A stretch of DNA of 64,000 nt from Marsupella aquatica (lineage: Eukaryota > Plantae > Marchantiophyta). Below are positions 1 through 64,000 of this stretch, piece by piece. The stretch is taken from contig OZ316891.1 in NCBI GenBank assembly GCA_973895155.1, positions 21,628,513-21,692,512 of the forward strand, given 5' to 3'. Below the pieces are notes generated by a model that was not told where the DNA came from, did no database searches, and was given only the letters and a program-made list of their open reading frames with translations. The position numbers and the translations under genes are program-made. Positions within the stretch are counted from its first letter, which is position 1; every line of letters starts with the position of its first letter.

Positions 1-486
1 AACCAAGAGGTGGAAAGCTTAGAAAAATAAATTTGTGCGTCGTCCTTCCGCGGACTTCTGTGACAAAGCTACGGTACGCGAAAACCACACGAAAAGTGGC
101 ACCCATTCAATGCACTCCTTGATTGCCAACATGGATGGGCCATTTAGTATCTTCCTCACCAGCGCTTTCTGGGTTGGTGACCCTCTTGAATGCTCACCGC
201 TATCGCTAAATTGATACACTCTCAGAGCATGAAACAGAGAGTGTTTATTGACAAATTGACACCAGAGGAGCAGGGCCTGCAAGCGAAAGAGAATAAACAA
301 AAAAGTGTGCATAGTATGATGTCCACAGGGCCGCTAAAAGGTCATGGGACACCGCCAATCTACAGAGGATCCCCCAGGTCCACAATCGCAAAGCAGACCA
401 AATGGTCAGTAAAAACCAGACACTAGACATAGCACGAATTCCAGCACACTACTAGACAGAGAAAGAAAGAGGAGACAGAAAATTAC

Positions 487-906
487 CCCATATCCGAGCG
501 CGATGTTGCCCATAATGGCGCACAAAGTCGATGCGTATACCCATGTGTGTTTGACTCTGCTCTCTTCTCGTGTGATATGCCGAGACCTAGCGTGTACCTT
601 CTTCAGTAGAGGCGCTTTCAACGGATTGTGATACTGATCTGACCGCCCTCTCGCAAGACGGTCACCTCCTACTACTCCGGAGCGTTGAGAATATGGTACT
701 CCAGAGCGTTGAGTTGAGGGTATTCCGGAGCGTTGAGATGATGGTACTCCGGAGCGTTGAGATGATGGTACTCCGGAGCGTTGAGATGATGGTACTACTC
801 CGGAGCGTTGAGATGATGGTGCTACATGCTGGTGCACTGCTGGTGCTGCTGCTCCGGGTGCTGTAGATGACACCACCGGCGGTCGAGAGGGTTCCTTGGC
901 CTCCAT
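487..906 (-). CDS. Exon 1 (140 codons) of an ERD6/ESL-like MFS sugar transporter; the gene continues beyond the left edge
   Basis: ATG at 906; a hydrophilic N-terminus with LKAPLL (LxxxLL di-leucine), then TM1 'WVYASTLCAIMGNIALGYG', which resembles ERD6-like 'VYxSTxVAVCGSxxFGx'. A phase-0 donor GGG|gtaatt at 486 lies where ERD6-like genes typically have intron 1, before GYSSP. Confidence 0.7.
671..821. repeat. Coding tandem repeat, ~6 copies of a 24-27 nt unit encoding (V)PSSQRSGV
   Basis: ctccggagcgttgagatgatggta repeated, visible in both DNA and translation. Confidence 0.95.
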
Positions 907-3416
907 CCCTCCTGCACCTGACGTTGGGTGGGCTCACTCACTCCTCGCACCTCCTCAGAGGCCCTCTTCAGCTGCGAAGCTCGAGAAACCCAACCCAACC
1001 CAACCCAACCCAACCCCGGAGCTTTTCTCACGAGCCTCCCATAAAAAGAAGTAGAACGAGATTGTCCTCGATTTTGCAGGCGCCCTGTTAAGAATCCAAA
1101 TTCCCCGTCTGTGAGATCGTCCCCACGATCTTTCTCCTCGCAGCCACACCCAAATTGCACCAGCGCAATGTCGACAATGGCTCCACCGAAGAATTCGAGC
1201 TAAAAGACGAAGAAACCCAGTAGCTCTGAATTAAAATCCTCAGATTCCAGCCTTTTCCTCCATACCATCAGTCAGTCAGTCCGTCCAGCCAAAGACCGAT
1301 CCCCCATTTTCTGCACTGTGTGCTCTCCTGGTCCAGTGAATGGCGAATGTGTAGCTCCCAATACACCCGATCTTCTCCTCCTCCGCTCGCGTCCTTACCA
1401 TCTGACAACAGTCAACTGCCGTACACGGAAAAGACGACAAAAGCGAGAATGGAAGCCACGCCACACAATATCAATCCTCCACACACAGTCTCAGTTTTTA
1501 CACAATGTTTTTTGCTCGATCCTCCCCTCCTCCTCCTCCTTGTCGTGGACGATGAAGCAAAGTCTCAATCGGTACAGTACCCTTCCAATCTGCTCGATCT
1601 GCTCACGGCTCCTCACTCCAGCACCCTCCTCACTCCTCTGTCTGCCTCTTGCACACAGTGAACTAAATATTTACTGTCTACACTCCACAATCGGAATCGG
1701 AATAGCAAGAGACTGGTTGTCAGCCTCTTGCACACAGTGAACTGAATGATTGCTGCATACACTTCAGTCACTTCTACAATCTGAATAGCAAGACACTGGT
1801 CTGATTGTGTCCGTCTGCCTGCCAAGGAGTAACTTCCCTGTTGTCCAGATCTGCTTTGAGCTCCCCAACATCTCCCTCTGACGATCTAGCTATCGGAGGC
1901 AGAATTGGACGAATGCAAACTGTTCAATCTGACGCTCTCTCGGATCAGATTACCGATTCGTTCTCGTGGAGGATAAGCTCATGGCCTTCCATCCTTCAGT
2001 CCTTCCCCTGCCTCGCTCTCGCTCTCTCTCTCTCTGCCTGCGTGCGCTCCTCATGAGGTGCAGAACTGAGGAATCTGGCTCGGACCCAGCCAAACTGCCA
2101 CCGCCACTGCTACGGTTGATCTTCTCTGCTTTCTCATTATTGCTGCCTGATTCTGTAATCTTATTCGGTTCAGCCTAATTTCTTTGATTCCGCTTTAATT
2201 TCGTTATTTCATTCATCTGCGGCATTCACGGACCAGGAAGCAAGCACCTACCGGAATACCGGATGAACATCGCTACAGCAGGGACAGCCGTAAAAGAACG
2301 CATTGACTACTAGTACAGGGGTTGCAAGAGAGCAGTAGACTACGGGCGGTCTCAGCCATGGCGAGGAAAGGTACAATTATTAATGGATTGGAGTCGAATG
2401 AGTAAGCGGAGTGAAGTGGGGTGGGGTGGGGTGGAGTGGTGTACCCAGTTTGTTATAAGACGCCTGGTCTTCTGAGAATCTCATCTTTCTTTCTCCTCGT
2501 TCTCCGGCCCTCCATGGCTGCAGCAAGCATAGTACTGTGTCGTAGTCTCTGCCGACCAAATTGGATCAAAAGAGAAGACTCATGTACACAGAATTATATT
2601 ATTCAGCTTAGTACAATGCCACTAAAGATGTGGGTAATTATTTGTTCTGTTTATTTTGATGGCAAGATCATATTATGGATAAGGAAAGGTAGACCAAGGG
2701 CTCTAGGAAATTGCAACCATGGTTACGGACACTATCTGGATGGAAATTCCATGCAATCAGCATGCAACATATGGAAGTCAGGGTAACCCAAGTAAACATA
2801 GACAAAAACCGTGGTAGTGTGCAATTATGCACATTTTAGTGAATTACAATTGAATCTTTTGCTCTTCGTCATTTTTCATCATTTTGGTTGGGTGGTTGTT
2901 GTTGCCAAAATATGTTCATTTTAGCCAATGTTGTTGGTGAAGGCAAGGGCACAGGAGGGCAGGGGAGTATAAGATGGGCAATACAACCCTAGCCCATCAA
3001 GTCCAGGCGCATTGCACAACAGTATCTGGAGGGGTAAGGTTTAGGCTTTTATCCCTCCCCCTCACCCTCTCTTTCTCTCCTTCCGCTCTCCCTTGCTCCC
3101 CAGTTCTTTCTAGCACATTTTAAAAAGAGAGAAGAAAAGCAAGGAGAAAAAAGCCAATTAACCTCAAACCAATGAAATTCATGTCCTCCAGAGTCAACTG
3201 GAGCCAAAAATCTCTCATGGCAGTGTCCTTCCCTTTACTCATTGCAAGGCAAAAGGTACTTTATGTACTGGCCTATTGTATGGCCAGCACTTGTACCTTA
3301 CTATCCAACAAGGATATTCCCTTAGGCACCACCTTTAGTTTTAATTTTTTTAGGCACCTCTTTCCCTTAATCGAAGAGTGTGATTATAACACTGGTTGAT
3401 GTATAATATAACTATT

Positions 3417-3709
3417 TGTAAGAAACCGTCGGCTACAGACTAGACAATGCGGAAACATGGGAGATACACTCAATCAGATGCTACACCGACGAGACACCCC
3501 AAGTGAATAAACTCCTGAAGGATCCATGGCATATGAGAGTACATGTGAAGAATGAGAGAGAGAAAGCTCTCCCTCCAACCTATACCCCCCAAGGGGGACT
3601 AAGAAGTGTGAGCCTAAACTAAGCGGATCTTATCCTAATGTAATCCAGGGTTAACTAACCCTAGTAAGACCAAACTAACTAAATCGGGAACTCAAGTCAA
3701 TTCCTAACA
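3417..3709. mobile_element. Solo LTR, 293 bp
   Basis: TGtaag...ctaaCA termini with perfect 5-bp TSD CTATT at 3412-3416 and 3710-3714. Confidence 0.85.
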
Positions 3710-3913
3710 CTATTGTATATTGAAACATATAGCTAAAGATGCTACTAACATCAGGCAGTACTATACCTGGAGTCATACCCTTAATTAGGCACTCCCCCCT
3801 TTACTCTTATTGTAGGAAAGTAAATTAGGCACCCCCTTCAGTCAATCCAAGAGTGTCAAGTATCCTTTATTATAATGGTTGAGTAGCCCAATGTCCATAT
3901 GTTGTACACAAAA

Positions 3914-4355
3914 TGTCAAGGTGAGAAAAGATGTGAAGGACAGAAAAACAATTCAAGGACAGAAACTATGTCAAGGTGAGAAAAGGTGTCAATGAGATAA
4001 AAAAAATGTCAAGGTGAGGAAAAATAGAAAAGGTGTCAAGGTGAGAAAAAATTGTCAAGATGAGAAAGGATGTTGAGGAGGGAAGAGATGATAAGGTGAG
4101 AAAACGATGTAAAGGTGATGAAACAATGTTGAGGTGAGGGAAAGATGTCAAGGGTGAGAACCCGGGGTGAGACAAATATGTCATGGTAAGATAAAGATGT
4201 CAAGGTGATAAAAGATATTAAGGAGAAACAAAAATATAAACGAGACGTTACAAAGCCGGGGTGAGAAAAGATATCAAGAAGCAAAAAAATGTCAAGGTGA
4301 GAAAAAAGGTAGAGGTGAGAAAAAGATGTTAAGGTTAAAAACAATGTCAAGGTGG
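3914..4355 (+). repeat. Degenerate ~19-20 bp minisatellite (consensus GATGTCAAGGTGAGAAAAA), ~20 units
   Basis: Repeated tgtcaaggtgagaaaa motif. Confidence 0.9.
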
Positions 4356-6690
4356 ATCAAAAGCCCACAGAGGGCAAAAATCCACCAAAATCTTGTCATC
4401 CAGAATCCAAAAAAAGGCCACCATCCCTTCCGAAGTCACAAAGTTAACCATCTTCCCGACTGTCTCCTGCCTGTATGTCTGCACTGCCCATTCATCCATT
4501 CTCGAGCCAACCCCTTGACCCAAGCAATCTTGATGTAAAGCCAAAGTTCTCTCCAATTAATACTCTGAACACCTCTCCCAGAGATTGGAACATTCTCATG
4601 AACCAATGAGCAAAGTTCAACGTGCTTTCCATAGTGCCAAATGAATTCACAATCCCCTACCTAGTTGCCAACGTTTCAGAGGCACCCTGCAAGGCATAGA
4701 AGGGAGCGGAGCCATAAGTATTGCATGAATAAATCAAAAGAGAACGAAGCATCCGTCACTATTAGAGCACTCTCAATCACATTCTCCAACCAGCGCCAAA
4801 ATGAAAAGCCTCTAGTTAGGACAGCTCCCTCCAAGGAAAGCCTTTCCTAATACCCAAAGCCCAAGCACATTTAATTTGTGGGGAGAAGACTGCCATAGGA
4901 ATTATTTTCCATTACTGCAATACACAAGCATGAATTTATTTATTGGCTTATAATAAAGTCATCTCTCAAAATAATTTATTATTTTTTCAAGGGCTGCATC
5001 CTGCTCCATTTAATTCAAGCCACCCACTGCAAAGTCCTGTGGACAACCCCCAAGGGGCCAGGAAACATCAAGGGCAGCCCACCAAAATACCACAGGGCCA
5101 ACTGAGGGAACAAGAAGGGGCCCAGCCAAGAAGATATAAAAGTAGTAAAGAGACCTGACTGTTGTCATGACACGAGAATATCCTGCCCAAAGGCCAAGGT
5201 GCTTTACAGCCATCCCAAGTTCCTGGCATTGCTCTTTCCATCCTTCACCTGTTGATCATTGAATCCATGATTATTAAACAGTTGTTACCTCATTCCCAAA
5301 GCCAAACAACTCTAAATTTCCTCAGTGAACATGGTCGCAGCGGACATCTCAAGAGAACAACAGCCTGCCCTGTTTTTGTGGAAGGCAAAATACTTGGACC
5401 TATCAAAATGTAAACAAAGATTTCACTGTACAAGGAAAACCTTAGGAAGAAAACCACCTCAGCGTTAAGGCACAAAAAGGGGAAGATCCTGCCTGCTAAA
5501 GGTGAGGAGGAGCTAGTTCATTGCCACCTCTCAAGAGAACATAATATAGATCTGTTTTGCTCCATTGTCCATGACAACCTGGATCCACCAGGTTTTGCCA
5601 AGACTTTTTTTCCTGAAACTGTGGAGCAAAGTCTCACCCTAGAGGAGAAGAATGTGAAAAAGTGAAAAATATTGGACACTTCTCCTTTATATGGATAGTG
5701 GTGGTGTAAACCATTGCCACCTCTCAAGAGAACACAATATAGATCTGTTTTGCTCTCAAGCCACAACTATATTTTTAAAGTGGACAGGTTCAATTTCACT
5801 AGAATGGATTGGGTTCCACCTTTTAGGGTATGTACCCTGTTCACCACATGACACGAATGAGCACTAGCAAGCAGGAAATGAGGCTTTAAGGTGGATATGG
5901 CCAACATGGCCCACAAGTGAGTTCTACTGGTGCAAAAACCTTTTGAGTTCATTTATTTTCCGTCCCCTGGCAGCCAACTGGGTGAACTGGCCACTGAGAA
6001 ATGGTGAAATTCGCAACACTAATATGCGGTCCAAGTTCAGCGAGTGCCGTACAGTTTTTGGCTATGTCCCTCCAAATCTAAATGGGGACTATGGTGAGAC
6101 TACCGGTGGGCTGTATTTTGAGACCCCCTAAATGAATGAATCATCCTGCCCAGCAAAAGGCCCCATCGCCCCACCAACAGCTGTGTTCATTCGAGAATGG
6201 AAGGAGGGCCGCACAACAAGCAGTTTGGAAATTCTTTCACCATGGGAGCCGACCACTGACAGAGGAGGCAGAGTGGGGTTTCCATGCCGTGCCATACCTT
6301 GCCTCGAGCAAAGACACGGGAAGCGTTACACCAGCAGCAGCACAAGAGCAAGACTGCAGGATTAGAGACGGTTGGCTGCAAGGCCCCCTCCTCACCCAAA
6401 GCTGATCTCGTGCAAACGCATGGCAGCACGGTACTGGCGGCATGGAAGCAGGAAGCCTCCACCTCACCTCGCCTTGAGAACAGTAGCACCGTACTAGATG
6501 TCAACTCCGACGAATCAACAAAGCTATTTCTTTGGAGCTTGTAGTCGTCGAATGACCGGATCGCTGGAAAGCTCCTTTTCTCCATTTTGGTCCGGCCGTT
6601 AGGAGATGCTAGAGCAGGCGTCATGGCCGATGGAATCCCACCACTACTGTCTTGTCGTCTCGAGGTCGGGTGGACCACCCCCAAGTCCAA

Positions 6691-6945
6691 ACTCTTTCAT
6701 GTGCTTGCGCGGATTCGCCAACAACCGAAGCTACTGCAGTACAATGCTCGCCCAATGCACTCTTTCATGTGCTTGCGCGGATTCGCCTACAGCCGAAGCT
6801 ACTGCAGTACAATGCTCGCCCAATGCACGTAGATTTGGGCCCTGTGATTGTAGATTTGTGGGGAGAGCACCGGTCGTTGCTTTCCGTAGTAGTGTGATTG
6901 TAGATTTGTAGGGAGAAGCACTCACAGTTGCTTTCCGTGGTAGAT
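6691..6945. repeat. Two adjacent tandem duplications (68-bp unit x2, then ~50-bp unit x2)
   Basis: actctttcatgtgcttgcgcggattcgcc...cccaatgc twice; tgtgattgtagatttgt...gttgctttccgt twice. Confidence 0.9.
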
Positions 6946-7187
6946 GACTGGTCATCAATCGTCCTTTCAGATGCAGCTCTGATGAGGACGGTGGCTTTTA
7001 AATCAACACATATTGTGTTGCTAGATAACAAACCAAGACCCACATTAGTTAGACTCTTGATTTACAGCTCCCACAAACCTTGTCCTGGGTTAACACTGAG
7101 TTAACTTGTCCTGGTTCACACCAAGTCTTTAAAACCGAGTCCTAACTAGTGTCCCGGTCCATTCACTTTCTATTTCCTCTACCATCT

Positions 7188-7487
7188 GTTTTGCCTTGAA
7201 TACTGAAAGCTGACCCATCGAACAGAAGATAGATTATCAACTCCGGTGCATGTAACTCTGTAGGGTAGCCCACAGGTGGGTCATGCCCGGTACCAGGAGG
7301 GAGAGAGGTTGGACTAGAGCCCCAAAGCTAACAAGCCAGGTGCTGAGGAGAAACCAAGACTCCCACCACTACCATCCACACACACAATCACCCTCCACAA
7401 CCCTTGCATGTGGAGGGGGGATTGAACCTGGGACCTCTCGGTTCTAGGCTCATCCCCTGGCCAACTAACTAGTGCCAGTTGGTTTTC
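7188..7487 (-). mobile_element. tRNA-derived SINE, ~300 bp
   Basis: On the minus strand an A-box-like TGGCACTAGTTAGTTGG is followed by a B-box GGTTCAATCCC; 12-bp direct repeat CCTCTACCATCT at 7176-7187 and 7488-7499 (TSD). Confidence 0.75.
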
Positions 7488-8187
7488 CCTCTACCATCTT
7501 ACTATAATCTTTCTTCTTACCACTACAATACCCTATTCCACCAAAAGTTTTGGGTAGTCTTTTTACAAAATCACTTTTGGAGAGAACATTTCATGACCAT
7601 TGGATTTATAAGTTCTTTTATCTTAGCTTTTCATTAGTCGAAAAATAATCTCCCAAAGCAAACAAGACAAAGTATTTTGGTATGCACAAAGATTCTCTAA
7701 GAAAAGCATAATGATATACCCTGCATGTGAGTGACATGTGTTGCCATTGGAATGGGGGCACTTGGGACACCATTATGAGGGGATAGGGACTAGGAGACAT
7801 AAAGTTCAAAGTAGGAGGGGAATTAATGGGTGAAGGGATGAATAGTATCATACCCTCCCATAAGTACAAAATAGGGGATGAGACAAAGTGGAGCAAAAGA
7901 AGGTGAAAGTAAAGAAAATAATAATAATAAGACAATAAGAGTGAAAAGGGAGGTGTATAGGGACACCCTTGCCTTTCATTGGGATTAATGTTTTCTGGTT
8001 TGTGGGGGGGGGGGGGGGGGTGGGGGAAGAAGGGACAGGCAGCCCAAGAAAAAGGGGGAGAGGAGGCCAAAAGGAGGAGGGGGGGAGGGGGGAATGTCAT
8101 CCTCCACCTAGGTTTGTGTGAATGTGTGAATGTGTCGGCTATTGTTGTCATAGCCTATCTCCCTTACTACTTATGCAACTATATCTT

Positions 8188-8595
8188 TTTGACATATTTT
8201 CTAATCATGAGATCTTTTCTCCTTGACATCTTTTCCTAACTTGAACATCATTTTCTTGCCTTGACATCTTTTAATCAGCCAGGCATCTTCTTCTCAGCCC
8301 AACATCTTTTTCTCCCCTCCATATCTTTTCTCCCCTCGATTTCTTTGGCACTCCTCAACATCATTTTCTCTCCTCAACATTTTTTCTCACCTCGACATAT
8401 TTTCTTTTTCTCATATTGCTATCTTTGTCTCACCTTGACATATTTTATCTCATCTCGCAATCTTCTTCTCACCTTGATATCTTTATCTCATCACAACATC
8501 TTTTCTCACCTTAACATCATTATTCACCTTGCTTTCTTTTTCTCACCTTGACATCTTTTTTCACTTCAAGATCTTTCCTTCACCTTGATATCTTT
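8188..8595 (-). repeat. Same ~20 bp minisatellite as 3914-4355, in inverted orientation
   Basis: tttctcaccttgacatc units are the reverse complement of the left array. Confidence 0.9.
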
Positions 8596-8859
8596 CGTGC
8601 AATGCACAGGCAGGGGGCTAGTCTTACTCACAAAGCTCTATGCAAAGCTACTTTCTAGGGCTAGAGTCTAAAGTGAAATGTGTAGACCACAACCCTCAAT
8701 AAAAAGACAAAAATGAGATTGGACAAATAACAGGGATAGGAAAGATGAATGGAAAATAGTACAAGGTTCCTTTTTTTGCAAGATATTTTTTGTCTTCATC
8801 TCTATTTATGTTCACAGGTACCGGTAATCAGGCTAGTATCACTAAATATGGACCTTCTA

Positions 8860-9680
8860 ATGACTGGATTGTCATCTAAATTTTTTATTTTCTTTATGAT
8901 TAAAGCTAGACTACATAGTGAGCAAATTGTAGTTTCTTAATTCCTACGATTAAATCTGGGTTGCATAATGAGTGACAACTGGTGCAGACCATATGAGGAA
9001 AGGAAGTAGCTGTGGGTGGCTTTACAAGAACTGTTGGCCCAATTCAAGTATGGTGTCTAGTGATTCTATATGGAAAGCATCCAGCCCAAGTACAGTAGAT
9101 GCTCATATGGAGTGCTTATAAGAGTGGGGGTCTATATTTTCATTTTATTTCCTTGATGATTAAATCTGGACCCTAGAAGTAGTGGATTGTCTTCTTGTCT
9201 TTCCCTCTACCATTGAATCTAGACGGCATAATGAGTGGCAACTAGTCTAGACCAGATAAGGAGTGCAAACCGTTTGGGTTGGCTTTACAAAAACCAAGGG
9301 ACCATTCAGGTATGGTGTGTACTGATTTTACATGGCAAGCAGTGGGCCCAAGTAGATGCTGATGTGAAGTGCTTCCTTTTGTCTAAAATTTTAAGGTGGC
9401 TTTGCAAGAGTCAGGGGCCGACTTTCTTCTTTTTCTCCTCTCCGATTCATAAATAAGTGTATGTTTTCTTTTTATTTCCTCGACAATTAAATCTGGAATT
9501 TCAGATTTAACCTTAAAATGGATCAGCTTTTATAATTGTCTTCCCTTTACAATTAATTAAATCTGGATAGACTAAGCAATGACAATATTTGCAGACTGTG
9601 CAGCTGTCTTTACAAGAACTGGTAATGTGGGGTTCTACATGGCAAGCAGTGGGTCCAAGACATTGGTAATATGGAGGCAT
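8860..9680. repeat. Three degenerate tandem copies of a ~270-300 bp unit
   Basis: Recurring attaaatctgg...gcataatgagtg...ggctttacaagaa...atggcaagcagtggg blocks. Confidence 0.7.
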
Positions 9681-12600
9681 GGTATTTTTGAGGCTGCATG
9701 GCAGCGTCTCTTCTGGAAGGAGGGCAAGAGTGCAAAGTTCAAGTTTGAAAATTTGCCCAATTTTACGGCACTGAAAAGAGTTTTGTCAATTATGGCAAAA
9801 ATTAGCTAGTACAGTATTTGTCTCACTTGCCACTTTCCCACCTAACCACAGACTCTATTTTTCCAGAATCTGATGGTTCTCCTTAAATCTAGTGAGATCT
9901 AACAGTGAAAAATTAATCTAAGAAAGTTAGATAAGGAGATAAGGTCAATACCATTAGAATCTTCTACTTGACACCCACGTGGCATTCTCAGCTTTGGCAG
10001 AAAAGGAAAACCCTTGACATATACTCTTAGGTACAAGAAGGCTGCAGGCCGGGTGCTAGGTAGGTTAACTCTGAAGTGCTTTAAGGGTTAGAGGGAGGGT
10101 GCAGGGGTTAGAGGTACCCGGCCCCAACAAACCCTTTCAAAAGAAGGGACCTCATCAGTGGTTTGTTTCCCTTCACTCAGGCGCAGATTAAATTATAGAC
10201 CAGGTTTCCAAACATTTCCAAACTTGTGCTCTTCATTCAAGGGAGTTGCATTTATTGAAGTGAATTCCAAAACTATAGTTGGTCTAGAGTCTATCCTAGA
10301 ACAAGAAGTGGCACTCTAGCTTGCTTTGATGAGAGAGTACAGGAAGTGCCCCCCTCCCCCACTTTCTTGCAAAGCAACCCTGAGTCTATATTGACTACAA
10401 TGCCCAGAATTCATAATTATATGCAGGTAAGGCATTGGTCTAGGCTTCCCCAGTGGAACGCTTCAAGCCATGGTATTTTCTTGGATACATGCAGGCCACT
10501 CTTTGTTATTATTCTTGTTTTTTTTTTCATTCATAAAGGCCATGTGTGCTCCATTTGTTCTGTTTGTTTGGTGGGCCAGATTTATTAGAGGCCACCATTT
10601 TTATGAAAGTTTTTCTTGAAATTGGATGCAACTTTACAGCAAAACGATGCTGAGATATGGTGGGTCGGGTTTATTGGAAACCATCCTTTTTTCTTAGATT
10701 TGTTTTTGAGATCATAAGCAACATAGTTGCCAATCGATGGTGAAATATGGCGGGCCAGACTTATCAGAGGCCATAATTTTACCAAGTAACGGTGTATGCA
10801 CATAGCGCAAGGAGAAGGGAGACCCTGAGGCTGCAGCCAAAGACCAAGTTTAAAGGCAATACAAACACTCAGTCAAGGAGTAAGAGACCCGCAGGCCATA
10901 GCCAAAAGAGCCATCTTTAAAAAGTTTGTTCATCAGTATATATCACAGTGCCCAAGGGAAACAATGCCAAAATGGGAGATAGGGTCCCAATGGCGACGAA
11001 GCCCAATACCAAAGTTTAAATACAAGGAAAAAAACAAAGTACAATAAAAGGCAAGAAAAAGTGGTCCAAAGAAAAAGAGGTCCATAGAGGACAAAAACCA
11101 AACAATGAAAAAGAAAGCAAGTGCAAACCTAAAACATTGAAGAAGATAAATGGGAGAAAAGGAGAGGAAAAGGTCCCGAAAAGACCAACAGGTCCAACAA
11201 GCCTAGGATTCCCCCACAACAACTATAGGGCAATAAAAGAAAAAACCAAGAAAACCAAAACACTTTACAAGAAAACTGAGAAGACTAACACTCTATTGGG
11301 CAGAGCACTGAAAAGCTTGATAGAGCTTTGGAGTAAACCCAATAGGAGGGTCACAAAGTGCAATTTGTATAGAGACCCTAAAACAAACTGTCTCGGCACT
11401 ACTAAGGTGAGTGAATGCTGGGCCGCTGAAGTGCAATAAACACCCTTTGTCAAAAGAAAATAACTAGGACAAATACAGGGGAAACGCCTCCTAGGACAAA
11501 CTTGTCCTAAGAGCATCTCCAGATGTACTACTGTAGGTTTTGGTTAGTGAGTAAATCAAACACCCTACTAATGATGTCCTTTTTAAGATTGTTATAGGTA
11601 GCTATCATGTTCAAGAGGTGACTATGGAAATCTGTGAGAATCACACGTAAGTAAAAATAAGTATTTTGGAATGAAATTTGCCAAAATTGTAAAAGCAGGG
11701 AGGACAAGAATAGGATACATAATTACTATATAAGAATATTCTGCACACATATACCTTTTATAAAGAAAAAAAGAACACTAATGGTGAGAATAGATATTTT
11801 ATATTAAATAGGGAAAACTTAAAGTATGCTAGGATTGCACAGCTATACCAAACTATAAACTCCTTTAATCCCTGGTGCTATAATGGCCAATTCAAACCCA
11901 GCCCTAATAGCCACTGGATAAATTGTCTCAACAATAGTGATCAGCACTCGGATCAGCAATTGAGGACCCTAGTTTGGAACCTTGAAACCCAACAACAAAC
12001 CCAATAGAAGGTCAGCTCTTGTATACTAGTGTCTTTGATATACATATCAAAACCCACTTCCTGAAATTCCATAGGCCATAGTGAATGGGTCGGACTTGAC
12101 CTTTGGCATTTTGTTGAATAGGTTTGGTCAACAGTTACTTACAATACAACCAGTAGGGTAAGTGGTGAAAATGCTGTAAATAAAGGCAGACGAAGGTTTG
12201 CCTTCCCAGGTAGAGTTTAACTAAAGGCCCAAGAGTTGCCTGTAAGGGCCCGAGTTTATTTTGGTACAGAGGCCCAAAGGGCAACCTGCCTGAGTTTTTT
12301 TTTGTGTAATGACTGGGTTAGCACCAGGCTCTCACTTAGGGTCGGTTCCCACCTGTAGTCCTGTGGAAGGCAAACCTTCTAGTCTAGGGTTCTTGAAGAT
12401 GCAAATACCATCGCTAGTTGACCTGTTGTAAGTTTGTCTTGCTTAAATAAAAAGCAGACTACTCGAGGGTTCTTGAAGATGCAAATAACATCCCTAGTTG
12501 AAAGCTGCTGTTATTTTATTACCTGGGCAGGAGACCTGAATAAATGGAGGATGGTATTGGTTGACTGGACCCCACATGAAAAATGTTACTTGATAGTTAG

Positions 12601-15049
12601 GACCTTTGAGAGTGATTTTGATAGACCTCTAATTAATGTCAACTTAAAAACTCACTCATGGTCCTATCAAGTAACATTTTTAATTTTTAATTTTTAATTT
12701 TGTGGTCACATCAAGTGAATAAGCTAAAAAATTGGGATCTTTGTTGACTTTTTGAATAATTCCAATTGACTTTTTTGTTGGAAAAACTAAAAATAGAATA
12801 ATAAACGGGAGCCCACCCTACATTACAGGAAGAGGTGATTGGAACGGAAAACATTGCGAGTAACGTGGAACAGGATAAGAAATCCGTCGCAAAGCCTATG
12901 GTTGGAGAGAGTGCCAACCTCCTTTGCGTGTCGAAAAGCATCATATGCTGGGCCAATCTTTGGTCTGACTGTCAATTTGTGCTCGAGTGCACGTAGAAGA
13001 TAGAATGAATTACGACGATAATGGCACTGGACGCCATCATTGGTCTGCTTTCTCGAAAATTAAAGTTGCGAGCTGCAATGGCTGCTCGTTTTGACATGCG
13101 GTGGCCTGCGTCACGAGAGACTCATGGTAGTATTCAGTAGTATGTGGAATCGAATCCATTCTATGCATCCGGACATTTTTCAGACTCTTTGTGATTTATG
13201 TAGTGTTTGTGACTAAAAGCTTCGGAGAACTCCTGCAGCGGAATGTGGCTAGTTATGATCATGGCTTTCTGATCATCCTCGTTATCCACGTTGGCTGCCC
13301 TCACCGGCACTTATCGTCCCCATCGTGGCACCAGCTCGAAAGTCTAAGTTTGGTGGAATACTAACACCGATCAAGGACTTTTGGTAGATCGAGTGGACGT
13401 CATTTACTCCTTCAATGGATTTATCAGGAACAGACTCCTCAACAGAAGCGCCCATTATCAAGACTTCTGTCAAGCTTGTACCTCGTGGTGATGCTTAAAA
13501 TCCCTGCGGGGAACATGAAATCCAACGAAATATCTGTCGAGGTAAAGGACAGGAAACCGAGCGGAACATTTTATCTACTACAGTCCGGCCAGGCTTGAAG
13601 ACTTCACGAGTAAATTCTCGAAGTACTTCAATCTGACTAGACAGCAGACGAAATGAGTCATTCAGTACTCTGACTCTAATCTGAGGGGCCTTGCAACTAT
13701 TCCTTCATCGCGGATACGATAAGCAGTCAAGCACTTGTGTCAATTAGTTCAATCTATAGGCATATTTGGTGCAGTACAGCGTTCCTCGATCACAGTTGTT
13801 TAATCTTTCTTTTCCATAATGTGTTTGGATTCATTTGATAACTGACAGCCTCTTGACACGCGGCCTCCACCTCTACCTGTTTGCTTGTCGATAATACTGT
13901 CCTGGCGCTTGTAGTGGTCAGGCTTCTTGGATTGCATACCGTCGGTAATGTTTCAAGCCCTTGCAGGCTTCCAAGTACAACGTCAATTCCAAGAAAAAGC
14001 CCAAAATTCCGGGAAACACAATAGTCTTGCCACCTTGAATGGCGCCCAGAAAGGCAGGAGTAATACGTTTCTACTTTTGTGTACCTGCTCTCCTTCACGA
14101 CATCGCGCTGTTAGAATCGGCAGCGCAGTCGAGATCTTAGTTCTAGCATCGAAACTCGTGTGGGACAACGATTGCTTTAGCGTTTAGAGATCAAATTTCC
14201 GGTTGTGACATCCTCACTTTATCAGTATCCAAGCAGGCGCGTTCTGTACACCTCTATCCAAGGCAGGAGTAGGACAGAGCTGAACGATACCTGCAGTATT
14301 TCTCTCGCGACGACTGCGCAGCTTGTTTCAAACCACTCACTCTCTCAGATCAGATGAAAAATGGTGTCCGATAGGTTTCGAGCTGGTCCTTTCAATTTGG
14401 AAGTTACCAGCGAAGCAGAGCTGTAAATTTCCAGTGGGCTGGGCGGATTAGAGGACTTCGTAGCAAATTGAGCTACGACAATGTTGTTCACATCACGGTA
14501 TGGACAAGTGCACTTTTGCGGCCGTCGAGATATTGGGAACTATTCCGGAAATTTGAGAAATTTGTCTAAGTATGCAAAACCAACTGCATTCGTCGGAGTT
14601 TGAGAGTTCATGACTTAATCGGCCCTACATCTTTCGTAGCTGAAGAGGGTCCAGCTCATTTCAATGTCACTGAAGAAGCTCACGCACAACCATGCCAGAA
14701 CCTCAAGATCCGGATTAGCGTAGGAGCAGCAGGAATTCAGGGGGGGTTGTCACAGTAGATATGATGAAAGAGATGGGCCTCTTTACTTTGAACAACATTA
14801 TTTCCGTAACAGTTTCTTGTGATTCCCCCCAATGCAGGTCTTTTGACAGCAGCCAGGCTTCTTACTAGAGTAGGGTCTTCACGTTGTGCCTCCATTTCTA
14901 AGAAAATCCATCCTGCAAATGTGAGTGAGTCCTCACACACCCCCACTGGTGACTAGATTCTCTAGCTGCAGCTTTACGTGAGAATTTGCCTTTCTTGGAA
15001 AGGTGCTCTTAATGAAATCTTCGAATTTGAGCTTGACCTTACCACAACG

Positions 15050-17700
15050 CGTCTAGCACGCAGGCAAGGGCACATTTGACGGCATTCCCACGATCAGAAC
15101 AAGATTGACTGCAGGGGAGTACGTGTGTCACCCAGGAAAGATTTCCAGCACAGAAAATGCATAAAAGTGAGTAGCAAGTGCTAAAACAGTCCGACCCTGG
15201 ACACATGTGTCTGATCATTCTTCGTCAATGACGAGATGATCTCAAAGCGCATTCCTAAACGAGTTCAGAGCGCGTTTTCATCCTGGCTCCTAAACTTATT
15301 GTAAAATGTGAAGCAACATTTTTCTCCTCCCAATGATTAGGTAGGCTGTTTTGTCTTAGTGCGTCGATCTCAATGATTGAGCTTGACGGTAGTTTGACCG
15401 GGTCTTCTTCTTCGTGAATGTCACACCAGGAGCGTTGACGGAGAATGGATCCAGTTGTGCTTGGATTGAGTGTCCATATGGCTGACCAGGTGCTGTTGTC
15501 TGAATGCCTGTCATGGTCAATGAAACCTACGTCATCGTCGATGAAATCTTTCTTGAAACGTGTGGGCAAGGTAAGGTTTCTTGATGGATGATTTCAACGA
15601 CAAGGTGTCGGTCCTAGTTCTTGAGATTGATTCAACTGTCACCTCTGAGATTTGTTTAAATGGGATAACCCAGTTTTCCAACCAGAGACTCTCCCTAAAG
15701 AAGGAAATAAATAAAAAAACCGAGCCCCAATACTGTCCAGAAATATGCAGTCCTCGTCGTTTTCAGCTCCAGCAGTTCCCCATAAACTCTTCTATTCGTT
15801 TAAACTACTAGCTGATGGATAGACTACATGGAGAACTTGATGACCATGGCACTGACATTGATTTTCTTTCGTGACAGAAATCCTCAACCGACACATTCAA
15901 ACTCTTTTTCACAAAACTTGGTGAGTGATCGATTGTAATTTGAGTCTTCGTTATCGACATATACTACAGAACCTTCTCTGCGGTTTCTTTTCTATCTGGC
16001 CAGATCTACGTGCTCTGATTAGCCGACAAGAAGCTGATTGAAAGGTTCTGTCGTCAAGTCAACTACCTTGATCGAAATTAGTAAGGTGGTCTGCACTAAG
16101 GTCAATTGTTGCAACTCGAATGAGGCCGTTCAGTTATCTGTGACGACCTAAAACAGAGAGCTTGCAGAGTCGTGTTATTGTACTATTGTGATGCAAGACG
16201 AGATTTTCAGCATTGGATGCTGCGCTTTTGAACTGTAGCTAACAATAGAAACATGAAGAACTACAAATTCTCCTTCTCGGAATCTACCCTTCCTCGGAAT
16301 CTAATTTCCTCGGGTTCGCTCCACTTCTGTCGAAGTACGGCCGTAACTCGAATATGTCCATCAATCCCAACAAAACGAGACAGAAATTCTCTCTACCATC
16401 GAAGTGGTTTGTCTAGTCTACATAGAAGGAAGAACACTTAGAGTAACATAAAAGAACTTTTGGATTTCTCAAACCCATTACATAGAAGGAACAACACTAA
16501 CTGATATAATAGATCTATTGGATTTCTCGTGAAATGAATACCGTGTCGACAGCGTTCACGTGCTTTTCTTTGCTTTTGATGTGCACTTACCAGAAGGTTC
16601 TAGTCGTCCCGGAAGTACTGGAAGCATTTCACAATCCAGTTTAAGGTCGAGATTTAAGCAAATGTTTCCGTACAGTACGTCCACGAGGCCCACTGGGAAT
16701 GGGAATAAACTGATTACTTTCGAAGAGATCTCGGGGACTGAATCTAAAAGTTTACCTGTACTTCTTCATGACTGTGTCCCCTCAGTCTTACGGTCTCACA
16801 AATGACTGTTGGGCTACAAAAGATACTTGGAGGAAGTACGACCAACACCATGATATCCTGGCACCAATTTGGATTGATTGCAGCAAGTACAAGCTGAGAG
16901 GGATTCTGGACAAGCGCTTCCTCTCTGCTAATGTAGTTGCCCATGCAGCCGAATTGACCTAAATTCCAGAATTACGGATTCAATGGTTGAAAACGCAGAT
17001 CCATCCACAGACCATCTCATGGATTGAAACTGAAAGTAGAAAACTGAAACAAATTTGTCGCACTATTGATGTATGAATTCAAATGTAGAATTAAACAAAA
17101 TGGCTAGAGCACAAACAATCTATCGCTCAAACGAATGATGACTCGTCCTACAGAATGAAAAACTCAAACACACAAATTATGCGTCACTGAATCGATCCTT
17201 GAGCTCAAATGAAGATCGGGAATTGCACTCAGTTACACGAAAAATCTACTTCCGGTTCCTGCCATGGAATTTTCGACTTGAGTCACTCACCCGGGAGTTA
17301 CAAAATGGTTGTTGCCAACAAGCTGGCGTTAGCCAATGAGAATGGAGGTTACAGATCAACTACCAACACATCCAGATTCTATCTCTGGATGTTTACATCG
17401 GCCAAAATCTAAAAATTATGCTTGTTTTGTTCTTGTCTCCGAATCTTCGTAGCATTAGGTTGGCTCGGACCTCTCTACTGGGCAGCTGACGAACGGTAGT
17501 CCGATTGATCATGTTGACATATTCTGTAGAAGATGTTGCTCTGTATGCGGACGGGTTTCTTCCTGAAACAGCTGCCGCTTCTTCAGATAATATGTACAGA
17601 ATTGTACATGGCTTGGTTCCATAAAGGCCGTCTTGCTCAAAGAATGTATGATCCAGGGACGAGTCATCGTCACTAGGAAGCAGCTTGACCAGAGAAAATC
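15050..17700 (-). pseudogene. Possible highly decayed L1-type LINE ORF2 (RT) relic; boundaries approximate
   Basis: Minus-strand remnants in RT order and spacing: KKPVRIQSNIFY (~17550, cf. KSPGxDGxxxEFY), CGWICVF (~17000), RLSRIPLSLYL (~16900, cf. RQGCPLSPYL); many stops and frameshifts. Confidence 0.35.
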
Positions 17701-18710
17701 ACGGAGAACTGAACTAAAGATGTATCATCTGCCCCCTGCGGTTACTGCCTGACTGACTCCTCGGTCAAGGACTACGTACACGTACTGGGACTGTGGGAAA
17801 GATTACCGATCGATTATCACATAAGTTACTTTTGGATTTGAATCTCGTGCAGTGATCAATCCGATAGATGCACAAATTTTGGCTTGTAGACAGATCACGC
17901 CACACCAGTTGACTTTGAAATTCTGTGGATGAAACATTGGTCTGCACTCTGCTACCACAAATGGTGATACAATCGTTTCCCAATGACCCGTAGTCTCAAA
18001 ATCTTCTCCTCGTCGGCTTGCTCAAATGTGGTTAGTATACCACCTAGAGAATATCAATGATAATCTGCTGTAGATGTCGTTGCCGCGAAATTTCCGCTTG
18101 AAGATTCATTTGAATCGGAAGCTAAAAAGTTCGGGAGGCCCGCAGGACCAGCGAGCGCCGCGCCCAATGTGACGAATAATCGAGATCACAGGAGACTTGG
18201 CTGAAATCGAAGAATCCTTTCTGCTTCTCAGAAGTTCGTCTCACAGTTAGTTCGGGTGAAATAAGCAGATAGTCAACTGCTAATCGGGGCTATGCCTGAC
18301 AGTGTGTGCTGCTCAACTGAAGGAGAGGCGACCAGACCATACTGCATGCCAAACGCGATCTGGTAGGGATTTTCCCCTGTCCCGCTGTTGTATGCAGCTA
18401 GCCTTACATCAATGCCTTACTAAGGCGTCGAAAGCCTCCAGTAAGAGCGCTCTCTCATCTATAGAACCGCTTCGAATTGATTATAGAAATTGTGTAGGGG
18501 AGCCAAGGACCGATCCGTTGGTTGACCTGAACCAGTAGTCCAGACACAAGTCCTCCACATGTCTGGTAAAATCGTGTCAAAATGAACATTTATCGCGCAA
18601 AGTCCGCCGGTGACCGCAAGCGCGCCGAGATAGACATGAATGGATGTTTATATCAAACAGAGAAGCGATCCACTTTCGCAGCGACTGGTTAGTGGCATCG
18701 GAGCTCGAGT

Positions 18711-20722
18711 CTAGAGATGCAGGGAGGTGTCGAGGAGGTCCTGCTGTCTCAAGTAGTTGTCATTGGAGCATTCTCTACCGCTGTTGTTGTACCATTTCAC
18801 ATCTGACTGCTTAGAACGGCACGTTGGAGATGATTCAAATGACAAATCGATCTCCCATGATCCATCTGCGGAGTAGTTTTCTGCATTTGGTGGGACAACT
18901 GGCGTGTTCAAGCTCAAACTTTTTCCCCATGCCCCCTGCTGCTTCGACTTGGGCGAAGAAAACTTAGCTGCGAGGTTGAAAGGGAACCTGGCCACGACCT
19001 GCTGAATGGAAGACGCCAATTTGGTCTCTACCCCCACATTGTGCATCTCAGCTGCAGCAGCAGCCTTTTTCGCCTTCAGAATTTCCATTCGCTCGGCTGC
19101 CAGCAGCATTTCCAAGGAGACTTCTTCAGTAGTCGTGCTTCCAGATCCAGCTGCGAGAAGCGTTTCCAGAGAAACTTCAGTATTCGTCGTCCTGCTTCCA
19201 GACGCAGCTGCGCTTCCCATAGCTGCTGGTCTATCTCTGAGACTCATATTCTTGAATGCAGTCAATGTGCTGTGTGGCGGCCGGCCCACGGTTGGCGGCT
19301 GTAGCATATAATGGAGCAAGGCGTTAGCCGCTTCATCACCTTGAGGTGACATGCTTTCAGAAACGTCCGGGCTTTCACGAGCAGACCAGCTGGACTCGGA
19401 TTGCGAGCGCAGTGGACTCATATAAGGTCCCGTCAACTCGGACTGTGAGTGCAGTGGACTCCTATAAGTCCCCATCGACTCCTGAGAGTTTAATGGACTC
19501 CTGTGGATCCCCACCGCATCCTGTGAACTCAACAAGTCTTCCCCAGACATTCCGGAATTGGCTGTCTTCAACCGACAAGAGTTCGACATCATCTCTTGCT
19601 GTAACGCAAGCAGTGCTGCCGTTCCTTCGTCAAAATAGTATGACTCTTCAAATCCCACGCGCGGGCTGGATGGAGTGGACGAAGCTGGAGTGTTATGAGC
19701 GGAGGAGTGTCCACTGCGGAAGTTATGGTTGGGGTAAACTTGAATTTGTTGACCCTGGATGGATTCCCTGTACTTCTTCAATTGAGCGAACTTGTTCTGA
19801 AGGAGAACGATGGTTGAAGCCTCGGCGGGTCGGTCCTCGACCCGGGCGAATGTCTGATTGCTGGATAACGGCGACGACCTCATACACGGCTTCCGCACTG
19901 TGTTGTGATCCTCTTGCTGCTGCTGTTGCTCACTTCTACAGTGATGTATGTCTTTCAGCTTCTCCAGCACTTCCGCAAACTTCTTTTGATCCACTCCTGC
20001 CAATTCCGCGCATTTCAGTTGTTGCAACGTTAGATAGCGGTCTACGTCTGATATAGCTGTCTACGTCTGATATAGCTCAAGCCTTCTTCCAAAACTACCG
20101 TTCTAAGTTCATTAAATTCAGTCTAAGCTGTCATTTGCCTTTCAGATTACTAGAGCAGGCCATTTGATCAATCCTAGAACCAGCACGCAAGAATGCTAAA
20201 AGGCAACTGGTGGAAAAGACTTACGACTCTTAATTGGCATTAAATGATACTAACTTTCAGCATTTAAAAAGAGTTCACGAAAAATTACACATCGTGTATA
20301 CTTTGAATGGTTAACAGGATAAATGCATTAAAGCGGATGTGACCACCGAACTTACGAGTTGCCTTCATCAGTAGGAGCTGGGCCTGCAGTGTTTCCATGT
20401 GGTGACTGCGATGCACCGGCTTAGCGCATTTGATACCATTGAACGACTGACTCCGAGCGACACTCGGTTTCTGGATTCTGCCGTTGATCAAGGATTGGCT
20501 TCGAACATAAGATGACCGCCTCCCTGGACTGCCATTGAACGCCAACGGAGTGGTTGGACTGGCGGTGGGACTGCAATCTTCAAATTCTCCAGATGTGTCC
20601 TGATCCACGCCTGCTACATTCACAATTAGGCGAGCAGAGTCAAGAAATCACCTTTAGAAAATCTCATACGCTCGCTAATACTTACTAGGCGAGGTCCACG
20701 ACGCTATGGACACGCACGGCAT
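18711..20722 (-). CDS. 3-exon gene (20722-20686, 20610-20356, 19996-18711), ~525 aa, Ser/Gln-rich protein of unknown family with a C-terminal EAR-like motif
   Basis: Both introns are GT-AG with gtaagt donors and ctaa branch-like sites; phases join (37+255+1286 = 1578 nt) into one ORF MPCVSIASWTSPSVDQ...MKATRVDQKK...QQDLLDTSLHL*. Confidence 0.8.
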
Positions 20723-21819
20723 TTGCGACTCGAAGGGACAACGACCGACGGAAATTAAGACTCGAACAAACAAACGAGGTACGGGAAGTGATGGTAACAG
20801 GCAACAAATAACGAGCAACAGAGCATAGACTGTTCACCTCGAGACGCATCCTTTCGATCCCGATCTGGATTCTTGCAGTTAGCCATGTGACACAACGAAC
20901 TCCTTCACACCAGCCAGTCTGAATCCAATCAAGAGAGAAAACGATGGCTGAGCTCGTTTCAGACTATCCGTTGCACTTGGCGCTTGACACCGCACACACG
21001 AAGAGTGACTCAGGAAACACAGCAATCCCTCATAGGAAATATTCCCGGGTGAAGTGAAGGCTCTCCCTAACAAAAGTGTTGTCCGTCCGTCCTCACGGCC
21101 CTGTCCGCATGGAGAAATCGCACGGGACGGGGAAGAAACCGGGCGAGGTCCTCAAATTTTTTCAGTTGCTAATTAGTCCATGACCACCGGGAGTCCCGAT
21201 TGCCGCACAAACGTTCGAGTGATCTGCAGTCGCCATCATTGCAGAAATTTTAGTACGCCAAATTGACAGACCAACGTGCTCGGAAAGCCCGTCCGTGGAC
21301 AGACAGAGTGTTAGTAACGCTAAGATTTCTGTGCTACTGAGCTTTGCCAAAATGCTCAGTAGGGGCGAACAAATCCCAGACACAGTGCGAGACGAGCTAA
21401 AATTTCTTTGAGCGACTGGGGAAAATGCTTCGACCTACCTTTGCTGCGAACGGCTTGAGCGAGACAGAGTGCAATTTAATCGACCTAAGACGGTTGCTGC
21501 GCTGAGCTTTCACAAAGATCGTCGACACGCTACTGTCGTCGCGAACGAATTAACGAATCAAAGAGCCACTCTCGAGGACAAATTCTTCGACGTGCTTCTG
21601 TCTTTGCGAGAAAATTGACGAATCAATGAGCGCTCCCGACGACGGAGTGAGAGAAGAAGAGAGCTCACGACGAGAGGCACCGCTCCTGCACCAACACCGC
21701 AGTGAGCGAGAGGTAACGCGACTACTGCTCCCGCCGGCCTCCGGAGGCTTCTTTTGGCCTCTCTTTTGTGGCCGGACCTCTCGTGCTCGGCCTCTCGGGC
21801 CTGCCCGCCGGCCTCCGCT

Positions 21820-22275
21820 CCGATGGTCCACTGTTTCTCCGGACAAAGAACCCTGAACTCTGGATAGGCCACATTATTTGAAGCAGAGCTCCGCTTTAGC
21901 CCGAATGGACCGTTCTCAAACGTTGTGTGGAATTGAGATTGTTTATTTATTCGTAAAGGCGATCCGATGGTTTACTGTTTCTCTGGACAAAGAACCCGGG
22001 GTAGGCCATAACATCTGACGTGGACCGGTTTAGCCTGGATGGACCTTTCTCAAACGTTGTGTGGGATTGAGATTTCAATGTCTAAAGCTGCTGTGTCTAC
22101 AGTGGCATGTTCTAAATTTGTGGTTCATTTCAGCATCAGCTTTGTTTTTTGCTGTACTAGACCCAAAATCTTGGGACCCTGGATAGACCTTCACATTTGA
22201 TGAAAAGCTTGGGTGTACCACTTCAACCATGCTGGACCGTTGTCAAATGTTGTCTTGAACTGAACTGAACCGAGA
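21820..22275. repeat. Degenerate tandem repeat, ~3 copies
   Basis: gatgg...actgtttctc.ggacaaagaaccc and ggacc.ttctcaaacgttgtgtgg.attgagat blocks recur. Confidence 0.8.
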
Positions 22276-22903
22276 TAGTTTGTTTATTGTATACAGAGTC
22301 ACCGTTTGACAGTCTACACGCTTTGTGTATCATTGGAGCATCAACTTTGGTGCTTTGATGGTAGACCCTAAATCTTGGTAGTGGCTATAAAGAAAAAGCC
22401 CCCAGTTCTGCAAATTCATAAAAAGAGAAATAAATTTAGTGATTGGAAGGAGCCTGATGCAAAGAATAACGAGAGGTTGTGAATTCATCAATTAGATTAC
22501 GCATTGAGGACAATATCGTTGTTGTTCGGAGTATAGAACGAAAAGACAAAGTCTCCATGCCAGGTTTACAATTGTATTGACTTGAGATCCCACGCTAAAC
22601 GATGCAAATCAGTACAAGTGTGAAGGGGTTGCAGACCAAACGTTGCGAAATGGTACATCCAAATAAAATGGGCAGCAAACCAATCAGAGAGGGAATCTAT
22701 TTTTATTTTTTTCAGGGCCGTAGTGTAATGGATATTTTTGCCTGGGCAGCCCTTGCTGAGCTTGGGAACCTTGTCCTGCTATCAATGAAAGCTTTTTACT
22801 AACTTACTTTGACCAGGCAATAGAATCTATTTGGCACTTGATGTGGACACCCAATGTTTTTTCTAGATCCTCCTAGCTAGCTAATGAAAATGTTAAACTC
22901 CTG

Positions 22904-23587
22904 CACTGTTCACCCGTGATTAGTGTTATGCCAGAATTAGTGTTATGTCCAAATTAGTGTTATTCATACTAATTTATGTGAACTTGATCCCAAAGCAAAA
23001 GTAACACTAATTGATGTTGGTTTTTAAAATGTTTTTTTTAAAGTTTTGTGTAAATGTTTTTTCAACATATTACTGTAGAGCATCTGGAGGTGAAAGCTCT
23101 GTAGTCGTGGAGGGCGGGGTGGAGGGCTAGAGTATCTACTAGGGATTTGAGGGCTCCGCAACATTTACTCCTGCACGCAATCGTTTTGGAGGCTTTATTT
23201 CACATCCAACAGTAGAGCAATTGGAGGTGCAGAGAGCTCTATAGTTGTGGAGGCTAAAGCACCTATTAGGGATCTTTTTCTGTCAGCTCACATTGAATTA
23301 TGCTCACATTGTGCTCATCAATCACTGTTAGTGTGAATGAGAGTGAATACCCTGACAAAGAGCCTGTGATGAGAGTCCTGGTTGCCAAGAACACTTGAAG
23401 TCCTATCATTGTGGCGCCGCGCGATACGAGTCAAAAAGTCACGTAAATGAGTGTTATGTAACACTAATTGGCGCGCGCAGAATTAGCGTTTGCTCGAAAT
23501 TAGTGTGACTAACACTAATTCACGAGTAGACCCCAAAAATGGGAGTTCTCAAATTACTGTTACTCACACTTATTATGGTGAACAGTG
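22904..23587. mobile_element. MITE with 11-bp TIRs CACTGTTCACC/GGTGAACAGTG and subterminal AATTAGTGT repeats
   Basis: Perfect TIRs; flanks TG/TA (possibly a decayed TA TSD); aattagtgtt/aacactaatt motifs near both ends. Confidence 0.7.
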
Positions 23588-24528
23588 TAGTAATGGAGCT
23601 TTCTTAACGTAATGCAATCTAACAACAGAAATTCTTAAAGTTTGAGCAATTATTTGTTGCCAGTTATCCTAAGATAAATTTCATTTATCTATTTCTGCCT
23701 GAACTAGATAAATTGTACATTTGTTCACCTACTATAACCACTTAGGCTTGGCCACCGGCCTATAATTATATACTTGCAATCAAAAGCTATTCTCAAGGCC
23801 TAGCGTCCAAACGGCCCAACTTGCATGTATGCAGACCAGAAGCATTCTCGGAAGTATTTGGTCCTAAGCACTTACACCATTTTCAGGGAAAAATAGATTG
23901 TGTTCCTCCAATGTGTGATGACTGCCTTTGCCAATGGCCCTGGGGAATCACTTGTTGGATTACTAGAACCGGGTGCAAACAAATGGAGGTTAATTTTAAT
24001 CTTGTTGGAATATATTCAAAAACTTATACTAAAGAAATTTCAGAATCCAATTTTGGCAAAAAATTTATTTTAGTCAACAAGGTGTTTGAAAATTTATCAA
24101 GGTCCTATAATAAAGGGTACAATGGAGTTTTTAAATAATTTTTATGTTTATTTATTTTTTCAGATTTTATTGGTTTGCTCTCCCTTGTTTTGGGGGTTTT
24201 ACACTAGGGGATTCCCTAGGGGTCCATGGACTCCCTCATCTGCAGGACATTTTGTTTTACCAGACATGCAAAGGGCAGGAAACTGTCCTGCCTTGCACTT
24301 GGTTATGCAGGTTGTATGGCATAAGCCCTGCCGGAAGTTGAGGTATCTCCACAGTATTCTCAATCAATCCTTCGATGCCATGTTTGAAGTAGAGGGCTGC
24401 TTCACATGCCAAGGGCCGCTTACACGGGAGTTGGGCCTAAAGTGAAACACCTAGACCATGACTTGGGGCATAATTGAAGGGGAGGGTATGGGGAGAAAGC
24501 AGGGATTGCAAATAAATTCATTGGAAAA

Positions 24529-24656
24529 CATATGAACTTGTGAATAGTAGAAAGTTTGTTTTTAGTCTCTACTTCTATTTATGTTCAAAGACCATATGAA
24601 CGTGTGAATAGTAGAAAGTTTGTTTTTAGTCTCTACTTCTATTTATGTTCAAAGAC
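24529..24656. repeat. 63-bp tandem duplication
   Basis: catatgaac.tgtgaatagtagaaag...gttcaaagac twice. Confidence 0.9.
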
Positions 24657-27600
24657 AGGGCACTTATACCACCACTATTAATCAATAAATCAAACTCTGT
24701 GTTGGGAGGAGCAAGCGAGGTACCAAAACAGGAGCCTTTTCCTTGCCAAAAACAAAACCTGCCCGTACATAGCAATATGTGCAGTTCACTGGGAGCTGTT
24801 TTTACGATGCATGAGTATTCTGTTGATCTTCTGAATCCCCTGTTTTTGGCCAGAATTGGTCGGGGGCCTTTATTTTTAGACGATATAGTAACTCAATGAT
24901 TATGAAGCGACATCTACTGTAAGTGAAGTATATGTTGAGAGCAAATCTTAATTCACATGGTTTTCTACTACGTGCGAAATTCATATTTTGTCCTTTCTTC
25001 TTACGTGGATTATTTTTAATTAAGGATTTCCGTTCTAAAATTATATCTTATAAATCTTCTGATTTCTTCATTATGTTCCTAATGATGTCCTTTGTTACCA
25101 ATTTCTTTTTTGCCCACCCTTCACCGCTATTAGTCTTATACTCCATTCAAGTGTTACACATCACTAAAATTAGTCAGTATAATTTGAGTGACCAAGTCCT
25201 TTGTGACAAGAATATTTGTTTTGTAGTTGTGTATCTTTCCTACCATGATTAGTAACTACTGTGTGGTTTTATTCTCATTTTCCTGAAAGCCAGAAACAGT
25301 CCCATGCAAAATTGATGAGCTATTCACCCAAGGATAAGGGAATTTTGGTTTTGCAAACTGGTTTGGTCGGTCATTGCAAAGTTCTATTGGATTCTTAATA
25401 AAGATACACGTTCTGAATTTGACTTTTTAGTATTGAATATGTGGTTTCATAGGCCCAACTTGCATGTTCCCAGCCCTTCACAATGCAGTTGCCCCAAATG
25501 TCTCCCAGGCATGCAAGCATATCACTGAACCAGATGTATCCAGTTGAACATCCTGATGTACCAAGCCTGACGGCACCATCCATGCATTTTTTAAGGCAAG
25601 GTCTAGGAAGCTTTTTCCCAAAGGTACTAAGAGTGCAAATTAAGGGCCGCATGCTTGAATGAGGGGTCTCACATGCGAGTTGGCCCTAAAAGTTAAACAA
25701 CCTGGCCACCATAAATAATAGTGAGAAACATAGTGAATACATTGTTCTTGATTGCATATGTAAAACAATATTAGCCAATCGCTATATAACAGGCAGGTAC
25801 ATACTAGTATCACTCCAAAATTAACCTCTGAAAGATTAGGCTGTATCCTGGAATGTCAAAATTGCATAGAGTCACCCAAATAGCATTAGTAAGACTAAGG
25901 GTTGTCTTGCATGTGCACACTAGAAGAAACCGGCCCATTTTGAGACCTGAAGATGTGTGACTTGGCCAAGACCTTCATGAAATAGCGACTCCAAGGTTGT
26001 TGGTGTCATGTTAGTCACACCTTCTTGACTGAGTTTTGGTGAAGTTTTGCCAAGTCATGTTTACAACTTTTAGGTAAGTTGCAACTATAACTTAGTTAAG
26101 GCAATTAGGGTGAAGTTATACAAGTGACTCTACATTAGAGTACAACTTATGAGACCACTACATTTGAACCCTTAAACCTTAAAGTATGGGATCCGCGACC
26201 ATATACATATGATTTTGGATACACCATATGTCATTCCACATCAATTTAATAATAGTTTAGTCATACCATTCTAAACCATAATTACTCCTGACCCCATTTA
26301 GACACAATGAAGCCTCAGCCCCGTTCAAACCGAGAGCAGGCCGGCTTTGTCAAACCTTACTATTAACCTAACTTAATGCTTTTTGTAGTCAATCTCTAAT
26401 TTTCTCCATCTTTACCACTTGTCCTACCCTCTATACCAGCCATAGAACATTGGATGTCCAACTACTATATTTTTGCATGCTATATATATATATGCATATG
26501 AAGAAGGCTTGATCTTAGATAGCATTAGTTTTCTTTTAGGCTCATCATTTGTGCTCTTAATTAATGAACATGCAACAAGGCTATTGTAAGGTTAATCCTA
26601 GCCCTGTCCGTTCATTTAATCTTTGCTCATATTGTGTTGTGTCAAATTTGCTTTAGGGTTTACAGCTCATGTCAACGCAAAGTGGTCGAGTGTCACTGGG
26701 TTCAGTTCTCTCACTAAGTGTTAAGGTATGCATTGTGCGTTGCCTTTGGATACGAGTTTAGGGTGCGCGGGTTTTTCAACAGGAAACACACCAGCAGAGT
26801 GCAAATGGGAGTTGAAGGTGCGCGGGAACTCGGAGGTTTTTGTCAAGGAAAAACTTGGATGTCCATTGTGCTTACCAACAACCATCGTTTAGGGCGAGGA
26901 GCTTTACGGACTTCACTCCCGCTTGTCGTGCTTGAGTGTACATCTGCTCTCTATACTTTTGGGAGCTTTGGACTAGAGCAGATGATCGGAAGCCTCGGAC
27001 GAGAGACACAGACTCCAATATCCAGCTCGTAGATCAATCCGTGATTGATTTTGTCAGGTGTGCGACCTTCAAGCTCTTCTCCATTGTGCGCTTCCAGTTG
27101 AATGCTGCAAGGTCTGAATACTATCGGGAGCTTGCATTTGGGCCAAGGTTTAGGTATTTTGTCATTGGAGGACTGAGCTGTGGGTTTAGGCCGACTTACT
27201 ATGAGCTTATGTTGTTGCAACTGTGACCAATAACTGAGGAGCTGCGACCAGGAGCTTATTTTGTTGCAGCACTGCCGTGGACAAGGGGTTGTGGAGGATC
27301 GGGGAGCTGCGACGTAGAACTGAGGAGCTGCGAAAAAGTGGGGAGTGATCTTGAAGGCCAACTATCTAGCGTGAGGTGGATCATAGTGGTTGCAATAGCG
27401 ATCGGGCCCTTTTTTGCATTGGCATTGCCAGTAAGACAATCTGTGGATGCGCGAAAGAGTCGCAAGGAGTTGTTCTTGTGGGCAGAGATTGGAGTTCACA
27501 TTTGGTAAGTCCACCTCAATAATGACATACATTGTAGGTGGAGGCAATGTTATGGCCTCTTGTTGTCTTTAAACTCATTCTCCACTCACAAGAGAATGAG

Positions 27601-29037
27601 GATTGATTGTGTCCTGAGAAGCTTAACAATTTATGTTGTTGACATCGTCCACATTGAGTGACAGTGAGCTCAAGTCAGTGAGTGACCGATCGAAGGGGAC
27701 ATTTGTGCTCTTCATTACATGCTCGGGCAAGAGTGATTGATGTACTAATCGCAAGCGCTCCCAGGTATCCATTTGTCGTTAAGACTTGAAGCTTCACCGG
27801 GAGCTGCGACCGTCAGTGGGGAGGAGTTGGAGGTTGTGTTGCGCTCGTACACAACCTCCAAGGTACAAGGCAGGAGTTGTGCAATTTAAGGTGAGAGTCA
27901 GTAGCTTTTGGGATTCACCATCTTTCATCGTTGTCATTGCTGCTCTCGTCTATCGCTACGGCCGATTGCTGCTCTGCGTTTTTGCCATGGGTTGCCAGTC
28001 TGCCAGATGTTGAGTGAGACAGAGGCTACAACCTGGGTGCGCGGAGGTCCTCACTAATCCCATGGTTTACAGTTTGCAAAATGTGACAGCCCCAGTGCAT
28101 AGTGAGGTATAGGGTGTGTGAGGTATAGGGTGTTCTTACTCGTGCTACAGTCGCTTTGACTTGCTGAGTTCCAGCAAATTGAGTTTTAGGTGCGGTCAAT
28201 GAGAGTTGAGCTGTTTGAGCTGCGGTCACTGAGAGTTTAGAGTTTGAGCTGCGGTCACTGAATGCTGGCATTGAGGTGCACGCCCTTCACATTGATCAGT
28301 GAAGGCTACGGCCGGGGTGATTATGACAGTGATTCCAATGCAAACCGTCCAGGTAAGATTTATGTGACATTGTGTACAATGAAAGTGGCCCTGCTTATTG
28401 ACTGCTTAATGTTTGTGTTGCAACTGGCAGCAGATGCATGGAGTGCAGCGAAGGGAGGCGCTATTCATGTGAGCTGACAGGGGAGCTGGACTTGTGAGCC
28501 GTGGTTGCAGCTACGTCTTGGAGCTACGACCTATGAGTTGCGGCTAGAGCTACGACTTGACCTGAAGGTGACGCATGAAGAGTAATTTTGCAATCCATGA
28601 ATGTTTGTACTCAATGTTATAGATGCATAGGGTGGGTGTTGCATTTTGTTACTATAAAATGTCCGTGATGTCGTGAGATGTTCTGTTCCTTGGATTGAGA
28701 CAATTCTTAGATCTCTACATCAGCGATTATTATATGTCATGTCTCACCTCAGATCATGAACGTGATTGGTTGGAGACTATATTAATTGGGGAGGAGCTCC
28801 AATCCGTTGTCATTGCTTCTCAGTGGAGTGTTGTTTTAGTAAGCTACAGGGGGCAACAGAGCGCAAGTTGCTGTTTGCAAGTTCACGCCTGCTACCTGCT
28901 ACCTACGACTTCCGCCTGAAAGGTATGACATTCACATATGCGCATTTCTGGTCTCCAGTTGATCAATGTACTTATTCCCGCTGCCTTGAAATGGACCTCA
29001 AATTTCCATGCTCCAATACGCTACTGTGATCGAAGCC

Positions 29038-29175
29038 TATCACGATGCAAAAATAGAGGAGAGGCAGAATCAGAGCCCGGACACCAACGTGTACAGATAT
29101 CACGAAGCTAAAATAGAGGAGAGGAAGAATCAGTGCTCGGCTCGGACACCAAAGTGTACAGACATCATGAAGCTA
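29038..29175. repeat. ~60-bp tandem repeat (~2.3 copies) in the CACTA leader
   Basis: tatcacga.gc.aaaatagaggagagg.agaatcag...cggacaccaa.gtgtacaga repeated. Confidence 0.85.
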
Positions 29176-31101
29176 ACTACAAGCTAGCAGATAGGTCAAA
29201 TGCTCCCAAATCGAGTCAGAGGAAAGTTACTAAGACTACCTTCACAACTCTCAAGTCTGGAAAGTAAAAATCAGCCTGAGACACGTAGCAAGAACTGTTG
29301 TCTGCTAGGAACTGTTGTCTGCTTTCTTGGGGATCGTCATGTGTATGTAATTGCATACACATTCTACCTGAGGGGAGTATGACTGTACACCTTAGGTAGA
29401 ACCAAGTACTATCTATCGCATGATATAATTCCTCTACAATTTTGTATTAATGTTGCCTAAGTGCTTTGTTGTATTGTTTTGGTTGTAATGACGTCACTTG
29501 CATTTCATAGTCAGTCTTAGTTGGTTGGCTTGGTACTCATTTGCTTTTCACTCCCTCTGGCTAGTGAATTTGTCTATTGTTGCTGAGTTTTTTGCGTAAG
29601 AACTACATGTTCTTCACTTTCTTGATCGTACTCTCTCCCCTATGGAAGACTATTGGCTTGGGCTGCCAGCCTTCTCTCTGTTTCAATTTGTTGTCCCTAT
29701 GGTCAAACACTACTTGGTTAGTGGTTTTGCTCTATTTTTGTCTGTTTTGCCTTCAAGTAGGACATGGATGAATTGAGCTTGGAGGCAACAAAATGGCAAG
29801 GAATCTGAATGGTTCCAGAAGTATGTGTGCTGCATTTTGATCTGGAGAACCAATTGTAGAGTTGACTCTTTTTGAATGTTGTAGTCTATTTTGCCTTGAA
29901 CTGGGCCATGGATGAATTGAGCTTGGAGGCAGTTTTTTTCATTCCCATCTTCCTGAAGCCTTATCTGCTTTCTGCCACCCCCTTGTGGTGGGGACTTTTC
30001 TTGAAAGATCCTTATTGTGAACAGAGTTTGTACTTTGATTATGAAGTTTGACTGAGTTTCTGTTTACTGAAAGAATGTGACTGTGTAAGAGTTCCGTTTG
30101 GCAGTGGATTGGTTGAAGCACTTCCTGCTAGTGTGTTGTCCACAGCTCTTCAACCAGCTTTTGTATTCCTTGTCTTTCACCACTTACGGTGACATCAATT
30201 CAGCTAAGACCATAGAAGGTTCCAAGGCATCTAACTTGTAAAATCGCATTCTGTTACATCAAGGACTAAGGTGTTGGGTGCCAAAGGAGACAGCACAGCA
30301 AACATGCTGAAAAGACTTCAGGACTGGGTTCAACAAGGTAGTGAAGGTGCTTAGAGCCATAGTAAGTATGCATTCTGTATCCTTTCTCTGTTGATGTGAG
30401 CTTGTGCATAGTAGGAGTTGTAGTTGGCAAGAGTTCCATAAGGCCAAATATGAATAGTTCCAGAAGTATGTGTATGAACCAAGTGTAGAGTTGACTCTTT
30501 CTAAATATTGTAGTCTCTTTTGCCTTCAACTGGGCCATCGAGTACTGCTAGTGTATTCACCCCAATGAGCAATGCTTCTCCATTCAATCAGGTGAACGTA
30601 CAGTTTGGTAGGGCCAATGCCATGTGATCATGTACTTGCTCTATAAAATTCTGAAGATATAAGCATTTTCTGTTAGACCAGGCAACTTGGGAGTTGCTAA
30701 GTGTCACCTGCATCTGAGGGGCTACACCGGGGGCATCAGTGGAGGTTCACTTGCACAACACGACAGCCAGTGAATTTTCTCTCTGCTGCAACCTGCAAGG
30801 TGAGACTTTTGGTCCTTCTGGATGAAAAAACAGGATTTTAATATGATTGATATACATGTCCGTCGAGAACATGGGTTTATCACCAAGCTCTTTGTCTTAG
30901 GAAACTCATAAACTCAGAATCAAATATGTACTATGCACGTTTCATGCTATGTGTATACTATGACCTGTAGTTGGAACCAAGACAGTGAGTGGGAACTGAT
31001 TAGTTTAGGTTGGTTGTTGTTGGCGAGGCAAGTCGACCTCCTGCTCGCCTTGCTCATCAAAGGACGTGAATAGAGGACGTCACAACAAAAGCAACACTTA
31101 A

Positions 31102-31551
31102 ATGGTGAGGACCCGCAACGCTGAACATGTGCGGCTTGCACGCAAGGCAGAGATGTTGCGCCTTGAGTATGTCAGACTTGGGATCCTTCCAGCCCAGTCT
31201 GCATGGTACTTTGAGTACCCTGTTGTTTCCAGGAACAACTACAGCCGGCCTCTACCTGCTTCAGTACCCTTCCCGACATCCTTGGTATTTGTGTCTCTTG
31301 TACATGACCCGCCACAAATTAGGTGCCAAGGGTGTGTGCACAGTTGCCAATATGACTGTCCTGCCTGTAGGGCTTCTGGCCCAGAATTGGATGACCGTTC
31401 TCTTGGATGCCGATTTTTGCACAGAGCACAATGTATCATCTGGAACCACTCGCCATCCTGCAGTGTGCCTGGTGATGTCACTTGTCCTGCCCTCCCAGAC
31501 CCCACCACTGGTGGATTTGGTGTCTACACATGTTTGGATCACATGCTCTAG
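31102..31551 (+). CDS. CACTA cargo ORF 1: 149-aa Cys/His-rich, putative zinc-binding protein of unknown family
   Basis: ATG start MVRTRN; CxxC-x3-C-x3-CxxC...C...H...C pattern; upstream intron-like segment (donor 30799, acceptor ~30970); co-oriented with the other element genes. Confidence 0.5.
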   Translation: MVRTRNAEHVRLARKAEMLRLEYVRLGILPAQSAWYFEYPVVSRNNYSRPLPASVPFPTSLVFVSLVHDPPQIRCQGCVHSCQYDCPACRASGPELDDRSLGCRFLHRAQCIIWNHSPSCSVPGDVTCPALPDPTTGGFGVYTCLDHML

Positions 31552-32165
31552 AGGACCACTTGTCACACCACATGCATAGACCAGATACCATTGACCTATA
31601 GCTTAACACTCTGCCTTCAACACAGAGGATATTTACTTAAAATTTTGATGTATGAGCAATTTTGGGTCCAGGGTTTAGGGTCAACAGTACATAACTTATC
31701 CTAGTATGCCTGCACTAAGCAAAATATCCTAATTTAAGAGGCTAGCAAACTCGCTTAAAAGTCTCTATTGAAAGACTACTTTAATATTGCTTTAACCTGG
31801 TGAACATTGCAACGTTGAATGAATTAATGGGCCATGTGATAATATGCAAAATGTGATTTATGCCTCACTTATTTGTCTCAGCCACTATCATAACCTATTT
31901 AGGATGTATAAATTTCAACCCTTATGACACTGCTTCATACCAATCCTCTTCAAAGAATGCCTGTTTTACATGTCACGACTATTGTATGTGATTCAAATGC
32001 ATGAAATGTTGTTGCAGATCTCCTTTGGTGAATCATAGCCACAATTAAAATTGAGGTGTTGGTGGAGAAATTGTATTAGGGGATCAGTTTTGTGTGTGGG
32101 CTCAACATACCCAAAGTATGTGTGCTCTGCATCCTTGTGTGGCCATTCCAATTCATTGCAGTAGC

Positions 32166-32309
32166 AAATGCCTTTGTACCTTAAATGCTAAATATATTTT
32201 ACTTTCTGTGCAGTCTGCTAAATTGTAGAGTCTATCTAAATGCCTTTGTACCTTAAATGCTAAATATATTTTACTTTCTGTGCAGTCTGCTAAATTGTAG
32301 AGTCTATCT
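32166..32309. repeat. Perfect 72-bp tandem duplication just upstream of the PHD ORF acceptor
   Basis: aaatgcctttgtacc...gagtctatct twice. Confidence 0.95.
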
Positions 32310-32320
32310 CATGCGCAGGC

Positions 32321-33001
32321 ATGGCACGGCCTAAAATTCAAGCCAAAAAGCGTGTGACAGAGGTGAGAAACACAGGTGTACTTGGGGCAGATGCTACTAA
32401 CTTCTCTGCAAGTCAAATTTTCCAAAAGGCAGCTCATTGTTGTGCCATTTGTGACGATGGTGGGGGCCTGGTCATTTGTGAGGGCCCTTGCATGAGGCAT
32501 TTCCACCTCAACCCGGAGTCTGACCTTGCTGCAGAAAACAACTGTCCAGGGGTGGGCCTCCCGTCAACACACCAGGGAGACTGGATGTGCACTGATTGTT
32601 TGGAGAAGCAGGCTAAGTGTGCACAGTGTGGGAAGTTGGGGTCCTATGAGGGCTCTGTTGATGCTGCAGCAAATGTTAGAAAATGTCCAGACCGTTTTTG
32701 TGTGAGATTTTTCTGTTTTGAGTGTTTGCCTGCTCATGCCACAGCTTGCCCACTTCATAGGTGCAAGGCATGTGGTGAGCATGATGATGACTACTGGACT
32801 GACATAGTCCACTGTGCTAGGTGTCCCACTATGTGGCACTATCATTGCCTGAAAGATCATCAAGCAGAGGGTTATGCTTGTGACAGAGAAATCTATGATC
32901 ACTCTGCACATGGTGTTGATTGATGGATATTTTATTGTCATCGCCATGCCATTGATCCTACCTCGCGCACTCCTATGAGAGATCACATATCTTGGCTGTG
33001 A
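32321..33001 (+). pseudogene. CACTA cargo ORF 2: EDM2/NSD-type PHD-finger cluster (~226 codons) with one in-frame TGA at 32921
   Basis: CAICDDGGGLVICEGPCMRHFH...CTDC...CAQCGKLGS...CPLHRCKAC...CARCPTMWHYHCL; reading through the stop gives WIFYCHRHAIDPTSRTPMRDHI, matching EDM2 'LIYCxxHEIDxxLxTPxRDHV' (recalled, not aligned). Confidence 0.85.
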
Positions 33002-33593
33002 AGCTGAACATTGTACATGCACAGTGCACCTGATGTGGATGTACTATTTTTTGAGATTGCAGAGATTCCAATTTTGAAAAGGAGTTGGGTAGGCGAGTTT
33101 ATATAGGCAGCACTTATCTTGTGCTCTGGCGTCAGTGGCTGGGTACATGCCTATACAAACTTATCCTTACAAGCCTTCTTGGAAGTATTTAGGCTGAGTG
33201 GTCATTTTCATAAACACTTTCATCAGACTGCTAAATTAAAACAGGACTTCTAAGTTGTAAGCATATAAATTATCAGGCATGCAATTAATCAAATTGCCCT
33301 ATAAGTTTGTCATTGAATGTATCCTCCTTTACAACAAAATATGTATGTGCCATGACCAGTTGGTTGCACTTCATTTCACCACGGATATGGATTTTGTAGT
33401 ATATATTCAAACAATGTCCTGCATCCGTGCAGGTGCCTAGTACGTATTGTTCACATATCCCTTGTACCTATCAAAATCGGACCTGAGTACCAGTGGGCCA
33501 GATCAACTCAAAAAGCAGGAATTTTGTTGTCCTTATATTGTCAGGTGAACCCATTCTTCCAAAATTCACTGTCATCACGTAGGGTGTGTGTAC

Positions 33594-34463
33594 ATGGAGC
33601 CTGGGAAACGTAGAAAGTGTGACCACCCAGCAGTGTTTACAGGGGTCAGAGCGATTTTGGTCCATGGCCAGCATGGGTTGACCAAAGTGCATTGGCCAAC
33701 TGTACAGAAACGATTCTCTGAGCTCCATGGCACTGTAGTTCAGGACATCACTCCAGAGACTACACATGTTGTTGCAGGGACATGGCTATCAGTGATAAAG
33801 AAGTGGTCATGGTACATGAATTCTGCAATTACTAAGCAAGGCCTAAAAGTAGTTGAGGCCTCTTGGATCACAGATTCCATAGCACATAAGATTGTACAGG
33901 ATACTGAGCAATATGAGTTGTGGGAGGATGAAGAAGCTACTGCATCAGCTTGGGCTGAACAAGAAGTCTGGGAAGCAAAGGCACGGCTTGCTGATCTCCA
34001 ATATGGACCTGTACTCAACAAAGGACAGAGCTCTACAAGGCTGAAGAGTATGTTGGCTGAGGAGACGAAGCAACCAACCCCCATTCTGAAAGGGCTGAGC
34101 ATGGTATTTGTGGAGGCGGGAATTGGAGAGGTTAAGTGCAAAGTGTACAAGTCCACAGTGCTTGACCTAGGTGGGACAGTGGAGGAGAATATAACAGAGG
34201 ACACCACTCATGTCATTACTAAGTCATATCCCAAAGCCTGCCGCAAGTTTGGGAAGGGAGACATTCGCTTTTATGTCATGTCCCATAATGTGTTTGTGGT
34301 TTCATATGCTTGGCTTGTGGAATCAGTAGCAGCTGGGAAGCGTCAAAACCCAATGGACTATGATCTTTTTGACGCCTGGCCACGGAAGGGTCAGGATCCT
34401 TACAGAGAGGACTATGAGACAACAAGTGAGGAATGGGTCATTAGCGATTCTGAATCAGAGTGA
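33594..34463 (+). CDS. CACTA cargo ORF 3: intact 289-aa tandem-BRCT protein, BRCTs resembling that of plant DNA polymerase lambda
   Basis: Two units VF/LxG...GGTV/HGTV...TTHVV/I...SWITDS/AWLVES...YEL/YDL; basic NLS-like KRRK after the ATG at 33594; acidic C-terminal tail. Confidence 0.85.
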   Translation: MEPGKRRKCDHPAVFTGVRAILVHGQHGLTKVHWPTVQKRFSELHGTVVQDITPETTHVVAGTWLSVIKKWSWYMNSAITKQGLKVVEASWITDSIAHKIVQDTEQYELWEDEEATASAWAEQEVWEAKARLADLQYGPVLNKGQSSTRLKSMLAEETKQPTPILKGLSMVFVEAGIGEVKCKVYKSTVLDLGGTVEENITEDTTHVITKSYPKACRKFGKGDIRFYVMSHNVFVVSYAWLVESVAAGKRQNPMDYDLFDAWPRKGQDPYREDYETTSEEWVISDSESE

Positions 34464-34896
34464 GGAGTAGTAGCATCAGTTTGGACACAAGTTTTTTTGT
34501 ATAAATCAGATCATTGAAATAAATGTGATCTTTGAACTAATGTACCTTGTTATGGTTGGTGGCAGTTGGGCTTATTTTACTGTTGGCGGATTGTTGTTTC
34601 CTACTGCCTGGGGGTGTCACTGTAAACGTACATGCAGAGGCGGTACATTTGAGGACAGCGGAGGAGGTGGTGACACCCTCCAACATTTAGGAATTTTGTG
34701 TCATTCACTTGACAATAGGTACACTACTTGCGAACCTGTTTTTTTCTTTTGGGGTGGTTTAGGGTTTGTGAGAATTTAGTACACGTTATGTTAACTCTTT
34801 TGACAGATACAGTCAGGGATATATGGAACACAAATACCACCATTAGGCATCCTTGTTCACTGCTGTCCATGACTGCAGAGCTCCCAGCCTGTTACA

Positions 34897-37464
34897 ATGC
34901 ACCCTGGTCACCACCCTCCCCAGACCCAGCCCAGGGCACAGGCACTGCCTTTGCATCATCCCACAAGGATATCACGCCATGATAATAAGCTTTGGCAGCG
35001 TGAAAGGTTACGAACCAGACTTTCAGGAGCCAGTAGGATGAGATGGCCTTGTGCAATCTGCCAAGGATCCCGTACCAGGGGTCTGAATGAGGTTTGGCGG
35101 CATATCGCGGTTCATGGAAGAGATCCACGACATCGAGTTTGGAATGATCCTGCAGAGGAAGATTCTTCCAATGCTCAGGCAGCACCACGTGACGAAGGAA
35201 TTCATGTAGAAGAGATGGTGAGAGACATCTTCCAAGACTTGGATGCATTTCATGATGGGCTAGACAACGAAGAGGATACGGCTGTAGATGCAAGTGTGCC
35301 CCCTGTCGAAGAGCCTCTTGATGAGTTTGAGATAGGGCAGGAAACCCCTGGGCATGATGGGATGTTTGGCTCTCCCGTGCAAATACAGGAAGGTAGGAAG
35401 TCTTTGTACCCCGGTAGCAAATGTTCTAAACTGGGATTTGTCATCATGTTCCTGAACATTTGCGGCAACCACAATGTCCCCAACGTTTTGGTTTCTGAGT
35501 TGTTGGCATTCTTGCGAACAACTGTGCTACCAGATGGTAATATTTTGCCCAAGAACATGTACGAGGCAAAATGATGCATATCTAATCTTGGATTGAACTA
35601 TGATTCGATCCATGCCTGTCCTGATGGGCATGTTCTTTTCAGAAAGGAGTATAAAGAATCGTTGACATGCCCTAAGTGTGGGAAGCACAGGTATCGGAAC
35701 TCAGGAAAGTCTATGGTTCCCGCCAAGGTACTTCGTCATTTTCCACTCATTCCCAGACTTCAGCGGATGTTCAGAAGCCGTGCGACTTGGGCAACTGACA
35801 AGAAAAGTGATGATGGGCTACAACGACATGCTGCAGATTCAAGGCAATGGAAACTCATAGATGAGATGTATCCCGAATTTGCTGCTGAGCCGAGGAATGT
35901 CAGACTTGGGCTGTCATTGGATGGGGTAAACCCATTTGGAGACAAGAACAACAAATTTTCGTGCTGGCCTGTAACTATTTTGAATTATAACCTTCCTCCT
36001 TGGATGACTACAAAGCGATTTTTTGTTCTGATGGTCCTATTGATACCAGGGCCAGACAGTGCTGTATCTGCCAACATAGATGTGTTTCTGGCTCCCCTAG
36101 TGGAGGAATTGAGAAAGCTTTGGGAGGAAGGAGTTCTCACATATGATGTCCTACAGAGGCTTGGGAGGTTAAACCCATTCATCCTTAGAGCCATTGTCAT
36201 TCTGACTATAGCTGACTACCCAGCCCATGGGATGATATCAGGCCAAACAACAAAAGGATATTGTGCTTGTACTATCTGTGGGCGCAATGTCACCAGTGAG
36301 TACTCCAGAGCCCTGCAGAAAGTGATATACATGGGCCATCGTCATTTTCTGAAGGCAAATCACCCTTACAGAGAAAGACAGGCACTGATTGCACACTTTG
36401 GCAATGAGATTGAGCAACGTGGACCCCCGGCACGAGTGACCAAAGAGGAGATCAGGCAGTGGGGAGCATTGAGGGATGACTATATCAAACGAGGGGGCAG
36501 GGAAGATGGAGTGAGTGATCCAATAAAGCGATATGGTGTAAAAAGACTGAGCATATTGGACTTGGAGCTCAAGTACTGGAGGGTAAGCCTCTTGGAGTTG
36601 ATGCTAATTGGGATACATGTTTTGGTTCAGAGCATGTGCATTCATTTCGAAGAGAGAGACTAAACTTGAGGCATTTCCTGACGCTTTTGCATTGCAACGA
36701 TGCAGGAGTTTGAGCCAAGCAAACATAACATTGATGTTATGCACATTGAAAAGAATATTTGTGAGAGTCTACTCAGATTCTTGTGTGGAGAGAAAGACAC
36801 TGGTTCAGTGAGATTGGATCTTGAACAGAGGGGAATGAAACCCCATCTTTGGTTGAGGCCACATGCCCACAGAGCTGATGTGCTCTTGAAGTACCAAGCG
36901 CCCTATGTTCTGACAGACACAGAGTGGGAACTATTTGTGCAGAGGTTGAGTTCTTTGAAGGTTCCTTCAAACTATGGCAGTGCTTTCAAGAAGCATATCA
37001 TGACTAGAAAGCTTGGTAGTATGAAAAGCCATGACTACCATATGTTGATGCAACAGGTGTTGCCTTTATGCCTGAGGGGCCTATTGCAGAAGCCTGTTCG
37101 TACTGTGATCATGCGACTCAGTGATGTGTTTCGTCGTATTTGTGTGAAGGTTTGGGATGAAACACACTTCCCACAACTGACAGAAGATGTCGCTCAGGTG
37201 CTGTGTGACCTGGAGATTTATTTTCCTCCCGCATTTTTTGATGTCATGACCCACCTACTTGTCCATGTTGTGGAAGAGCTACACCAATTTGGGCCTGTGA
37301 GTGCTCGTTGGTTGTACCCTTTGGAACGGTACATGAAGCTACTCAAAGGTCACATGAGAACATATTACAAACCTGAAGCAAGCATGGCTAAAGGTTACAT
37401 CAAGGATGAGACTCTGGGATTTCTGACCGAATACATAGCACAATATGAGCATGTGAAGACCAGG
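34897..37464 (+). pseudogene. TnpD: TnpD/Tnp2-type CACTA transposase: exons ~34897-36582 and 36706-~37464, premature stop at 35572, C-terminus deleted
   Basis: Transposase-associated motif WPCAIC...VWRHIAVHG; YEAK*CISNLGLNYDSIHACPDG; RNVRLGLSLDGVNPF, YNLPPW, ADYPA; intron 36583-36705; HNIDVMHIEKN, KSHDYH, FPPAFFDVMTHLLVH, RWLYPLERYM; homology ends abruptly after QYEHVKTR. Confidence 0.95.
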
Positions 37465-38153
37465 GCGTCCTGCCAGTTCTGTTTTGCCTTCAAAGCCTGT
37501 GCATGCACCATACCAGCAGGGGGGGCTGACCTCTGATCAAGGTTGGCGAGGTGGTAGTAGTGGTAGATCCCAGGCTGGTGCCCAATACTATGGCAGGGGG
37601 CAAGCTCTAGGTTATGCCCGTGGTAGAGGCAGAGCAGGTCCAAACCCACAATCTCGTGGGTATGGACGTCCACCTCAACCATGGGGATGTGAGTATATAT
37701 CTATATGCCAGTTCTTTGTGAAGGCATGGCACTCCTGAATTTCAGACTGCATATCAATTTTTGACATTGTTTGGGATGTATTGGATTCAGACAACATGAA
37801 ATTCTGTCCACCTGCCATTGCATGCAGATTCTGCCCAACCTGATTGGGCAAATGCTAGTAATGATCAGTTCCAATGTCCACAAGGACAGACATGGGTTGA
37901 ACCAGGTTGGGAGGATGGTGGTGGGTCGTGGAATGAACAAGGTTGGGAAGGTGGTGAAGGTAATTGGCAGGGATATCAAAATTCAGTACCTACAAACGCT
38001 GGAAGAGGGGCAGGTAATGTCTGATCTTGTCAGCAATGGAAGAACTCATTATATGTGGAGTCCATTCACGTGGGGGGGACTCTGCACATGTATAATGATA
38101 GAAAATGTATGTGTGCAGGTTGGACAGTTGAACCATCGACTCAAGTATTCACT

Positions 38154-39388
38154 CACTAGAAGAATCCGAGGTGAACTGAGACCGCAATATATGACTCATT
38201 TTGGCTCATGTGACTTCATTGTGACTCAACGTGACTTGACCCACGCTGTGACCCTTGGAGTTGCAAAAGTTGAGACCAAAAAATGGAAGTCACTATTGAT
38301 ACTGGGCTTTGCAACTTGCTTGATACCCATTTGTGACTGATCTGTGACTTTATTGTGGAGTCTAGCCTTGTTTCGACGTGACTGCAATATGACTTCAGCG
38401 AGTCACATCGTAAGTCACATACATGACTTACCCGCATTCAACAACGACTAGCGTGTGACTATTTAGTGTCACAGTACATAGTGTAGCATAAATTACATAG
38501 CTAGGCCATTCATTCTTACCAAACGTTTAGCTGTCAGTGCAGTGCCGGTCCTTCCTGTCAGATTAGGGTTCTGAACACTCAACCTGGCCTCGGTCATCTG
38601 TGAACTCTTCTTTTTTGAAGCATCTGTTACAAAATAAGCTACTAACCTTGCCCACACTTTATCATCACAACTGGCTGGTGGAGGCATATCTGGCTTCTCC
38701 CCACCTTCCTTCCAAGCCTTATGCATTCTCCACCTCTCTTGCTTGATGATTTTACCTGCTGTACTCTCTAGGCAACCTATGTCCACGCCATCATCACTGC
38801 CCACATAATTCCATTTGGCAGCAACATTTTCACATACAGTCTTCCAATCTTTTGGATGCTGTTTTTTAAAATTAATAACACTCACATCTAACCAACGCAA
38901 TACTTCAGCTTTCAAATCAGCATGCCATCGGTTCTTGCAAGGACACTCAGCATCCACCCATTGTCTCTCATTCAACTTTACGTTCCCTTTCTTTGTCACC
39001 TCCCCTCGTGCACTGCTCTCGGTAGTATTGGGCGTTGTATTGGCCACCCCTTCATTCACCCTACCTGGGGTTCTGAAGCCACCTGGGAAAATACAATGCC
39101 ATTCATGCTTGAGAACTACATATAGCAGAATGGATGACGGCAACATTCAATGCTTCACTTCAAGAAAAATTCTTCAAACATACATACCTGTAGCTCTGCC
39201 TGTAGATGCCTGTGCAGGGACTGCACTCTGAAATTGTTGCGACCCTGGACCACCTGTCTAGCCTAGTACAGGGGCCGGATGATGTCACTTTCTAGGTATG
39301 TGTGTGCAAACATATGTACTGAAAACTAAGTACAAACTGTAGGAAAACAACTGAACATTCACCGACATACCTGTCCCCCTTCCGTGCT
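38154..39388 (-). mobile_element. Inverted copy of the CACTA right end (44457-44777) fused to a copy of 41522-42437, lacking the ~2.0 kb between them
   Basis: Begins CACTAGAAGAAT preceded by ACT; near-identical reverse complement of the two segments; junction at 38473-38474 with 2-bp CT microhomology; contains the duplicate 217-aa ORF 38493-39146. Confidence 0.95.
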
Positions 39389-39410
39389 GCATCTGCATAG
39401 GGGCATTAGT

Positions 39411-41521
39411 CACTAGAAGAAACCCACCCTTTCTGAGACCACAAAGAATGTGACTTGTCCGAGACCTTCATGAAACAGCGACTCCAAGGTTATTGGTGTC
39501 ATGTTAGTCACACCTTCTTGACTGAGTTTTGGTGAAGTTTTGAGGAGTCATGTTTACAACTTTTAGGGAAGTTGTAACTATAACTCAGTTAAGGCAATTA
39601 GGTTGAAGTCATACAAGCGACTCTACATTAGAGTACAACTTATGAGAGCACAACATTTGAGCCCTTCAACCTTAAAGTATGAGATCTAACCCAATACATA
39701 TGATTTTGGATACACCATATGTCATTCCACATAGATTTAATTCTAGTTTGGTCATACCATTTTAAACCATGCCATTACTGAGTATTCCATCATTATTCCT
39801 ACCCCCATCTAGACACCATGAAGCGCGCCCCAGCCCCATTCAACTGCAAAAAGGATTTGTCAAAGCTTGCTAACCTAACTTAATGCTTTTTGTAGTCAAT
39901 CTCTAATTTTTCTATCGACGTCTTCTGGTCGTGCCAAAGGCGTGCTTAATTATCACCCAATTTCAGCCTCACATATGTAGGTTGGGTTTACTTATTGCCA
40001 TGCCCCAGAAACCACCATGTTTCCCCGGCCCCCTTCATATATGACAACCAATGCATGCTTCATGTTCAATATAAGTCCAACTTAAATGTCCAACTTAAAT
40101 ATATATGATCAGCTCTTCACTACCCCAACCCTAAAAAAGTGTTCTTCATAATGGTAATGTGGGGTCATACCTGAATATTTGGCCACATTTTCACCAAAGG
40201 GGGTGGTTCAAAGTTGTGACTAACCACTCACCCCACATATAACTAAATTGCGTAAGTCCTTTGGTTTCAAAGGAAAAAACAAATTAGGCAAATCATAGAC
40301 TTTTGTGTCTCTTTTGTGAACTAATGTCTCCACTTCAATGGGAAGACAAGTGAGTGGTCTTCACGTTCGGCATTTCTCTCCCGCACAGGGTTTTGGGAAG
40401 GGTCTCCAAGGGAGTTGGTTTGCCTCAAGGGTTTGCAAGCCAAACGGAAGCTTTGCGTGCCATCGTCATTGAGCTGGTGGGAGGTCATCGAGGTCTTTGG
40501 AAGAGAGAGGTCGAATGCCTAGCGCTACCGGGTGAGGAAGTAGAGTATGGCAATGCTGCAACTTTAGGGATTTTATGACATCCTACTAACGACTGTTATT
40601 GGACCCGGCTTCCAGTTTTGGCGTTGCACTTTTTGAAGTTGAGGTTGGACCTTATTGCGGCCCGATGTGTATACACTCCTAGCCTTGCCGTCCTGAGCTG
40701 CGAAAGGGTTCTCGATTCTGTCCTTCTGCTTTCGTTGATCGTTGGGCAATGTGAGTAGTAGGAGGCGAGAAGAGCGAGTGTGTGTTGCATTGAGAAAAGG
40801 GAATGTGAGTAGTAGGCATCAAGAGTGATTGTGTGTTGCATCGACAATAGGCACTACGGGAAGCACTGTGAAGAGTTTGCGAGAATTTAATTCAACATTC
40901 AATAGACACTCATTCCTTGAAGCTAGGAGAGTGAATTCGATATTCAGTTGCAACTTGGGATCGAGAACCAGGAGCTTGTCACTTGGCTTGCATTTGGACT
41001 ATTCTTGCTGCGGATTGCTACGCAGCACGGCTTGGTGCTGCATCGCCCCAGGTAAAGCTGCAATCCCTATCTTTGCGGTCCTACGTCGCTGCAAGTTTAG
41101 TTGTCTCCCCACGGTCTTCTGAGCTTGGTGTCCATAGCTTACGGTGAGCATTGGAAGATCAACCTAGCGAGCATTGGAAGAGCGTTCGATCAAGTGTGGG
41201 TACAACATGCTGATACCTTTGAGCTGGGAGAGCTCAGAGAGTTGAGCTGCAAAGCTTGTAGTTGCGGACTCTATTTCAGTTTAGGCGAAAATGTTTTTGG
41301 TCTTTAGAGCTCATTGTAATGCAGATAAAAACTTTCAGTGTTTTTGGAGGTAAGTGAGTCTATAGAGGCGCTCAACAAACGCAAGGACCTGTTCTTGGGA
41401 GCAGAGAGCTGCAATACTGATCAACTGAAATTGGATGAGAGTGAGTCCAGGCCCTGCGGAGCTGAACTTAGCTGAATGACAAAGATTGAGCGTGCGCGGC
41501 TGAACTGAAGTGTGGCTCAAT
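39411..41521 (+). mobile_element. Second, diverged CACTA left end with its own non-coding leader
   Basis: CACTAGAAGAAA preceded by AGT (reverse complement of ACT); 39411-~39910 aligns by eye with 25918-~26405 with many substitutions, then diverges. Confidence 0.9.
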
Positions 41522-44419
41522 AGCACGGAAGGGGGACAGGTATGTCGGTGAATGTTCAGTTGTTTTCCTACAGTTTGTACTTAGTTTTCAGTACATATGT
41601 TTGCACACACATACCTAGAAAGTGACATCATCCGGCCCCTGTACTAGGCTGGACAGGTGGTCCAGGGTCGCAACAATTTCAGAGTGCAGTCCCTGCACAG
41701 GCATCTACAGGCAAAGCTACAGGTATGTATGTTTGAAGAATTTTTCTTGAAGTGAAGCATTGAATGTTGCCGTCATCCATTCTGCTATATGTAGTTCTCA
41801 AGCATGAATGGCATTGTATTTTCCCAGGTGGCTTCAGAACCCCAGGTAGGGTGAATGAAGGGGTGGCCAATACAACGCCCAATACTACCGAGAGCAGTGC
41901 ACGAGGGGAGGTGACAAAGAAAGGGAACGTAAAGTTGAATGAGAGACAATGGGTGGATGCTGAGTGTCCTTGCAAGAACCGATGGCATGCTGATTTGAAA
42001 GCTAAAGTATTGCGTTGGTTAGATGTGAGTGTTATTAATTTTAAAAAACAGCATCCAAAAGATTGGAAGACTGTATGTGAAAATGTTGCTGCCAAATGGA
42101 ATTATGTGGGCAGTGATGATGGCGTGGACATAGGTTGCCTAGAGAGTACAGCAGGTAAAATCATCAAGCAAGAGAGGTGGAGAATGCATAAGGCTTGGAA
42201 GGAAGGTGGGGAGAAGCCAGATATGCCTCCACCAGCCAGTTGTGATGATAAAGTGTGGGCAAGGTTAGTAGCTTATTTTGTAACAGATGCTTCAAAAAAG
42301 AAGAGTTCACAGATGACCGAGGCCAGGTTGAGTGTTCAGAATCCTAATCTGACAGGAAGGACCGGCACTGCACCGACAGCTAAACGTTTGGTAAGAATGA
42401 ATGGCCTAGCTATGTAATTTATGCTACACTATGTACTATTTTTTAGTGTAAACCCATACATGTAAACTTTGTTTTTTAGTGTACGTTCCCTGAATATTGA
42501 TCGATAACTTGTGTTTGCCATGCATGTGCAGAAAGCCCAATTGGGGCAAAGCCCTTCAAAAGAAGAGTTGAGGGCTGAAATTGTGAACACCCGGGCTCAA
42601 GAGGGTGCATCTGAATCCTCCAAGCATGTAAGTTATATGAGTTCTGATTGGTAATTGAATGACCTGCGTTGAATTTCAGGTGTACACTGTATATAACATT
42701 GATTGTGCATATATTGCCCAACATTTCATATGGAGTGATTGAACCTATACCCCTGTGTCATGTAGGGAGGTGGATCTTCACTTACAGAGATAAGTGGTCG
42801 TTTGAAGGCTATCGAAACATGTCTTCCAGAGATCAATGAACGTTTGAATTCATTGACTGACTTGTTCCATGTGAACTTCAAGACATTAATGGAAGCTTTT
42901 GTGTCGGTGAGAGATAAAATTGATTCCAATTCTGCAGGAGTTCCACCATCACCACTTGAGGTGGCAAAGTCGATGCACTCTTCTGGCATGCCAACGACAT
43001 GTAGGCTTGAAGGTAAGGCCTTTACAACTGTGTGGGATATGATTATTAAATGTATAGTTTGAATTGACATTGTTTGTTGAATGTGTTATTTTCAGTAACA
43101 TATATTGTGGTTGTTGTGTCCATAGAGAATAAGGCAGGTGCTACAGAGAAGAAGTATGAGAACCTGGCAAATACTCGCTGTAATTTAGAGGCAACAAAGT
43201 TGCAGTCTGTACAAGCAACTTGTTTGACAGAGGGCAGTCAACCATGTTTGGATGAGGATGACATTGGCAAGGGAGTGGATGATATCAATGTTGGGGCAAA
43301 TGAGGATATCAGCAAGCATGACAATGATACCATTGAGCCAGATTCATGCTATGTAGATCTTGACTCCATTGCAGAGATAAATGATTTGCAGAATGTATCA
43401 TTCTCAATGACAGGTGTGCCTCTTGTTGAGATAAATCCAACCAAAGAGTTAGTTGGTATGACACTCCCAGGTGATGAACCTGCTACTGTGACAGTCCTAA
43501 CAGAGGAACCTACTGAGCCTAGCTTCACTACTGTGAAGAGAGGAAGCATGCGCACACGAAGCAAGTCTGCTGGTGGGAGCAGAGCCACGTCAAAGGTTTC
43601 ATACAAACCTCCAAGAACAGTGCTGGTAGAAAGATCTAAGGTGGAAGTGGGGAAAGCACCTAATGCTGAGGGACAAAGTGGCTTGTTAGCTGTTGATGAG
43701 AGTGGAACACGAGTAGGATTTGCCAGAGTGCAGGTTGGTTCCACAACGTTCCATGGCAAGAGGATTCCCCCAGGTTATTCAGTAGTGTTAGTCACATTAC
43801 TAGTGAAACCTAAAGCTGTCCTTCCCATTTCAAACACAAATGATGATCCTCCTCAAAAGACACTTGGAGATGCTGCAGGTTCTTTGGTATTATGGCCAAG
43901 CAAGTTCATAGAGGATCCATAACAATGTCATGCCATTATTTGTTTGTAGTGTGAGTCATGTTATGTAGATTTTAGATGTCAAGAAGCAGTACAAGAATCA
44001 TGTCCTCTTGGAGATTCATAGTATCATGCATGTGCTTTCAGTTATCTCATCCTACAGTCATCAATTATGAGTTCCTGTTTTGTCTGAATTACATTGATCA
44101 CATTGTAAACTATTCCATTGGAATTCAAATGATCTTCATTTTTTAGCAAGATTGTGATTGTGTTTAATTCTTATGAATGTTTTATGTAGGATCTGCTTAT
44201 ATGATGCTTTGTTTCATGTGGATGTCATTCATGCTATGTTCATTTCTTGTATTCAATGTGTTATATTTCTAAAGTTAGAACATCAGGTTTCTATGTATTG
44301 TAATGTCAAGTGCTCTCTCTCCTTATGAACTGTCCCTCTGTGTTCATTAGTCATGGTTATAACTTGCATGTGAACCTTATTAGTTATAAACATGATTATA
44401 TAGAGTCCCAAATGGTTCT

Positions 44420-44777
44420 GTTGTGTGACGCGAGCCAGGGTCTCCATTGGTCTCTCCTGTGACACTAAATAGTCACACGCTAGTCATTGTTGAATGCGGG
44501 TAAGTCATGTATGTGACTTACGATGTGACTCGCTGAAGTTATATTGCAGTCACGTCGAAACAAGGCTAGACTCCACAATAAAGTCACAGATCAGTCACAA
44601 ATGGGTATCAAGCAAGTTGCAAAGCCCAGTATCAATAGTGACTTCCATTTTTTGGTCTCAACTTTTGCAACTCCAAGGGTCACAGCGTGGGTCAAGTCAC
44701 GTTGAGTCACAATGAAGTCACATGAGCCAAAATGAGTCACATATTGCGGTCTCAGTTCACCTCGAATTCTTCTAGTG
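44420..44777. repeat. CACTA right subterminal array of GTGACT/AGTCAC motifs (putative TnpA binding sites)
   Basis: >15 gtgac/gtcac motifs in both orientations next to the TIR. Confidence 0.8.
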
Positions 44778-46320
44778 GCAAGAGTCCTGAAAAGTGTGAC
44801 CCTTAGCAGCCCATAGATGTAGGGGAAAAGTGTGGGACCCAGGAACTAAACACAATCAAAAACAGCTTACGTGTAGGTGAAGTGCTTATTCAGTCGGATC
44901 TACTGCCATTTTTTGTATTCAAAGCTTTAAGTTTGGGACCTCAAGGGCCGGCCCTTGCCCTTGCATATCCTCCAAAGACGCAATCAGGACTGCCGGCTTG
45001 TCGCTTTGTTTGGGATGCCATGGGTTCATTTGAGGGCCGAAAATCAAAGGACTTTGCACATGCAAGACGGCCCTAATAGTGGTGGACATTGCAGGCTGGA
45101 CTGTAGGAAACCCCCGAGGAAACCTAGACTCCCTCTTTTGTGCTTTTGTGTAGGTCTTTGAAGCTCACTTAGCAACAGTGACACCTTGAAGCTGATATCA
45201 ATGTCAGTGTGCATTTACACCGTTTAATCGTAGTGCTTAGGTTTCAACTGTGCTTAGTTCTCTCAAGTCATGGAGCACACCTAGCCTGTTGTGTCAATCC
45301 ATAATTTGCACAATTAAGTACAGAACTAAGGTTACCCATGTTTAGTTACCATTTTCTAGAGGTCCGTGCTATTTCCATAATCTACTGCCCCAAAAGTCAT
45401 GATTGTTATCTTTATTCTGCACTAAATTATGTACTATACTGACGGTCTAAGCTTGGGTCCCAGAATGCTCAGGAAAACTTTTTGCTATAGCTGGTCAGTT
45501 TTTCTTTGTTCAATCCACTCATGTTCTCACAACCATTTCTCCCCCATCAGGCCCGAGCTCCTTCTGTGTGGGGGGGGGGAGGTCACTTCCATGGAAGTGG
45601 CATATCATGTGTGATGAAGGATAGGGCCATTTAAATGGATTTTGCGGAAAATATATTAAGTCTTCAAAGGAAATATAGGTCGGGTTCTTTAATAATTGCA
45701 ATAATTATGCATAGTTACATGTCATCAAATGAGTGGTGTTGTACAACTTTATATGAAGTGACTCAGGGGGTCATAAATGACCCTTGAAACCTTTGCATGT
45801 GATATAGGTACTCCATATAGTGAACCCCTGAGCTGCCGAGCAACCTTCCGCCCCTGGATATGATTGATATACCATATTGTATGTTTTACAGCCTCTTTCA
45901 ATGCCTACAGTAGAACTTACATTCTTTTTGGCAAGAGCAAAGAGTGCAGTACTTTGACACTTGAAGCGATTCTATTAGGATGTCTCAAAACCTGGCCATA
46001 CCAGGACAATGTCTTGGATCCCATGCATAAAATTAAGTTGTGGGAGCCAAACTTAATTTGGCTCCTGCGAGGAAAGCTTGTGGGTCCAACATTTAAGCAA
46101 TGACCTTAATAACTTTCCAATAACTTGACTAACAAATTCAGAAATCCAAAGATCTGGAAAATCTGTGATCAAAGGCACATGGGCTTGGGGCCTAATGGGG
46201 TAATGCTTGCTGCATTTGGGGGGCTGGTAATTCCAAGAATGAAAAAAAGTGGATATAGAGGCTATATGAGAGTGAGGTGAGGCTTTCACCCCGCCTTACC
46301 TGGCGGGTCAATGTTGCCTC

Positions 46321-46652
46321 TGTTAAGGATTGCTCATAGTCTTGTGACTCATAGGTTACAGCAATTAGCTTAACCACAGTTAGGGACTTAGCTGAGGTTA
46401 GGTTAGTCGTGTGTGTCCTTGCATATACCAGGGCTAGTGTAAGCCGCTGGTATGTAATGCTTCTTCATTGTAACGGAGCAACTTGAGGAAGAGAGAGAGC
46501 TTGTGTGTTCGAAGACTCTTGAAGTAAAGTTGTTGTGTTTGTGTGGACGTAGCCTTGGAGAAGAGGGGAACCATGTATGGATTGTGTTGACTATGTGAAC
46601 ATGGTATGAGTCATGATTGTATTGTAATAAAGGAAGATGCCATACTTCAACA
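46321..46652. mobile_element. Solo LTR, 332 bp
   Basis: TGTTAAG...CTTCAACA termini; TSD GCCTC/ACCTC (1 mismatch); internal GA run and AATAAA. Confidence 0.7.
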
Positions 46653-49600
46653 ACCTCCCCCCAGTTTTGAATTCCTTAACTAAGTCCTATAACCAGAGTT
46701 ACAGGATGGACAATGAATTTATAACTTTCGAGATAACTTTGAGCCATGGCACAGCTTTGAGATGCCCTATTGCATGAGAAATGGAAGCTTGACAAAATAG
46801 TGACCCAGTCTGCCCGAAACCCAAACGGCAGCTTCTTGGATATGATTTTGGCATGTAACTAGTTGCCAGTTTGTTTACAATGAGTTCTAATTTTAAGTGT
46901 TTAGTTCTGGCTGCCTATTGTATAGCAGAGGGCTCAAACATTCACTACTTTTGAGAAGGCCAAGACTGTTGCCTATTTAGGGCCTCTAGAGAGATTTATT
47001 TTCACAAGCTTGACATAAGTGGGAGTTTAATGAAAAAAAAGAACATGCAAGCCAAACTATTTGGTTCACACTCTTACTTGGCAGCTTAGATAGGTGGCCT
47101 GTGGAAGAGAGTGCACCAAATTTTCTAACTTACAGAAAATGATGGTCAAATTTCAGTTTGAAGGAAATAGAGCATCAGTCTTATCAAAACACCAAGTTGT
47201 TGAAAGAATTCAACAGCATGATAAAAACACCTTGGAGAACGAAAACATAGCTTGGGACTTCCAAAGGGTTTACATGAATGAGCCATGTTGATCCTAATGC
47301 TGACTCTAACTTACTGCTAACACCATCTTTCTTTAATTTCTGTGTAGTTTATTTCATAGTCATGAGTTCTAATTCCCTGGCTAGCCTGCCATAGGGAATC
47401 ACTCTGAGTAAAATCCCTGACCAAACCCTCCCTTATTATATTAGCCAGCTAGATTTAAGAAAACATGTCCAAATTCACATTCTGGCAAGCCTCACATGCA
47501 TGTACTATTACCTGAATTATTAAACTTTATACTATAAACGTTATACAAATGAGCTTAAAAAATATTAGTTACCACTTACTATATTGTGTAGAGTAATTAT
47601 TTAGGGCCAGTCTGGCTACGGGCTATGAGACTTTGCGCACCTTGGGTGTTGGAGATTCAGATGTAAGTTTGTCCAAAGAAAATAAGGGGAAAATACACTG
47701 GGGATCTACACTCTGTACTCTAGTTAGTGACATTGCAAAAATAGCGTGACACCCTAGTTAGAGACACTGCAAAAATAGTGTGACACACTAAAGAGTATAC
47801 GTGACACCAATATGTCAGTAGAGGAGTTCTCGAGCTCAAATAACAACCAGTCCGCCAAAGTCGGTGAGAACAGGGTCTTGTTGATTTGTGGGAGAACTAC
47901 AGTCCAGGTGGTAGTGCGTGGGTAGAGACGGTAGCTGACCGCCATGGATTTGAGTCCAGCGCGTTTTGAGTTGTCACAATTTTGGCGAAATCAGGAAAAG
48001 GGTCCGTGGACCGTGGTGCTAAACTACAATGATGTCAGACTGGCAAGCTTGCAATTCGGAGGGTCCACCACAAAGACAACTTTAGCAGGCTCTCTCTCTC
48101 TCTCTCTCTCCATCTCTCCAGCAGCGTGGGAGTCCCGTAATGCCCTTGCTTGTTATTTGTCTTCTCTGCCCGGAGCCCCGGAGAAGGGGGAAGGGATCAA
48201 ACATTGAAAACGCTACAGTATCCGACACAGATTATATCTACCTGGGGCAACGCACAAAAGGTCCATACAAGCCATTAAAACCAATTGTTAAAACGAGAAA
48301 CTTGTTTTGGAGTGGACCTGAATAGTTGATCCGGTATAAAGTACTGCCAACCAATCAAGCTGAGAAAAGTGAATTTGTTATGATTTGATGGAACTTCCAC
48401 ACTCCACACCTGAAATGGTTCGGCAATGCCGTAATGACGCCGACCTTTACCTCAATTTGCATTCTGTCGTGCGTGCGTCGAGTGAAATGAGTGGTTCTGT
48501 GCAAATAACAGTTCCCCAGCTTAGCATTTAATAATGGTCGGACTTTATTCACCACAAGACAAACAATGAAACATGTCTTACGATCCATCAACCGCTACTC
48601 TGATTTTGGATCGAGCGGAAATCTGTCATTCCACTAACTTCATGATCTGGTTTTAGGTTCAGCTCATGCAAGTGAGGTAACTTCCACGTTGATTGAGAAA
48701 CCTAATTTGTTTTTCCGTCTGTTCATTTTGGTGTCAGTGCGAATTGCGGAGTCGGATTCAGATACTGTATGATCCCTTATTTAATTAGCTGTCATGCCCA
48801 TCCCTCCACATTATTGCTTGCGTGTGCATGATAGCATTCCAACACTTCAATTGGCATTCTGATTAGTGGATGGTTTGATCTATGATTATTCCACTAACTG
48901 GTCCAGGAGCTAATCATGGCGATTCTAGTGCCCAAGTCAATTTTCACAGTCCACCATGGAATAGTCAACTTAACTTCCAACTTCCACCGTTCCACGAGAG
49001 GGAATCGAGTCGCCTAACGCGCTTCTGCGAATTTGTGGAGAAGACTACCAGATCTAATTAACCCTCGCTCTTATTTTCAGTTCATGACGTCGTGCTAACT
49101 TCATGGGCGTACTAAGATATGGACACATGTAAACAAAAAGCAGTCCTGTTGGCAGGTATCTTTGAAGTCGCGCATCAGCACATTTCGTTTTTTGCCGACG
49201 TAGGTCATTTGTTAGCTACGTTCTGTTCAACCCTGGGTCGGTTTAAACTTGATTGACTTGCTGTGAGTTGTATTCATGGTCTCATACAGAGTTACAGACC
49301 ATGAGCACAACCACATCCGGCTAAACTATTCCAACCATGTCAGTTGGCAGAGACTGTACGCTCGAATCTGCAGAGACTGTACGCCACGGTTGATGGTGAG
49401 AAGATTCAATCATGTGATCTCGATTTGACTATCACATCCTGATACACGGCGGGCGGAAATTGGAGCCTGTACTACTCTGTGAACGAATCTAGGGACCGCA
49501 TCATCTACCGTGAAAGGAGTGGAGGTCATATTCATTATATGAGAATTTGTATTTGAGGCTTTGTGTACTCGAATCTACTGTCCCCGTCGACAATTCTCAT

Positions 49601-52600
49601 CTACAGTATTCAATTTCTAGGAAAATGCAAGGCTTATTGTTGAAGTGGAAGTTCAGATGGACACTGTTTCACGTTGCTATTCAGATGGACTTTCACATTG
49701 CTTTTCAGATGGACGTATAATAGCTCGGGACATAAAAACTTGTGTCATCATATGAAACTGAGTGCAAAAACATTTAAATGTTAACGAAGGAAACCTAAAT
49801 CCCGTAGTTAATAGAGTCAGCTGCATGACAGAATGAATGAGGAATCCACTCAAGATTTTCTATTAAGGCAAGATGCTTATATGTCATTATATATTTGAAA
49901 CAAAAGTATAAATCGCAGCTATCTGAATAAATCTAATGTTTTATTATTTGAGTCCATCGGGTTAACGGTGTCCTTTCGAGATTCCCATTCGGAATTGTTT
50001 TTGTGAAATATGAGACACTACAGCACCCAAGTCTTGGCCACTTGCCATCACCATGTGGTTCTGTAACAAGATTATTTTCTAGTTCAGCAGTTTTAAGCAA
50101 CCAGCACCGATGGCAACTACAGTTGTTCCCGAGCTGGTTATCTCGTCGCCGTGATATGTCGGCGATATTTAGCTACCTACCGTAGCTTGGAGGTACCGTT
50201 GGTCGACGTATCGTCCACGGTAAGCAGCAGCCAGATCTCTACTCGTGGGTATGGTGACGTGGACGGTAACAGCACTACCAGTTAATTACTTCCCGGATGA
50301 GCTCAGTCGAGCCTTGTAGACAGCCTCAACTTTTTAGTTACTTTCGATGTTCATGATACTTCCAGTACAACTGCCCTCAACCTAGGTTTCAAGCCACACG
50401 GTTAAATTAGTTTTAGATGTTTTTGGTACCTTTTTCCACCCTTTTGCAAATTGAAAGACTTCTTCTATGCCCTTCTGTGTCACACCGGTATCTTTTGGTT
50501 CACAAGATTACAAGAGAGAGCGAGAGAGAGAAGCAGGTTTGAGCGGACATGACTCGGACCAAGGATTAGATTCCGATGAGCCATACAATTTCAGGCTGTC
50601 ATGTGCAGCTTTCCAGGCCAGTGAGATTGTTAGTATACTTAGACAAAGCACCCATTATTTAGATACTGGGTCCTGTGCTTTTGAGCTGTCGTCTCATATA
50701 CCGTAGTGGCAGCTAGGAAAGTGATCGATCAATGCATGCGGATCCGAATACAAATTCGAGCTGTCCCCTGGCAGGCACTTCAAATCAACTGCGCGGCCAG
50801 ATTTGACTTAGTCTCTGCCTGGATCGGAATTCATTGGGAGCTCCCGCATGGAACCTTCAGGATATATATGAAAAGGTCATCCATGCCAAGATTGAAAACT
50901 TAAATTACTACCGTACTGTCCCTGATTGTCAGTATGCAAATGTTATGGGTCCATCTTTTTTAATAACTCCAGAACTTTCTGCTCGAGGAAAGATCCCACA
51001 TCAATCAGTCTCAGACACACTGAATCGAGATTTTGGAGCTTGGCCAGTGGCCCAATTATTTATTAAAGGTCACACACAAATTTTAGAGGATCACTCAGAC
51101 TAGCGATTTTGGACAGCGACAGTGCATGGGTACTATCCCAATTGAATCCAGCTGTGACCCGTTAAAACTCCAGCTACAGTGGTCTGAGTATGAGACTGCG
51201 TTCAATTTCGGAGTTTTGAGAGCGCAGAATCGATGTGGATAGTAATCAACCACCGGCCATTGCATTTGTGAAGATAATGTGGTTTGTGAGTACAATAGTT
51301 ACCCTGAGGACCGACTCGGATCTATACATTGTAGGAACAAACTTTTTGGGTTTTACGTATGGGTTTGGGTTTAGTATCATATCCGAGCTCGAGATGTTCA
51401 TAATGTTTTGAGAAAAATCTCAACCAATTAGTCGGTGATCGGAGACATCTACTCGTTCTTTGTTTATTCCTTAAACAGCACAATTCAAAATGAAGGCAGC
51501 CGCGATAATATCTTCATGTTCTCTGAGACTTTTCATTCAAGATAATTAAAATGAGGATTGAAGTTTGAGTTCGTTCAGACTTTTCGAGACTCCTTGATCG
51601 AGACTTCTGGAGACTACCAAAAGTCAAATTCCTGTTGTTCTTTTGGATGGGGAGAAGGGACTTGATTTAAGCCTTGACTGCAACCTTCCACGAGGGCCAC
51701 GCGCATACTTCGTATCTTATCTCATATGCACCTTCACTGTTTCTACTAGCAGCATCCCTTAATATTCTTCAGACTTGGACTTGCACGCGGACTCGAACTC
51801 AGCACAGATAAGAGAACACATCGACGATATCGATGTCGACAATGAAGAGATTTGAGGCCAGGACGTCGAACTTAGCGAGTCTAACCACTACCGACGAGCT
51901 CACATGGCGCCAAACTTACCATATACATGTACACGCAGAGTCATTCGTACCCGCGTGATATATGTAAGAGAGGGTCAAGGTGGCGGCTGGAGGCTGCCAT
52001 TGATCATGCATTCCACGGCGCTGTCAACAGACACACGCAACGTGTAATTTACGTGTAAGGTACGAGTAGCCAAGTCTTGGTCAAACCATAAAGGCTCCAG
52101 TGTGTACGTGGCATTAACGCTATCTTCCCGGAGCTTGAATAAAGCTCGCTTCCCGCGGTGCATTAAGCAGTCCGCTCCTTTTTGGTTTCAATGATAAAAT
52201 ATCATGCCATAGTAGACAGAAATAGGTCTGGATGCCACTGCGACTTGCATTAACCAGTGCTTTTCGCCAAAGCGATCAAACTCAAGTTAATTCAGTGGCG
52301 TACCGATTCGTTGAGAATTAATTTGCTGCACATCGGGCACTGTGTGGAACTCATATAGGGACTACGGCCCTGCAGAAACCTGAATTAATCTGCATTGTGG
52401 AGCAGTACGTACTCAACCTAGCAGCTAAATCGTTCCACCACCCAATGTTCCCATCCACACAAGGCTTTAGTGAGTAGTTCCAGGTCCGTCTATGTTGAAT
52501 TGGTGCAGCTACCTCAGTGCCACTTCCTTTAGCAAGTTAGTTAGCTCTCTTACCGTCTCATCTCCAGCTCACTCGTTTTTCCTCCACAAAGTCTTTCACT

Positions 52601-54265
52601 TACACGACCAGCTGAAGCTCTCAGTTTAGCCAGAAAACGCCGTTTAGCCCTGAATCTCAAGTAGAGCCGTTTTGTCTTTTCAAGGTTAATGTCGTTGATC
52701 CTCTTCATCACTCCCTAGATCAAACTCGTAATTTCAATACCTCCAACACACAAGCATAACAAAAGCACTGTCTACTGTGTTTGCAGCAGCCATTTAGATC
52801 AATCTGAAATCTTTTACGCACAGCTTCTCAGTACCACGGGCGCTACATTACAATCTCACTTGCTAGTTTGGTTACGAATGGTGTCAACATTGCAGTTGTG
52901 AAAAAATCGTAGTTTCCAATCCTGAGCCACTAGTTTGCACTTACTAACCGCCGAGCCACATCTAGTTTTCTCATTGTCGTCGTACTTCTTTAATGCACTC
53001 AGTGCATGTCCAGGCTACTGTAGTTCCCGGATCTTTGTATACTCTACTCTGCATTGTTTTAGAGCCATTTGTTCTCCAAACTTACTTGTTACTTACGGTT
53101 TTGAGTTCTTCACACTTTACTTGAGAGCAATTGATGATCATAATTGAATGGTGTGATCTGTCCAATCTGCATCACTGTTGGGTGAACCAAGTAACTAAAG
53201 TGTTTTCTCTAGCCAGGACTTGTTTTGTCCTCTGCCTCCCTAGCCTTTTAGTTTTAGTTCACTCAGTCCCTTTGATATCGTTAACTGCATAGAATGACTT
53301 TCAGTGGAAGATAATTTCAATCGAAATATCTACAGTCAGATACCAACTACATGTCTTTGTGCTATAACTTCAAAACGGGGTAGACCTAACCAGTAAAGTC
53401 CCATGCATAAAAAAAAAGCCAAAAAAAATGGTCATGCAATTGCACTCTGCCTTCAAATGATCACAGACAAGAGAACTTAAATTTATCTTGCCCCTCCCAA
53501 GTTTGGCTGTGGCGCCTTCCAATGATAGCCCAGCTACGGAAATCATGTTTTCTAGTTTGGCCCTGTGCTATTGATTAAATCCAGACCTCACCAAATACAG
53601 GCAAACCTGCCCTTGGCAAATGTATTCATTCAGCCCTAATAAGTCCTCTAAATCCAGACTGTAGGTGTGCTATTTCTTCCATCAAAAAGCTATTGTAAGA
53701 TTGTTCACAGAATGGTATCTCCCCAAACTAAGTGGTTAATTTTCAAGAATTGGATAGGTTAGCCATCTCTATTCCAAGGAATAAAGAAGATCCATTGTCT
53801 AAAGCTGTTAATTAGTTTCAAAACTTGGATTATCTAGCACGTCACTCTTAGACAATTCAGAAATTCAGAAATTGTCATTTTCTACCGTGAATACAATTAA
53901 AATGTTACTAAGTGCCCAGTTCCCTCTTTCCTGTTAGAATCCCCATCCCCATCCCCACGTGTTTGCACGTCAGCATTTCAACAATTTTTTATGTCTAACT
54001 TATCTGCCTTTTTGATTTTGCAAGAAACTCTGAAGGCTGGACCATACACATTGTCTTGGCGGAAAGAATATTCTTCTTCAAAACAATGATGGAAACTATC
54101 GCCAATTCCTATAGGACTTCCAAGAAATGGCCAATGTATTGTATTTGAGTTCTACCTTACTGAATGCACTTTGGCGTTTTTCCCCTAGCTAATCTGGTCC
54201 CATTGATAAATTTAGGAGCCAGAAAACTCACTGACACGTGAAACCATTAGGGCCAAACAAGTGTG

Positions 54266-54631
54266 TGGCGTCTTATAACGAACTTAAACCCTAAAGGTAG
54301 TTCACGTGTGAAAGCGAGACCAACCCTTTGTCATAACTAAATAAAACCATTTCTTGTCAACTGCAGACTACGCACATTTATCTCTCTCACTATTCTTCTT
54401 TTCACCTGGCTCCCATTAGATCTATAACAAAGTGCAAAATTAAAGCACAAGGGGCGCCCAATTAGTTTTGCTTTGCTTTGCTTTTCTTTTCTTTGCTTTT
54501 CTTTTCTTTTCTTTTCTTTTCTTTCACCAAGTCTTTGTTTCACCAAGCTATCTGGCTCAACACTTGTCACTGTACAGCAAGAGGAAATAAAATTGGACAA
54601 AACGAGATAGGCCACGAGTTGTAAGACGCCA
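54266..54631. mobile_element. Possible MITE with 14-bp inverted repeats TGGCGTCTTAYAAC
   Basis: tggcgtcttataac / gttgtaagacgcca; contains a (CTTTT)n tract; no clear TSD. Confidence 0.45.
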
Positions 54632-56899
54632 ACCTATGTGAGATCTCTTCCTATATGAAAAGAAAAAAGAGAAATACAAAGTATAAATTAGGCATGATCG
54701 TTTATTAAGGGTTGGCCAATATGGAGACTTACTTAGACAGCCGTCACATTACTCAGACACACATCATATGCAAAAAGCTCGATGTTGGCTCATTTAAGTA
54801 AACGGGAATATTTGGAAGTTGACTCAAAAGGCAATCAATCATTGATATCCTCCACAGTATGGAAAGGCTGCTTTGAATTTGTGATGGAAAAACATGATAA
54901 GTTTGTCTTTGGTGATGAGAATTGGGTCCACACTGTCTTCATTCAAGATGCTGAAAATCAGATTTGATGGTAAAATAAATAATAGATGTGTAGAACAGTG
55001 TTGCCTCGAACTGCACACACAAAAGCTGTTGCCTCTCCTGAGACAAAACAAGTTGCCACAGTTTCTGTAAACTATCAGCCATGGGTTGCGCTCTCCAATT
55101 AGGGTTTGCCTGGGGCTGAACACTGATCCTGGTTGGGAGGGGTTTGGTTTTTGGACTTGGTTTCTATACGTTAGAAAATCTAAATACTAGAATATGCAAT
55201 CCCATTTTTTTTCATGATATGGAAGTTTACAAAATGTCAGTTTACAAAATGTAAGTTTACAAAATGTCATTGATCAATTGATTATGGTTACATTTTCCTT
55301 AACCATGAGATGGACCTGAAGGTGCCATTGTGCGCCTTTTTCATGCTCATCCTGTCACTCTCCCCTCAGCTTGCATACTCCTTAAAATATCTACTTGCCA
55401 GACTAACTTGTTGACTTCTCTCAGCATTTGACTGTCTGGCCATCTCACTTATATATGCTTGATAACGCTTCAGGTCAACATCACAAATCATGCCAATAGT
55501 GTGCACTGCACAGATTATCCCATTGAAGGATAAATGGGCTATTGTCCCTCCAGGTGTAGGATCAGTGAGTGTACGTGAGTTTTTGAAGTTCTGTCATTTG
55601 AGTGCTCCCCACCTCCATTTGTGCATTCCCACCTTTCTAGGATTTAACAACATACTGGGGAAAGAAAACATACAAACCAAAAGATTCTACGGTTGTACAA
55701 AAAAAAGTAGCAGAAACCATAACCCATGAAGAACTCAAGACTTGACAGGGTCAATCACAAGCTAGCCTAAATTTGTCTCATTATGCAATGCAGCAACTTC
55801 GAACTCGAGCCAAAATTGGAAGTGAGTGCCGGTAATTAGAGTTTTGCTATTCCAAGCAAATGAAATCTGAATATTGCAGGCACTTACTTGACTTCACTTG
55901 ACTTCACTTGACTTCTGTTTTGTTTTGCTGAGCAATGGGGTAGGAACATCGGAATGGTCGGTCAGTCAATTCTCTGTGGACTTGGTACCGATTCTGATCA
56001 TACAACGAGACAGAAGAAGTGATGGAAGGTTTTCAAAGTGAGGGATCGAAGTCTTAAAAATAAATAAAAACTAGAAAAAGGAGTTATAGAAGATGGAAAC
56101 AGTGGGGAAACCCCAAGAGAGTCTAAAACTTGACGGTATTTTCATTGTAAAACATAGCTGTTATTGCTGCTGTATTTTTATGCTCTTTGTTTTGGTTGGA
56201 GGCCTGCATTGATCTTTTTACTCTGGGGGTGCGTGTGGTCTACCTCTTTCTTTTTGGTTGGGGGCCTGTACTGTTCCTCCCACTATATCTCCGTTTCCTT
56301 TTGACAGGCAAAACTTGAAAGGTGGAAGAATTACCGCGACTTGACTAAAAATTACATAATAGTACAAGGAAAGGAACTGAGAGCACTAAATTAGATATAA
56401 TAAAGTGATTGGGGCAACAAAAAAGCAATCCTTCCAGCTAAATCCTAAACCCTGACCTAATCTGATAAACTTCAGTCCTGATTCTCGAAGAGATTCCGGT
56501 TTCCCACTTTTTGGAGTTAAAATACGCTGTGAGTGTCGTTATTCACATGGCAATGTGTTCTCTCCTTCCAAGATTACTAATCAATAAGCTTGCAGTATTC
56601 TATATATGGCCTTCAAAACCATACGTGAGCTGACGTTGGTCACTTCTTACGTGGTCTCTGGATATCAATGAAAAGACGGTGTCGATCTCCTTGGGAAACA
56701 AATACACAGTATGTCTTGTTATGTCTGTGGTCAAAGTGTTGGGGAATATGTGTGCTCATAAGGCCCTCCATTAATTAACTTCTATAAAGGCTGCCAGGGT
56801 CTATATTAGACAGGGTCAGAAATAACGCAGGGTCTATATTAGCCAGGTTCAGATATTAGTCGAGTCCTGCTAAGAAACTCAGGTGTTGGCCATAAGGAC

Positions 56900-59800
56900 A
56901 AGAAACATGAGTACAGACGCCCCTTCACGAGGCTCAAATACGAACTGGCGCAACTGAACTTCCAAGGTAACTTCCGAATCCTATGGCAATACGCCAGAGC
57001 CTGTAATAGAATGTTTTCCCCAAGATGTATTAATTAGGATGTGTTGGAGATGATAATGGCTAGCTTAGATAACTAAAGCCGGCATGGAATTCTGAGGCGA
57101 TGAAAAGCTAGTCCAAGACCATCAAACCAAGTTTGAATACAAAACAACGGAACAGGAACGAAATAGATTCCAGGGGATGGATGCAGTTGTTTTGCTGTGT
57201 AGTAGATGGGACTTACAATGTTGACAACACTTCCACGACACGAGATTACGAATATCTTTCTTGCTTTGAAAAGAGAATTTTCTGAAGTACTGTTCTTACG
57301 TTCCAAAGGTTGATTGTCAGGAAGTTCTATATATTCATCTCACGGAAACGATCATGTTCGTTTGGCCCCCAAAAAGCTCATGAAATTGATCAACTCGATC
57401 TAGGCATTAGCCCGCTACTGCGCAAACCAAAAATCTGGCTGGACCGATATCATTCAAAACGTCAGTATTTCTCCTAGTGCTCTACAACCAGTTAAGGAGG
57501 GTAAATCAATGTAAGGTCTCATTACCCACTCAAATCTTATGAGTATTCTGAGTGCCCTTCAACCACTCGATCTAGGAGGCTAGAACACGCCCATCCTCAC
57601 TAAATATTCTGCAAAACAAGGAGATGCTTAAGACCTAAGCAGTAAGCATTACATTGGATTCATCGCATACTATGAAGTGTTCACTTTCAACTACAAAAGT
57701 AACGGCTGCCTCGACATAAATTGGGCCCGCAAAATTTGATCACAGAACAGAGAAAAATGCTGGATACAAAAGAAACTTCACAAAGGTCGAGTCAGGCTGT
57801 ACACAAAAATTCATAGTAAAAGATTCGCAGTTTACCTAGTCCTGTGTAGAGAGGTCTAGCTTCAGGGCTTTCACTTTTTCACCATTGTGGCCTTTTGATC
57901 AGTTTCCCACGCCGAAGGTTTGTAAACTGTAGTAGTCATTCACCAATGAGGAGACAATATCCTCATGTAGGGACAACGAGCTTTAAGGTTCCCTAGGATA
58001 CCCAAATCCCAGACTTCATCACTAGGAGGGCATCGTGTACGAGATCAAAATTTGACGTTCAGGCGACTTCTACATCAGAAGAGTTCGATCTAAAACTAGG
58101 CCTTGTTCATTACGGACTAACAGAGACGGCCTTGCTAATAACTGCAGGGAGAGAAGCGTTGAGCCACCGAAATTTGTCCTCGTCTCGAAACCAGCAGAGC
58201 TTTCGTTTCTCATAATTCCTGTTGTGAACCAAAGAGAAACACTCAATCAATTTTGACGAAACTGTCAATCATAATCCAGTTACTGTAGCCACACAGAATT
58301 TCAATCAAACAATGCAAGGTTAATGAGATGACTTGGACGCCTTCTGGAACCCTGAAAGAAACGCCAAAAATTCTTTAGATGAGCTTACACCACCCGCCGA
58401 TCTGCACGTCACCAAATACTTCATCGCCTACACATTCCAGGTACAGTTGAGCCAGACTCCAGACATGACAAAGACAAGGGGGATAGATATGAGGATAAGC
58501 AAACCATGGCTTCATGAAGCCAAGTGAGAAGTCGCAGCACTAAAGAGAGGAACCGCTGCTTACAGATACTATTAGACTGCAACTCGTCTAGGAGCTTCCA
58601 ACTTTTCTACTGCACAAATATGGACTTTTTCGATCCCATTATTGAACACAAAATTTATACCCAAGAGAAATCATAACAAATCACTGCACCAAATAGACTA
58701 ATGGCCTTTTAGCTTGAAACTTTGGGAATTGCTTAACATGTGGTAGACATAATTAAATTTTTCCTTCCCTTCTTAAGTAACATTGTATGAGGCAACGACG
58801 TCTTATTTGTTTCTTGACATGCCTAACTTCAGGTGAAATGAATCTCATGCAATGCCTCAGGCTTCGCACCAAAGTAGGTACAGACCCCTCCCTCCAACCA
58901 CAATTGGTATACCTCCCTTTGCAAGCACTGTATCTGTGGCCTCCTTTGCATCCTTGAAAAAATCACTGTACTCTGCAGAGTTTATTCATGAAGAGTATGT
59001 TCTATAATTTAGTCAAAAGATAGCTACCCCAACATCTTCCACATACATGCAAGACAGTCAAAAGTTTATGCCGAGCGGTCAAAGTCAGAGGTCAACTTCG
59101 CAACTCTAGGTAGATTGTTTGAATTAGGCTCGTATATATGCATTTGCAATAGACTGAACAGGATATGGGGAGTTAGCGGAAAGTTTGTCACCCATGCAAA
59201 ATAAATTGCTCTGGCTGGATGCTTGAATGAATGCTGTCAAATTGTGTTCCAATCTCCACGTCCCAAGGCTTCACGGACCGATGCATTCAACCTATGATCA
59301 AGCATTCGATTTATGCACCCTGCGTATGAGACAATCGAAATCTTGCGCAGCCCTTTTTGGGACAACTATAGCCTTCCGCAACCTGCTAGGAGTACAGAGG
59401 ATCATTGTGCATTGACGCACAATGAAGACTAATGAGACAATGCTAAGTGAAGGACGCTGGATACGTGTCTACCTCGTCCACAAGGGGCTTGACAATTTTT
59501 TCCTTTCATAAGTGCGTCATCGTCAAGGCATGCCAAACGGTCAACAGTTGCAGGACTAAACAGACACTGGAGCGGGAAGGGAGGGTTCCCGAACTCGGGA
59601 GATGCACCTGCTGGTTAGGGAAGAGTAAAGATAGTCTACAGGGAGCAGGAGCAGCCGAAATGTTTTACAACGAGCGTGCAATTAACAACAGTCATCTTAC
59701 AGCACTAGGAATTTTGCCGTCCAGGGGCCTTATACAGAGCAACGGCATAGAGTAGTCCTCGTATCTCGTCTTCACCCGTAGAACAAGGAAGCTTTTGGAC

Positions 59801-59950
59801 AAGTCCAACTGTTAACACTACATCAAATCAAGCAGTTCACGTGATCCGCAAAGAAATGAAACTTTCAGTTCATCAAGCACCAACAGGAGTTTCATCTCAA
59901 CGTCAATTTCAGCTCAGCAATTCTGTTGCATTAAAAGTCTCCTCAAGCAA
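56900..59950 (-). pseudogene. Decayed L1-type LINE ORF2 (RT and zinc-finger remnants); boundaries approximate
   Basis: Minus strand GEDEIRGLLYAVALYKAPG (~59720-59775, cf. EEIxxALxxMxxxKAPGxDG), a KAYDRVEW-like remnant (~59290) and CCQHC...W (~57200) in the expected order. Confidence 0.5.
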
Positions 59951-61260
59951 AGACTCAGCTCGATCTTAACATCAAGACAGAAAAGACATGCTATCTGTTT
60001 TTTTTACAGCAAAAAATCCAATTCAAATTCATACCCAAAAAAAGCATTCAACATTAGTGGCCACTAAACGAAAGGGGGTCGGCAACCCAGGGGACCAAAG
60101 GTCGTGGAGCCCAATTGTTTATTTGCTCAAAAACCAACTGAGATTCATCCAAAAAGCAGCATGCAACATGGATGGCCCACAAAAGGGGGTTGGCACACTG
60201 CGGGGGACCAAAGGTTGTGGAGCCCAAAGGACCAGGAGACTCCTGCTATCTTTTGATTTCTTGCAACCTTTAGCACTTCTGAAGAAAGTCCTGCGATTCA
60301 CCCCCTGTCATCATCCGGTTCATGTTATCATTGTTCCATCTTCCAATTTCTTTTTGTTAAGGACCCTTACTAAGAAAAAAGCATTCAACATTGATTCTTC
60401 ACCCTTTGCAGGGGCTGTAAGTTGCTGCCAGGGTAGTACTTTTGTTCATCATTACATCTCATTATGTTCATTGTGTTCCATGGTACACAGATACATTTGA
60501 ATCATACATCCAAGTATTAATGAATGGAAAAGTCAGTGTTTACATCATCTAGACCTCCTTAGGGTAAGTCGCTTGCATGCATATCCCATAATGACTTATA
60601 TTGCCTCCTGTATATGGTCTCCCCACTTACACGGGTCTACCATATACGGTCAACAATCTACCTCAATATGTGACAGCAAGCATCCGTTACCATATACATT
60701 ACACCCCCACTTTAGTTATATCTGCAACACTTCTGGTGCAGTTCAAGGGAACCAATTTTGGCTCAACCTCTACAGCAATATTGCTTGATCAATTGAAGCA
60801 TGCAAGCCACTTTTTAATTTATTTTTGGGACATATGGGAGCAAAAGTGCCCACTGCCTGGAGGGCAATAGTGTCTTTTTGTACTATTAAATTTTATGGGG
60901 TCTCACTACATAGAGGCCCCGCATCACCTGCAAAGTTTTTAAGCCTTGCACCCCCTAAAATGTAAGAAAAATAATATTTTTAAAAACCCTATAAAATTAG
61001 AATTAATTTAATTAAAAGGTCGGACCCTAATGTTCTTACAAGCCTGCTTACAAGAACTCCAAATTGGATTTTAAAGACCCTAAAGTTCGTTCACAAAAAT
61101 TTCTAAGTTTTCTCTTAAAACCAATAAAACTACCATATTCTTCATCACACATGATGTGTCAATTCTATGGAAGTGAAACCCCCGAGATTAAATCTCTATC
61201 TGTCTACACTGCCATCCTCCCCCGACCACAGCACCATGAAGCACTCTATTCGAATAGTGC

Positions 61261-61620
61261 ACCCAGGGCATTATAATTCAAGAGTTTTGACTATCATGTG
61301 TTCTAATTCTTAATTTGTACATGAAGAGCAATGTTGTGTTCAAAAATGGGCATTGTGTTTGAATATTGGCTTAGTTTCTGTTTTGAGTGTTAACATTTGT
61401 CATATGCTTCATGAATTTTACCATTTGTGCTCTATGTAGAATAGTTTAGGGTCAAAACTGAAACACAACGTCCACCTCAAACACAACACCAATATTCAAA
61501 CACAGGCCCTGGCGCATTGTGCTGAAAAGACATTGTTCAAGTTCAAATGGGTTTTTTGTCATACTTTGGGACCCAAAAAATTGCATTTTCAAACACAATG
61601 CTCAGGCGCTGTGTTTTGGG
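61261..61620. repeat. Inverted-repeat (MITE-like) segment with AAACACAA/TTGTGTTT subrepeats
   Basis: tgtgtttgaatattgg (~61354-61369) is the exact reverse complement of ccaatattcaaacaca (61489-61504). Confidence 0.55.
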
Positions 61621-62331
61621 AAAGATGGTAGGTTGGGGCGTTGCACTCAGGACCTTCAAGCCATGCGTTTATTATGGCCAACTTGCGTGTGGGTGGCCCT
61701 AGCTTAGTTTTCCGGCCTTGCATGTTGGCAGCCCTAAGGGCCATCTTGCATGTAGAAAGAAGACGTACATGTATCTTTTGAAAACATTGTAAAATAAACC
61801 CTTAATTCATTTGACTGATGACACTCTATAAGTGAACAAGATATTCACGACTCAACCCGCTCCTCAGCCAGACCTAGCTAACTAACAGGTTCCCTCTCGT
61901 ACCTATCCATCACCAACTGACCGCCCTGACCTCAGGACATGCTCATGGCCCAAATAGCGTAGCTTGTCCTAAAGCTTGTCCCAACACGCCGAGACCAGAA
62001 TGGCCCCGACTCTAGCAACCAACTCCCGATTTGCCTCACTAAAGGCCTAGGGACCGAGCACTCTTGGGATTCAACCTCCACACCTACTTGGCCTTGCCTC
62101 CCCAACGCAAGCTCCCTTGGGAGACTGAACGCAGCTTGGCTGCTGTTCAATAGGATTTGGCAAGCGGGCGAGTTAACACCCGCAAACCCTGAGAACCCAT
62201 GGTGCCCCCAGACCCAACTGAACTCAGGAGGGCGTAGCCCTCTTTGAGAGCTTTCCAACGCACCCAAGAAGTCCTCCAATGGACTTCCCGTTGGGAAGAT
62301 ATCGTCGTTTCCGTTTGGCGGTTTCTCTTAG

Positions 62332-63004
62332 TGTCACGACCGCCGTGGCTCACGACTTCTGCTCGCCCTTAGCCCCCAGGGAGACACCACTCCTCTCATA
62401 TATGCTTCTGGAGACCTGCCAACCCGGACCAGCTTTGGTCCCTAAACATTTGGCCCCCAACCCGGATCCTATCGCGCATAATGGGTGCGCCACCAATTGG
62501 CAACGCCCATAATTTTCTCGTTAGGCCTCCTGTCGTGCGCATAAACATCGCTACACAACATACATCGCTTGTCACACATATCTAAGCATAGTCACAATCA
62601 ACATCACAAACATAAGAGAATGGAGTACAAGTGGAACTCCTATCCACACATGTCCAAAACCCACAATAATGTTCAAGAGAAATCGAACAACGATTGATGC
62701 TAATCCAACACACAATCCTGCCCGACACGATCACACACTTATGTCAAGCCAAACGCACCTTGCGCCTCAAGGAATCCACGTTACGTACACACTGTAACCT
62801 AGACAGCCACACCATAGCCGCTAGAGTTTGTGCTTGAAAGGCTCAACATCAAAAGATGAGACCTTTGAGCCAACACAAACTAAGAGATATATAACTATCC
62901 CTCACAAGCATAGTCTAACCCTAAAACACTTAGATAACACACATATGAAAGCCTCAAACCTACATAGTCCGATATCCTATACTACCACTCATAATGGTGT
63001 GACA
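62332..63004. mobile_element. LTR-like segment (TGTCAC...GTGACA)
   Basis: Typical LTR termini and composition, but no matching TSD or adjacent PPT; alternative start at 62570. Confidence 0.45.
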
Positions 63005-63911
63005 CGCAAGCGGAGTGCTTTAGCCCATTGTGATCGGGCCTACCCAGTGCTCATGCCTAGGCACTCAGGTCTCATCGCCGCTTGGGGCCCCCGATTGGCC
63101 CAACCCGGATCAGGCCGTGACTCGCGTCCCAAACGTCCGTTGCCCATGGCGTCAACTCCATGGGCCTTGGGCCCAAGAGGAGCTCACCCTCAAGCCCTCA
63201 TAACTCAAAGTCCATCCGGAGGTCCAGACGGTCGTCCTTGAGCCCCCGGGCCCATTTCCCCTTCGACCCGACCAACTCTCACCTAGCCCAAGTCCTTAGT
63301 GTGTGTCCCCAGCTTGGCTCCTTGCCTTTGCTAGCGCCACGTCTCGTTGCTCACAAGTCTCCCCATGCTAAGTCCTCCCCGGATGGCCTATTTGGGCCTG
63401 GACCATAAGGGAGCTCGGTGTCGGAGTCAGCGATATCGGAGCTAAGTGTTAAGGTAGTCGAGTTCCGCAACTTGCACCCCCGCTTAAAAATGGTCATGTC
63501 CGTGTGACCTCAGTAAATGTTCCAACACGCCTAGACCACTTTGGGCCTTAAAAAATTTTATGAGGTAACAAATGGTTTGCCCATAAGGCTGATGCAAACC
63601 AGGTTGGTATGCGCATTCCAGACTTAGAAAATTCCAACCTATCCCACTTATCCAAGTAGGATGCCAGTCCAATCGGGTAAGCTAACTCCAAACTTGTCGG
63701 ACCCATTGTTCTCCCCTTGGGCAACTCCCCTTTGGTTTGAACCAGCCCGCTCAAAGATGTAAGGCGGGCACCATCTACTTCCACTTGCGAAAAACAAATC
63801 GGCCGCCCAACAACCTCTAGCACCAACGCAATCCGACTTTACCCTTAAAAGGCCGAGAGGAGTGAAACTAGGATACAACTCCTAAAGATAGCTATAGCTG
63901 CCTGTACCAGT

Positions 63912-64000
63912 TCACAACGGTGACCGTAGGCCGCTTCGCTTACGATAACTTCCAAGGATCTCCGAGGCATTACCCAAATTTTCTTTCGGTTCCCAAGTAC
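63912..64000 (-). CDS. C-terminal chromodomain of an ORF entering from the right edge, probably a Ty3/gypsy chromovirus integrase
   Basis: Minus-strand translation TWEPKENLGNASEILGSYRKRSGLRSPL* matches the chromodomain tail TWEPxxNLxNxxExLxxY. Confidence 0.7.
   Translation of the reverse strand, partial: TWEPKENLGNASEILGSYRKRSGLRSPL

Follow-up and report, generated by a model that had tools for sequence, protein, structure and literature searches.

The window, the 64,000-nt stretch of Marsupella aquatica DNA analysed here, contains a dead copy of a multi-copy CACTA transposon family with three conserved accessory genes, and chances are about even that these genes serve the transposon. They encode a Cys/His-rich protein, a cluster of PHD fingers and a tandem BRCT protein. 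The PHD and BRCT genes are very probably under selection, as judged from comparisons among family members and homologs.

Architecture and decay of the window copy

The CACTA element is genuine. As the first-pass annotation had noted, CACTAGAAGAA termini lie at 25918 (+) and 44777 (-), and a 3-bp target duplication, GCA, is present outside both outer termini. Besides these CACTA terminal inverted repeats (TIRs) and the target-site duplication, the element has TnpD domains and a TnpA-like gene with subterminal repeats, as expected of CACTA/En-Spm; AGTCAC/GTGACT repeats number about 40 per kb at the right terminus versus 1.5 outside. The genes, all co-oriented, follow the order Cys-rich ORF, PHD, BRCT, TnpD and TnpA.

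25915..25917 (+), left target-site duplication GCA, outer element
25918..26403 (+), left terminus of the outer element (CACTAGAAGAA TIR and subterminal region)
27239..28554 (+), GAGCT[AG]CG candidate array, 8 copies on one strand, in the non-coding, CpG-richer 5' region
31102..31551 (+), cargo ORF 1, Cys/His-rich protein of 149 aa that matches no known family
32321..33002 (+), cargo ORF 2, putative NSD/EDM2-type PHD cluster of 226 codons, interrupted in the window copy by an in-frame TGA at 32921-32923
33594..34463 (+), cargo ORF 3, open, 289 aa, a flexible linker joining two BRCT domains of polymerase-lambda-like type
35038..37465 (+), TnpD transposase, intron placed by sequence reading at about 36583-36705, TGA codon at 35572, deletion of the 3' end beyond 37465
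37466..38153 (+), TnpA 5' exons (37466-37688, 37828-38013, 38119-38153), rich in Gly and Trp, their start removed by the deletion
38151..38153 (+), ACT target-site duplication flanking the nested element, with its AGT counterpart at 39408-39410
38154..39410 (-), inverted segment with the right terminus (38154-38474) and TnpA exons in inverted orientation (38473-39388)
39389..39407, within the inverted segment, 19-nt continuation of the TnpA exon interrupted by the nested element
39411..41521 (+), left terminus and 5' non-coding region of the nested family member
41522..43922 (+), TnpA 3' exons (41522-41539, 41648-41722, 41828-42390, 42532-42627, 42766-43012, 43126-43922)
44457..44777 (+), right terminus of the outer element (dense AGTCAC/GTGACT subterminal repeats and TIR)
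44778..44780 (+), right target-site duplication GCA, outer element

The same annotation had read the interval between the outer termini as a single element with five co-oriented coding units. Order and orientation hold, and the three cargo genes are indeed compact ORFs with their own ATG, all of them intronless; PHD, TnpD and TnpA, however, are broken in this copy. In view of four termini, two in-frame stops, a deletion and a split TnpA, we reject the reading of a single element whose five units are intact. The 18.9-kb span holds a 15.5-kb element whose TnpA harbours what is left (3.3 kb) of a second, nested family member, together with an inversion. The extra termini are an inverted right end at 38154 and a second left end at 39411 (82.5% identical), and 38154-39388 is an inverted copy of 41522-42437 (99.5%) and 44457-44777 (98.8%). 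A contig of the public sequencing run X4 has a loose end at 39410, which is the empty insertion site of the nested element.

In-frame TGA codons interrupt the PHD ORF (32921) and TnpD (35572), a deletion at 37465/37466 removed the end of TnpD together with the start of TnpA, and the nested element splits TnpA. Because of the stops, the deletion and the nested insertion, the window copy is dead and is no autonomous element. TnpD retains matches to Transposase_21 (E 1e-70) and DUF4218 (E 1e-27). The match of TnpA to Transposase_24 (E 1.6e-4) is below the cut-off, and the TnpA gene model is open over 752 aa with 7 GT-AG introns. No Pfam family, and so no fourth cargo gene, was found in six frames of 26400-31100 or in the three plus-strand frames of 39900-41530, and an Rfam search gave no matches.

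Family-wide occurrence of, and probable selection on, the accessory genes

The three intronless cargo ORFs occur family-wide and are not private to this copy, which would have spoken against the reading of the annotation. Word depth of the cargo bins, which is not copy number, reaches 45,000-158,000 in X4 and 8,000-33,000 in X2, of the same order as that of the TnpD bins. In all four runs compared, nearly all of the depth carries 32921 T>C and 35572 T>A, that is, lacks both stops, and the continuation of TnpD beyond the deletion is visible on contigs of other runs. One contig of X6 (1381 nt, depth 186, about 95% and 92% alike) covers BRCT and ends no more than 75 nt short of the TnpD ATG; linkage on another copy is thus read from one contig and for BRCT-to-TnpD, and the full gene order from the window. 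X7 and X8 contain high-depth diverged contigs matching mainly coding parts. Pieces of 151 nt at depth 2-20 (X8, X9) and near-identical low-depth pieces of X7 are possible carry-over and were excluded from presence. No RNA runs were listed among the matching sequencing runs, and none of the contig joints shown for 7 runs had GT..AG ends.

Stand-alone homologs of the same length were recovered for PHD (n = 3; 81, 74 and 52% identity), BRCT (n = 2; 59 and 54%) and the Cys-rich ORF (n = 2; 56 and 55%), with an ascertainment bias in that they were retrieved as called ORFs. At L001 (1404 nt), the sole homolog locus examined, an in-frame stop interrupts a diverged BRCT copy, and the 470 nt of flank contain no transposase. 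In a metagenome scan, none of 172 pattern matches to the close BRCT alignment was confirmed, compared with 1 of 18 for the diverged alignment.

Selection on the accessory genes is supported by these sequence comparisons and appears clear for PHD and BRCT. The intronless cargo ORFs keep their starts and ends at 52-60% identity. The BRCT frame stayed open in 0 of 1000 neutral simulations at the observed divergence, and Cys residues of the PHD cluster are kept in 22/22, 22/22 and 20/22 positions in three homologs versus neutral means of 17.5, 16.0 and 10.8 (P<=0.003). Among 23 majority indels, the 12 shown fall into 7 clusters, none of them within an ORF (P about 0.005); in another comparison, the only indel shown within a cargo ORF inserts 3 nt and keeps the frame. 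Of the cargo variants, 5 of 13 are synonymous against 26% expected, which is not significant in this small sample (P=0.24). For the Cys-rich ORF, 7 of 10 Cys are kept (P about 0.2) and frame survival compared to neutral simulation gave P 0.04-0.06; selection on this ORF is probable, but these tests back it weakly. The proposal of a selected accessory set rather than random fragments therefore gains protein-level backing for PHD and BRCT, with the Cys-rich ORF lagging behind. Nor are the cargo genes near-identical, intron-bearing host fragments: the ORFs are intronless, and BRCT2 is 25-34% identical to polymerase-lambda-like matches.

Candidate functions of the encoded proteins

The PHD cluster gives three NSD-like Pfam matches in the order PF23011, PF22908 and PF23004 (E 3e-5 to 3e-3, below curated cut-offs); its homolog P0006 passes the PF23011 cut-off, and PDB matches are to NSD2/NSD3. 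This agrees with the EDM2-type PHD cluster of the first-pass annotation as regards three NSD-like fingers in series, and the EDM2 name is presumed from motif likeness. PHD1 has a His before its first Cys, where AIRE has an acidic residue. The cluster shares three PHD fingers in series with EDM2/NSD-type proteins but is stand-alone, intronless and without a methyltransferase-like region. It would likely bind histone H3 tails at family copies and, freed of the methyltransferase-like part, could act as a reader or as a competitor of EDM2-type host readers, helping to keep copies expressed. In the available text of PMC3632883, the PHD repeat of EDM2 is described as binding modified histone and affecting transposon silencing.

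The BRCT protein has two Pfam BRCT matches (E 1.6e-12), and its halves match each other (E 2e-9). At E<=1e-10, its family comprises 12 clusters of 50%-identity representatives. In a quick tree (107 columns, no bootstrap), both BRCTs join Pfam-confirmed polymerase X proteins in a group of 52 rows, separate from the TopBP1/BRCA1-like repeats, at an SH-aLRT of 94, which is below the starred level of the tool. With a profile of diverged members, the best single-domain PDB match is the human Pol lambda BRCT 2jw5 (E 5e-6), although REV1 BRCT outscores it once two partial stretches are summed; with the profile of the window family, Pol lambda was not listed at E<=1. A basic N-terminal peptide precedes the BRCT domain. 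At the positions matching Pol lambda Arg57/Leu60, by inferred numbering, the window has K/V and the homolog P0002 K/M, and distant members vary. An AlphaFold model (pTM 0.43) places two domains around a disordered linker (133-160), and Foldseek comparison to tandem BRCTs gave RMSD of 14-23 A, the whole-model search not discriminating BRCT types; packing between the domains, predicted from a 10-sequence alignment, may be missed. The pair looks like an internally duplicated polymerase-lambda-type domain and not a BRCA1-type phospho-reader. The break-repair role proposed at first is thereby narrowed, by tree group and 2jw5 match, to a probable polymerase-lambda-type BRCT.

As described in parts of the cited sources, the Pol lambda BRCT binds the Ku bridge with two copies per complex (PMC13649775), and the Arabidopsis Pol lambda BRCT binds Lig4/XRCC4, Pol lambda being implicated in excision-site repair (PMC4444747). 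We lean towards the BRCT protein engaging Ku and non-homologous end joining. Both domains would derive, through internal duplication, from the BRCT at the N terminus of DNA polymerase lambda, and the protein would likely dock on Ku at transposase-made breaks. With no polymerase attached, it would fill the site of polymerase X on one Ku ring or on both where excision or integration has broken the DNA, thereby steering or shielding end joining. With DNA polymerase lambda it has in common the best single-domain match, the tree group and the basic N-terminal peptide, and it differs in being duplicated, lacking a catalytic domain and residing inside a transposon.

The Cys-rich ORF has no Pfam match; its low-confidence predicted model (pLDDT 55) has no Foldseek match at E<=0.001, and its best VIA hit has Z 4.2. 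No cargo ORF matches a VANC or Ulp1 family in Pfam. The GAGCT[AG]CG array in the 5' region is a candidate protein-binding array. With the best shuffled motif taken into account, its enrichment has P 0.003-0.007; it is significant at the 8-10-mer level but not, after multiple testing, at the 7-mer level (P 0.09 and 0.87). In 6 of 10 control blocks outside the element some 8-mer occurs >=7 times, mostly a low-complexity or tandem one. The 5' region of the nested member has 3 copies of the 7-mer (P=0.006), and these 5' non-coding regions diverge fast. In the most speculative step of the model, the Cys-rich protein might be a VANC-like factor for this array.

TnpA would bind the AGTCAC terminal repeats. 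Its N-terminal 185 aa contain 10 W, 36 G and 6 GW/WG motifs, 2 of which arise across modelled exon junctions, and the other 567 aa contain none. The GW/WG-rich region noted earlier thus exists, but the motif count is not significantly higher than G and W content predicts (6 versus a shuffle mean of 3.9, P=0.17), and the proposed aim at small-RNA effectors finds no backing beyond composition. Binding of Argonaute by this region is doubtful. For at least one cargo gene, a counter-silencing role is plausible, at somewhat less than even chances.

Alternative explanations and relation to known systems

As a complete host-manipulation kit, the set would combine a bivalent Pol-lambda-BRCT decoy on both Ku rings, an EDM2-derived histone reader, a new zinc-binding factor that recognises the GAGCT[AG]CG array and a TnpA with an Argonaute hook. 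We consider this kit unlikely; if true, it would unite a transposon-encoded modulator of end joining with counter-silencing.

It is also rather unlikely that the cargo was selected for the mechanics of transposition and not for counter-silencing, PHD steering the transpososome to a chromatin type for insertion and BRCT helping to finish integration. The selection evidence applies equally here, and according to parts of the respective sources T-DNA integration is defective in Pol lambda mutants (PMC4444747) and in Arabidopsis Spm TnpA can demethylate the termini by itself (10.64898/2026.08.24.746577), so that extra anti-silencing genes would not be needed. Conversely, the one-strand, CpG-containing array in both 5' regions and their fast divergence parallel VANC targets, which the accessible text of PMC10398659 describes as short motifs in fast-diverging non-coding regions. 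Persistence through host benefit or shielding, as partly domesticated genes or as host-like sequence that makes silencing costly, is improbable. Captured host sequence can cause silencing conflict (PMC13317346, in the part available), but because the nearest host-type BRCT is only 25-34% identical in protein, small RNAs shared with the host are implausible, and the cargo decays like transposon genes (stops in the window copy and in L001). Passive Pack-CACTA capture, in which neutral host fragments are amplified with a successful family, is very improbable: capture of host sequence by CACTA elements (PMC13317346, same part), the non-significant synonymous sample and the Cys-rich tests would fit, but conserved ORF ends, kept zinc ligands, open frames, indels outside ORFs and a BRCT family spanning many clusters below 50% identity argue against it.

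Returning to accessory genes that serve the transposon, the family shares with En/Spm the CACTA TIRs, 3-bp target duplication, head-to-tail TnpD then TnpA and dense subterminal array, and differs in having three extra stand-alone ORFs ahead of TnpD and a TnpA whose N-terminal region is rich in Gly and Trp. In the available text of PMC13547354, Arabidopsis En/Spm is described with one or two genes, PHD and BRCT do not occur, and VANC is derived from MAIN-like proteins. The TnpA of Arabidopsis Spm1 KAKUSEI is a sequence-specific demethylating activator, as summarised in 10.64898/2026.08.24.746577, and an Ulp1 module occurs in KIU according to part of PMC13317346. VANDAL Mutators with VANC, and KAONASHI (Ulp1), likewise carry a host-derived module as a separate transposon gene, and VANC-type systems also have a short motif array in a non-coding internal region; VANDAL Mutators belong to another superfamily with other modules, any anti-silencing role of the cargo described here being putative. 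Pack-CACTA elements are also CACTA elements with extra coding sequence, but are non-autonomous with neutral fragments. We found no description of this cargo combination in the literature searched; such accessory domains may be among those in the supplements of 10.64898/2026.08.24.746577, which cover 962 Spm protein structures.

The known plant transposon accessory factors TnpA, VANC and KAONASHI act on DNA methylation. A selected Pol lambda docking domain without catalytic parts would, if true, mean that a transposon gene targets non-homologous end joining directly, and one could then test whether cut-and-paste elements influence how the breaks they make are repaired. Two further reagents for the host-transposon arms race would be the stand-alone reader of NSD/EDM2 type and the unclassified Cys-rich protein with its candidate target array. 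Annotation pipelines would take such cargo for ordinary host genes. Enlarged multi-ORF CACTA elements are also reported from the red alga Chondrus crispus, where En/Spm elements of 16-20 kb have 4-5 ORFs (PMC6431247, in the text available), the likeness noted here being one of size and ORF number.

Structure and state of the window copy

Comparison of the window with itself identified four CACTAGAAGAA termini. These and the accessory genes, or cargo, which all lie upstream of TnpD, are as follows.

25918 and 44777: outer termini, GCA on either side
38154: start of an inverted right end, preceded by ACT
39411: start of a second left end, preceded by AGT; 82.5% identity over 510 nt
31102–31551: Cys-rich ORF
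32321–33002: PHD ORF
33594–34463: BRCT ORF

The first-pass annotation had proposed a single CACTA element with ends validated by a target site duplication, which holds for the outer pair but overlooks the two termini inside it. The reverse complement of 44457–44777 corresponds to 38154–38474 (98.8%), and that of 41522–42437 to 38473–39388 (99.5%). In the simplest reading of these matches, a nested family member entered a TnpA exon in reverse (target duplication ACT), followed by an inversion via the shared 916 nt and deletions. Excision of the nested member by coordinates separates an element of 15,511 nt from an insert of 3,346 nt, and with the insert removed the TnpA model is open over 752 codons, with seven GT-AG introns of 105–141 nt. 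In contigs of the public sequencing run X4, a loose end at 39410 carries the sequence preceding 38151, so that the empty site is present in X4. The junction 41521/41522 may also be private, because a contig of a second run, X2, continues differently beyond 41525. It is possible that the inverted arrangement instead arose from transposition with reversed ends, or that an inversion was misassembled.

The rearrangement left a 916-nt inverted repeat of TnpA exons (99.5%) and the inverted right end (38154–39388, 41522–44777). Read-through of this repeat would yield a long hairpin RNA, like that reported for the Mu killer and Ac killer alleles (PMC3440606, 10.1101/2020.01.07.897926), and the present copy could silence its own family.

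All five co-oriented coding units proposed initially were found, but not all of them intact: TGA codons interrupt the PHD ORF (32921) and TnpD (35572), there is a deletion at 37465, and TnpA is interrupted by the insertion. Nearly all depth in four of four runs has a sense codon at both stop positions, and the PHD homolog P0004 has Arg at the position of the PHD stop. Contigs of X2 run on in frame past 37465 with sequence absent from the window, indicating that the end of TnpD and the start of TnpA are deleted here. Judged by these lesions, the window copy is dead, and the lesions are not common to the bulk of the family. At 35046, in the N-terminal zinc-finger motif of TnpD, the window copy encodes Trp and other copies Cys, a further private lesion. 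In the 5' non-coding parts (25918–29500 and 39411–41521), contigs of other copies jump between both (joints 26305–39827, 27846–40500 and 40340–26741); from these joints, the 5' non-coding part of the family is a subfamily-specific mosaic.

Accessory genes across the family

The stretch is present, wholly or partly, in nine of the 11 runs listed, and in five of them at least half of its words occur. These runs carry three organism labels, and the one that covers the stretch best may be the source sample. For X4 and X2, depth over cargo bins is of the same order as over TnpD bins, and one to two orders lower in the 5' non-coding region. Depth does not equal copy number and cannot rank genes, yet the similar order excludes a cargo private to a single copy, and on this comparison the cargo is a family trait. 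A contig from the run X6 (1381 nt, depth 186) extends from BRCT to at most 75 nt short of the TnpD ATG, with 45 differences from the window in 922 nt and 26 in about 335 nt. In X7 and X8, diverged contigs at high depth match chiefly the PHD, BRCT and TnpD coding parts. Summed depth in X4 peaks at 30852–31495 (Cys-rich ORF) and 42444–43731 (TnpA 3' half), which may reflect non-autonomous derivatives retaining these two parts.

Protein searches, limited to lengths of 0.55–1.75 times the query, gave same-length stand-alone homologs, all of them from Logan: 2 of 571 candidates for BRCT, 3 of 42 for PHD and 2 of 25 for the Cys-rich ORF. The BRCT profile reached 58 representatives, 12 at E≤1e-10, including two-domain proteins of 264–313 aa. 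The 1404-nt contig L001 carries at 2–940 a tandem-BRCT relative, whose cluster mate P0072 is about 29% identical to the window BRCT ORF; no transposase was found in the short flank around it. This diverged copy has an in-frame TAG, so genes of this kind decay elsewhere too.

The cargo had been regarded as a selected set rather than random fragments, and 1000 neutral simulations per sequence pair bear this out for PHD and BRCT. The PHD ORF retained 22/22, 22/22 and 20/22 Cys against neutral means of 17.5, 16.0 and 10.8 (P≤0.003), and at the divergence observed, 0 of 1000 neutral runs kept the BRCT frame open. Support is weaker for the Cys-rich ORF (7/10 Cys retained; frame survival P 0.04–0.06). 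Of 23 majority indels, the 12 listed form seven clusters, none inside ORFs (P about 0.005). On the other side, the synonymous count in the cargo is not significantly raised: 5 of 13 listed substitutions are synonymous versus 26% expected (P=0.24), and 6 of 9 in TnpD, many of the listed substitutions being private changes of the dead window copy.

The accessory set is real, selected and part of a known superfamily. According to the cited passages, VANDAL elements carry host-derived accessory genes (VANC from MAIN-like proteins, KAONASHI Ulp1), and En/Spm TnpA carries a host-derived NDX-B-like domain (PMC13547354, PMC13317346). Multi-ORF En/Spm elements of 16–20 kb are reported from Chondrus (PMC6431247). 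No description of transposon-borne PHD/BRCT cargo was found in the literature searched, partly by title, with Repbase reports and most subscription papers outside its scope; the set is apparently undescribed so far.

Predicted roles of the encoded proteins

We regard the cargo as accessory genes that likely serve the element, with a counter-silencing role as a hypothesis. The PHD ORF encodes three NSD-like fingers (PDB matches NSD2, NSD3 and AIRE), and all four aligned sequences stop at the same motif. The cluster may be EDM2-derived, going by likeness to the EDM2 motif. EDM2 PHD repeats are described as binding modified histones and influencing transposon silencing (PMC3632883). For the cluster encoded here, H3 tails at family copies are the likely ligand, perhaps in competition with readers of the host. 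An AG-ending acceptor-like site lies at most 12 nt upstream of both the PHD and BRCT ATGs, which would fit splicing of these ORFs to a shared leader. A perfect 72-nt tandem duplication (32166–32309) directly precedes the PHD ATG.

For BRCT, the proposed aim at break repair could be sharpened to a polymerase-lambda type, with reservations. Both halves match one another (E 2e-9), and the predicted model has two domains and a disordered linker. Beyond the family, BRCT2 is best matched by polymerase-lambda-like N-termini, and two of these belong to proteins that carry Pfam polymerase X domains. In a tree built quickly from 100 single domains, both halves grouped with the polymerase-lambda-like ones and away from the TopBP1/BRCA1-like repeats (SH-aLRT 94, without bootstrap). 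With a profile from six diverged members, human Pol lambda BRCT was the top single stretch (E 5e-6), but REV1 outscored it when two partial stretches were summed, and Pol lambda was absent from the matches of the close-family profile. Pol lambda BRCT binds the Ku bridge via Arg57 and Leu60, with two copies in each complex (PMC13649775); the window ORF has Lys and Val at the corresponding positions (numbering inferred), which are variable in distant members. In Arabidopsis, Pol lambda BRCT binds Lig4 and XRCC4, and the cited passage, referring to other work, implicates the polymerase in excision-site repair (PMC4444747). Where the transposase has cut, the double BRCT likely sits at the polymerase-X site of Ku and serves as a decoy or a tether.

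The proposal of a GW/WG hook for small-RNA effectors has weakened: the N-terminal 185 aa of modelled TnpA contain 6 GW/WG, against a shuffle mean of 3.9 (P=0.17), with 10 Trp and 36 Gly, and the other 567 aa no GW/WG. This composition fits an Argonaute hook without demonstrating one. The TnpA-like gene at 41822–43922 matches Transposase_24 weakly. TnpA-like domains are said in two papers, among them 10.64898/2026.08.24.746577, to be restricted to flowering plants; should the host lie outside the flowering plants, the gene would extend this range. By analogy with 10.64898/2026.08.24.746577, AGTCAC/GTGACT, at about 40 per kb in the right end, are the expected TnpA sites.

GAGCT[AG]CG occurs eight times in the 5' non-coding region, always on the + strand, and ranks first there among 8-, 9- and 10-mers (P≤0.007 versus the best motif in 300 shuffles). 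In the 5' region of the nested member, which can barely be aligned, the 7-mer is found three times versus 0.27 expected (P=0.006). CpG observed/expected is 0.56–0.75 in the 5' regions versus mostly 0.1–0.5 elsewhere in the element. Array and CpG pattern resemble VANC target regions (PMC10398659). The Cys-rich protein, which gave no family match and, using a weak predicted model, no fold match, is a candidate binder of this array; the array could alternatively be a promoter element.

Outside the element, at about 5.9 kb, an open frame of 449 codons (18711–20060, − strand), with no Pfam match, is a probable host gene. Purine/pyrimidine-rich low-complexity repeats at 3910–4354 and 8212–8595 are mutually inverted and about 67–72% alike.

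Follow-up and report, generated by a model that had tools for sequence, protein, structure and literature searches.

A PHD gene with an internal stop codon

In the window (the whole stretch of 64,000 nucleotides that was analysed), an ATG at 32321 opens a frame of 200 codons on the forward strand, which is closed by a TGA at 32921-32923 (Table 1). Beyond this TGA, the frame stays open for 25 further codons, up to a second TGA at 32999-33001. When 32321-33001 is translated straight through, with X for the single internal TGA, the product is 226 residues long and consists of a basic N-terminus (MARPKIQAKKR...), three Cys/His-rich fingers and a tail. Three Pfam models of the NSD type match this product in the order PHD-1st_NSD (residues 39-93, E 4.7e-5, 23.9 bits against a cut-off of 27), PHD_NSD (residues 96-140, E 3.6e-3, 18 bits against 23.9) and PHDvar_NSD (residues 148-180, E 7.4e-5, 23.1 bits against 27). 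All three remain under the gathering score; they are nevertheless not chance matches, since the profile and EDM2 tblastn matches described below are strong. Some relatives of the ORF do exceed single Pfam cut-offs (P0004 with 27.7, P0005 with 27.8, and P0011 with 31.2 and 28.3 bits).

The original prediction had described a stand-alone, intronless module of consecutive PHD-like fingers inside a transposon, with a new basic N-terminus, a tail of the type FYCxxHxIDxxxxTPxRDHI behind one TGA, an end directly after this tail and no methyltransferase-like domain. This description was borne out. The fingers match their three models in order and are colinear with EDM2 224-432, the N-terminus reads MARPK...KKR, the tail can be aligned with those of EDM2 and a Marchantia protein, and the natural stop follows DHISWL. 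No intron interrupts the frame of the window ORF. Its 226 residues include neither the DNMT1-RFD N-terminus nor the long C-terminal part of EDM2, SET and PWWP were not matched by Pfam in the ORF or in its relatives, and CACTA termini with a GCA duplication enclose the gene.

Table 1. Features of the PHD gene and of the transposon sequences around it, in window coordinates.
Feature	Position	Strand	Remarks
Left target-site duplication GCA	25915..25917	.	GCA also at 44778-44780, after the 3' terminus
5' terminal inverted repeat CACTAGAAGAAACC	25918..25931	+	Exact pattern match
Perfect 72-bp tandem duplication	32166..32309	+	100% identity (repeat search); ends 11 bases 5' of the PHD ATG
PHD gene, codons 1-200	32321..32920	+	Basic N-terminus, finger 1 (C41...C93), finger 2 (C100...H146), most of finger 3 (C148...C178)
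Premature TGA, codon 201, particular to the window copy	32921..32923	+	Arg/His in relatives, CGG in L001
Conserved tail WIFYCHRHAIDPTSRTPMRDHISWL and natural stop of the family	32924..33001	+	Last Cys-x2-His zinc pair of finger 3
Twin-BRCT ORF, intact, 289 codons	33594..34463	+	Pfam BRCT, E 1.6e-12, two stretches
TnpD-like transposase frame	34873..37536	+	Transpos_assoc (weak), Transposase_21 (E 1.2e-70), DUF4218 (E 1.4e-27)
Inverted 3' part of the element	38151..39410	-	3'-type terminus CACTAGAAGAATCC at 38154; ACT and AGT at the bounds
Transposase_24-like ORF	38493-39146	-	Within the inverted piece 38151..39410
Second, short tandem element	39411..44777	+	Own 5' terminus; 3' terminus at 44764-44777, then GCA
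Transposase_24-like ORF of the second element	41764-42417	+	
3' terminus CACTAGAAGAATTC	44764-44777	-	Imperfect reverse complement of the 5' terminus, then GCA

The PHD copy in the window is a pseudogene and cannot make the full protein, because the premature TGA falls within a predicted beta hairpin, so that finger 3 loses its last Cys-x2-His pair. With C206 and H209 behind TGA codon 201, the window copy does not have the full set of zinc ligands in one product. The stop is not fixed in the family. The corresponding residue is Arg in all five of the first relatives found, and among the aligned full-length relatives it is Arg in nine of ten and His in the other. The prediction had further proposed that the TGA derives from CGA. 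Here, the Arg in the relatives agrees; the only relative with known DNA (the metagenomic locus L001) has CGG, and CGA itself was not seen. The ORF is strongly depleted in CpG, with an observed/expected ratio of 0.23 against 0.58-0.60 in the flanks, and TpG+CpA is raised to 1.68 against 1.15-1.20. Given this depletion, the Arg in the relatives and the CGG in L001, a CGA to TGA change is the likely origin of the stop, judging from sequence composition and alignment. Position 32921 does not appear among the 40 differences listed, out of 624, between contigs of the public runs and the window.

Upstream of the ATG, each unit of the 72-bp tandem duplication has a TATA-like stretch, TAAATATATTT, and a pyrimidine-rich stretch, ...CTTTCTGTGCAG, that resembles a splice acceptor. 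The units may conceivably carry promoter or splice-acceptor signals.

The host CACTA element

The PHD ORF sits 6.4 kb into a CACTA element, and downstream of it follow a twin-BRCT ORF and the transposase genes, all on the same strand. The element ends in inverted repeats of the CACTA...TAGTG type. The first 40 bases of the element and the reverse complement of its 3' end have CACTAGAAGAA in common, and then TGAGACC. The GCA on either side constitutes a 3-bp target-site duplication, for which a chance match would be expected in 1 of 64 cases. The BRCT ORF starts 593 bases downstream of the natural stop of the PHD gene; two stand-alone proteins, of 294 and 295 aa, are related to it at 59% and 54% identity, and it may serve the element as a second accessory gene. 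The TnpD-like transposase frame that follows is open over 888 codons, save for a TGA at 35572 and three stops within 36661-36681, and these three may represent a short intron. Transposase_24, the TnpA-type domain, is matched weakly (E 1.6e-4, below the cut-off).

A second 5' terminus, at 39411, is 82.5% identical over 510 columns to 25918-26403. Through the inverted repeats I1 and I2, at 99% identity, 38154-39388 corresponds to 44777-44457 plus 42437-41522 in reverse orientation. In the public runs X1 and X5, contigs connect 38150 to 39410 on opposite strands. Reversing the inversion 38151-39410 in silico yielded no longer frame across the joint. This arrangement suggests an autonomous element of ~13.5 kb, consisting of 5' terminus, PHD, BRCT, TnpD-like and TnpA-like genes and 3' terminus, with a 5.4-kb short relative directly 3' of it. 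The last 1.26 kb of the first element would have been inverted by reversed-ends transposition, leaving an inverted 3-bp duplication.

Is the PHD gene a regular part of this element? Depth was summed from contigs with at least 90% likeness to the window in four public runs (914, 5167, 10627 and 454 contigs). In X1-X3, the PHD bins reach a summed contig depth similar in order of magnitude to that of the transposase bins (in X1, 3281 against 2221-2585) and 10-100 times that over 25.9-29.7 kb. Summed depth is no copy number; it is taken here only to indicate that the PHD segment and the core of the element are repeated jointly. Seen across the element in three runs, the coding core at 30900-39100 has 10-100 times the summed depth of 25900-30300 and of 39.8-41.6 kb. 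The terminal region found here may belong to a rarer subfamily.

Nineteen further ORFs of at least 110 aa in the window, 15 of them outside the element, matched no Pfam family. Two arrays of degenerate 18-20-bp repeats (AAGGTGAGAAAA-like), at 3910-4354 and 8216-8595, lie in inverted orientation ~4.3 kb apart and may be subterminal repeats of another DNA transposon.

Relationship to EDM2 and NSD proteins

By its sequence, the window ORF is an EDM2-type (NSD-like) triple PHD module. Residues 224-432 of A. thaliana EDM2 (ENHANCED DOWNY MILDEW 2) match window positions 32438-32995, across the TGA, with an E value of 1.5e-16 (tblastn); the rest of EDM2, and of the liverwort proteins discussed below, had no tblastn match anywhere in the window. 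The intact relative P0002, which is 81% identical to the window ORF, aligns with EDM2 225-432 at 30% identity (E 8e-27) and with residues 598-811 of the Marchantia protein P0017 at 35% identity (E 4e-31), and both alignments reach the final residue of the tail. The tail itself, aligned with EDM2 413-432, follows finger 3 with the motif YCxxHxI[DE]xxxxTPxRDH[IV] and reads YCQEHEIDEELLTPVRDHVKF in EDM2, YCTNHSIDKNLNTPKRDHIKW in the Marchantia EDM2-like protein and YCHRHAIDPTLHTPARDHISW in the stand-alone family.

The predicted kinship with EDM2 and NSD proteins was recovered in profile searches. A profile made from the window ORF and its five first relatives (six sequences) matched NSD2 647-837 at E 8.9e-11 and NSD3 at 1.3e-8 among PDB sequences. 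Among 1.84 billion representative proteins, it matched 564 at E<=1e-3 and 231 at E<=1e-10. A word-based search among longer proteins had given no relative; the exhaustive profile search did find them. Many of the matches are proteins of ~1200-1400 aa with the module near residues 220-430 and, according to Pfam, with DNMT1-RFD and NSD-type fingers. By exact look-up, one cluster includes A. thaliana EDM2 (1297 aa), other named matches are 'ENHANCED DOWNY MILDEW 2-like' proteins of mango and Neltuma, and all matches named in this way are EDM2 or EDM2-like. The best long matches are liverwort proteins, from Marchantia, Riccia and Calypogeia.

The stand-alone gene thus shares with EDM2 three consecutive NSD-type fingers and the tail, and PHD-1st_NSD, PHD_NSD and PHDvar_NSD match EDM2 too, in the same order. 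It differs from EDM2 in being a transposon gene of 226 aa instead of 1297, which ends at the tail and falls into a separate clade. DNMT1-RFD, which Pfam finds in EDM2 and in eight other long matches, is absent from the 226-aa family, whose members begin ~40 residues before finger 1. The ~860 C-terminal residues that follow the PHD module in EDM2 have no counterpart in the stand-alone family, and ~20 residues that EDM2 has after finger 2 are missing in all of its members. With the histone methyltransferases NSD1, NSD2 and NSD3 (PHD1-3 and the PHD5-C5HCH tandem), the similarity lies in the profile match to NSD2 and in the fold of NSD3 PHD5-C5HCH (see below). On the other hand, the gene described here is found in a plant transposon and is devoid of the SET and PWWP domains, and finger 1 of the stand-alone family has 10 more residues between His and Cys than that of NSD2.

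A family of stand-alone PHD genes

A word-indexed search gave five first relatives of 217-245 aa, with 81, 75, 52, 37 and 37% identity to the window ORF at 97-100% query coverage. Four of the five begin with MAR and all end with DHISW[LIF], with the stop within 8 residues of this motif (directly after DHISWL in the window). With one N-terminally truncated member of 187 aa added, the stand-alone family spans 37-81% identity to the window ORF. Ten members are full or nearly full (P0002-P0006, P0009, P0011, P0178, P0179 and the window copy). Others are decayed: P0010 departs in the tail from a sibling with which it is 91% identical, P0013 departs after finger 2, and P0012 and P0016 are truncated. 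Forty columns, mostly Cys or His, are invariant in nine members, and in the tail C206 and H209 do not vary among 43 aligned sequences, EDM2-like proteins included. The preservation of start, stop and zinc ligands down to 37% identity suggests that the stand-alone family is under constraint.

A metagenome scan produced L001, a real locus of 1867 bases, and L002, a match of 23 residues. Positions 529-1200 of L001 hold a decayed member of the family, with an in-frame TAG at codon 22 and otherwise open to DHISWL and the stop. No transposase was found on the 1867 bases of L001. The intact relatives come from contigs of 1-13 kb that offer no context, and the intact ORFs that a protein database contains do not sample a multi-copy family without bias. 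That the whole family is borne by transposons therefore rests on one window and on the depth figures, which are no copy numbers.

How does this family relate to the cellular proteins? A phylogeny, which the original prediction had proposed as a check, sets the stand-alone proteins apart as one clade from 124 EDM2-like proteins. The tree is a quick, unrooted maximum-likelihood tree of 135 module sequences (142 of 169 matches, those spanning profile positions <=45 to >=203, minus seven near-duplicates). All ten stand-alone rows, together with one long-branch row of 257 aa, lie on one side of a branch with an SH-aLRT value of 94, and the 124 EDM2-like rows lie on the other. A starred split (97) puts the stand-alone rows and 27 others outside a clade of 98 that has the named angiosperm EDM2 proteins. 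The stand-alone clade is deep and outside every seed-plant EDM2 group, and the nearest group on the tree is a liverwort clade with proteins of 619-768 aa.

These liverwort proteins (Mp1g03210 of Marchantia polymorpha and those of Riccia sorocarpa, Marchantia paleacea and Calypogeia fissa) are, among cellular proteins, those closest to the transposon clade. Five of them (P0015, P0018, P0019, P0026 and P0031) have the same PHD module at their C-terminal end, and three of the five end 5-6 residues past the tail. They differ by an additional 400-520 N-terminal residues, which belong to no Pfam family and are unmatched in the window. On the unrooted tree, liverwort paralogues that end at the tail raise the question of whether the module travelled from host to element or in reverse.

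Fold of the module

The AlphaFold model of P0002, made with 43 aligned sequences, is a single compact module of residues ~27-226 (pLDDT 86.2, pTM 0.80), with disorder in residues 1-25 only. A model made with only 6 sequences had a pLDDT of 47.4 and was set aside. The tail belongs to the predicted fold: it contributes strands 192-196 and 199-204, and the last three residue blocks have pLDDT values of 94, 89 and 83. The residue that corresponds to the stop codon of the window copy sits in the hairpin formed by these two strands.

Residues 93-218 of the model superpose on PHD5-C5HCH of NSD3, known with H3(1-15) and H3K9me3 peptides, with Z values of 5.7-5.9 and an rmsd of 2.6 over 81-83 residues. 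Finger 1 superposes on the PHD fingers of TRIM66, AIRE (PHD1), BAZ2A and BHC80 (Z 4.2-5.6, 24-44% identity), which were solved with unmodified H3 tails. With Z values this modest (<8), as is usual for small zinc fingers, the matches speak for a fold class, not for a function. The top Foldseek rows, with E values from 3e-5 to 5e-3, were the PZP modules of BRPF1, JADE1 and AF10; at a TM of ~0.2 and an rmsd of 12-13, kinship with these was rejected and the match put down to shared PHD content.

What could a transposon gain from a PHD protein?

We are highly confident of the identity of the locus, namely a stop-broken copy of a stand-alone EDM2-type three-finger PHD gene inside a CACTA transposon, beside the transposase. 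The window copy is dead, and the interest lies in the family. In Arabidopsis, the PHD fingers of EDM2 bind H3K9me2 and other marks (excerpts of PMC7472560), and EDM2 recruits AIPP1 and ASI1 to intronic heterochromatin, favouring distal polyadenylation (excerpts of PMC7472560 and PMC7529245). The intact members of the family would likely bind the H3 tails of silent chromatin, with K4 unmethylated and K9 methylated. As accessory proteins of a reader-only kind, they would be competitors of host readers on the chromatin of the element itself, and this competition would ease either the silencing of the element or the premature termination of its transcripts. The element would likely be enabled in this way to read the marks by which it is silenced, and possibly to blunt them. 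The original prediction had offered three possible functions: help with transcript completion, a dominant-negative shield and the choice of target sites.

A competitor role is the simplest one, because the protein has no effector part. A benefit limited to the element is not obvious, however, since a protein with neither effector nor sequence specificity would act genome-wide. Taken as a whole, identity and reader-only competitor together, this best explanation strikes us as about evenly poised between right and wrong. The competitor mechanism by itself is more tentative, as we infer histone binding, the marks that are read and every benefit to the element. With the same reserve, it is conceivable that a high-copy CACTA family took over the histone-reading head of EDM2, long kept it under selection and paired it with a tandem-BRCT gene. 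It would thereby have gained a private reader of silent chromatin, possibly also of DNA-damage marks, for counter-silencing, targeting or the choice of repair.

Four other explanations have to be weighed. The PHD protein, perhaps together with the twin-BRCT protein, could serve integration or repair as an adaptor that tethers the transposition complex to a chromatin state. Insertions would then be steered into heterochromatin, as with the chromodomains of chromoviruses, or the repair of excision breaks would be channelled. Reader domains in transposons do accompany targeted insertion, as in chromodomain and Tudor Gypsy elements (excerpts of PMC12477816, citing Gao et al. 2008). In the window, two ORFs of reader type, PHD and BRCT, both with conserved stand-alone relatives, are adjacent to each other upstream of the transposase, and the 19 ORFs without a Pfam family, 15 of them outside the element, are compatible with a gene-poor setting. 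However, the reader is a separate small protein that is unfused to the transposase, and a single insertion is uninformative on site preference. We regard such an adaptor as rather unlikely.

A closer imitation of EDM2 is distinctly improbable. The protein would in this case recruit AIPP1 and ASI1 of the host, so that RNA polymerase reads through a long heterochromatic element to its distal exons. EDM2 does so at genes with intronic transposons (excerpts of PMC7472560 and PMC7529245), and the autonomous element as reconstructed would be ~13.5 kb long, with its TnpA-like part at the far end. All of EDM2 outside the PHD module is missing, however.

Could the gene be there for no reason at all? 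CACTA elements capture host fragments (excerpts of PMC13317346), and a fragment acquired by a Pack-CACTA-type capture might have been amplified as a neutral passenger without any function. The stop in the window copy, the TAG at codon 22 of L001 and the frameshifted or truncated P0010, P0012, P0013 and P0016 would all fit such a history. It is nonetheless very improbable for the family. Drift would not leave the frame open at 37% identity, yet members this distant preserve start, stop and zinc ligands. Moreover, they form a deep clade that is nested within no seed-plant EDM2 group.

The proteins of En/Spm are made by alternative splicing, and a splice-acceptor-like stretch lies ~40 bases 5' of the ATG. 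It is nevertheless scarcely credible that the ORF is one exon of a larger spliced product, which might also contain exons of the BRCT or transposase genes, or that it is a host gene caught between two elements. The MARP start and the stop after DHISW[LIF] are conserved in distant relatives; moreover, the ORF is located inside the termini and on the strand of the transposase, and contigs cover it in the same way as the remainder of the core.

Comparison with other transposon-borne factors

Chromatin readers of transposons are known mainly as fusions to the integrase of retrotransposons, and the anti-silencing factors carried by plant DNA transposons are of a different kind. Repbase reports and subscription journals aside, full-text searches turned up no earlier account of a transposon with an EDM2-type PHD gene, and the accessible text of a 2026 review of gene capture by plant transposons (PMC13317346) has no mention of PHD or histone. 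Integrase-fused readers in Gypsy elements and anti-silencing genes of Mu-like elements are known already. For binding studies and structural work, the family also offers a natural minimal PHD module of EDM2, ~200 residues long and confidently modelled; the structure of the EDM2 reader is itself unsolved.

The chromodomain and Tudor readers of Ty3/Gypsy elements, chromoviruses and others, are similar in that a transposon has a reader of histone marks (excerpts of PMC12477816). Theirs, however, are fused to the integrase of a retrotransposon, whereas the one described here is a separate gene of the PHD class in a cut-and-paste CACTA element, and its kinship with a named host factor is clear.

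VANC is a sequence-specific DNA-binding protein and has, to our knowledge, no host homologue of known function. Like the PHD gene, it is an accessory gene of a plant DNA transposon and is thought to counter epigenetic silencing; it is the anti-silencing factor encoded by VANDAL elements, which are Mu-like (listed among the references of PMC13317346). The CACTA gene, in contrast, is a histone-reader module. If the proposed role is correct, the element would be borrowing the host's own tool in the conflict over silencing, as EDM2 itself acts at heterochromatic transposons.

Follow-up and report, generated by a model that had tools for sequence, protein, structure and literature searches.

A stand-alone two-BRCT cargo gene in a CACTA transposon family of the liverwort Marsupella aquatica and its plausible role in DNA repair

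Introduction

For cut-and-paste elements, copy number rises chiefly if the break left at the donor site is repaired from a template, not by end-joining. To our knowledge, the ways in which elements might bias this choice of repair are little understood.

A survey of 962 proteins of CACTA (En/Spm) elements reports "various accessory proteins" (10.64898/2026.08.24.746577), and the terms 'brct' and 'phd' have 0 occurrences in the main text of that preprint, as distinct from its supplements. Our literature search, in sources other than Repbase and most subscription journals, found no report of BRCT cargo in CACTA elements or of transposon-encoded BRCTs. A transposon-encoded accessory that acts on host machinery for its element is found in published accounts of VANDAL elements, namely the anti-silencing factor VANC. 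Its domain and superfamily are unrelated to those described here, and the parallel is one of analogy only.

Several BRCT proteins of the host offer closer comparisons. Human DNA polymerase lambda (Pol lambda) is described as docking on Ku via R57 and L60 in helix 1 of its BRCT domain, and catalytically dead Pol lambda as hampering gap filling in an R57-dependent manner (PMC12056208). In the account given in PMC4444747, the BRCT of Arabidopsis Pol lambda is N-terminal and a Ser/Pro-rich stretch comes after it; work cited there reports that this BRCT binds Lig4/XRCC4 and that Pol lambda acts at transposable element (TE) excision sites. Tandem BRCTs that read phosphopeptides are known from BRCA1, MDC1 and plant BCP3/4, of which BCP4 is presented as a gamma-H2A.X-type reader (PMC11014961).

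Here, we analyze a window of 64,000 nucleotides of Marsupella aquatica (assembly GCA_973895155.1, contig OZ316891.1, positions 21,628,513 to 21,692,512, forward strand), in which an ORF for two BRCT units lies inside a CACTA element. It is a real cargo gene, apparently without earlier description, in an element class that is itself known, and a repair-related role is plausible for it.

Results

A BRCT gene within a complete CACTA element

The BRCT ORF sits between a PHD-cluster ORF and the TnpD transposase in element A, a complete element at positions 25918-44777 of the window. By the definition of CACTA/En-Spm elements in the methods of the Spm preprint (10.64898/2026.08.24.746577), element A belongs to this class, with CACTA at both termini, a 3-bp target duplication (GCA on both sides) and TnpD. 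The left terminal inverted repeat (TIR) and its GCA occupy 25915..25928 (+), and the right TIR, an 11-bp perfect match to the left one, lies with its GCA at 44767..44780 (+). Counting the 7-mer TGTGACT over both terminal stretches of ~380 nt gave 10 occurrences, as a raw count with no shuffle control.

On the + strand, a Cys-rich ORF of 149 aa (31102..31551) is followed by the PHD-cluster ORF (32321..33001), the BRCT ORF (33594..34463), TnpD (34897..37470, 3' limit approximate) and TnpA-like exons (41764..43922). The Cys-rich ORF, whose best Pfam match falls short of significance (E 0.097), is possible further cargo; other copies of the element are 2 nt shorter at 31100, near this ORF. NSD-type Pfam matches below the cut-off were obtained for the PHD-cluster ORF, which carries a premature stop at 32921-3. 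TnpD matches Transposase_21 (PF02992, 237.5 bits) and DUF4218 (PF13960, 96.2 bits), contains a stop at 35572-4 and lacks 15 nt at 35783. DUF4216, looked for after DUF4218, had no match in 37400-38150, where a Gly/Arg-rich stretch is found; a truncation of TnpD, or another splicing pattern, may account for this. The TnpA-like exons match Ptta (PF03004) with 22 bits, below the cut-off of 28.7. Element A resembles described CACTA elements in its ends, its 3-bp duplication, its Transposase_21 and DUF4218 domains and its putative Ptta-like gene, but differs from them in carrying a BRCT-only accessory gene.

Nested at 38154..41521 (no strand assigned) is a non-autonomous derivative of the same CACTA family, which has CACTA ends of its own and is flanked by an ACT/AGT duplication. 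It holds 916-nt inverted TnpA copies, 99% identical to each other, and the segment between them appears to have been flipped, either by recombination in vivo or in the assembly.

The window contains further features. Near-exact single tandem duplications of 72 nt (32166-32309), 64 nt (24529-24656) and 68 nt (6691-6826) are slippage or assembly artefacts. Inverted arrays of 18-19-nt subrepeats at 3910-4354 and 8215-8604, ~4 kb apart, may mark the termini of a further TIR or foldback element. On the minus strand, a 449-codon low-complexity frame with no Pfam family at E < 0.1 (18711-20060) is probably a host gene exon, and a short translated stretch at ~58900-59000 presumably resembles an exon for tRNA isopentenyltransferase.

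The BRCT ORF itself runs from an ATG at 33594 to a TGA at 34463 (+) and encodes a protein of 289 aa (P0001), with a basic KRRK patch at the N terminus, an acidic C-terminal tail and no stop within its 289 codons. Pfam BRCT (PF00533) matches it in two stretches (48.3 bits, cut-off 21.3, E 1.2e-12). Unit 1 (33627..33929, +; aa 12-112) carries the tryptophans W64 and W73, invariant in the family described below, and does not retain the Ku-contact positions. A linker of 49 aa (33930..34076, +) begins with a predicted helix (113-137) and continues as a low-confidence stretch. Unit 2 (34077..34376, +; aa 162-261) has K, V and Y at the positions assigned to R57, L60 and F61 of Pol lambda.

An AlphaFold2 model from a 26-row alignment showed two confident BRCT-type domains (pLDDT 73.6) in an arrangement of low confidence (pTM 0.44); an earlier fold with 3 sequences had given a pLDDT of 30.6. 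Unit 2 superposed on solved BRCTs with a best Z of 15.8 (rmsd 1.4, 93 residues aligned). The model's Foldseek and VIA matches were generic BRCTs (Rad4, BRCA1, Lig4, PARP4 and XRCC1), with no Pol lambda among the 50 rows listed in the fold search, and a search of the ESM Atlas returned generic BRCT clusters only. Two BRCT units and a linker in an uninterrupted frame had been proposed in a sequence-only reading of this DNA; Pfam, AlphaFold2 and the open frame confirm them, with the linker now measured, and every peptide quoted in that reading occurs in the translation.

A strong splice-acceptor-like site by our home-made score (33521..33544, +) lies 50 nt 5' of the BRCT ATG, and a second, weaker candidate lies at 33582. 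A stop codon in frame between the strong acceptor and the ATG argues for a separate gene without fusion to the PHD ORF, and suggests that the BRCT gene has an intron in its 5'-UTR. An AATAAA lies at 34518, 3' of the BRCT stop. The ORF would probably be expressed as its own spliced mRNA. Strong sites by the same score precede the PHD, BRCT and TnpD ORFs (3 of the 5 ORFs tested); ~5% of random 160-nt windows contain one.

Copies of the element and relatives of the protein

Parts of the stretch are contained in 9 of the 11 listed sequencing runs (7 studies). When depth was compared over 30 bins in 8 runs, all bins were present in 7 of them and 11/30 in run X8. In X7 and X8 (labels D and E), the BRCT ORF was covered only by short or low-depth pieces, which were not counted as evidence of absence. 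One contig of run X6 (record 19; 1,381 nt, ~95% identity) spans the BRCT ORF and the 5' region of TnpD, and a contig of run X1 (record 2) connects the stretch 3' of the PHD ORF with the BRCT start. Single X1 contigs have depths of 1,641-1,800, although the whole run comprises 743 million letters. Such depth is beyond that of a single-copy eukaryotic locus unless the library was enriched, which argues for many copies. The BRCT ORF thus appears to be a regular part of a multicopy CACTA family, the depth step assuming a non-enriched library.

The sequence-only reading had also drawn on the contrast between an intact BRCT ORF and its broken neighbors. The breaks are present in the window copy, but the inference does not hold. 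In X1, X2 and X6, every contig compared has a sense codon at the position of the PHD stop; at that of the TnpD stop, every contig compared from these three runs and from X8 has one. Both stops are therefore private to the window copy. This copy diverges by 0.63% over 1,904 nt from six X1 pieces, and at ~0.6-0.7% divergence the chance that the 867-nt BRCT ORF stays open is ~0.76. We therefore rejected intactness as a signal of selection: the contrast is the chance decay of one copy. Compared with other copies, the window BRCT ORF is one codon short, at 33812.

A word-index search with P0001 returned 2 full-length relatives, 59% and 54% identical, and homologs at 54-60% identity retain the start, the length and both units. 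Using phmmer against 1.84 billion representatives, we obtained 27 matches at E<=0.001, which were classified by eye and with Pfam. BRCT-only family members account for 17 of them, including the 14 best; the others are a 143-aa Riccia protein, five sequences resembling the N terminus of Pol lambda and four other BRCT proteins. Only one of the five was verified, by way of the cluster member P0039, which has Pol X domains and a Pol lambda annotation. No close host gene for P0001 was found among the 1.84 billion representatives.

There are 11 distinct two-unit proteins, 264-321 aa long. Ten of them, compared pairwise, are 17-60% identical (17-36% for most pairs), and M1, F15, G46, W64, W73 and W240 are invariant in the 11-row alignment. 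Neither Pol X catalytic nor 8-kDa domains were detected in the ORF, the scanned regions of the element or the family proteins. Searches for longer, fused relatives yielded none at E<=1 in 7,993 candidates and none in 176, which is weak evidence. The single-unit relatives P0019 and P0027 retain the full R-x-x-(L/I)-(Y/F) motif of helix 1 and are possibly nearer to the state before duplication.

Locus scans with the family alignment gave no match in metagenomes or viral contigs, and a scan with P0036 gave one 1.4-kb locus. Broken and whole versions of family members coexist, as transposon copies behave: P0013/P0035 and P0017/P0037/P0036 share clusters, and the linker of the distant homolog L001 is interrupted by an in-frame stop (389-391). 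The 460 nt 3' of L001, the only distant locus examined, had no match to a transposase or TnpD, and the region 937-1404 of this locus is a possible further ORF without Pfam match. Transposon context is therefore seen for the CACTA family of the window only. As the BRCT ORF belongs to the regular make-up of a multicopy family and has ten other stand-alone two-BRCT proteins as relatives, it is, by these comparisons, old cargo and not a fresh host fragment. The contigs of other copies, the homologs and the phmmer search all bear out the earlier view that it is transposon cargo kept in its family, with no recent origin from a host tandem-BRCT gene.

Descent and surfaces of the two units

The units were first likened to the Pol lambda BRCT by eye, with a call for profile searches and trees against other BRCTs. 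Profiles lend this likeness modest support. With the family profile, the best single-stretch score in the PDB among the alignments listed was that of the human Pol lambda BRCT 2jw5 (34.6 bits), with REV1 at 30.5; by whole-chain score, however, BRCA1 (up to 34.3) was on a par with 2jw5 (34.9) and Rtt107 (40.4, several stretches summed) ranked above it. Using hhalign, the nearest outsiders were P0022 of Mesotaenium (89) and P0026 of the liverwort Riccia (83). The transposase families by themselves point to a plant host, and a non-seed plant is likely given that a liverwort and an alga supply the sole named close matches. BRCA1-, TopBP1- and multi-BRCT rows scored <=61, and animal or fungal Pol lambda-like rows, at 51-63, were inseparable from these generic BRCTs. 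In P0022, as in the published description of Arabidopsis Pol lambda, the BRCT is N-terminal and precedes a Ser/Pro-rich stretch. P0022 aligns with P0039 at E 2e-11 and has 2jw5 as its sole PDB match (E 0.2); it is a probable algal Pol lambda N terminus. The best PDB match of P0026 is TopBP1. A Pol X domain is absent from both gene models.

Trees did not single out Pol lambda. The first was built from 50 rows after removal of 3 overlapping duplicates; the second, also used for AU tests, had 30 rows after removal of long-branch rows, fragments and near-duplicates. All outgroups came from the search with P0001, which biases the sample towards look-alikes. In the 30-row tree, eight unit-1s form a starred clade (97/90), arguing that the duplication is old. 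P0022 and P0026 adjoin this clade with weak support and the unit-2s have no firm placement; the 50-row tree gives a similar picture. With these outgroups, AU tests of five groupings rejected none, the family placed with Pol lambda-like sequences lying at 1.6 log units (p 0.42) and with BRCA1-like sequences at 11.6 (p 0.20). Thus, the likeness to Pol lambda stands in the profiles, whereas the grouping does not follow from the trees. On balance, the units probably descend from a Pol lambda BRCT, the ancestry that the profiles favor.

Among the alignments listed, the Pol lambda N-terminal BRCT is by profile the most similar single BRCT class, and in its conserved Gly and helix 1 it shows the spacing found in P0001. 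Unlike Pol lambda, P0001 is doubled and has no polymerase or lyase domain, and the Ku-contact Arg is not conserved across the two-BRCT family. DNA ligase IV likewise has two BRCTs and a long, partly helical linker, and gives weak sequence matches. However, these are limited to the BRCT cores, leaving out the ligase linker that binds XRCC4, and rank below Pol lambda in the PDB profile search. Moreover, units 1 and 2 of P0001 resemble each other (24% identity over 91 aa), as an internal duplication predicts.

Phospho-reading pairs such as those of BRCA1, MDC1 and plant BCP3/4 also have two BRCTs per chain. P0001 differs from them in its 49-aa linker, and it shows no confident head-to-tail packing; superposing both domains on such pairs or on TopBP1 gave an rmsd of ~10-14 A. 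Their phosphopeptide pocket, scored as S/T-G after strand 1 plus a Lys in helix 2, a definition in agreement with the published plant BRCT description, occurs in 0/26 family units and is present in P0021 and P0024, the BRCA1-like control rows. This makes a reader of the gamma-H2A.X type, such as BCP4, unlikely, and we rejected this candidate.

The Ku-contact positions were placed from the R-x-x-L-F spacing in P0039 and the 2jw5 alignment. K, V and Y are conservative replacements there in unit 2 of the window protein. In the ten two-unit proteins compared, a basic residue stands at the R57 position in 4/10 unit-2s and 2/10 unit-1s, and 5/6 Pol lambda-like outsiders have Arg there. A basic plus aliphatic contact pair is found in 2/10 unit-2s and 0/10 unit-1s, which weakens the case that Ku binding would be a family-wide role. 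The invariant residues fall outside these positions, and conservation centers on W64/S72/W73.

Discussion

We propose that the CACTA-borne two-BRCT protein, likely an old duplication of a Pol lambda-type BRCT, acts as a non-catalytic decoy or adaptor on host end-joining at transposase breaks, and we give this reading a probability of roughly 0.35. As P0001 has no catalytic domain, any repair role would be exerted by binding. Unit 2 would occupy the docking site of Pol lambda, either the Ku bridge or XRCC4-Lig4, at the donor break without filling the gap. Donor-site repair would then be tilted from end-joining to copying off the sister chromatid, which would restore the element and raise its copy number, and unit 1 would bind a second partner via its conserved Trp-rich surface. 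In a more far-reaching version, which we regard as doubtful, a plant CACTA lineage would have recruited the Ku-docking domain of Pol lambda as a twin-BRCT decoy, blocking end-joining at excision sites or redirecting it. Together with a PHD chromatin reader, this decoy would form a host-manipulation cassette aiding high copy number. If true, this would be a transposon-encoded DNA repair inhibitor derived from the host's own repair protein.

The main rival places the protein at chromatin. The BRCT pair would be a scaffold with the PHD-cluster protein, and with TnpA, that keeps the element expressed or steers its insertion, any repair role being lost. The PHD-cluster ORF may resemble plant EDM2. 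In PMC7529245, EDM2 is described as binding H3K9me2 and as suppressing proximal polyadenylation at TEs. Such a partnership is in line with the position of the multi-PHD ORF directly 5' of the BRCT ORF, with the sense codon at its stop site in other copies, with the acceptor-like sites before the PHD, BRCT and TnpD ORFs and with family conservation at W64/S72/W73 and not in the Ku helix. However, adjacency is by itself no proof of partnership, the missing phosphopeptide pocket speaks against a gamma-H2A.X-type reader in this setting too, and unit 2 of the window retains a Pol lambda-like helix 1. We therefore see an anti-silencing or chromatin function as possible, if rather improbable.

Two further readings concern where the gene comes from. 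The two-BRCT proteins might be unannotated genes of non-seed plants, one of which was picked up by this CACTA family, so that the function would be the host's. The annotation of Riccia P0026 as a gene would fit, as would the restriction of transposon context to the family of the window and the lack of a transposase match in the short flank of L001. The high divergence between members is at odds with this reading, as are the broken and whole versions found side by side, and the text on 21 Arabidopsis BRCT proteins in PMC11014961 describes no such stand-alone pair; we hold it unlikely. Far less probable still is a neutral Pack-CACTA capture, in which the ORF would be a piece recently taken from a tandem-BRCT gene of the host such as BRCA1/BARD1 (with its PHD), BCP, TopBP1/MEI1 or LIG4. 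Plant BRCA1 and BARD1 are described as carrying PHD fingers before their BRCTs (PMC11014961), the AU test leaves a BRCA1-like origin unrejected, and the intactness of the window copy is uninformative on this point. Yet a recent capture is hard to reconcile with the lack of a close host gene among the representatives searched and with homologs at 54-60% identity that share the start, the length and both units, and the BRCA1-type pocket is absent from the family units. A captured BRCA1/BARD1 PHD-BRCT fragment in particular was rejected: the PHD ORF has only NSD-type or plain PHD matches in Pfam and none to the extended-PHD family, and the two ORFs are separate, with an in-frame stop after the strong acceptor (use of the weaker one at 33582 being conceivable).

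The decoy or adaptor reading thus remains the one that we prefer. Under it, this BRCT gene, which stands alone and is conserved in a multicopy CACTA family, would be a small candidate for a factor by which an element biases the choice of repair. Whether the repair idea is right or wrong, this work brings to light an apparently new family of two-BRCT proteins, as well as a CACTA subfamily whose cargo includes PHD and BRCT genes.

Follow-up and report, generated by a model that had tools for sequence, protein, structure and literature searches.

The window analysed here is the whole stretch of 64,000 nucleotides from Marsupella aquatica (GCA_973895155.1 OZ316891.1:21628513-21692512), with positions counted from its first letter. 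It contains a CACTA transposon, a second element nested in it, and the exons of a gene that lies downstream of a transposase remnant:

25918..44777, plus strand: host CACTA (En/Spm-type) element, 18,860 bp, ends and target duplication read directly
34873..37465, plus strand: remnant of a TnpD-like transposase gene (Transposase_21, DUF4218; PF02992 1.2e-70, PF13960 1.4e-27)
37466..37688, plus strand: exon E1, 74 aa, basic and RG/Tyr-rich, preceded by an intron end in other copies
37828..38013, plus strand: exon E2, 62 aa, acidic Trp cluster
38119..38153, plus strand: exon E3, first 35 nt, AGW spanning the junction, cut at ACT by the nested element
38154..39388, minus strand: nested non-autonomous CACTA element, 3' part, inverted copy of two host segments
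39389..39407, minus strand: exon E3, middle 19 nt, inverted in the window, followed by AGT at 39408-39410
39411..41521, plus strand: nested element, 5' part, starting with CACTAGAAGAA, 82.5% like 25918-26403
41522..41539, plus strand: exon E3, last 18 nt, placed by frame and contigs
41648..41722, plus strand: exon E4, 25 aa, TGW spanning the junction
41828..42390, plus strand: exon E5, conserved, predicted helical, its end beginning a Transposase_24 (PF03004) match
42532-42627, plus strand: exon E6, open model
42766-43012, plus strand: exon E7, open model
43096, 43126 or 43138 to the stop at 43920-43922, plus strand: exon E8, open model

Terminal inverted repeats starting with CACTA were found for both elements: CACTAGAAGAA lies at 25918 (+) and 44777 (-) of the host element and also marks the ends of the nested element at 38154 and 39411. 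The host element is flanked by the 3-bp target duplication GCA (25915-25917 / 44778-44780), and the subterminal motif AGTCAC/GTGACT occurs 11 times in its last 500 nt and three times in its first 500 nt (expected: 0.36 per 500 nt). The Tnp2-type transposase was recognized by its profile matches, the gene being broken in the window's copy. Its ends, 3-bp duplication, Tnp2-type transposase, and subterminal repeats place the element among the CACTA / En-Spm transposons. Family copies were assessed from DNA contigs of public sequencing runs (X1, X2, X5, and X6), and the host family is a very abundant, high-copy plant CACTA family.

The 3' part of the nested element corresponds in inverted orientation to 44457-44777 (98.8%) and 41522-42437 (99.5%), two segments joined across a 2,019-bp internal deletion, and its 5' part shows a run depth about 10-fold lower and a loose contig end at 41525. 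The target duplication of the nested element is ACT (38151-38153), with the second copy inverted as AGT (39408-39410). According to our model, a non-autonomous element would have inserted into exon 3 at the ACT target, and the inversion probably occurred by recombination between 916-nt inverted repeats, which would have flipped the nested 5' part along with 19 nt of exon 3. A contig joint connects 38150 to 39410 on opposite strands (X1 depth 1776 with neighbouring bins at 2555-3044; X5 depth 27), and loose ends after 38153 (X2, X5) correspond to the reverse complement of 39389-39407 and continue into 41522. The existence of an uninterrupted exon 3 in other copies was confirmed.

The protein arm encoded by E1 to E4 was rebuilt by joining E1, E2, E3 (38119-38153, the reverse complement of 39389-39407, and 41522-41539), and E4 with the predicted introns removed. 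The four introns are all GT-AG, are 105-139 nt long, and keep one frame into the Transposase_24-like exon E5; the splicing of the arm exons is a prediction from the sequence. The rebuilt arm (37466-41722) comprises 186 aa with 10 W (5.4%), 37 G (19.5-20%), 23 Q (12.4%), 17 P, and 16 S. The earlier note had described a GW/WG-rich region with six GW/WG dipeptides that appears after splicing and undoing of the insertion, and the rebuilt arm bears this out with five GW and one WG, exactly in the contexts that it listed (QGW, PWG, PGW, QGW, AGW, and TGW, together with DW, TW, SW, and NW). AGW and TGW do form over splice junctions, as it had proposed for two GW motifs, in each case from a split Gly codon followed by a TGG that opens the next exon. 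Undoing the nested insertion recovers the arm, but plain removal of 38154-41521 drops 19 nt of exon 3.

Ten Trp in 186 aa are in excess of a 1.3% background (binomial P 1.9e-4), whereas W adjoins G six times vs. 3.6 times in shuffles (p 0.10), and a single heptamer, AGGTTGG, encodes four of the five GW. The signal of the arm is its Trp and Gly richness, not the GW/WG dipeptide. The arm is bipartite, with a basic RG/Tyr-rich E1 (10 K+R, 10 RG/GR, 5 Y, and 2 W in QGW and PWG; charge +9) and an acidic Trp-rich E2 (8 D+E, 1 K+R, 1 F, 2 Y, and 6 W in DW, TW, PGW, SW, QGW, and NW; net charge -7), and E2 contigs with no differences were found at family depth (X1 record 4; X5 records 3, 5, and 6). Disorder of the arm is predicted from composition only.

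The TnpA-like assignment is anchored by E5, which was scored unjoined against PF03004 and reached 21.4-22.3 bits, below the cut-off of 28.7, over profile positions 1-50 of 138, the remaining profile being expected in later exons. Read from E1 to the stop, the open model has 762 aa. An AlphaFold model of E5 from single sequence was helical with a pLDDT of 45 (45 and 42 for the domains neighbouring the arm), and no solved structure related to E5 was found in the search. The Transposase_24-type part directly C-terminal of the arm presumably binds DNA. The designation of the arm as the N-terminal region of TnpA stands insofar as it precedes the conserved domain, but there is no start codon, the upstream part being deleted at 37465. 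The subterminal-repeat context given in the earlier note was recovered in that the TnpA-like domain to which the arm is joined comes from a CACTA element bearing such repeats.

The window's copy is dead: its transposase remnant has a private nonsense codon at 35572, and the TnpA-like protein cannot be produced from it because of the deletion at 37465 and the disrupted exon 3. All contigs of the four runs read A at 35572. The internal deletion at 37465 truncates the transposase remnant and takes the upstream exons and start codon of the arm; contig loose ends flank this position on both sides (X1, X2), and the one before it recurs in X5 and X6. This loose end terminates in an AG acceptor, so that in other copies an intron end precedes E1.

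In other copies of the family the arm is a selected coding sequence, because its exons diverge less than its introns. Substitution sites in X5 numbered 9 in 444 nt of exons vs. 22 in 244 nt of introns (Fisher 5.8e-5), i.e., 4.4-fold fewer in the arm exons, and four of the five indels listed fall in introns. The exon changes in X5 were five synonymous over 105 sites and four non-synonymous over 339 sites (p 0.04). None of the nine exon variants touches a Trp codon, an outcome with a chance expectation of 57% that gives no sign of Trp-specific constraint within the family.

Searches with E5 retrieved 61 relatives, of which the named ones are liverwort proteins; PF03004 matches (E up to 0.01) were present in 16 of 25 relatives, and two of these exceeded the cut-off at 32.2 and 30.9 bits. 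Eighteen relatives extend 50 residues or more ahead of the equivalent of the E5 start; Trp occurs in this 50-residue zone in 12 of them, and the zone holds 24 Trp in 900 residues vs. 18 in 2290 residues elsewhere outside the domain of these relatives (p 8.7e-5). Enrichment of Trp at the position of the arm is hence shared with distant relatives. GW/WG occurs in the N-terminal regions of 7 of 22 relatives, which vary widely across the arm region; each carries zero to five Trp, and an arm like this one is absent from all of them. Aligning the arm with the relatives residue by residue gave no significant match (best of 14: p 0.013 before correction), and no homologue of the arm itself was detectable by search.

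We tentatively read the arm as a disordered, multivalent Trp platform on which host proteins would dock at the repeat-studded ends of the element, a reading whose chances we put somewhat below even. The 186-aa Trp/Gly/Gln-rich arm would sit directly N-terminal to the Transposase_24-type part of the TnpA-like protein; this part would hold the subterminal repeats, and the Trp arm would recruit host proteins there, docking being a possible rather than a probable function of the arm. Counting against this reading, a minority of copies, making up 5-40% of depth, lacks one G of the run at 37519-37525, which frame-shifts the first 18 codons of E1. As partners we favour the transcription or anti-silencing machinery of the host, with Argonaute (AGO) as the principal alternative; compared to an Argonaute hook, a docking arm that uses Trp to bind some partner is the safer reading. 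As described in the accessible text of a preprint (10.64898/2026.08.24.746577), Arabidopsis TnpA binds clustered terminal motifs and activates silenced copies, for which it requires ROS1/DML2/DML3. Exactly one tile of the arm (residues 80-118, charge -8, W+F+L 6) falls within the acidic activation domain rule of eq. 3 in PMC10550315 (39-aa tile, charge -13 to -8, W+F+L at least 6); the next most acidic tiles reach a charge of -7, and no tile falls within the stricter eq. 1.

An Argonaute hook appears unlikely, if less so than the readings that follow. In this reading the GW/WG arm would fit the Trp pockets of the AGO PIWI domain, the TnpA-like domain would anchor it at the subterminal repeats, and AGO would be sequestered or redirected at copies of the element itself. 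The published composition-based WG/GW predictor of Karlowski 2010, a check of the kind suggested in the earlier note, was re-implemented and calibrated on its supplementary values (cut-offs: dos 6.99, ics limit 2.14), and the arm passed both cut-offs with a dos of 26.97 (P 3.1e-4, fitted distribution of that paper) and an ics of 1.97, while none of 191 domains from the unspliced six-frame translation of the window passed. The scoring domain (residues 43-151, 109 aa, four GW/WG) is inside the size range of 92-654 aa given in the accessible part of Karlowski 2010, which lists 20 candidate genes across the whole Arabidopsis genome. However, 612 of 2000 shuffles of the arm residues also pass, and the predictor pass is therefore mostly compositional; according to that paper, Gly-rich low-complexity proteins are the predictor's typical false positives, and the listed candidates examined score higher (64-130). 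Reference hooks are high in G, S, W, N, and D and low in Y, L, I, M, and C. Compared to them, the arm is hook-like for W (5.4% vs. 6.3%), G (19.5% vs. 21.3%), L, I, and C, but it has 3- to 10-fold more Q (12.4% vs. 3.8%), P (9.2% vs. 3.2%), and Y (3.8% vs. 0.4%) and less S, N, D, and K. Retention of only Trp and composition in relatives is the pattern expected of hooks, but none of the 61 relatives reached the dos cut-off of 6.99. For the viral suppressor SPMMV P1, three WG/GW motifs are reported to be enough to bind AGO1 (PMC2904775, available portion); on the other hand, one of the three Trp pockets of plant AGOs is apparently blocked, with an interface that is not as well conserved as that of animals (PMC12477606, available portion), and the same Trp cluster also falls just within an acidic activation domain rule. 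That the TnpA-like protein of this liverwort-type CACTA family binds the subterminal repeats with one part while its expanded GW/Trp arm captures AGO and blunts or redirects small-RNA silencing at its own copies is something we consider improbable. If true, it would be a DNA-transposon counterpart of viral GW-mimic suppressors and would offer a mechanistic handle on TnpA anti-silencing.

It is similarly doubtful that the arm serves self-association or RNA binding as a low-complexity region, with the RG/Tyr of E1 and the aromatics of E2 letting TnpA-like molecules touch each other or RNA through weak multivalent contacts, which would help to bridge both repeat-rich ends. The composition (G 20%, Q 12%, W+Y 9%), the 10 RG/GR in E1, and the opposite charges of E1 (+9) and E2 (-7) agree with such contacts. 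Arabidopsis TnpA has been modelled as DNA-bridging dimers with TnpD, but the accessible text attributes TnpA dimerisation to folded, not disordered, parts (PMC13547354).

We give an equally low chance to a passive flexible linker, i.e., a spacer between transposase and DNA-binding parts or the leader of a TnpA isoform, in which the Trp/Gly richness would reflect drift in a young family. Disordered linkers and exon junctions often flank Spm DNA-binding domains (preprint 10.64898/2026.08.24.746577, accessible text), and the lack of a detectable homologue of the arm, the wide variation among relatives, and the heptamer behind most of its GW would suit a spacer. The 4.4-fold lower divergence of exons, the excess of synonymous over non-synonymous changes per site, and the Trp enrichment at the arm's position across relatives argue against it. 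Trp is normally rare in disordered regions. That the arm is non-coding, with frames open by chance in purine/G-rich DNA of few stops (another frame is open at 37765-38340 and a minus-strand frame at 37395-37700), is highly improbable given the four canonical introns that hold one frame into a conserved domain and the clustering of substitutions and indels in the introns predicted here, across which the rival frame runs.

The proposed docking arm belongs to a protein whose gene comes second and lies downstream of that for a Transposase_21/DUF4218 transposase, as with TnpA of maize En/Spm and TnpA-Spm1/TnpA-Spm3 of Arabidopsis; further features in common are the CACTA ends, 3-bp duplication, and subterminal repeats of the element and the PF03004-linked domain. 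Disordered flanks and exon junctions by the DNA-binding part are described for Spm elements (preprint 10.64898/2026.08.24.746577, accessible text) and predicted for the protein described here. In contrast to En/Spm TnpA, the PF03004 match in the window is sub-threshold (21.4 bits) and the named relatives are from liverworts and not flowering plants, to which TnpA-like proteins are confined according to the accessible parts of the 2026 papers; these parts make no mention of a Trp/Gly-rich arm or Argonaute.

Similar to the AGO hooks of NRPE1, SPT5L/KTF1, SDE3, GW182, and SPMMV P1, the arm has several GW/WG in a Gly-rich, hydrophobic-poor stretch, its values lie within both compositional cut-offs, and its relatives tend to retain Trp but not sequence. 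It differs from them in its higher share of Q, P, and Y and lower share of S, N, D, and K, in holding just six motifs (four in the scoring domain), and in being carried by a presumably DNA-binding transposon protein; our literature search found no paper on an AGO hook in such a transposon protein. Compared to acidic aromatic activation domains (acidic exposure model), E2 has a net charge of -7 with 6 W, 1 F, and 2 Y, but the arm fails eq. 1, is without the Leu-rich amphipathic pattern, and with 20% Gly is atypical for the class. VANC of VANDAL (Mutator-type) belongs to another transposon superfamily and is an unrelated protein for which the accessible text of PMC10398659 reports no Trp platform, yet it is a sequence-specific transposon protein that counters the silencing of its own family (PMC10398659), and this is by analogy the kind of role that the arm's protein may have.

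The N-terminal arm of the TnpA-like protein, i.e., the 186 residues encoded by the predicted exons E1-E4 ahead of the Transposase_24-like E5, is real coding sequence under selection and belongs to an abundant CACTA family. The host element and the exons concerned were as follows.

Features of the host element and predicted exons of its TnpA-like gene (window coordinates)
25918-44777: CACTA (En/Spm-type) transposon, 18,860 bp, terminating in exact CACTAGAAGAA ends and flanked by a 3-bp target duplication (GCA)
35575-36663 and 36682-37536: ORFs with Pfam matches to Transposase_21 (1.2e-70) and DUF4218 (1.4e-27)
41764-42417: ORF with a weak Pfam match to Transposase_24
37466-37688: E1, basic and RG/Tyr-rich (10 K+R, 10 RG/GR, 5 Y)
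37828-38013: E2, acidic (8 D+E, 1 K+R), 6 Trp in 62 residues
38119-38153, reverse complement of 39389-39407, and 41522-41539: E3, intact form
41648-41722: E4
41828-42390: E5, entered in frame from E1-E4

The motif AGTCAC/GTGACT was subterminally clustered, with 11 occurrences in the last and 3 in the first 500 nt of the element (expected: 0.36 per 500 nt). Within the element, 5' of the transposase gene and on the same strand, ORFs encode PHD fingers of the NSD type (32294-32923) and two BRCT domains (33549-34463); a perfect tandem duplication of 72 nt (32166-32309, +) precedes them. The region 32166-34463 represents either a captured piece of a host gene or a third gene of the element. Two arrays of approximately 18-nt AAGGTGAGAAAA-like repeats, mutually inverted and about 4.3 kb apart (3910-4354 and 8351-8576), probably form the repeat-rich termini of another transposon, and an open frame of 449 codons at 18711-20060 (-) was without any Pfam match.

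The predicted spliced frame was open over 762 codons from E1 to a stop at 43922, and all four predicted introns between E1 and E5 (105-139 nt) had GT-AG borders. The arm contained 10 Trp (5.4%; background 1.3%, P = 1.9e-4), 37 Gly, 23 Gln, 17 Pro and 16 Ser, and was bipartite, with a basic E1 and an acidic E2. Its five GW and one WG dipeptides occurred exactly in the six contexts reported in the earlier note, and the two said to form across splice junctions were recovered in the exon model as AGW and TGW. The number of Trp residues adjacent to Gly was not in excess (6 vs. 3.6 in shuffles, p = 0.10). The proposed placement at the N-terminus of TnpA was correct insofar as the arm lies in frame directly before the TnpA-type E5, but the model has no start codon, the protein start being deleted in the window copy. 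The heptamer AGGTTGG encodes four of the five GW dipeptides (37540, 37904, 37940, 38117), which hints at old internal duplications; Tandem Repeats Finder detected no real array in the exons.

The coding status of the arm was assessed with the variant list of X5, one of the coded public sequencing runs (X1, X2, etc.), which was complete over 37440-38160 and comprised 31 substitution sites. Exons carried 9 of these in 444 nt vs. 22 in 244 nt of intron (Fisher 5.8e-5), and four of the five listed indels were located in introns. With about 105 synonymous and 339 non-synonymous sites available, the exon changes comprised five synonymous and four non-synonymous ones (R to H, G to S, Q to P, G to A; p = 0.04); none of the nine altered a Trp codon, an outcome 57% likely by chance. 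A rival frame, open over 37765-38340, spans both introns, the site of the indels. That the frames of the arm are open by chance in non-coding DNA is hardly credible.

For the structure of the locus, contigs of X1, X2, X4, and X5 (4 of 11 runs, representing three coded organisms) were compared with the window over 34800-44800, and contigs of X5, X6, X8, and X9 over 37440-38160, where X9 gave no match; the contigs of all seven runs compared behave as DNA. The nested insertion that had been proposed to interrupt the gene does contain transposon ends, but it is not a simple insert, as part of it is inverted. Positions 38154-38474 are the reverse complement of the final 321 nt of the element itself (98.8%), positions 38473-39388 are the reverse complement of 41522-42437 (99.5%), and a second CACTAGAAGAA end, 82.5% similar to the 5' end at 25918, starts at 39411. 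Loose contig ends at 38153 continued into those at 39410 and vice versa, a joint of 38150 to 39410 on opposite strands was present at a depth of 1776 in X1 and 27 in X5, and one X5 contig continued from 38153 through 19 more letters to 41522. The composition of E3 in intact copies follows from these contig joints and the X5 contig; the reassembled exon preserves the frame and produces the TGW junction. The triplets ACT (38151-38153) and AGT (39408-39410), each adjoining a transposon end, are two copies of a target duplication.

The simplest history is a nested insertion followed by an inversion. A 3.3-kb non-autonomous relative, consisting of 916 nt of the TnpA-like gene together with a 5' part and a 321-nt 3' end, would have inserted at ACT in reverse orientation; the two 916-nt inverted repeats would then have recombined with each other and flipped everything between them. 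Reversed-ends (alternative) transposition, reportedly known for Ac (PMC1592236), may also have produced this rearrangement, but plain nested insertion plus recombination between the 916-nt repeats covers every junction in fewer steps.

The CACTA copy in the window is dead. At 37465, contigs of X1, X2, X5, and X6 diverge from the window by their ends or starts: on the left side of this position other copies carry the transposase frame onward, and on its right side they have an intron end before E1. An internal deletion has therefore fused the transposase ORF out of frame to the E1 acceptor, whereby the protein start was lost. In addition, the transposase gene contains a private nonsense mutation at 35572 (T in the window, A in every contig of X1, X2, X4, and X5). 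The family to which it belongs is young and abundant: word depths, when summed, reached thousands over the transposase and likewise over E1-E2, and E1-E2 was covered by contigs with 0 differences. Internal-deletion derivatives were many in the public runs, e.g., an X8 contig joins 37866 (E2) to about 42776 (E7), and joints in X2 and X4 skip 0.3-5.6 kb. A variant of the seven-G run in E1 (37519-37525) with only six G occurred in a minority of the copies and accounted for 5-13% (X1, X2, X4) and 40% (X5) of depth; it alters the reading frame of the first 18 E1 codons. Had the window copy carried the shorter run, its truncated transposase frame would have been joined to the Trp-rich frame.

Relatives were identified by an exhaustive HMMER search with E5, which returned 61 proteins at E <=1e-3 (26 at <=1e-10, 7 at <=1e-30). 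Four of the ten looked up were named, all from liverworts (Calypogeia fissa, Riccia fluitans, and two from Riccia sorocarpa). PF03004 matched 16 of the 25 relatives scanned at E <=0.01, two of them above the gathering score (handles P0003, 32.2 bits, and P0019, 30.9 bits); these matches are a better anchor for the assignment as TnpA-like than the match of 21.4 bits in the window. PF03004-type (TnpA-like) proteins of the liverworts Calypogeia and Riccia were P0003, P0019, P0022, and P0061, two of which exceed the Pfam cut-off; such helper proteins bear on the confinement of TnpA-like proteins to flowering plants that is claimed in the available text of two 2026 papers.

The region preceding the domain was analyzed after leaving out those 31 of the 61 relatives that had <40 residues before the match; 18 of the remaining 30 had at least 50 residues before the equivalent of the E5 start. 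Trp was present in this 50-residue zone in 12 of the 18, in Pro/Gly/Gln-rich contexts, and was enriched over the other non-domain residues of the same relatives (24/900 vs. 18/2290, p = 8.7e-5). Among the 22 N-terminal regions of at least 60 residues, seven contained GW or WG and seven a W-[VI]-P type motif. The family thus shares a low-complexity zone with Trp in front of the domain, which the lineage of the window has elaborated into the ten-Trp arm. Because local alignments of the arm with the N-terminal regions of 14 relatives were not significant (best p = 0.013, 300 shuffles, uncorrected), no residue-level homology is claimed for it; a five-residue word shared with P0061 had p = 0.15. 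Word-index protein searches gave no match for E5 (longer and near-length proteins) or E2 (longer proteins), nor did metagenomes scanned with the E5 protein and with 47 nt of E2. The ESM Atlas returned only unnamed Streptophyta clusters for E5, one with PF03004 in 32% of its members, and no usable match for E2; among solved structures searched by sequence there was none for E5 and only noise at E>5 for E2. Single-sequence AlphaFold models had pLDDT values of 45 (E5) and 42 (C-terminal 109 aa), too low for a fold search or for comparing HTH and beta-barrel folds with Arabidopsis TnpA.

The proposal that the arm is an Argonaute (AGO) hook was examined with the WG/GW predictor of Karlowski et al. 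2010 (PMC2910046), re-implemented from methods sections 5-8, Table 1, and supplementary file 3. In calibration on the authors' supplementary list, the half-matrix sum of 306.45 returned the ics values that recur there (61.29, 43.78, and 30.64), and the negative dos values listed imply that domains keep trailing residues. Residues 43-151 of the predicted spliced model (109 aa, 4 GW/WG) passed both cut-offs (dos 26.97, P = 3.1e-4, cut-off 6.99; ics 1.97, cut-off 2.14), but so did 612 of 2000 shuffles of this region. The two flanking domains, E2 alone (ics 2.81) and all 191 six-frame unspliced domains of the whole window failed, and none of the 61 relatives reached dos 6.99. As far as described in the available text of PMC2910046, 20 Arabidopsis genes are WG/GW candidates and Gly-rich low-complexity proteins are warned of as false positives.

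Amino acid composition of the region and of reference hooks
Q: here 12.4%, reference hooks 3.8%
P: here 9.2%, reference hooks 3.2%
Y: here 3.8%, reference hooks 0.4%

S, N, D, and K were lower here than in the reference hooks. The E2 cluster also obeyed the relaxed acidic activation-domain rule in one tile (charge -8, W+F+L 6) and failed the strict one (rules as given in the available part of PMC10550315); composition alone therefore cannot name a partner.

The Trp/Gly/Gln-rich arm directly before the TnpA-type domain is probably disordered, and we tentatively read it as a tryptophan-based docking platform, whose partners would most likely be host activation or anti-silencing factors. The main alternative partner, an Argonaute that would make the arm a candidate AGO hook, is unlikely, and past composition this reading is neither supported nor excluded. 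In plant AGOs the Trp pockets are less conserved and one is apparently blocked, according to the available text of a 2025 analysis (PMC12477606). The literature on transposons, CACTA elements, or transposases in combination with AGO hooks or GW motifs yielded no transposon-encoded AGO hook, and the supplements of preprint 10.64898/2026.08.24.746577, outside this scope, might bear on linker composition. Self-association of the arm and a role as passive linker are each slightly less probable still. With Argonaute as partner, the arm would be the first AGO hook encoded by a transposon in the literature covered; with a coactivator or the demethylation machinery instead, it would still mark a recruitment site.

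Among known systems, Arabidopsis TnpA binds motifs that are clustered at the ends of Spm, induces local hypomethylation dependent on ROS1/DML2/DML3 and activates silenced copies, and Spm DNA-binding domains commonly have disordered linkers and exon junctions at their flanks; the mechanism of action of TnpA is called unknown (available text of preprint 10.64898/2026.08.24.746577). Disordered regions of TnpA and a model of the TnpA-TnpD complex are described in PMC13547354, and the available text of both sources contains neither "Argonaute" nor "tryptophan". A selected, putative effector arm built around presumably exposed tryptophans beside the DNA-binding part offers a concrete piece to mutate in asking how regulators of the TnpA type lift the silencing of their own elements.
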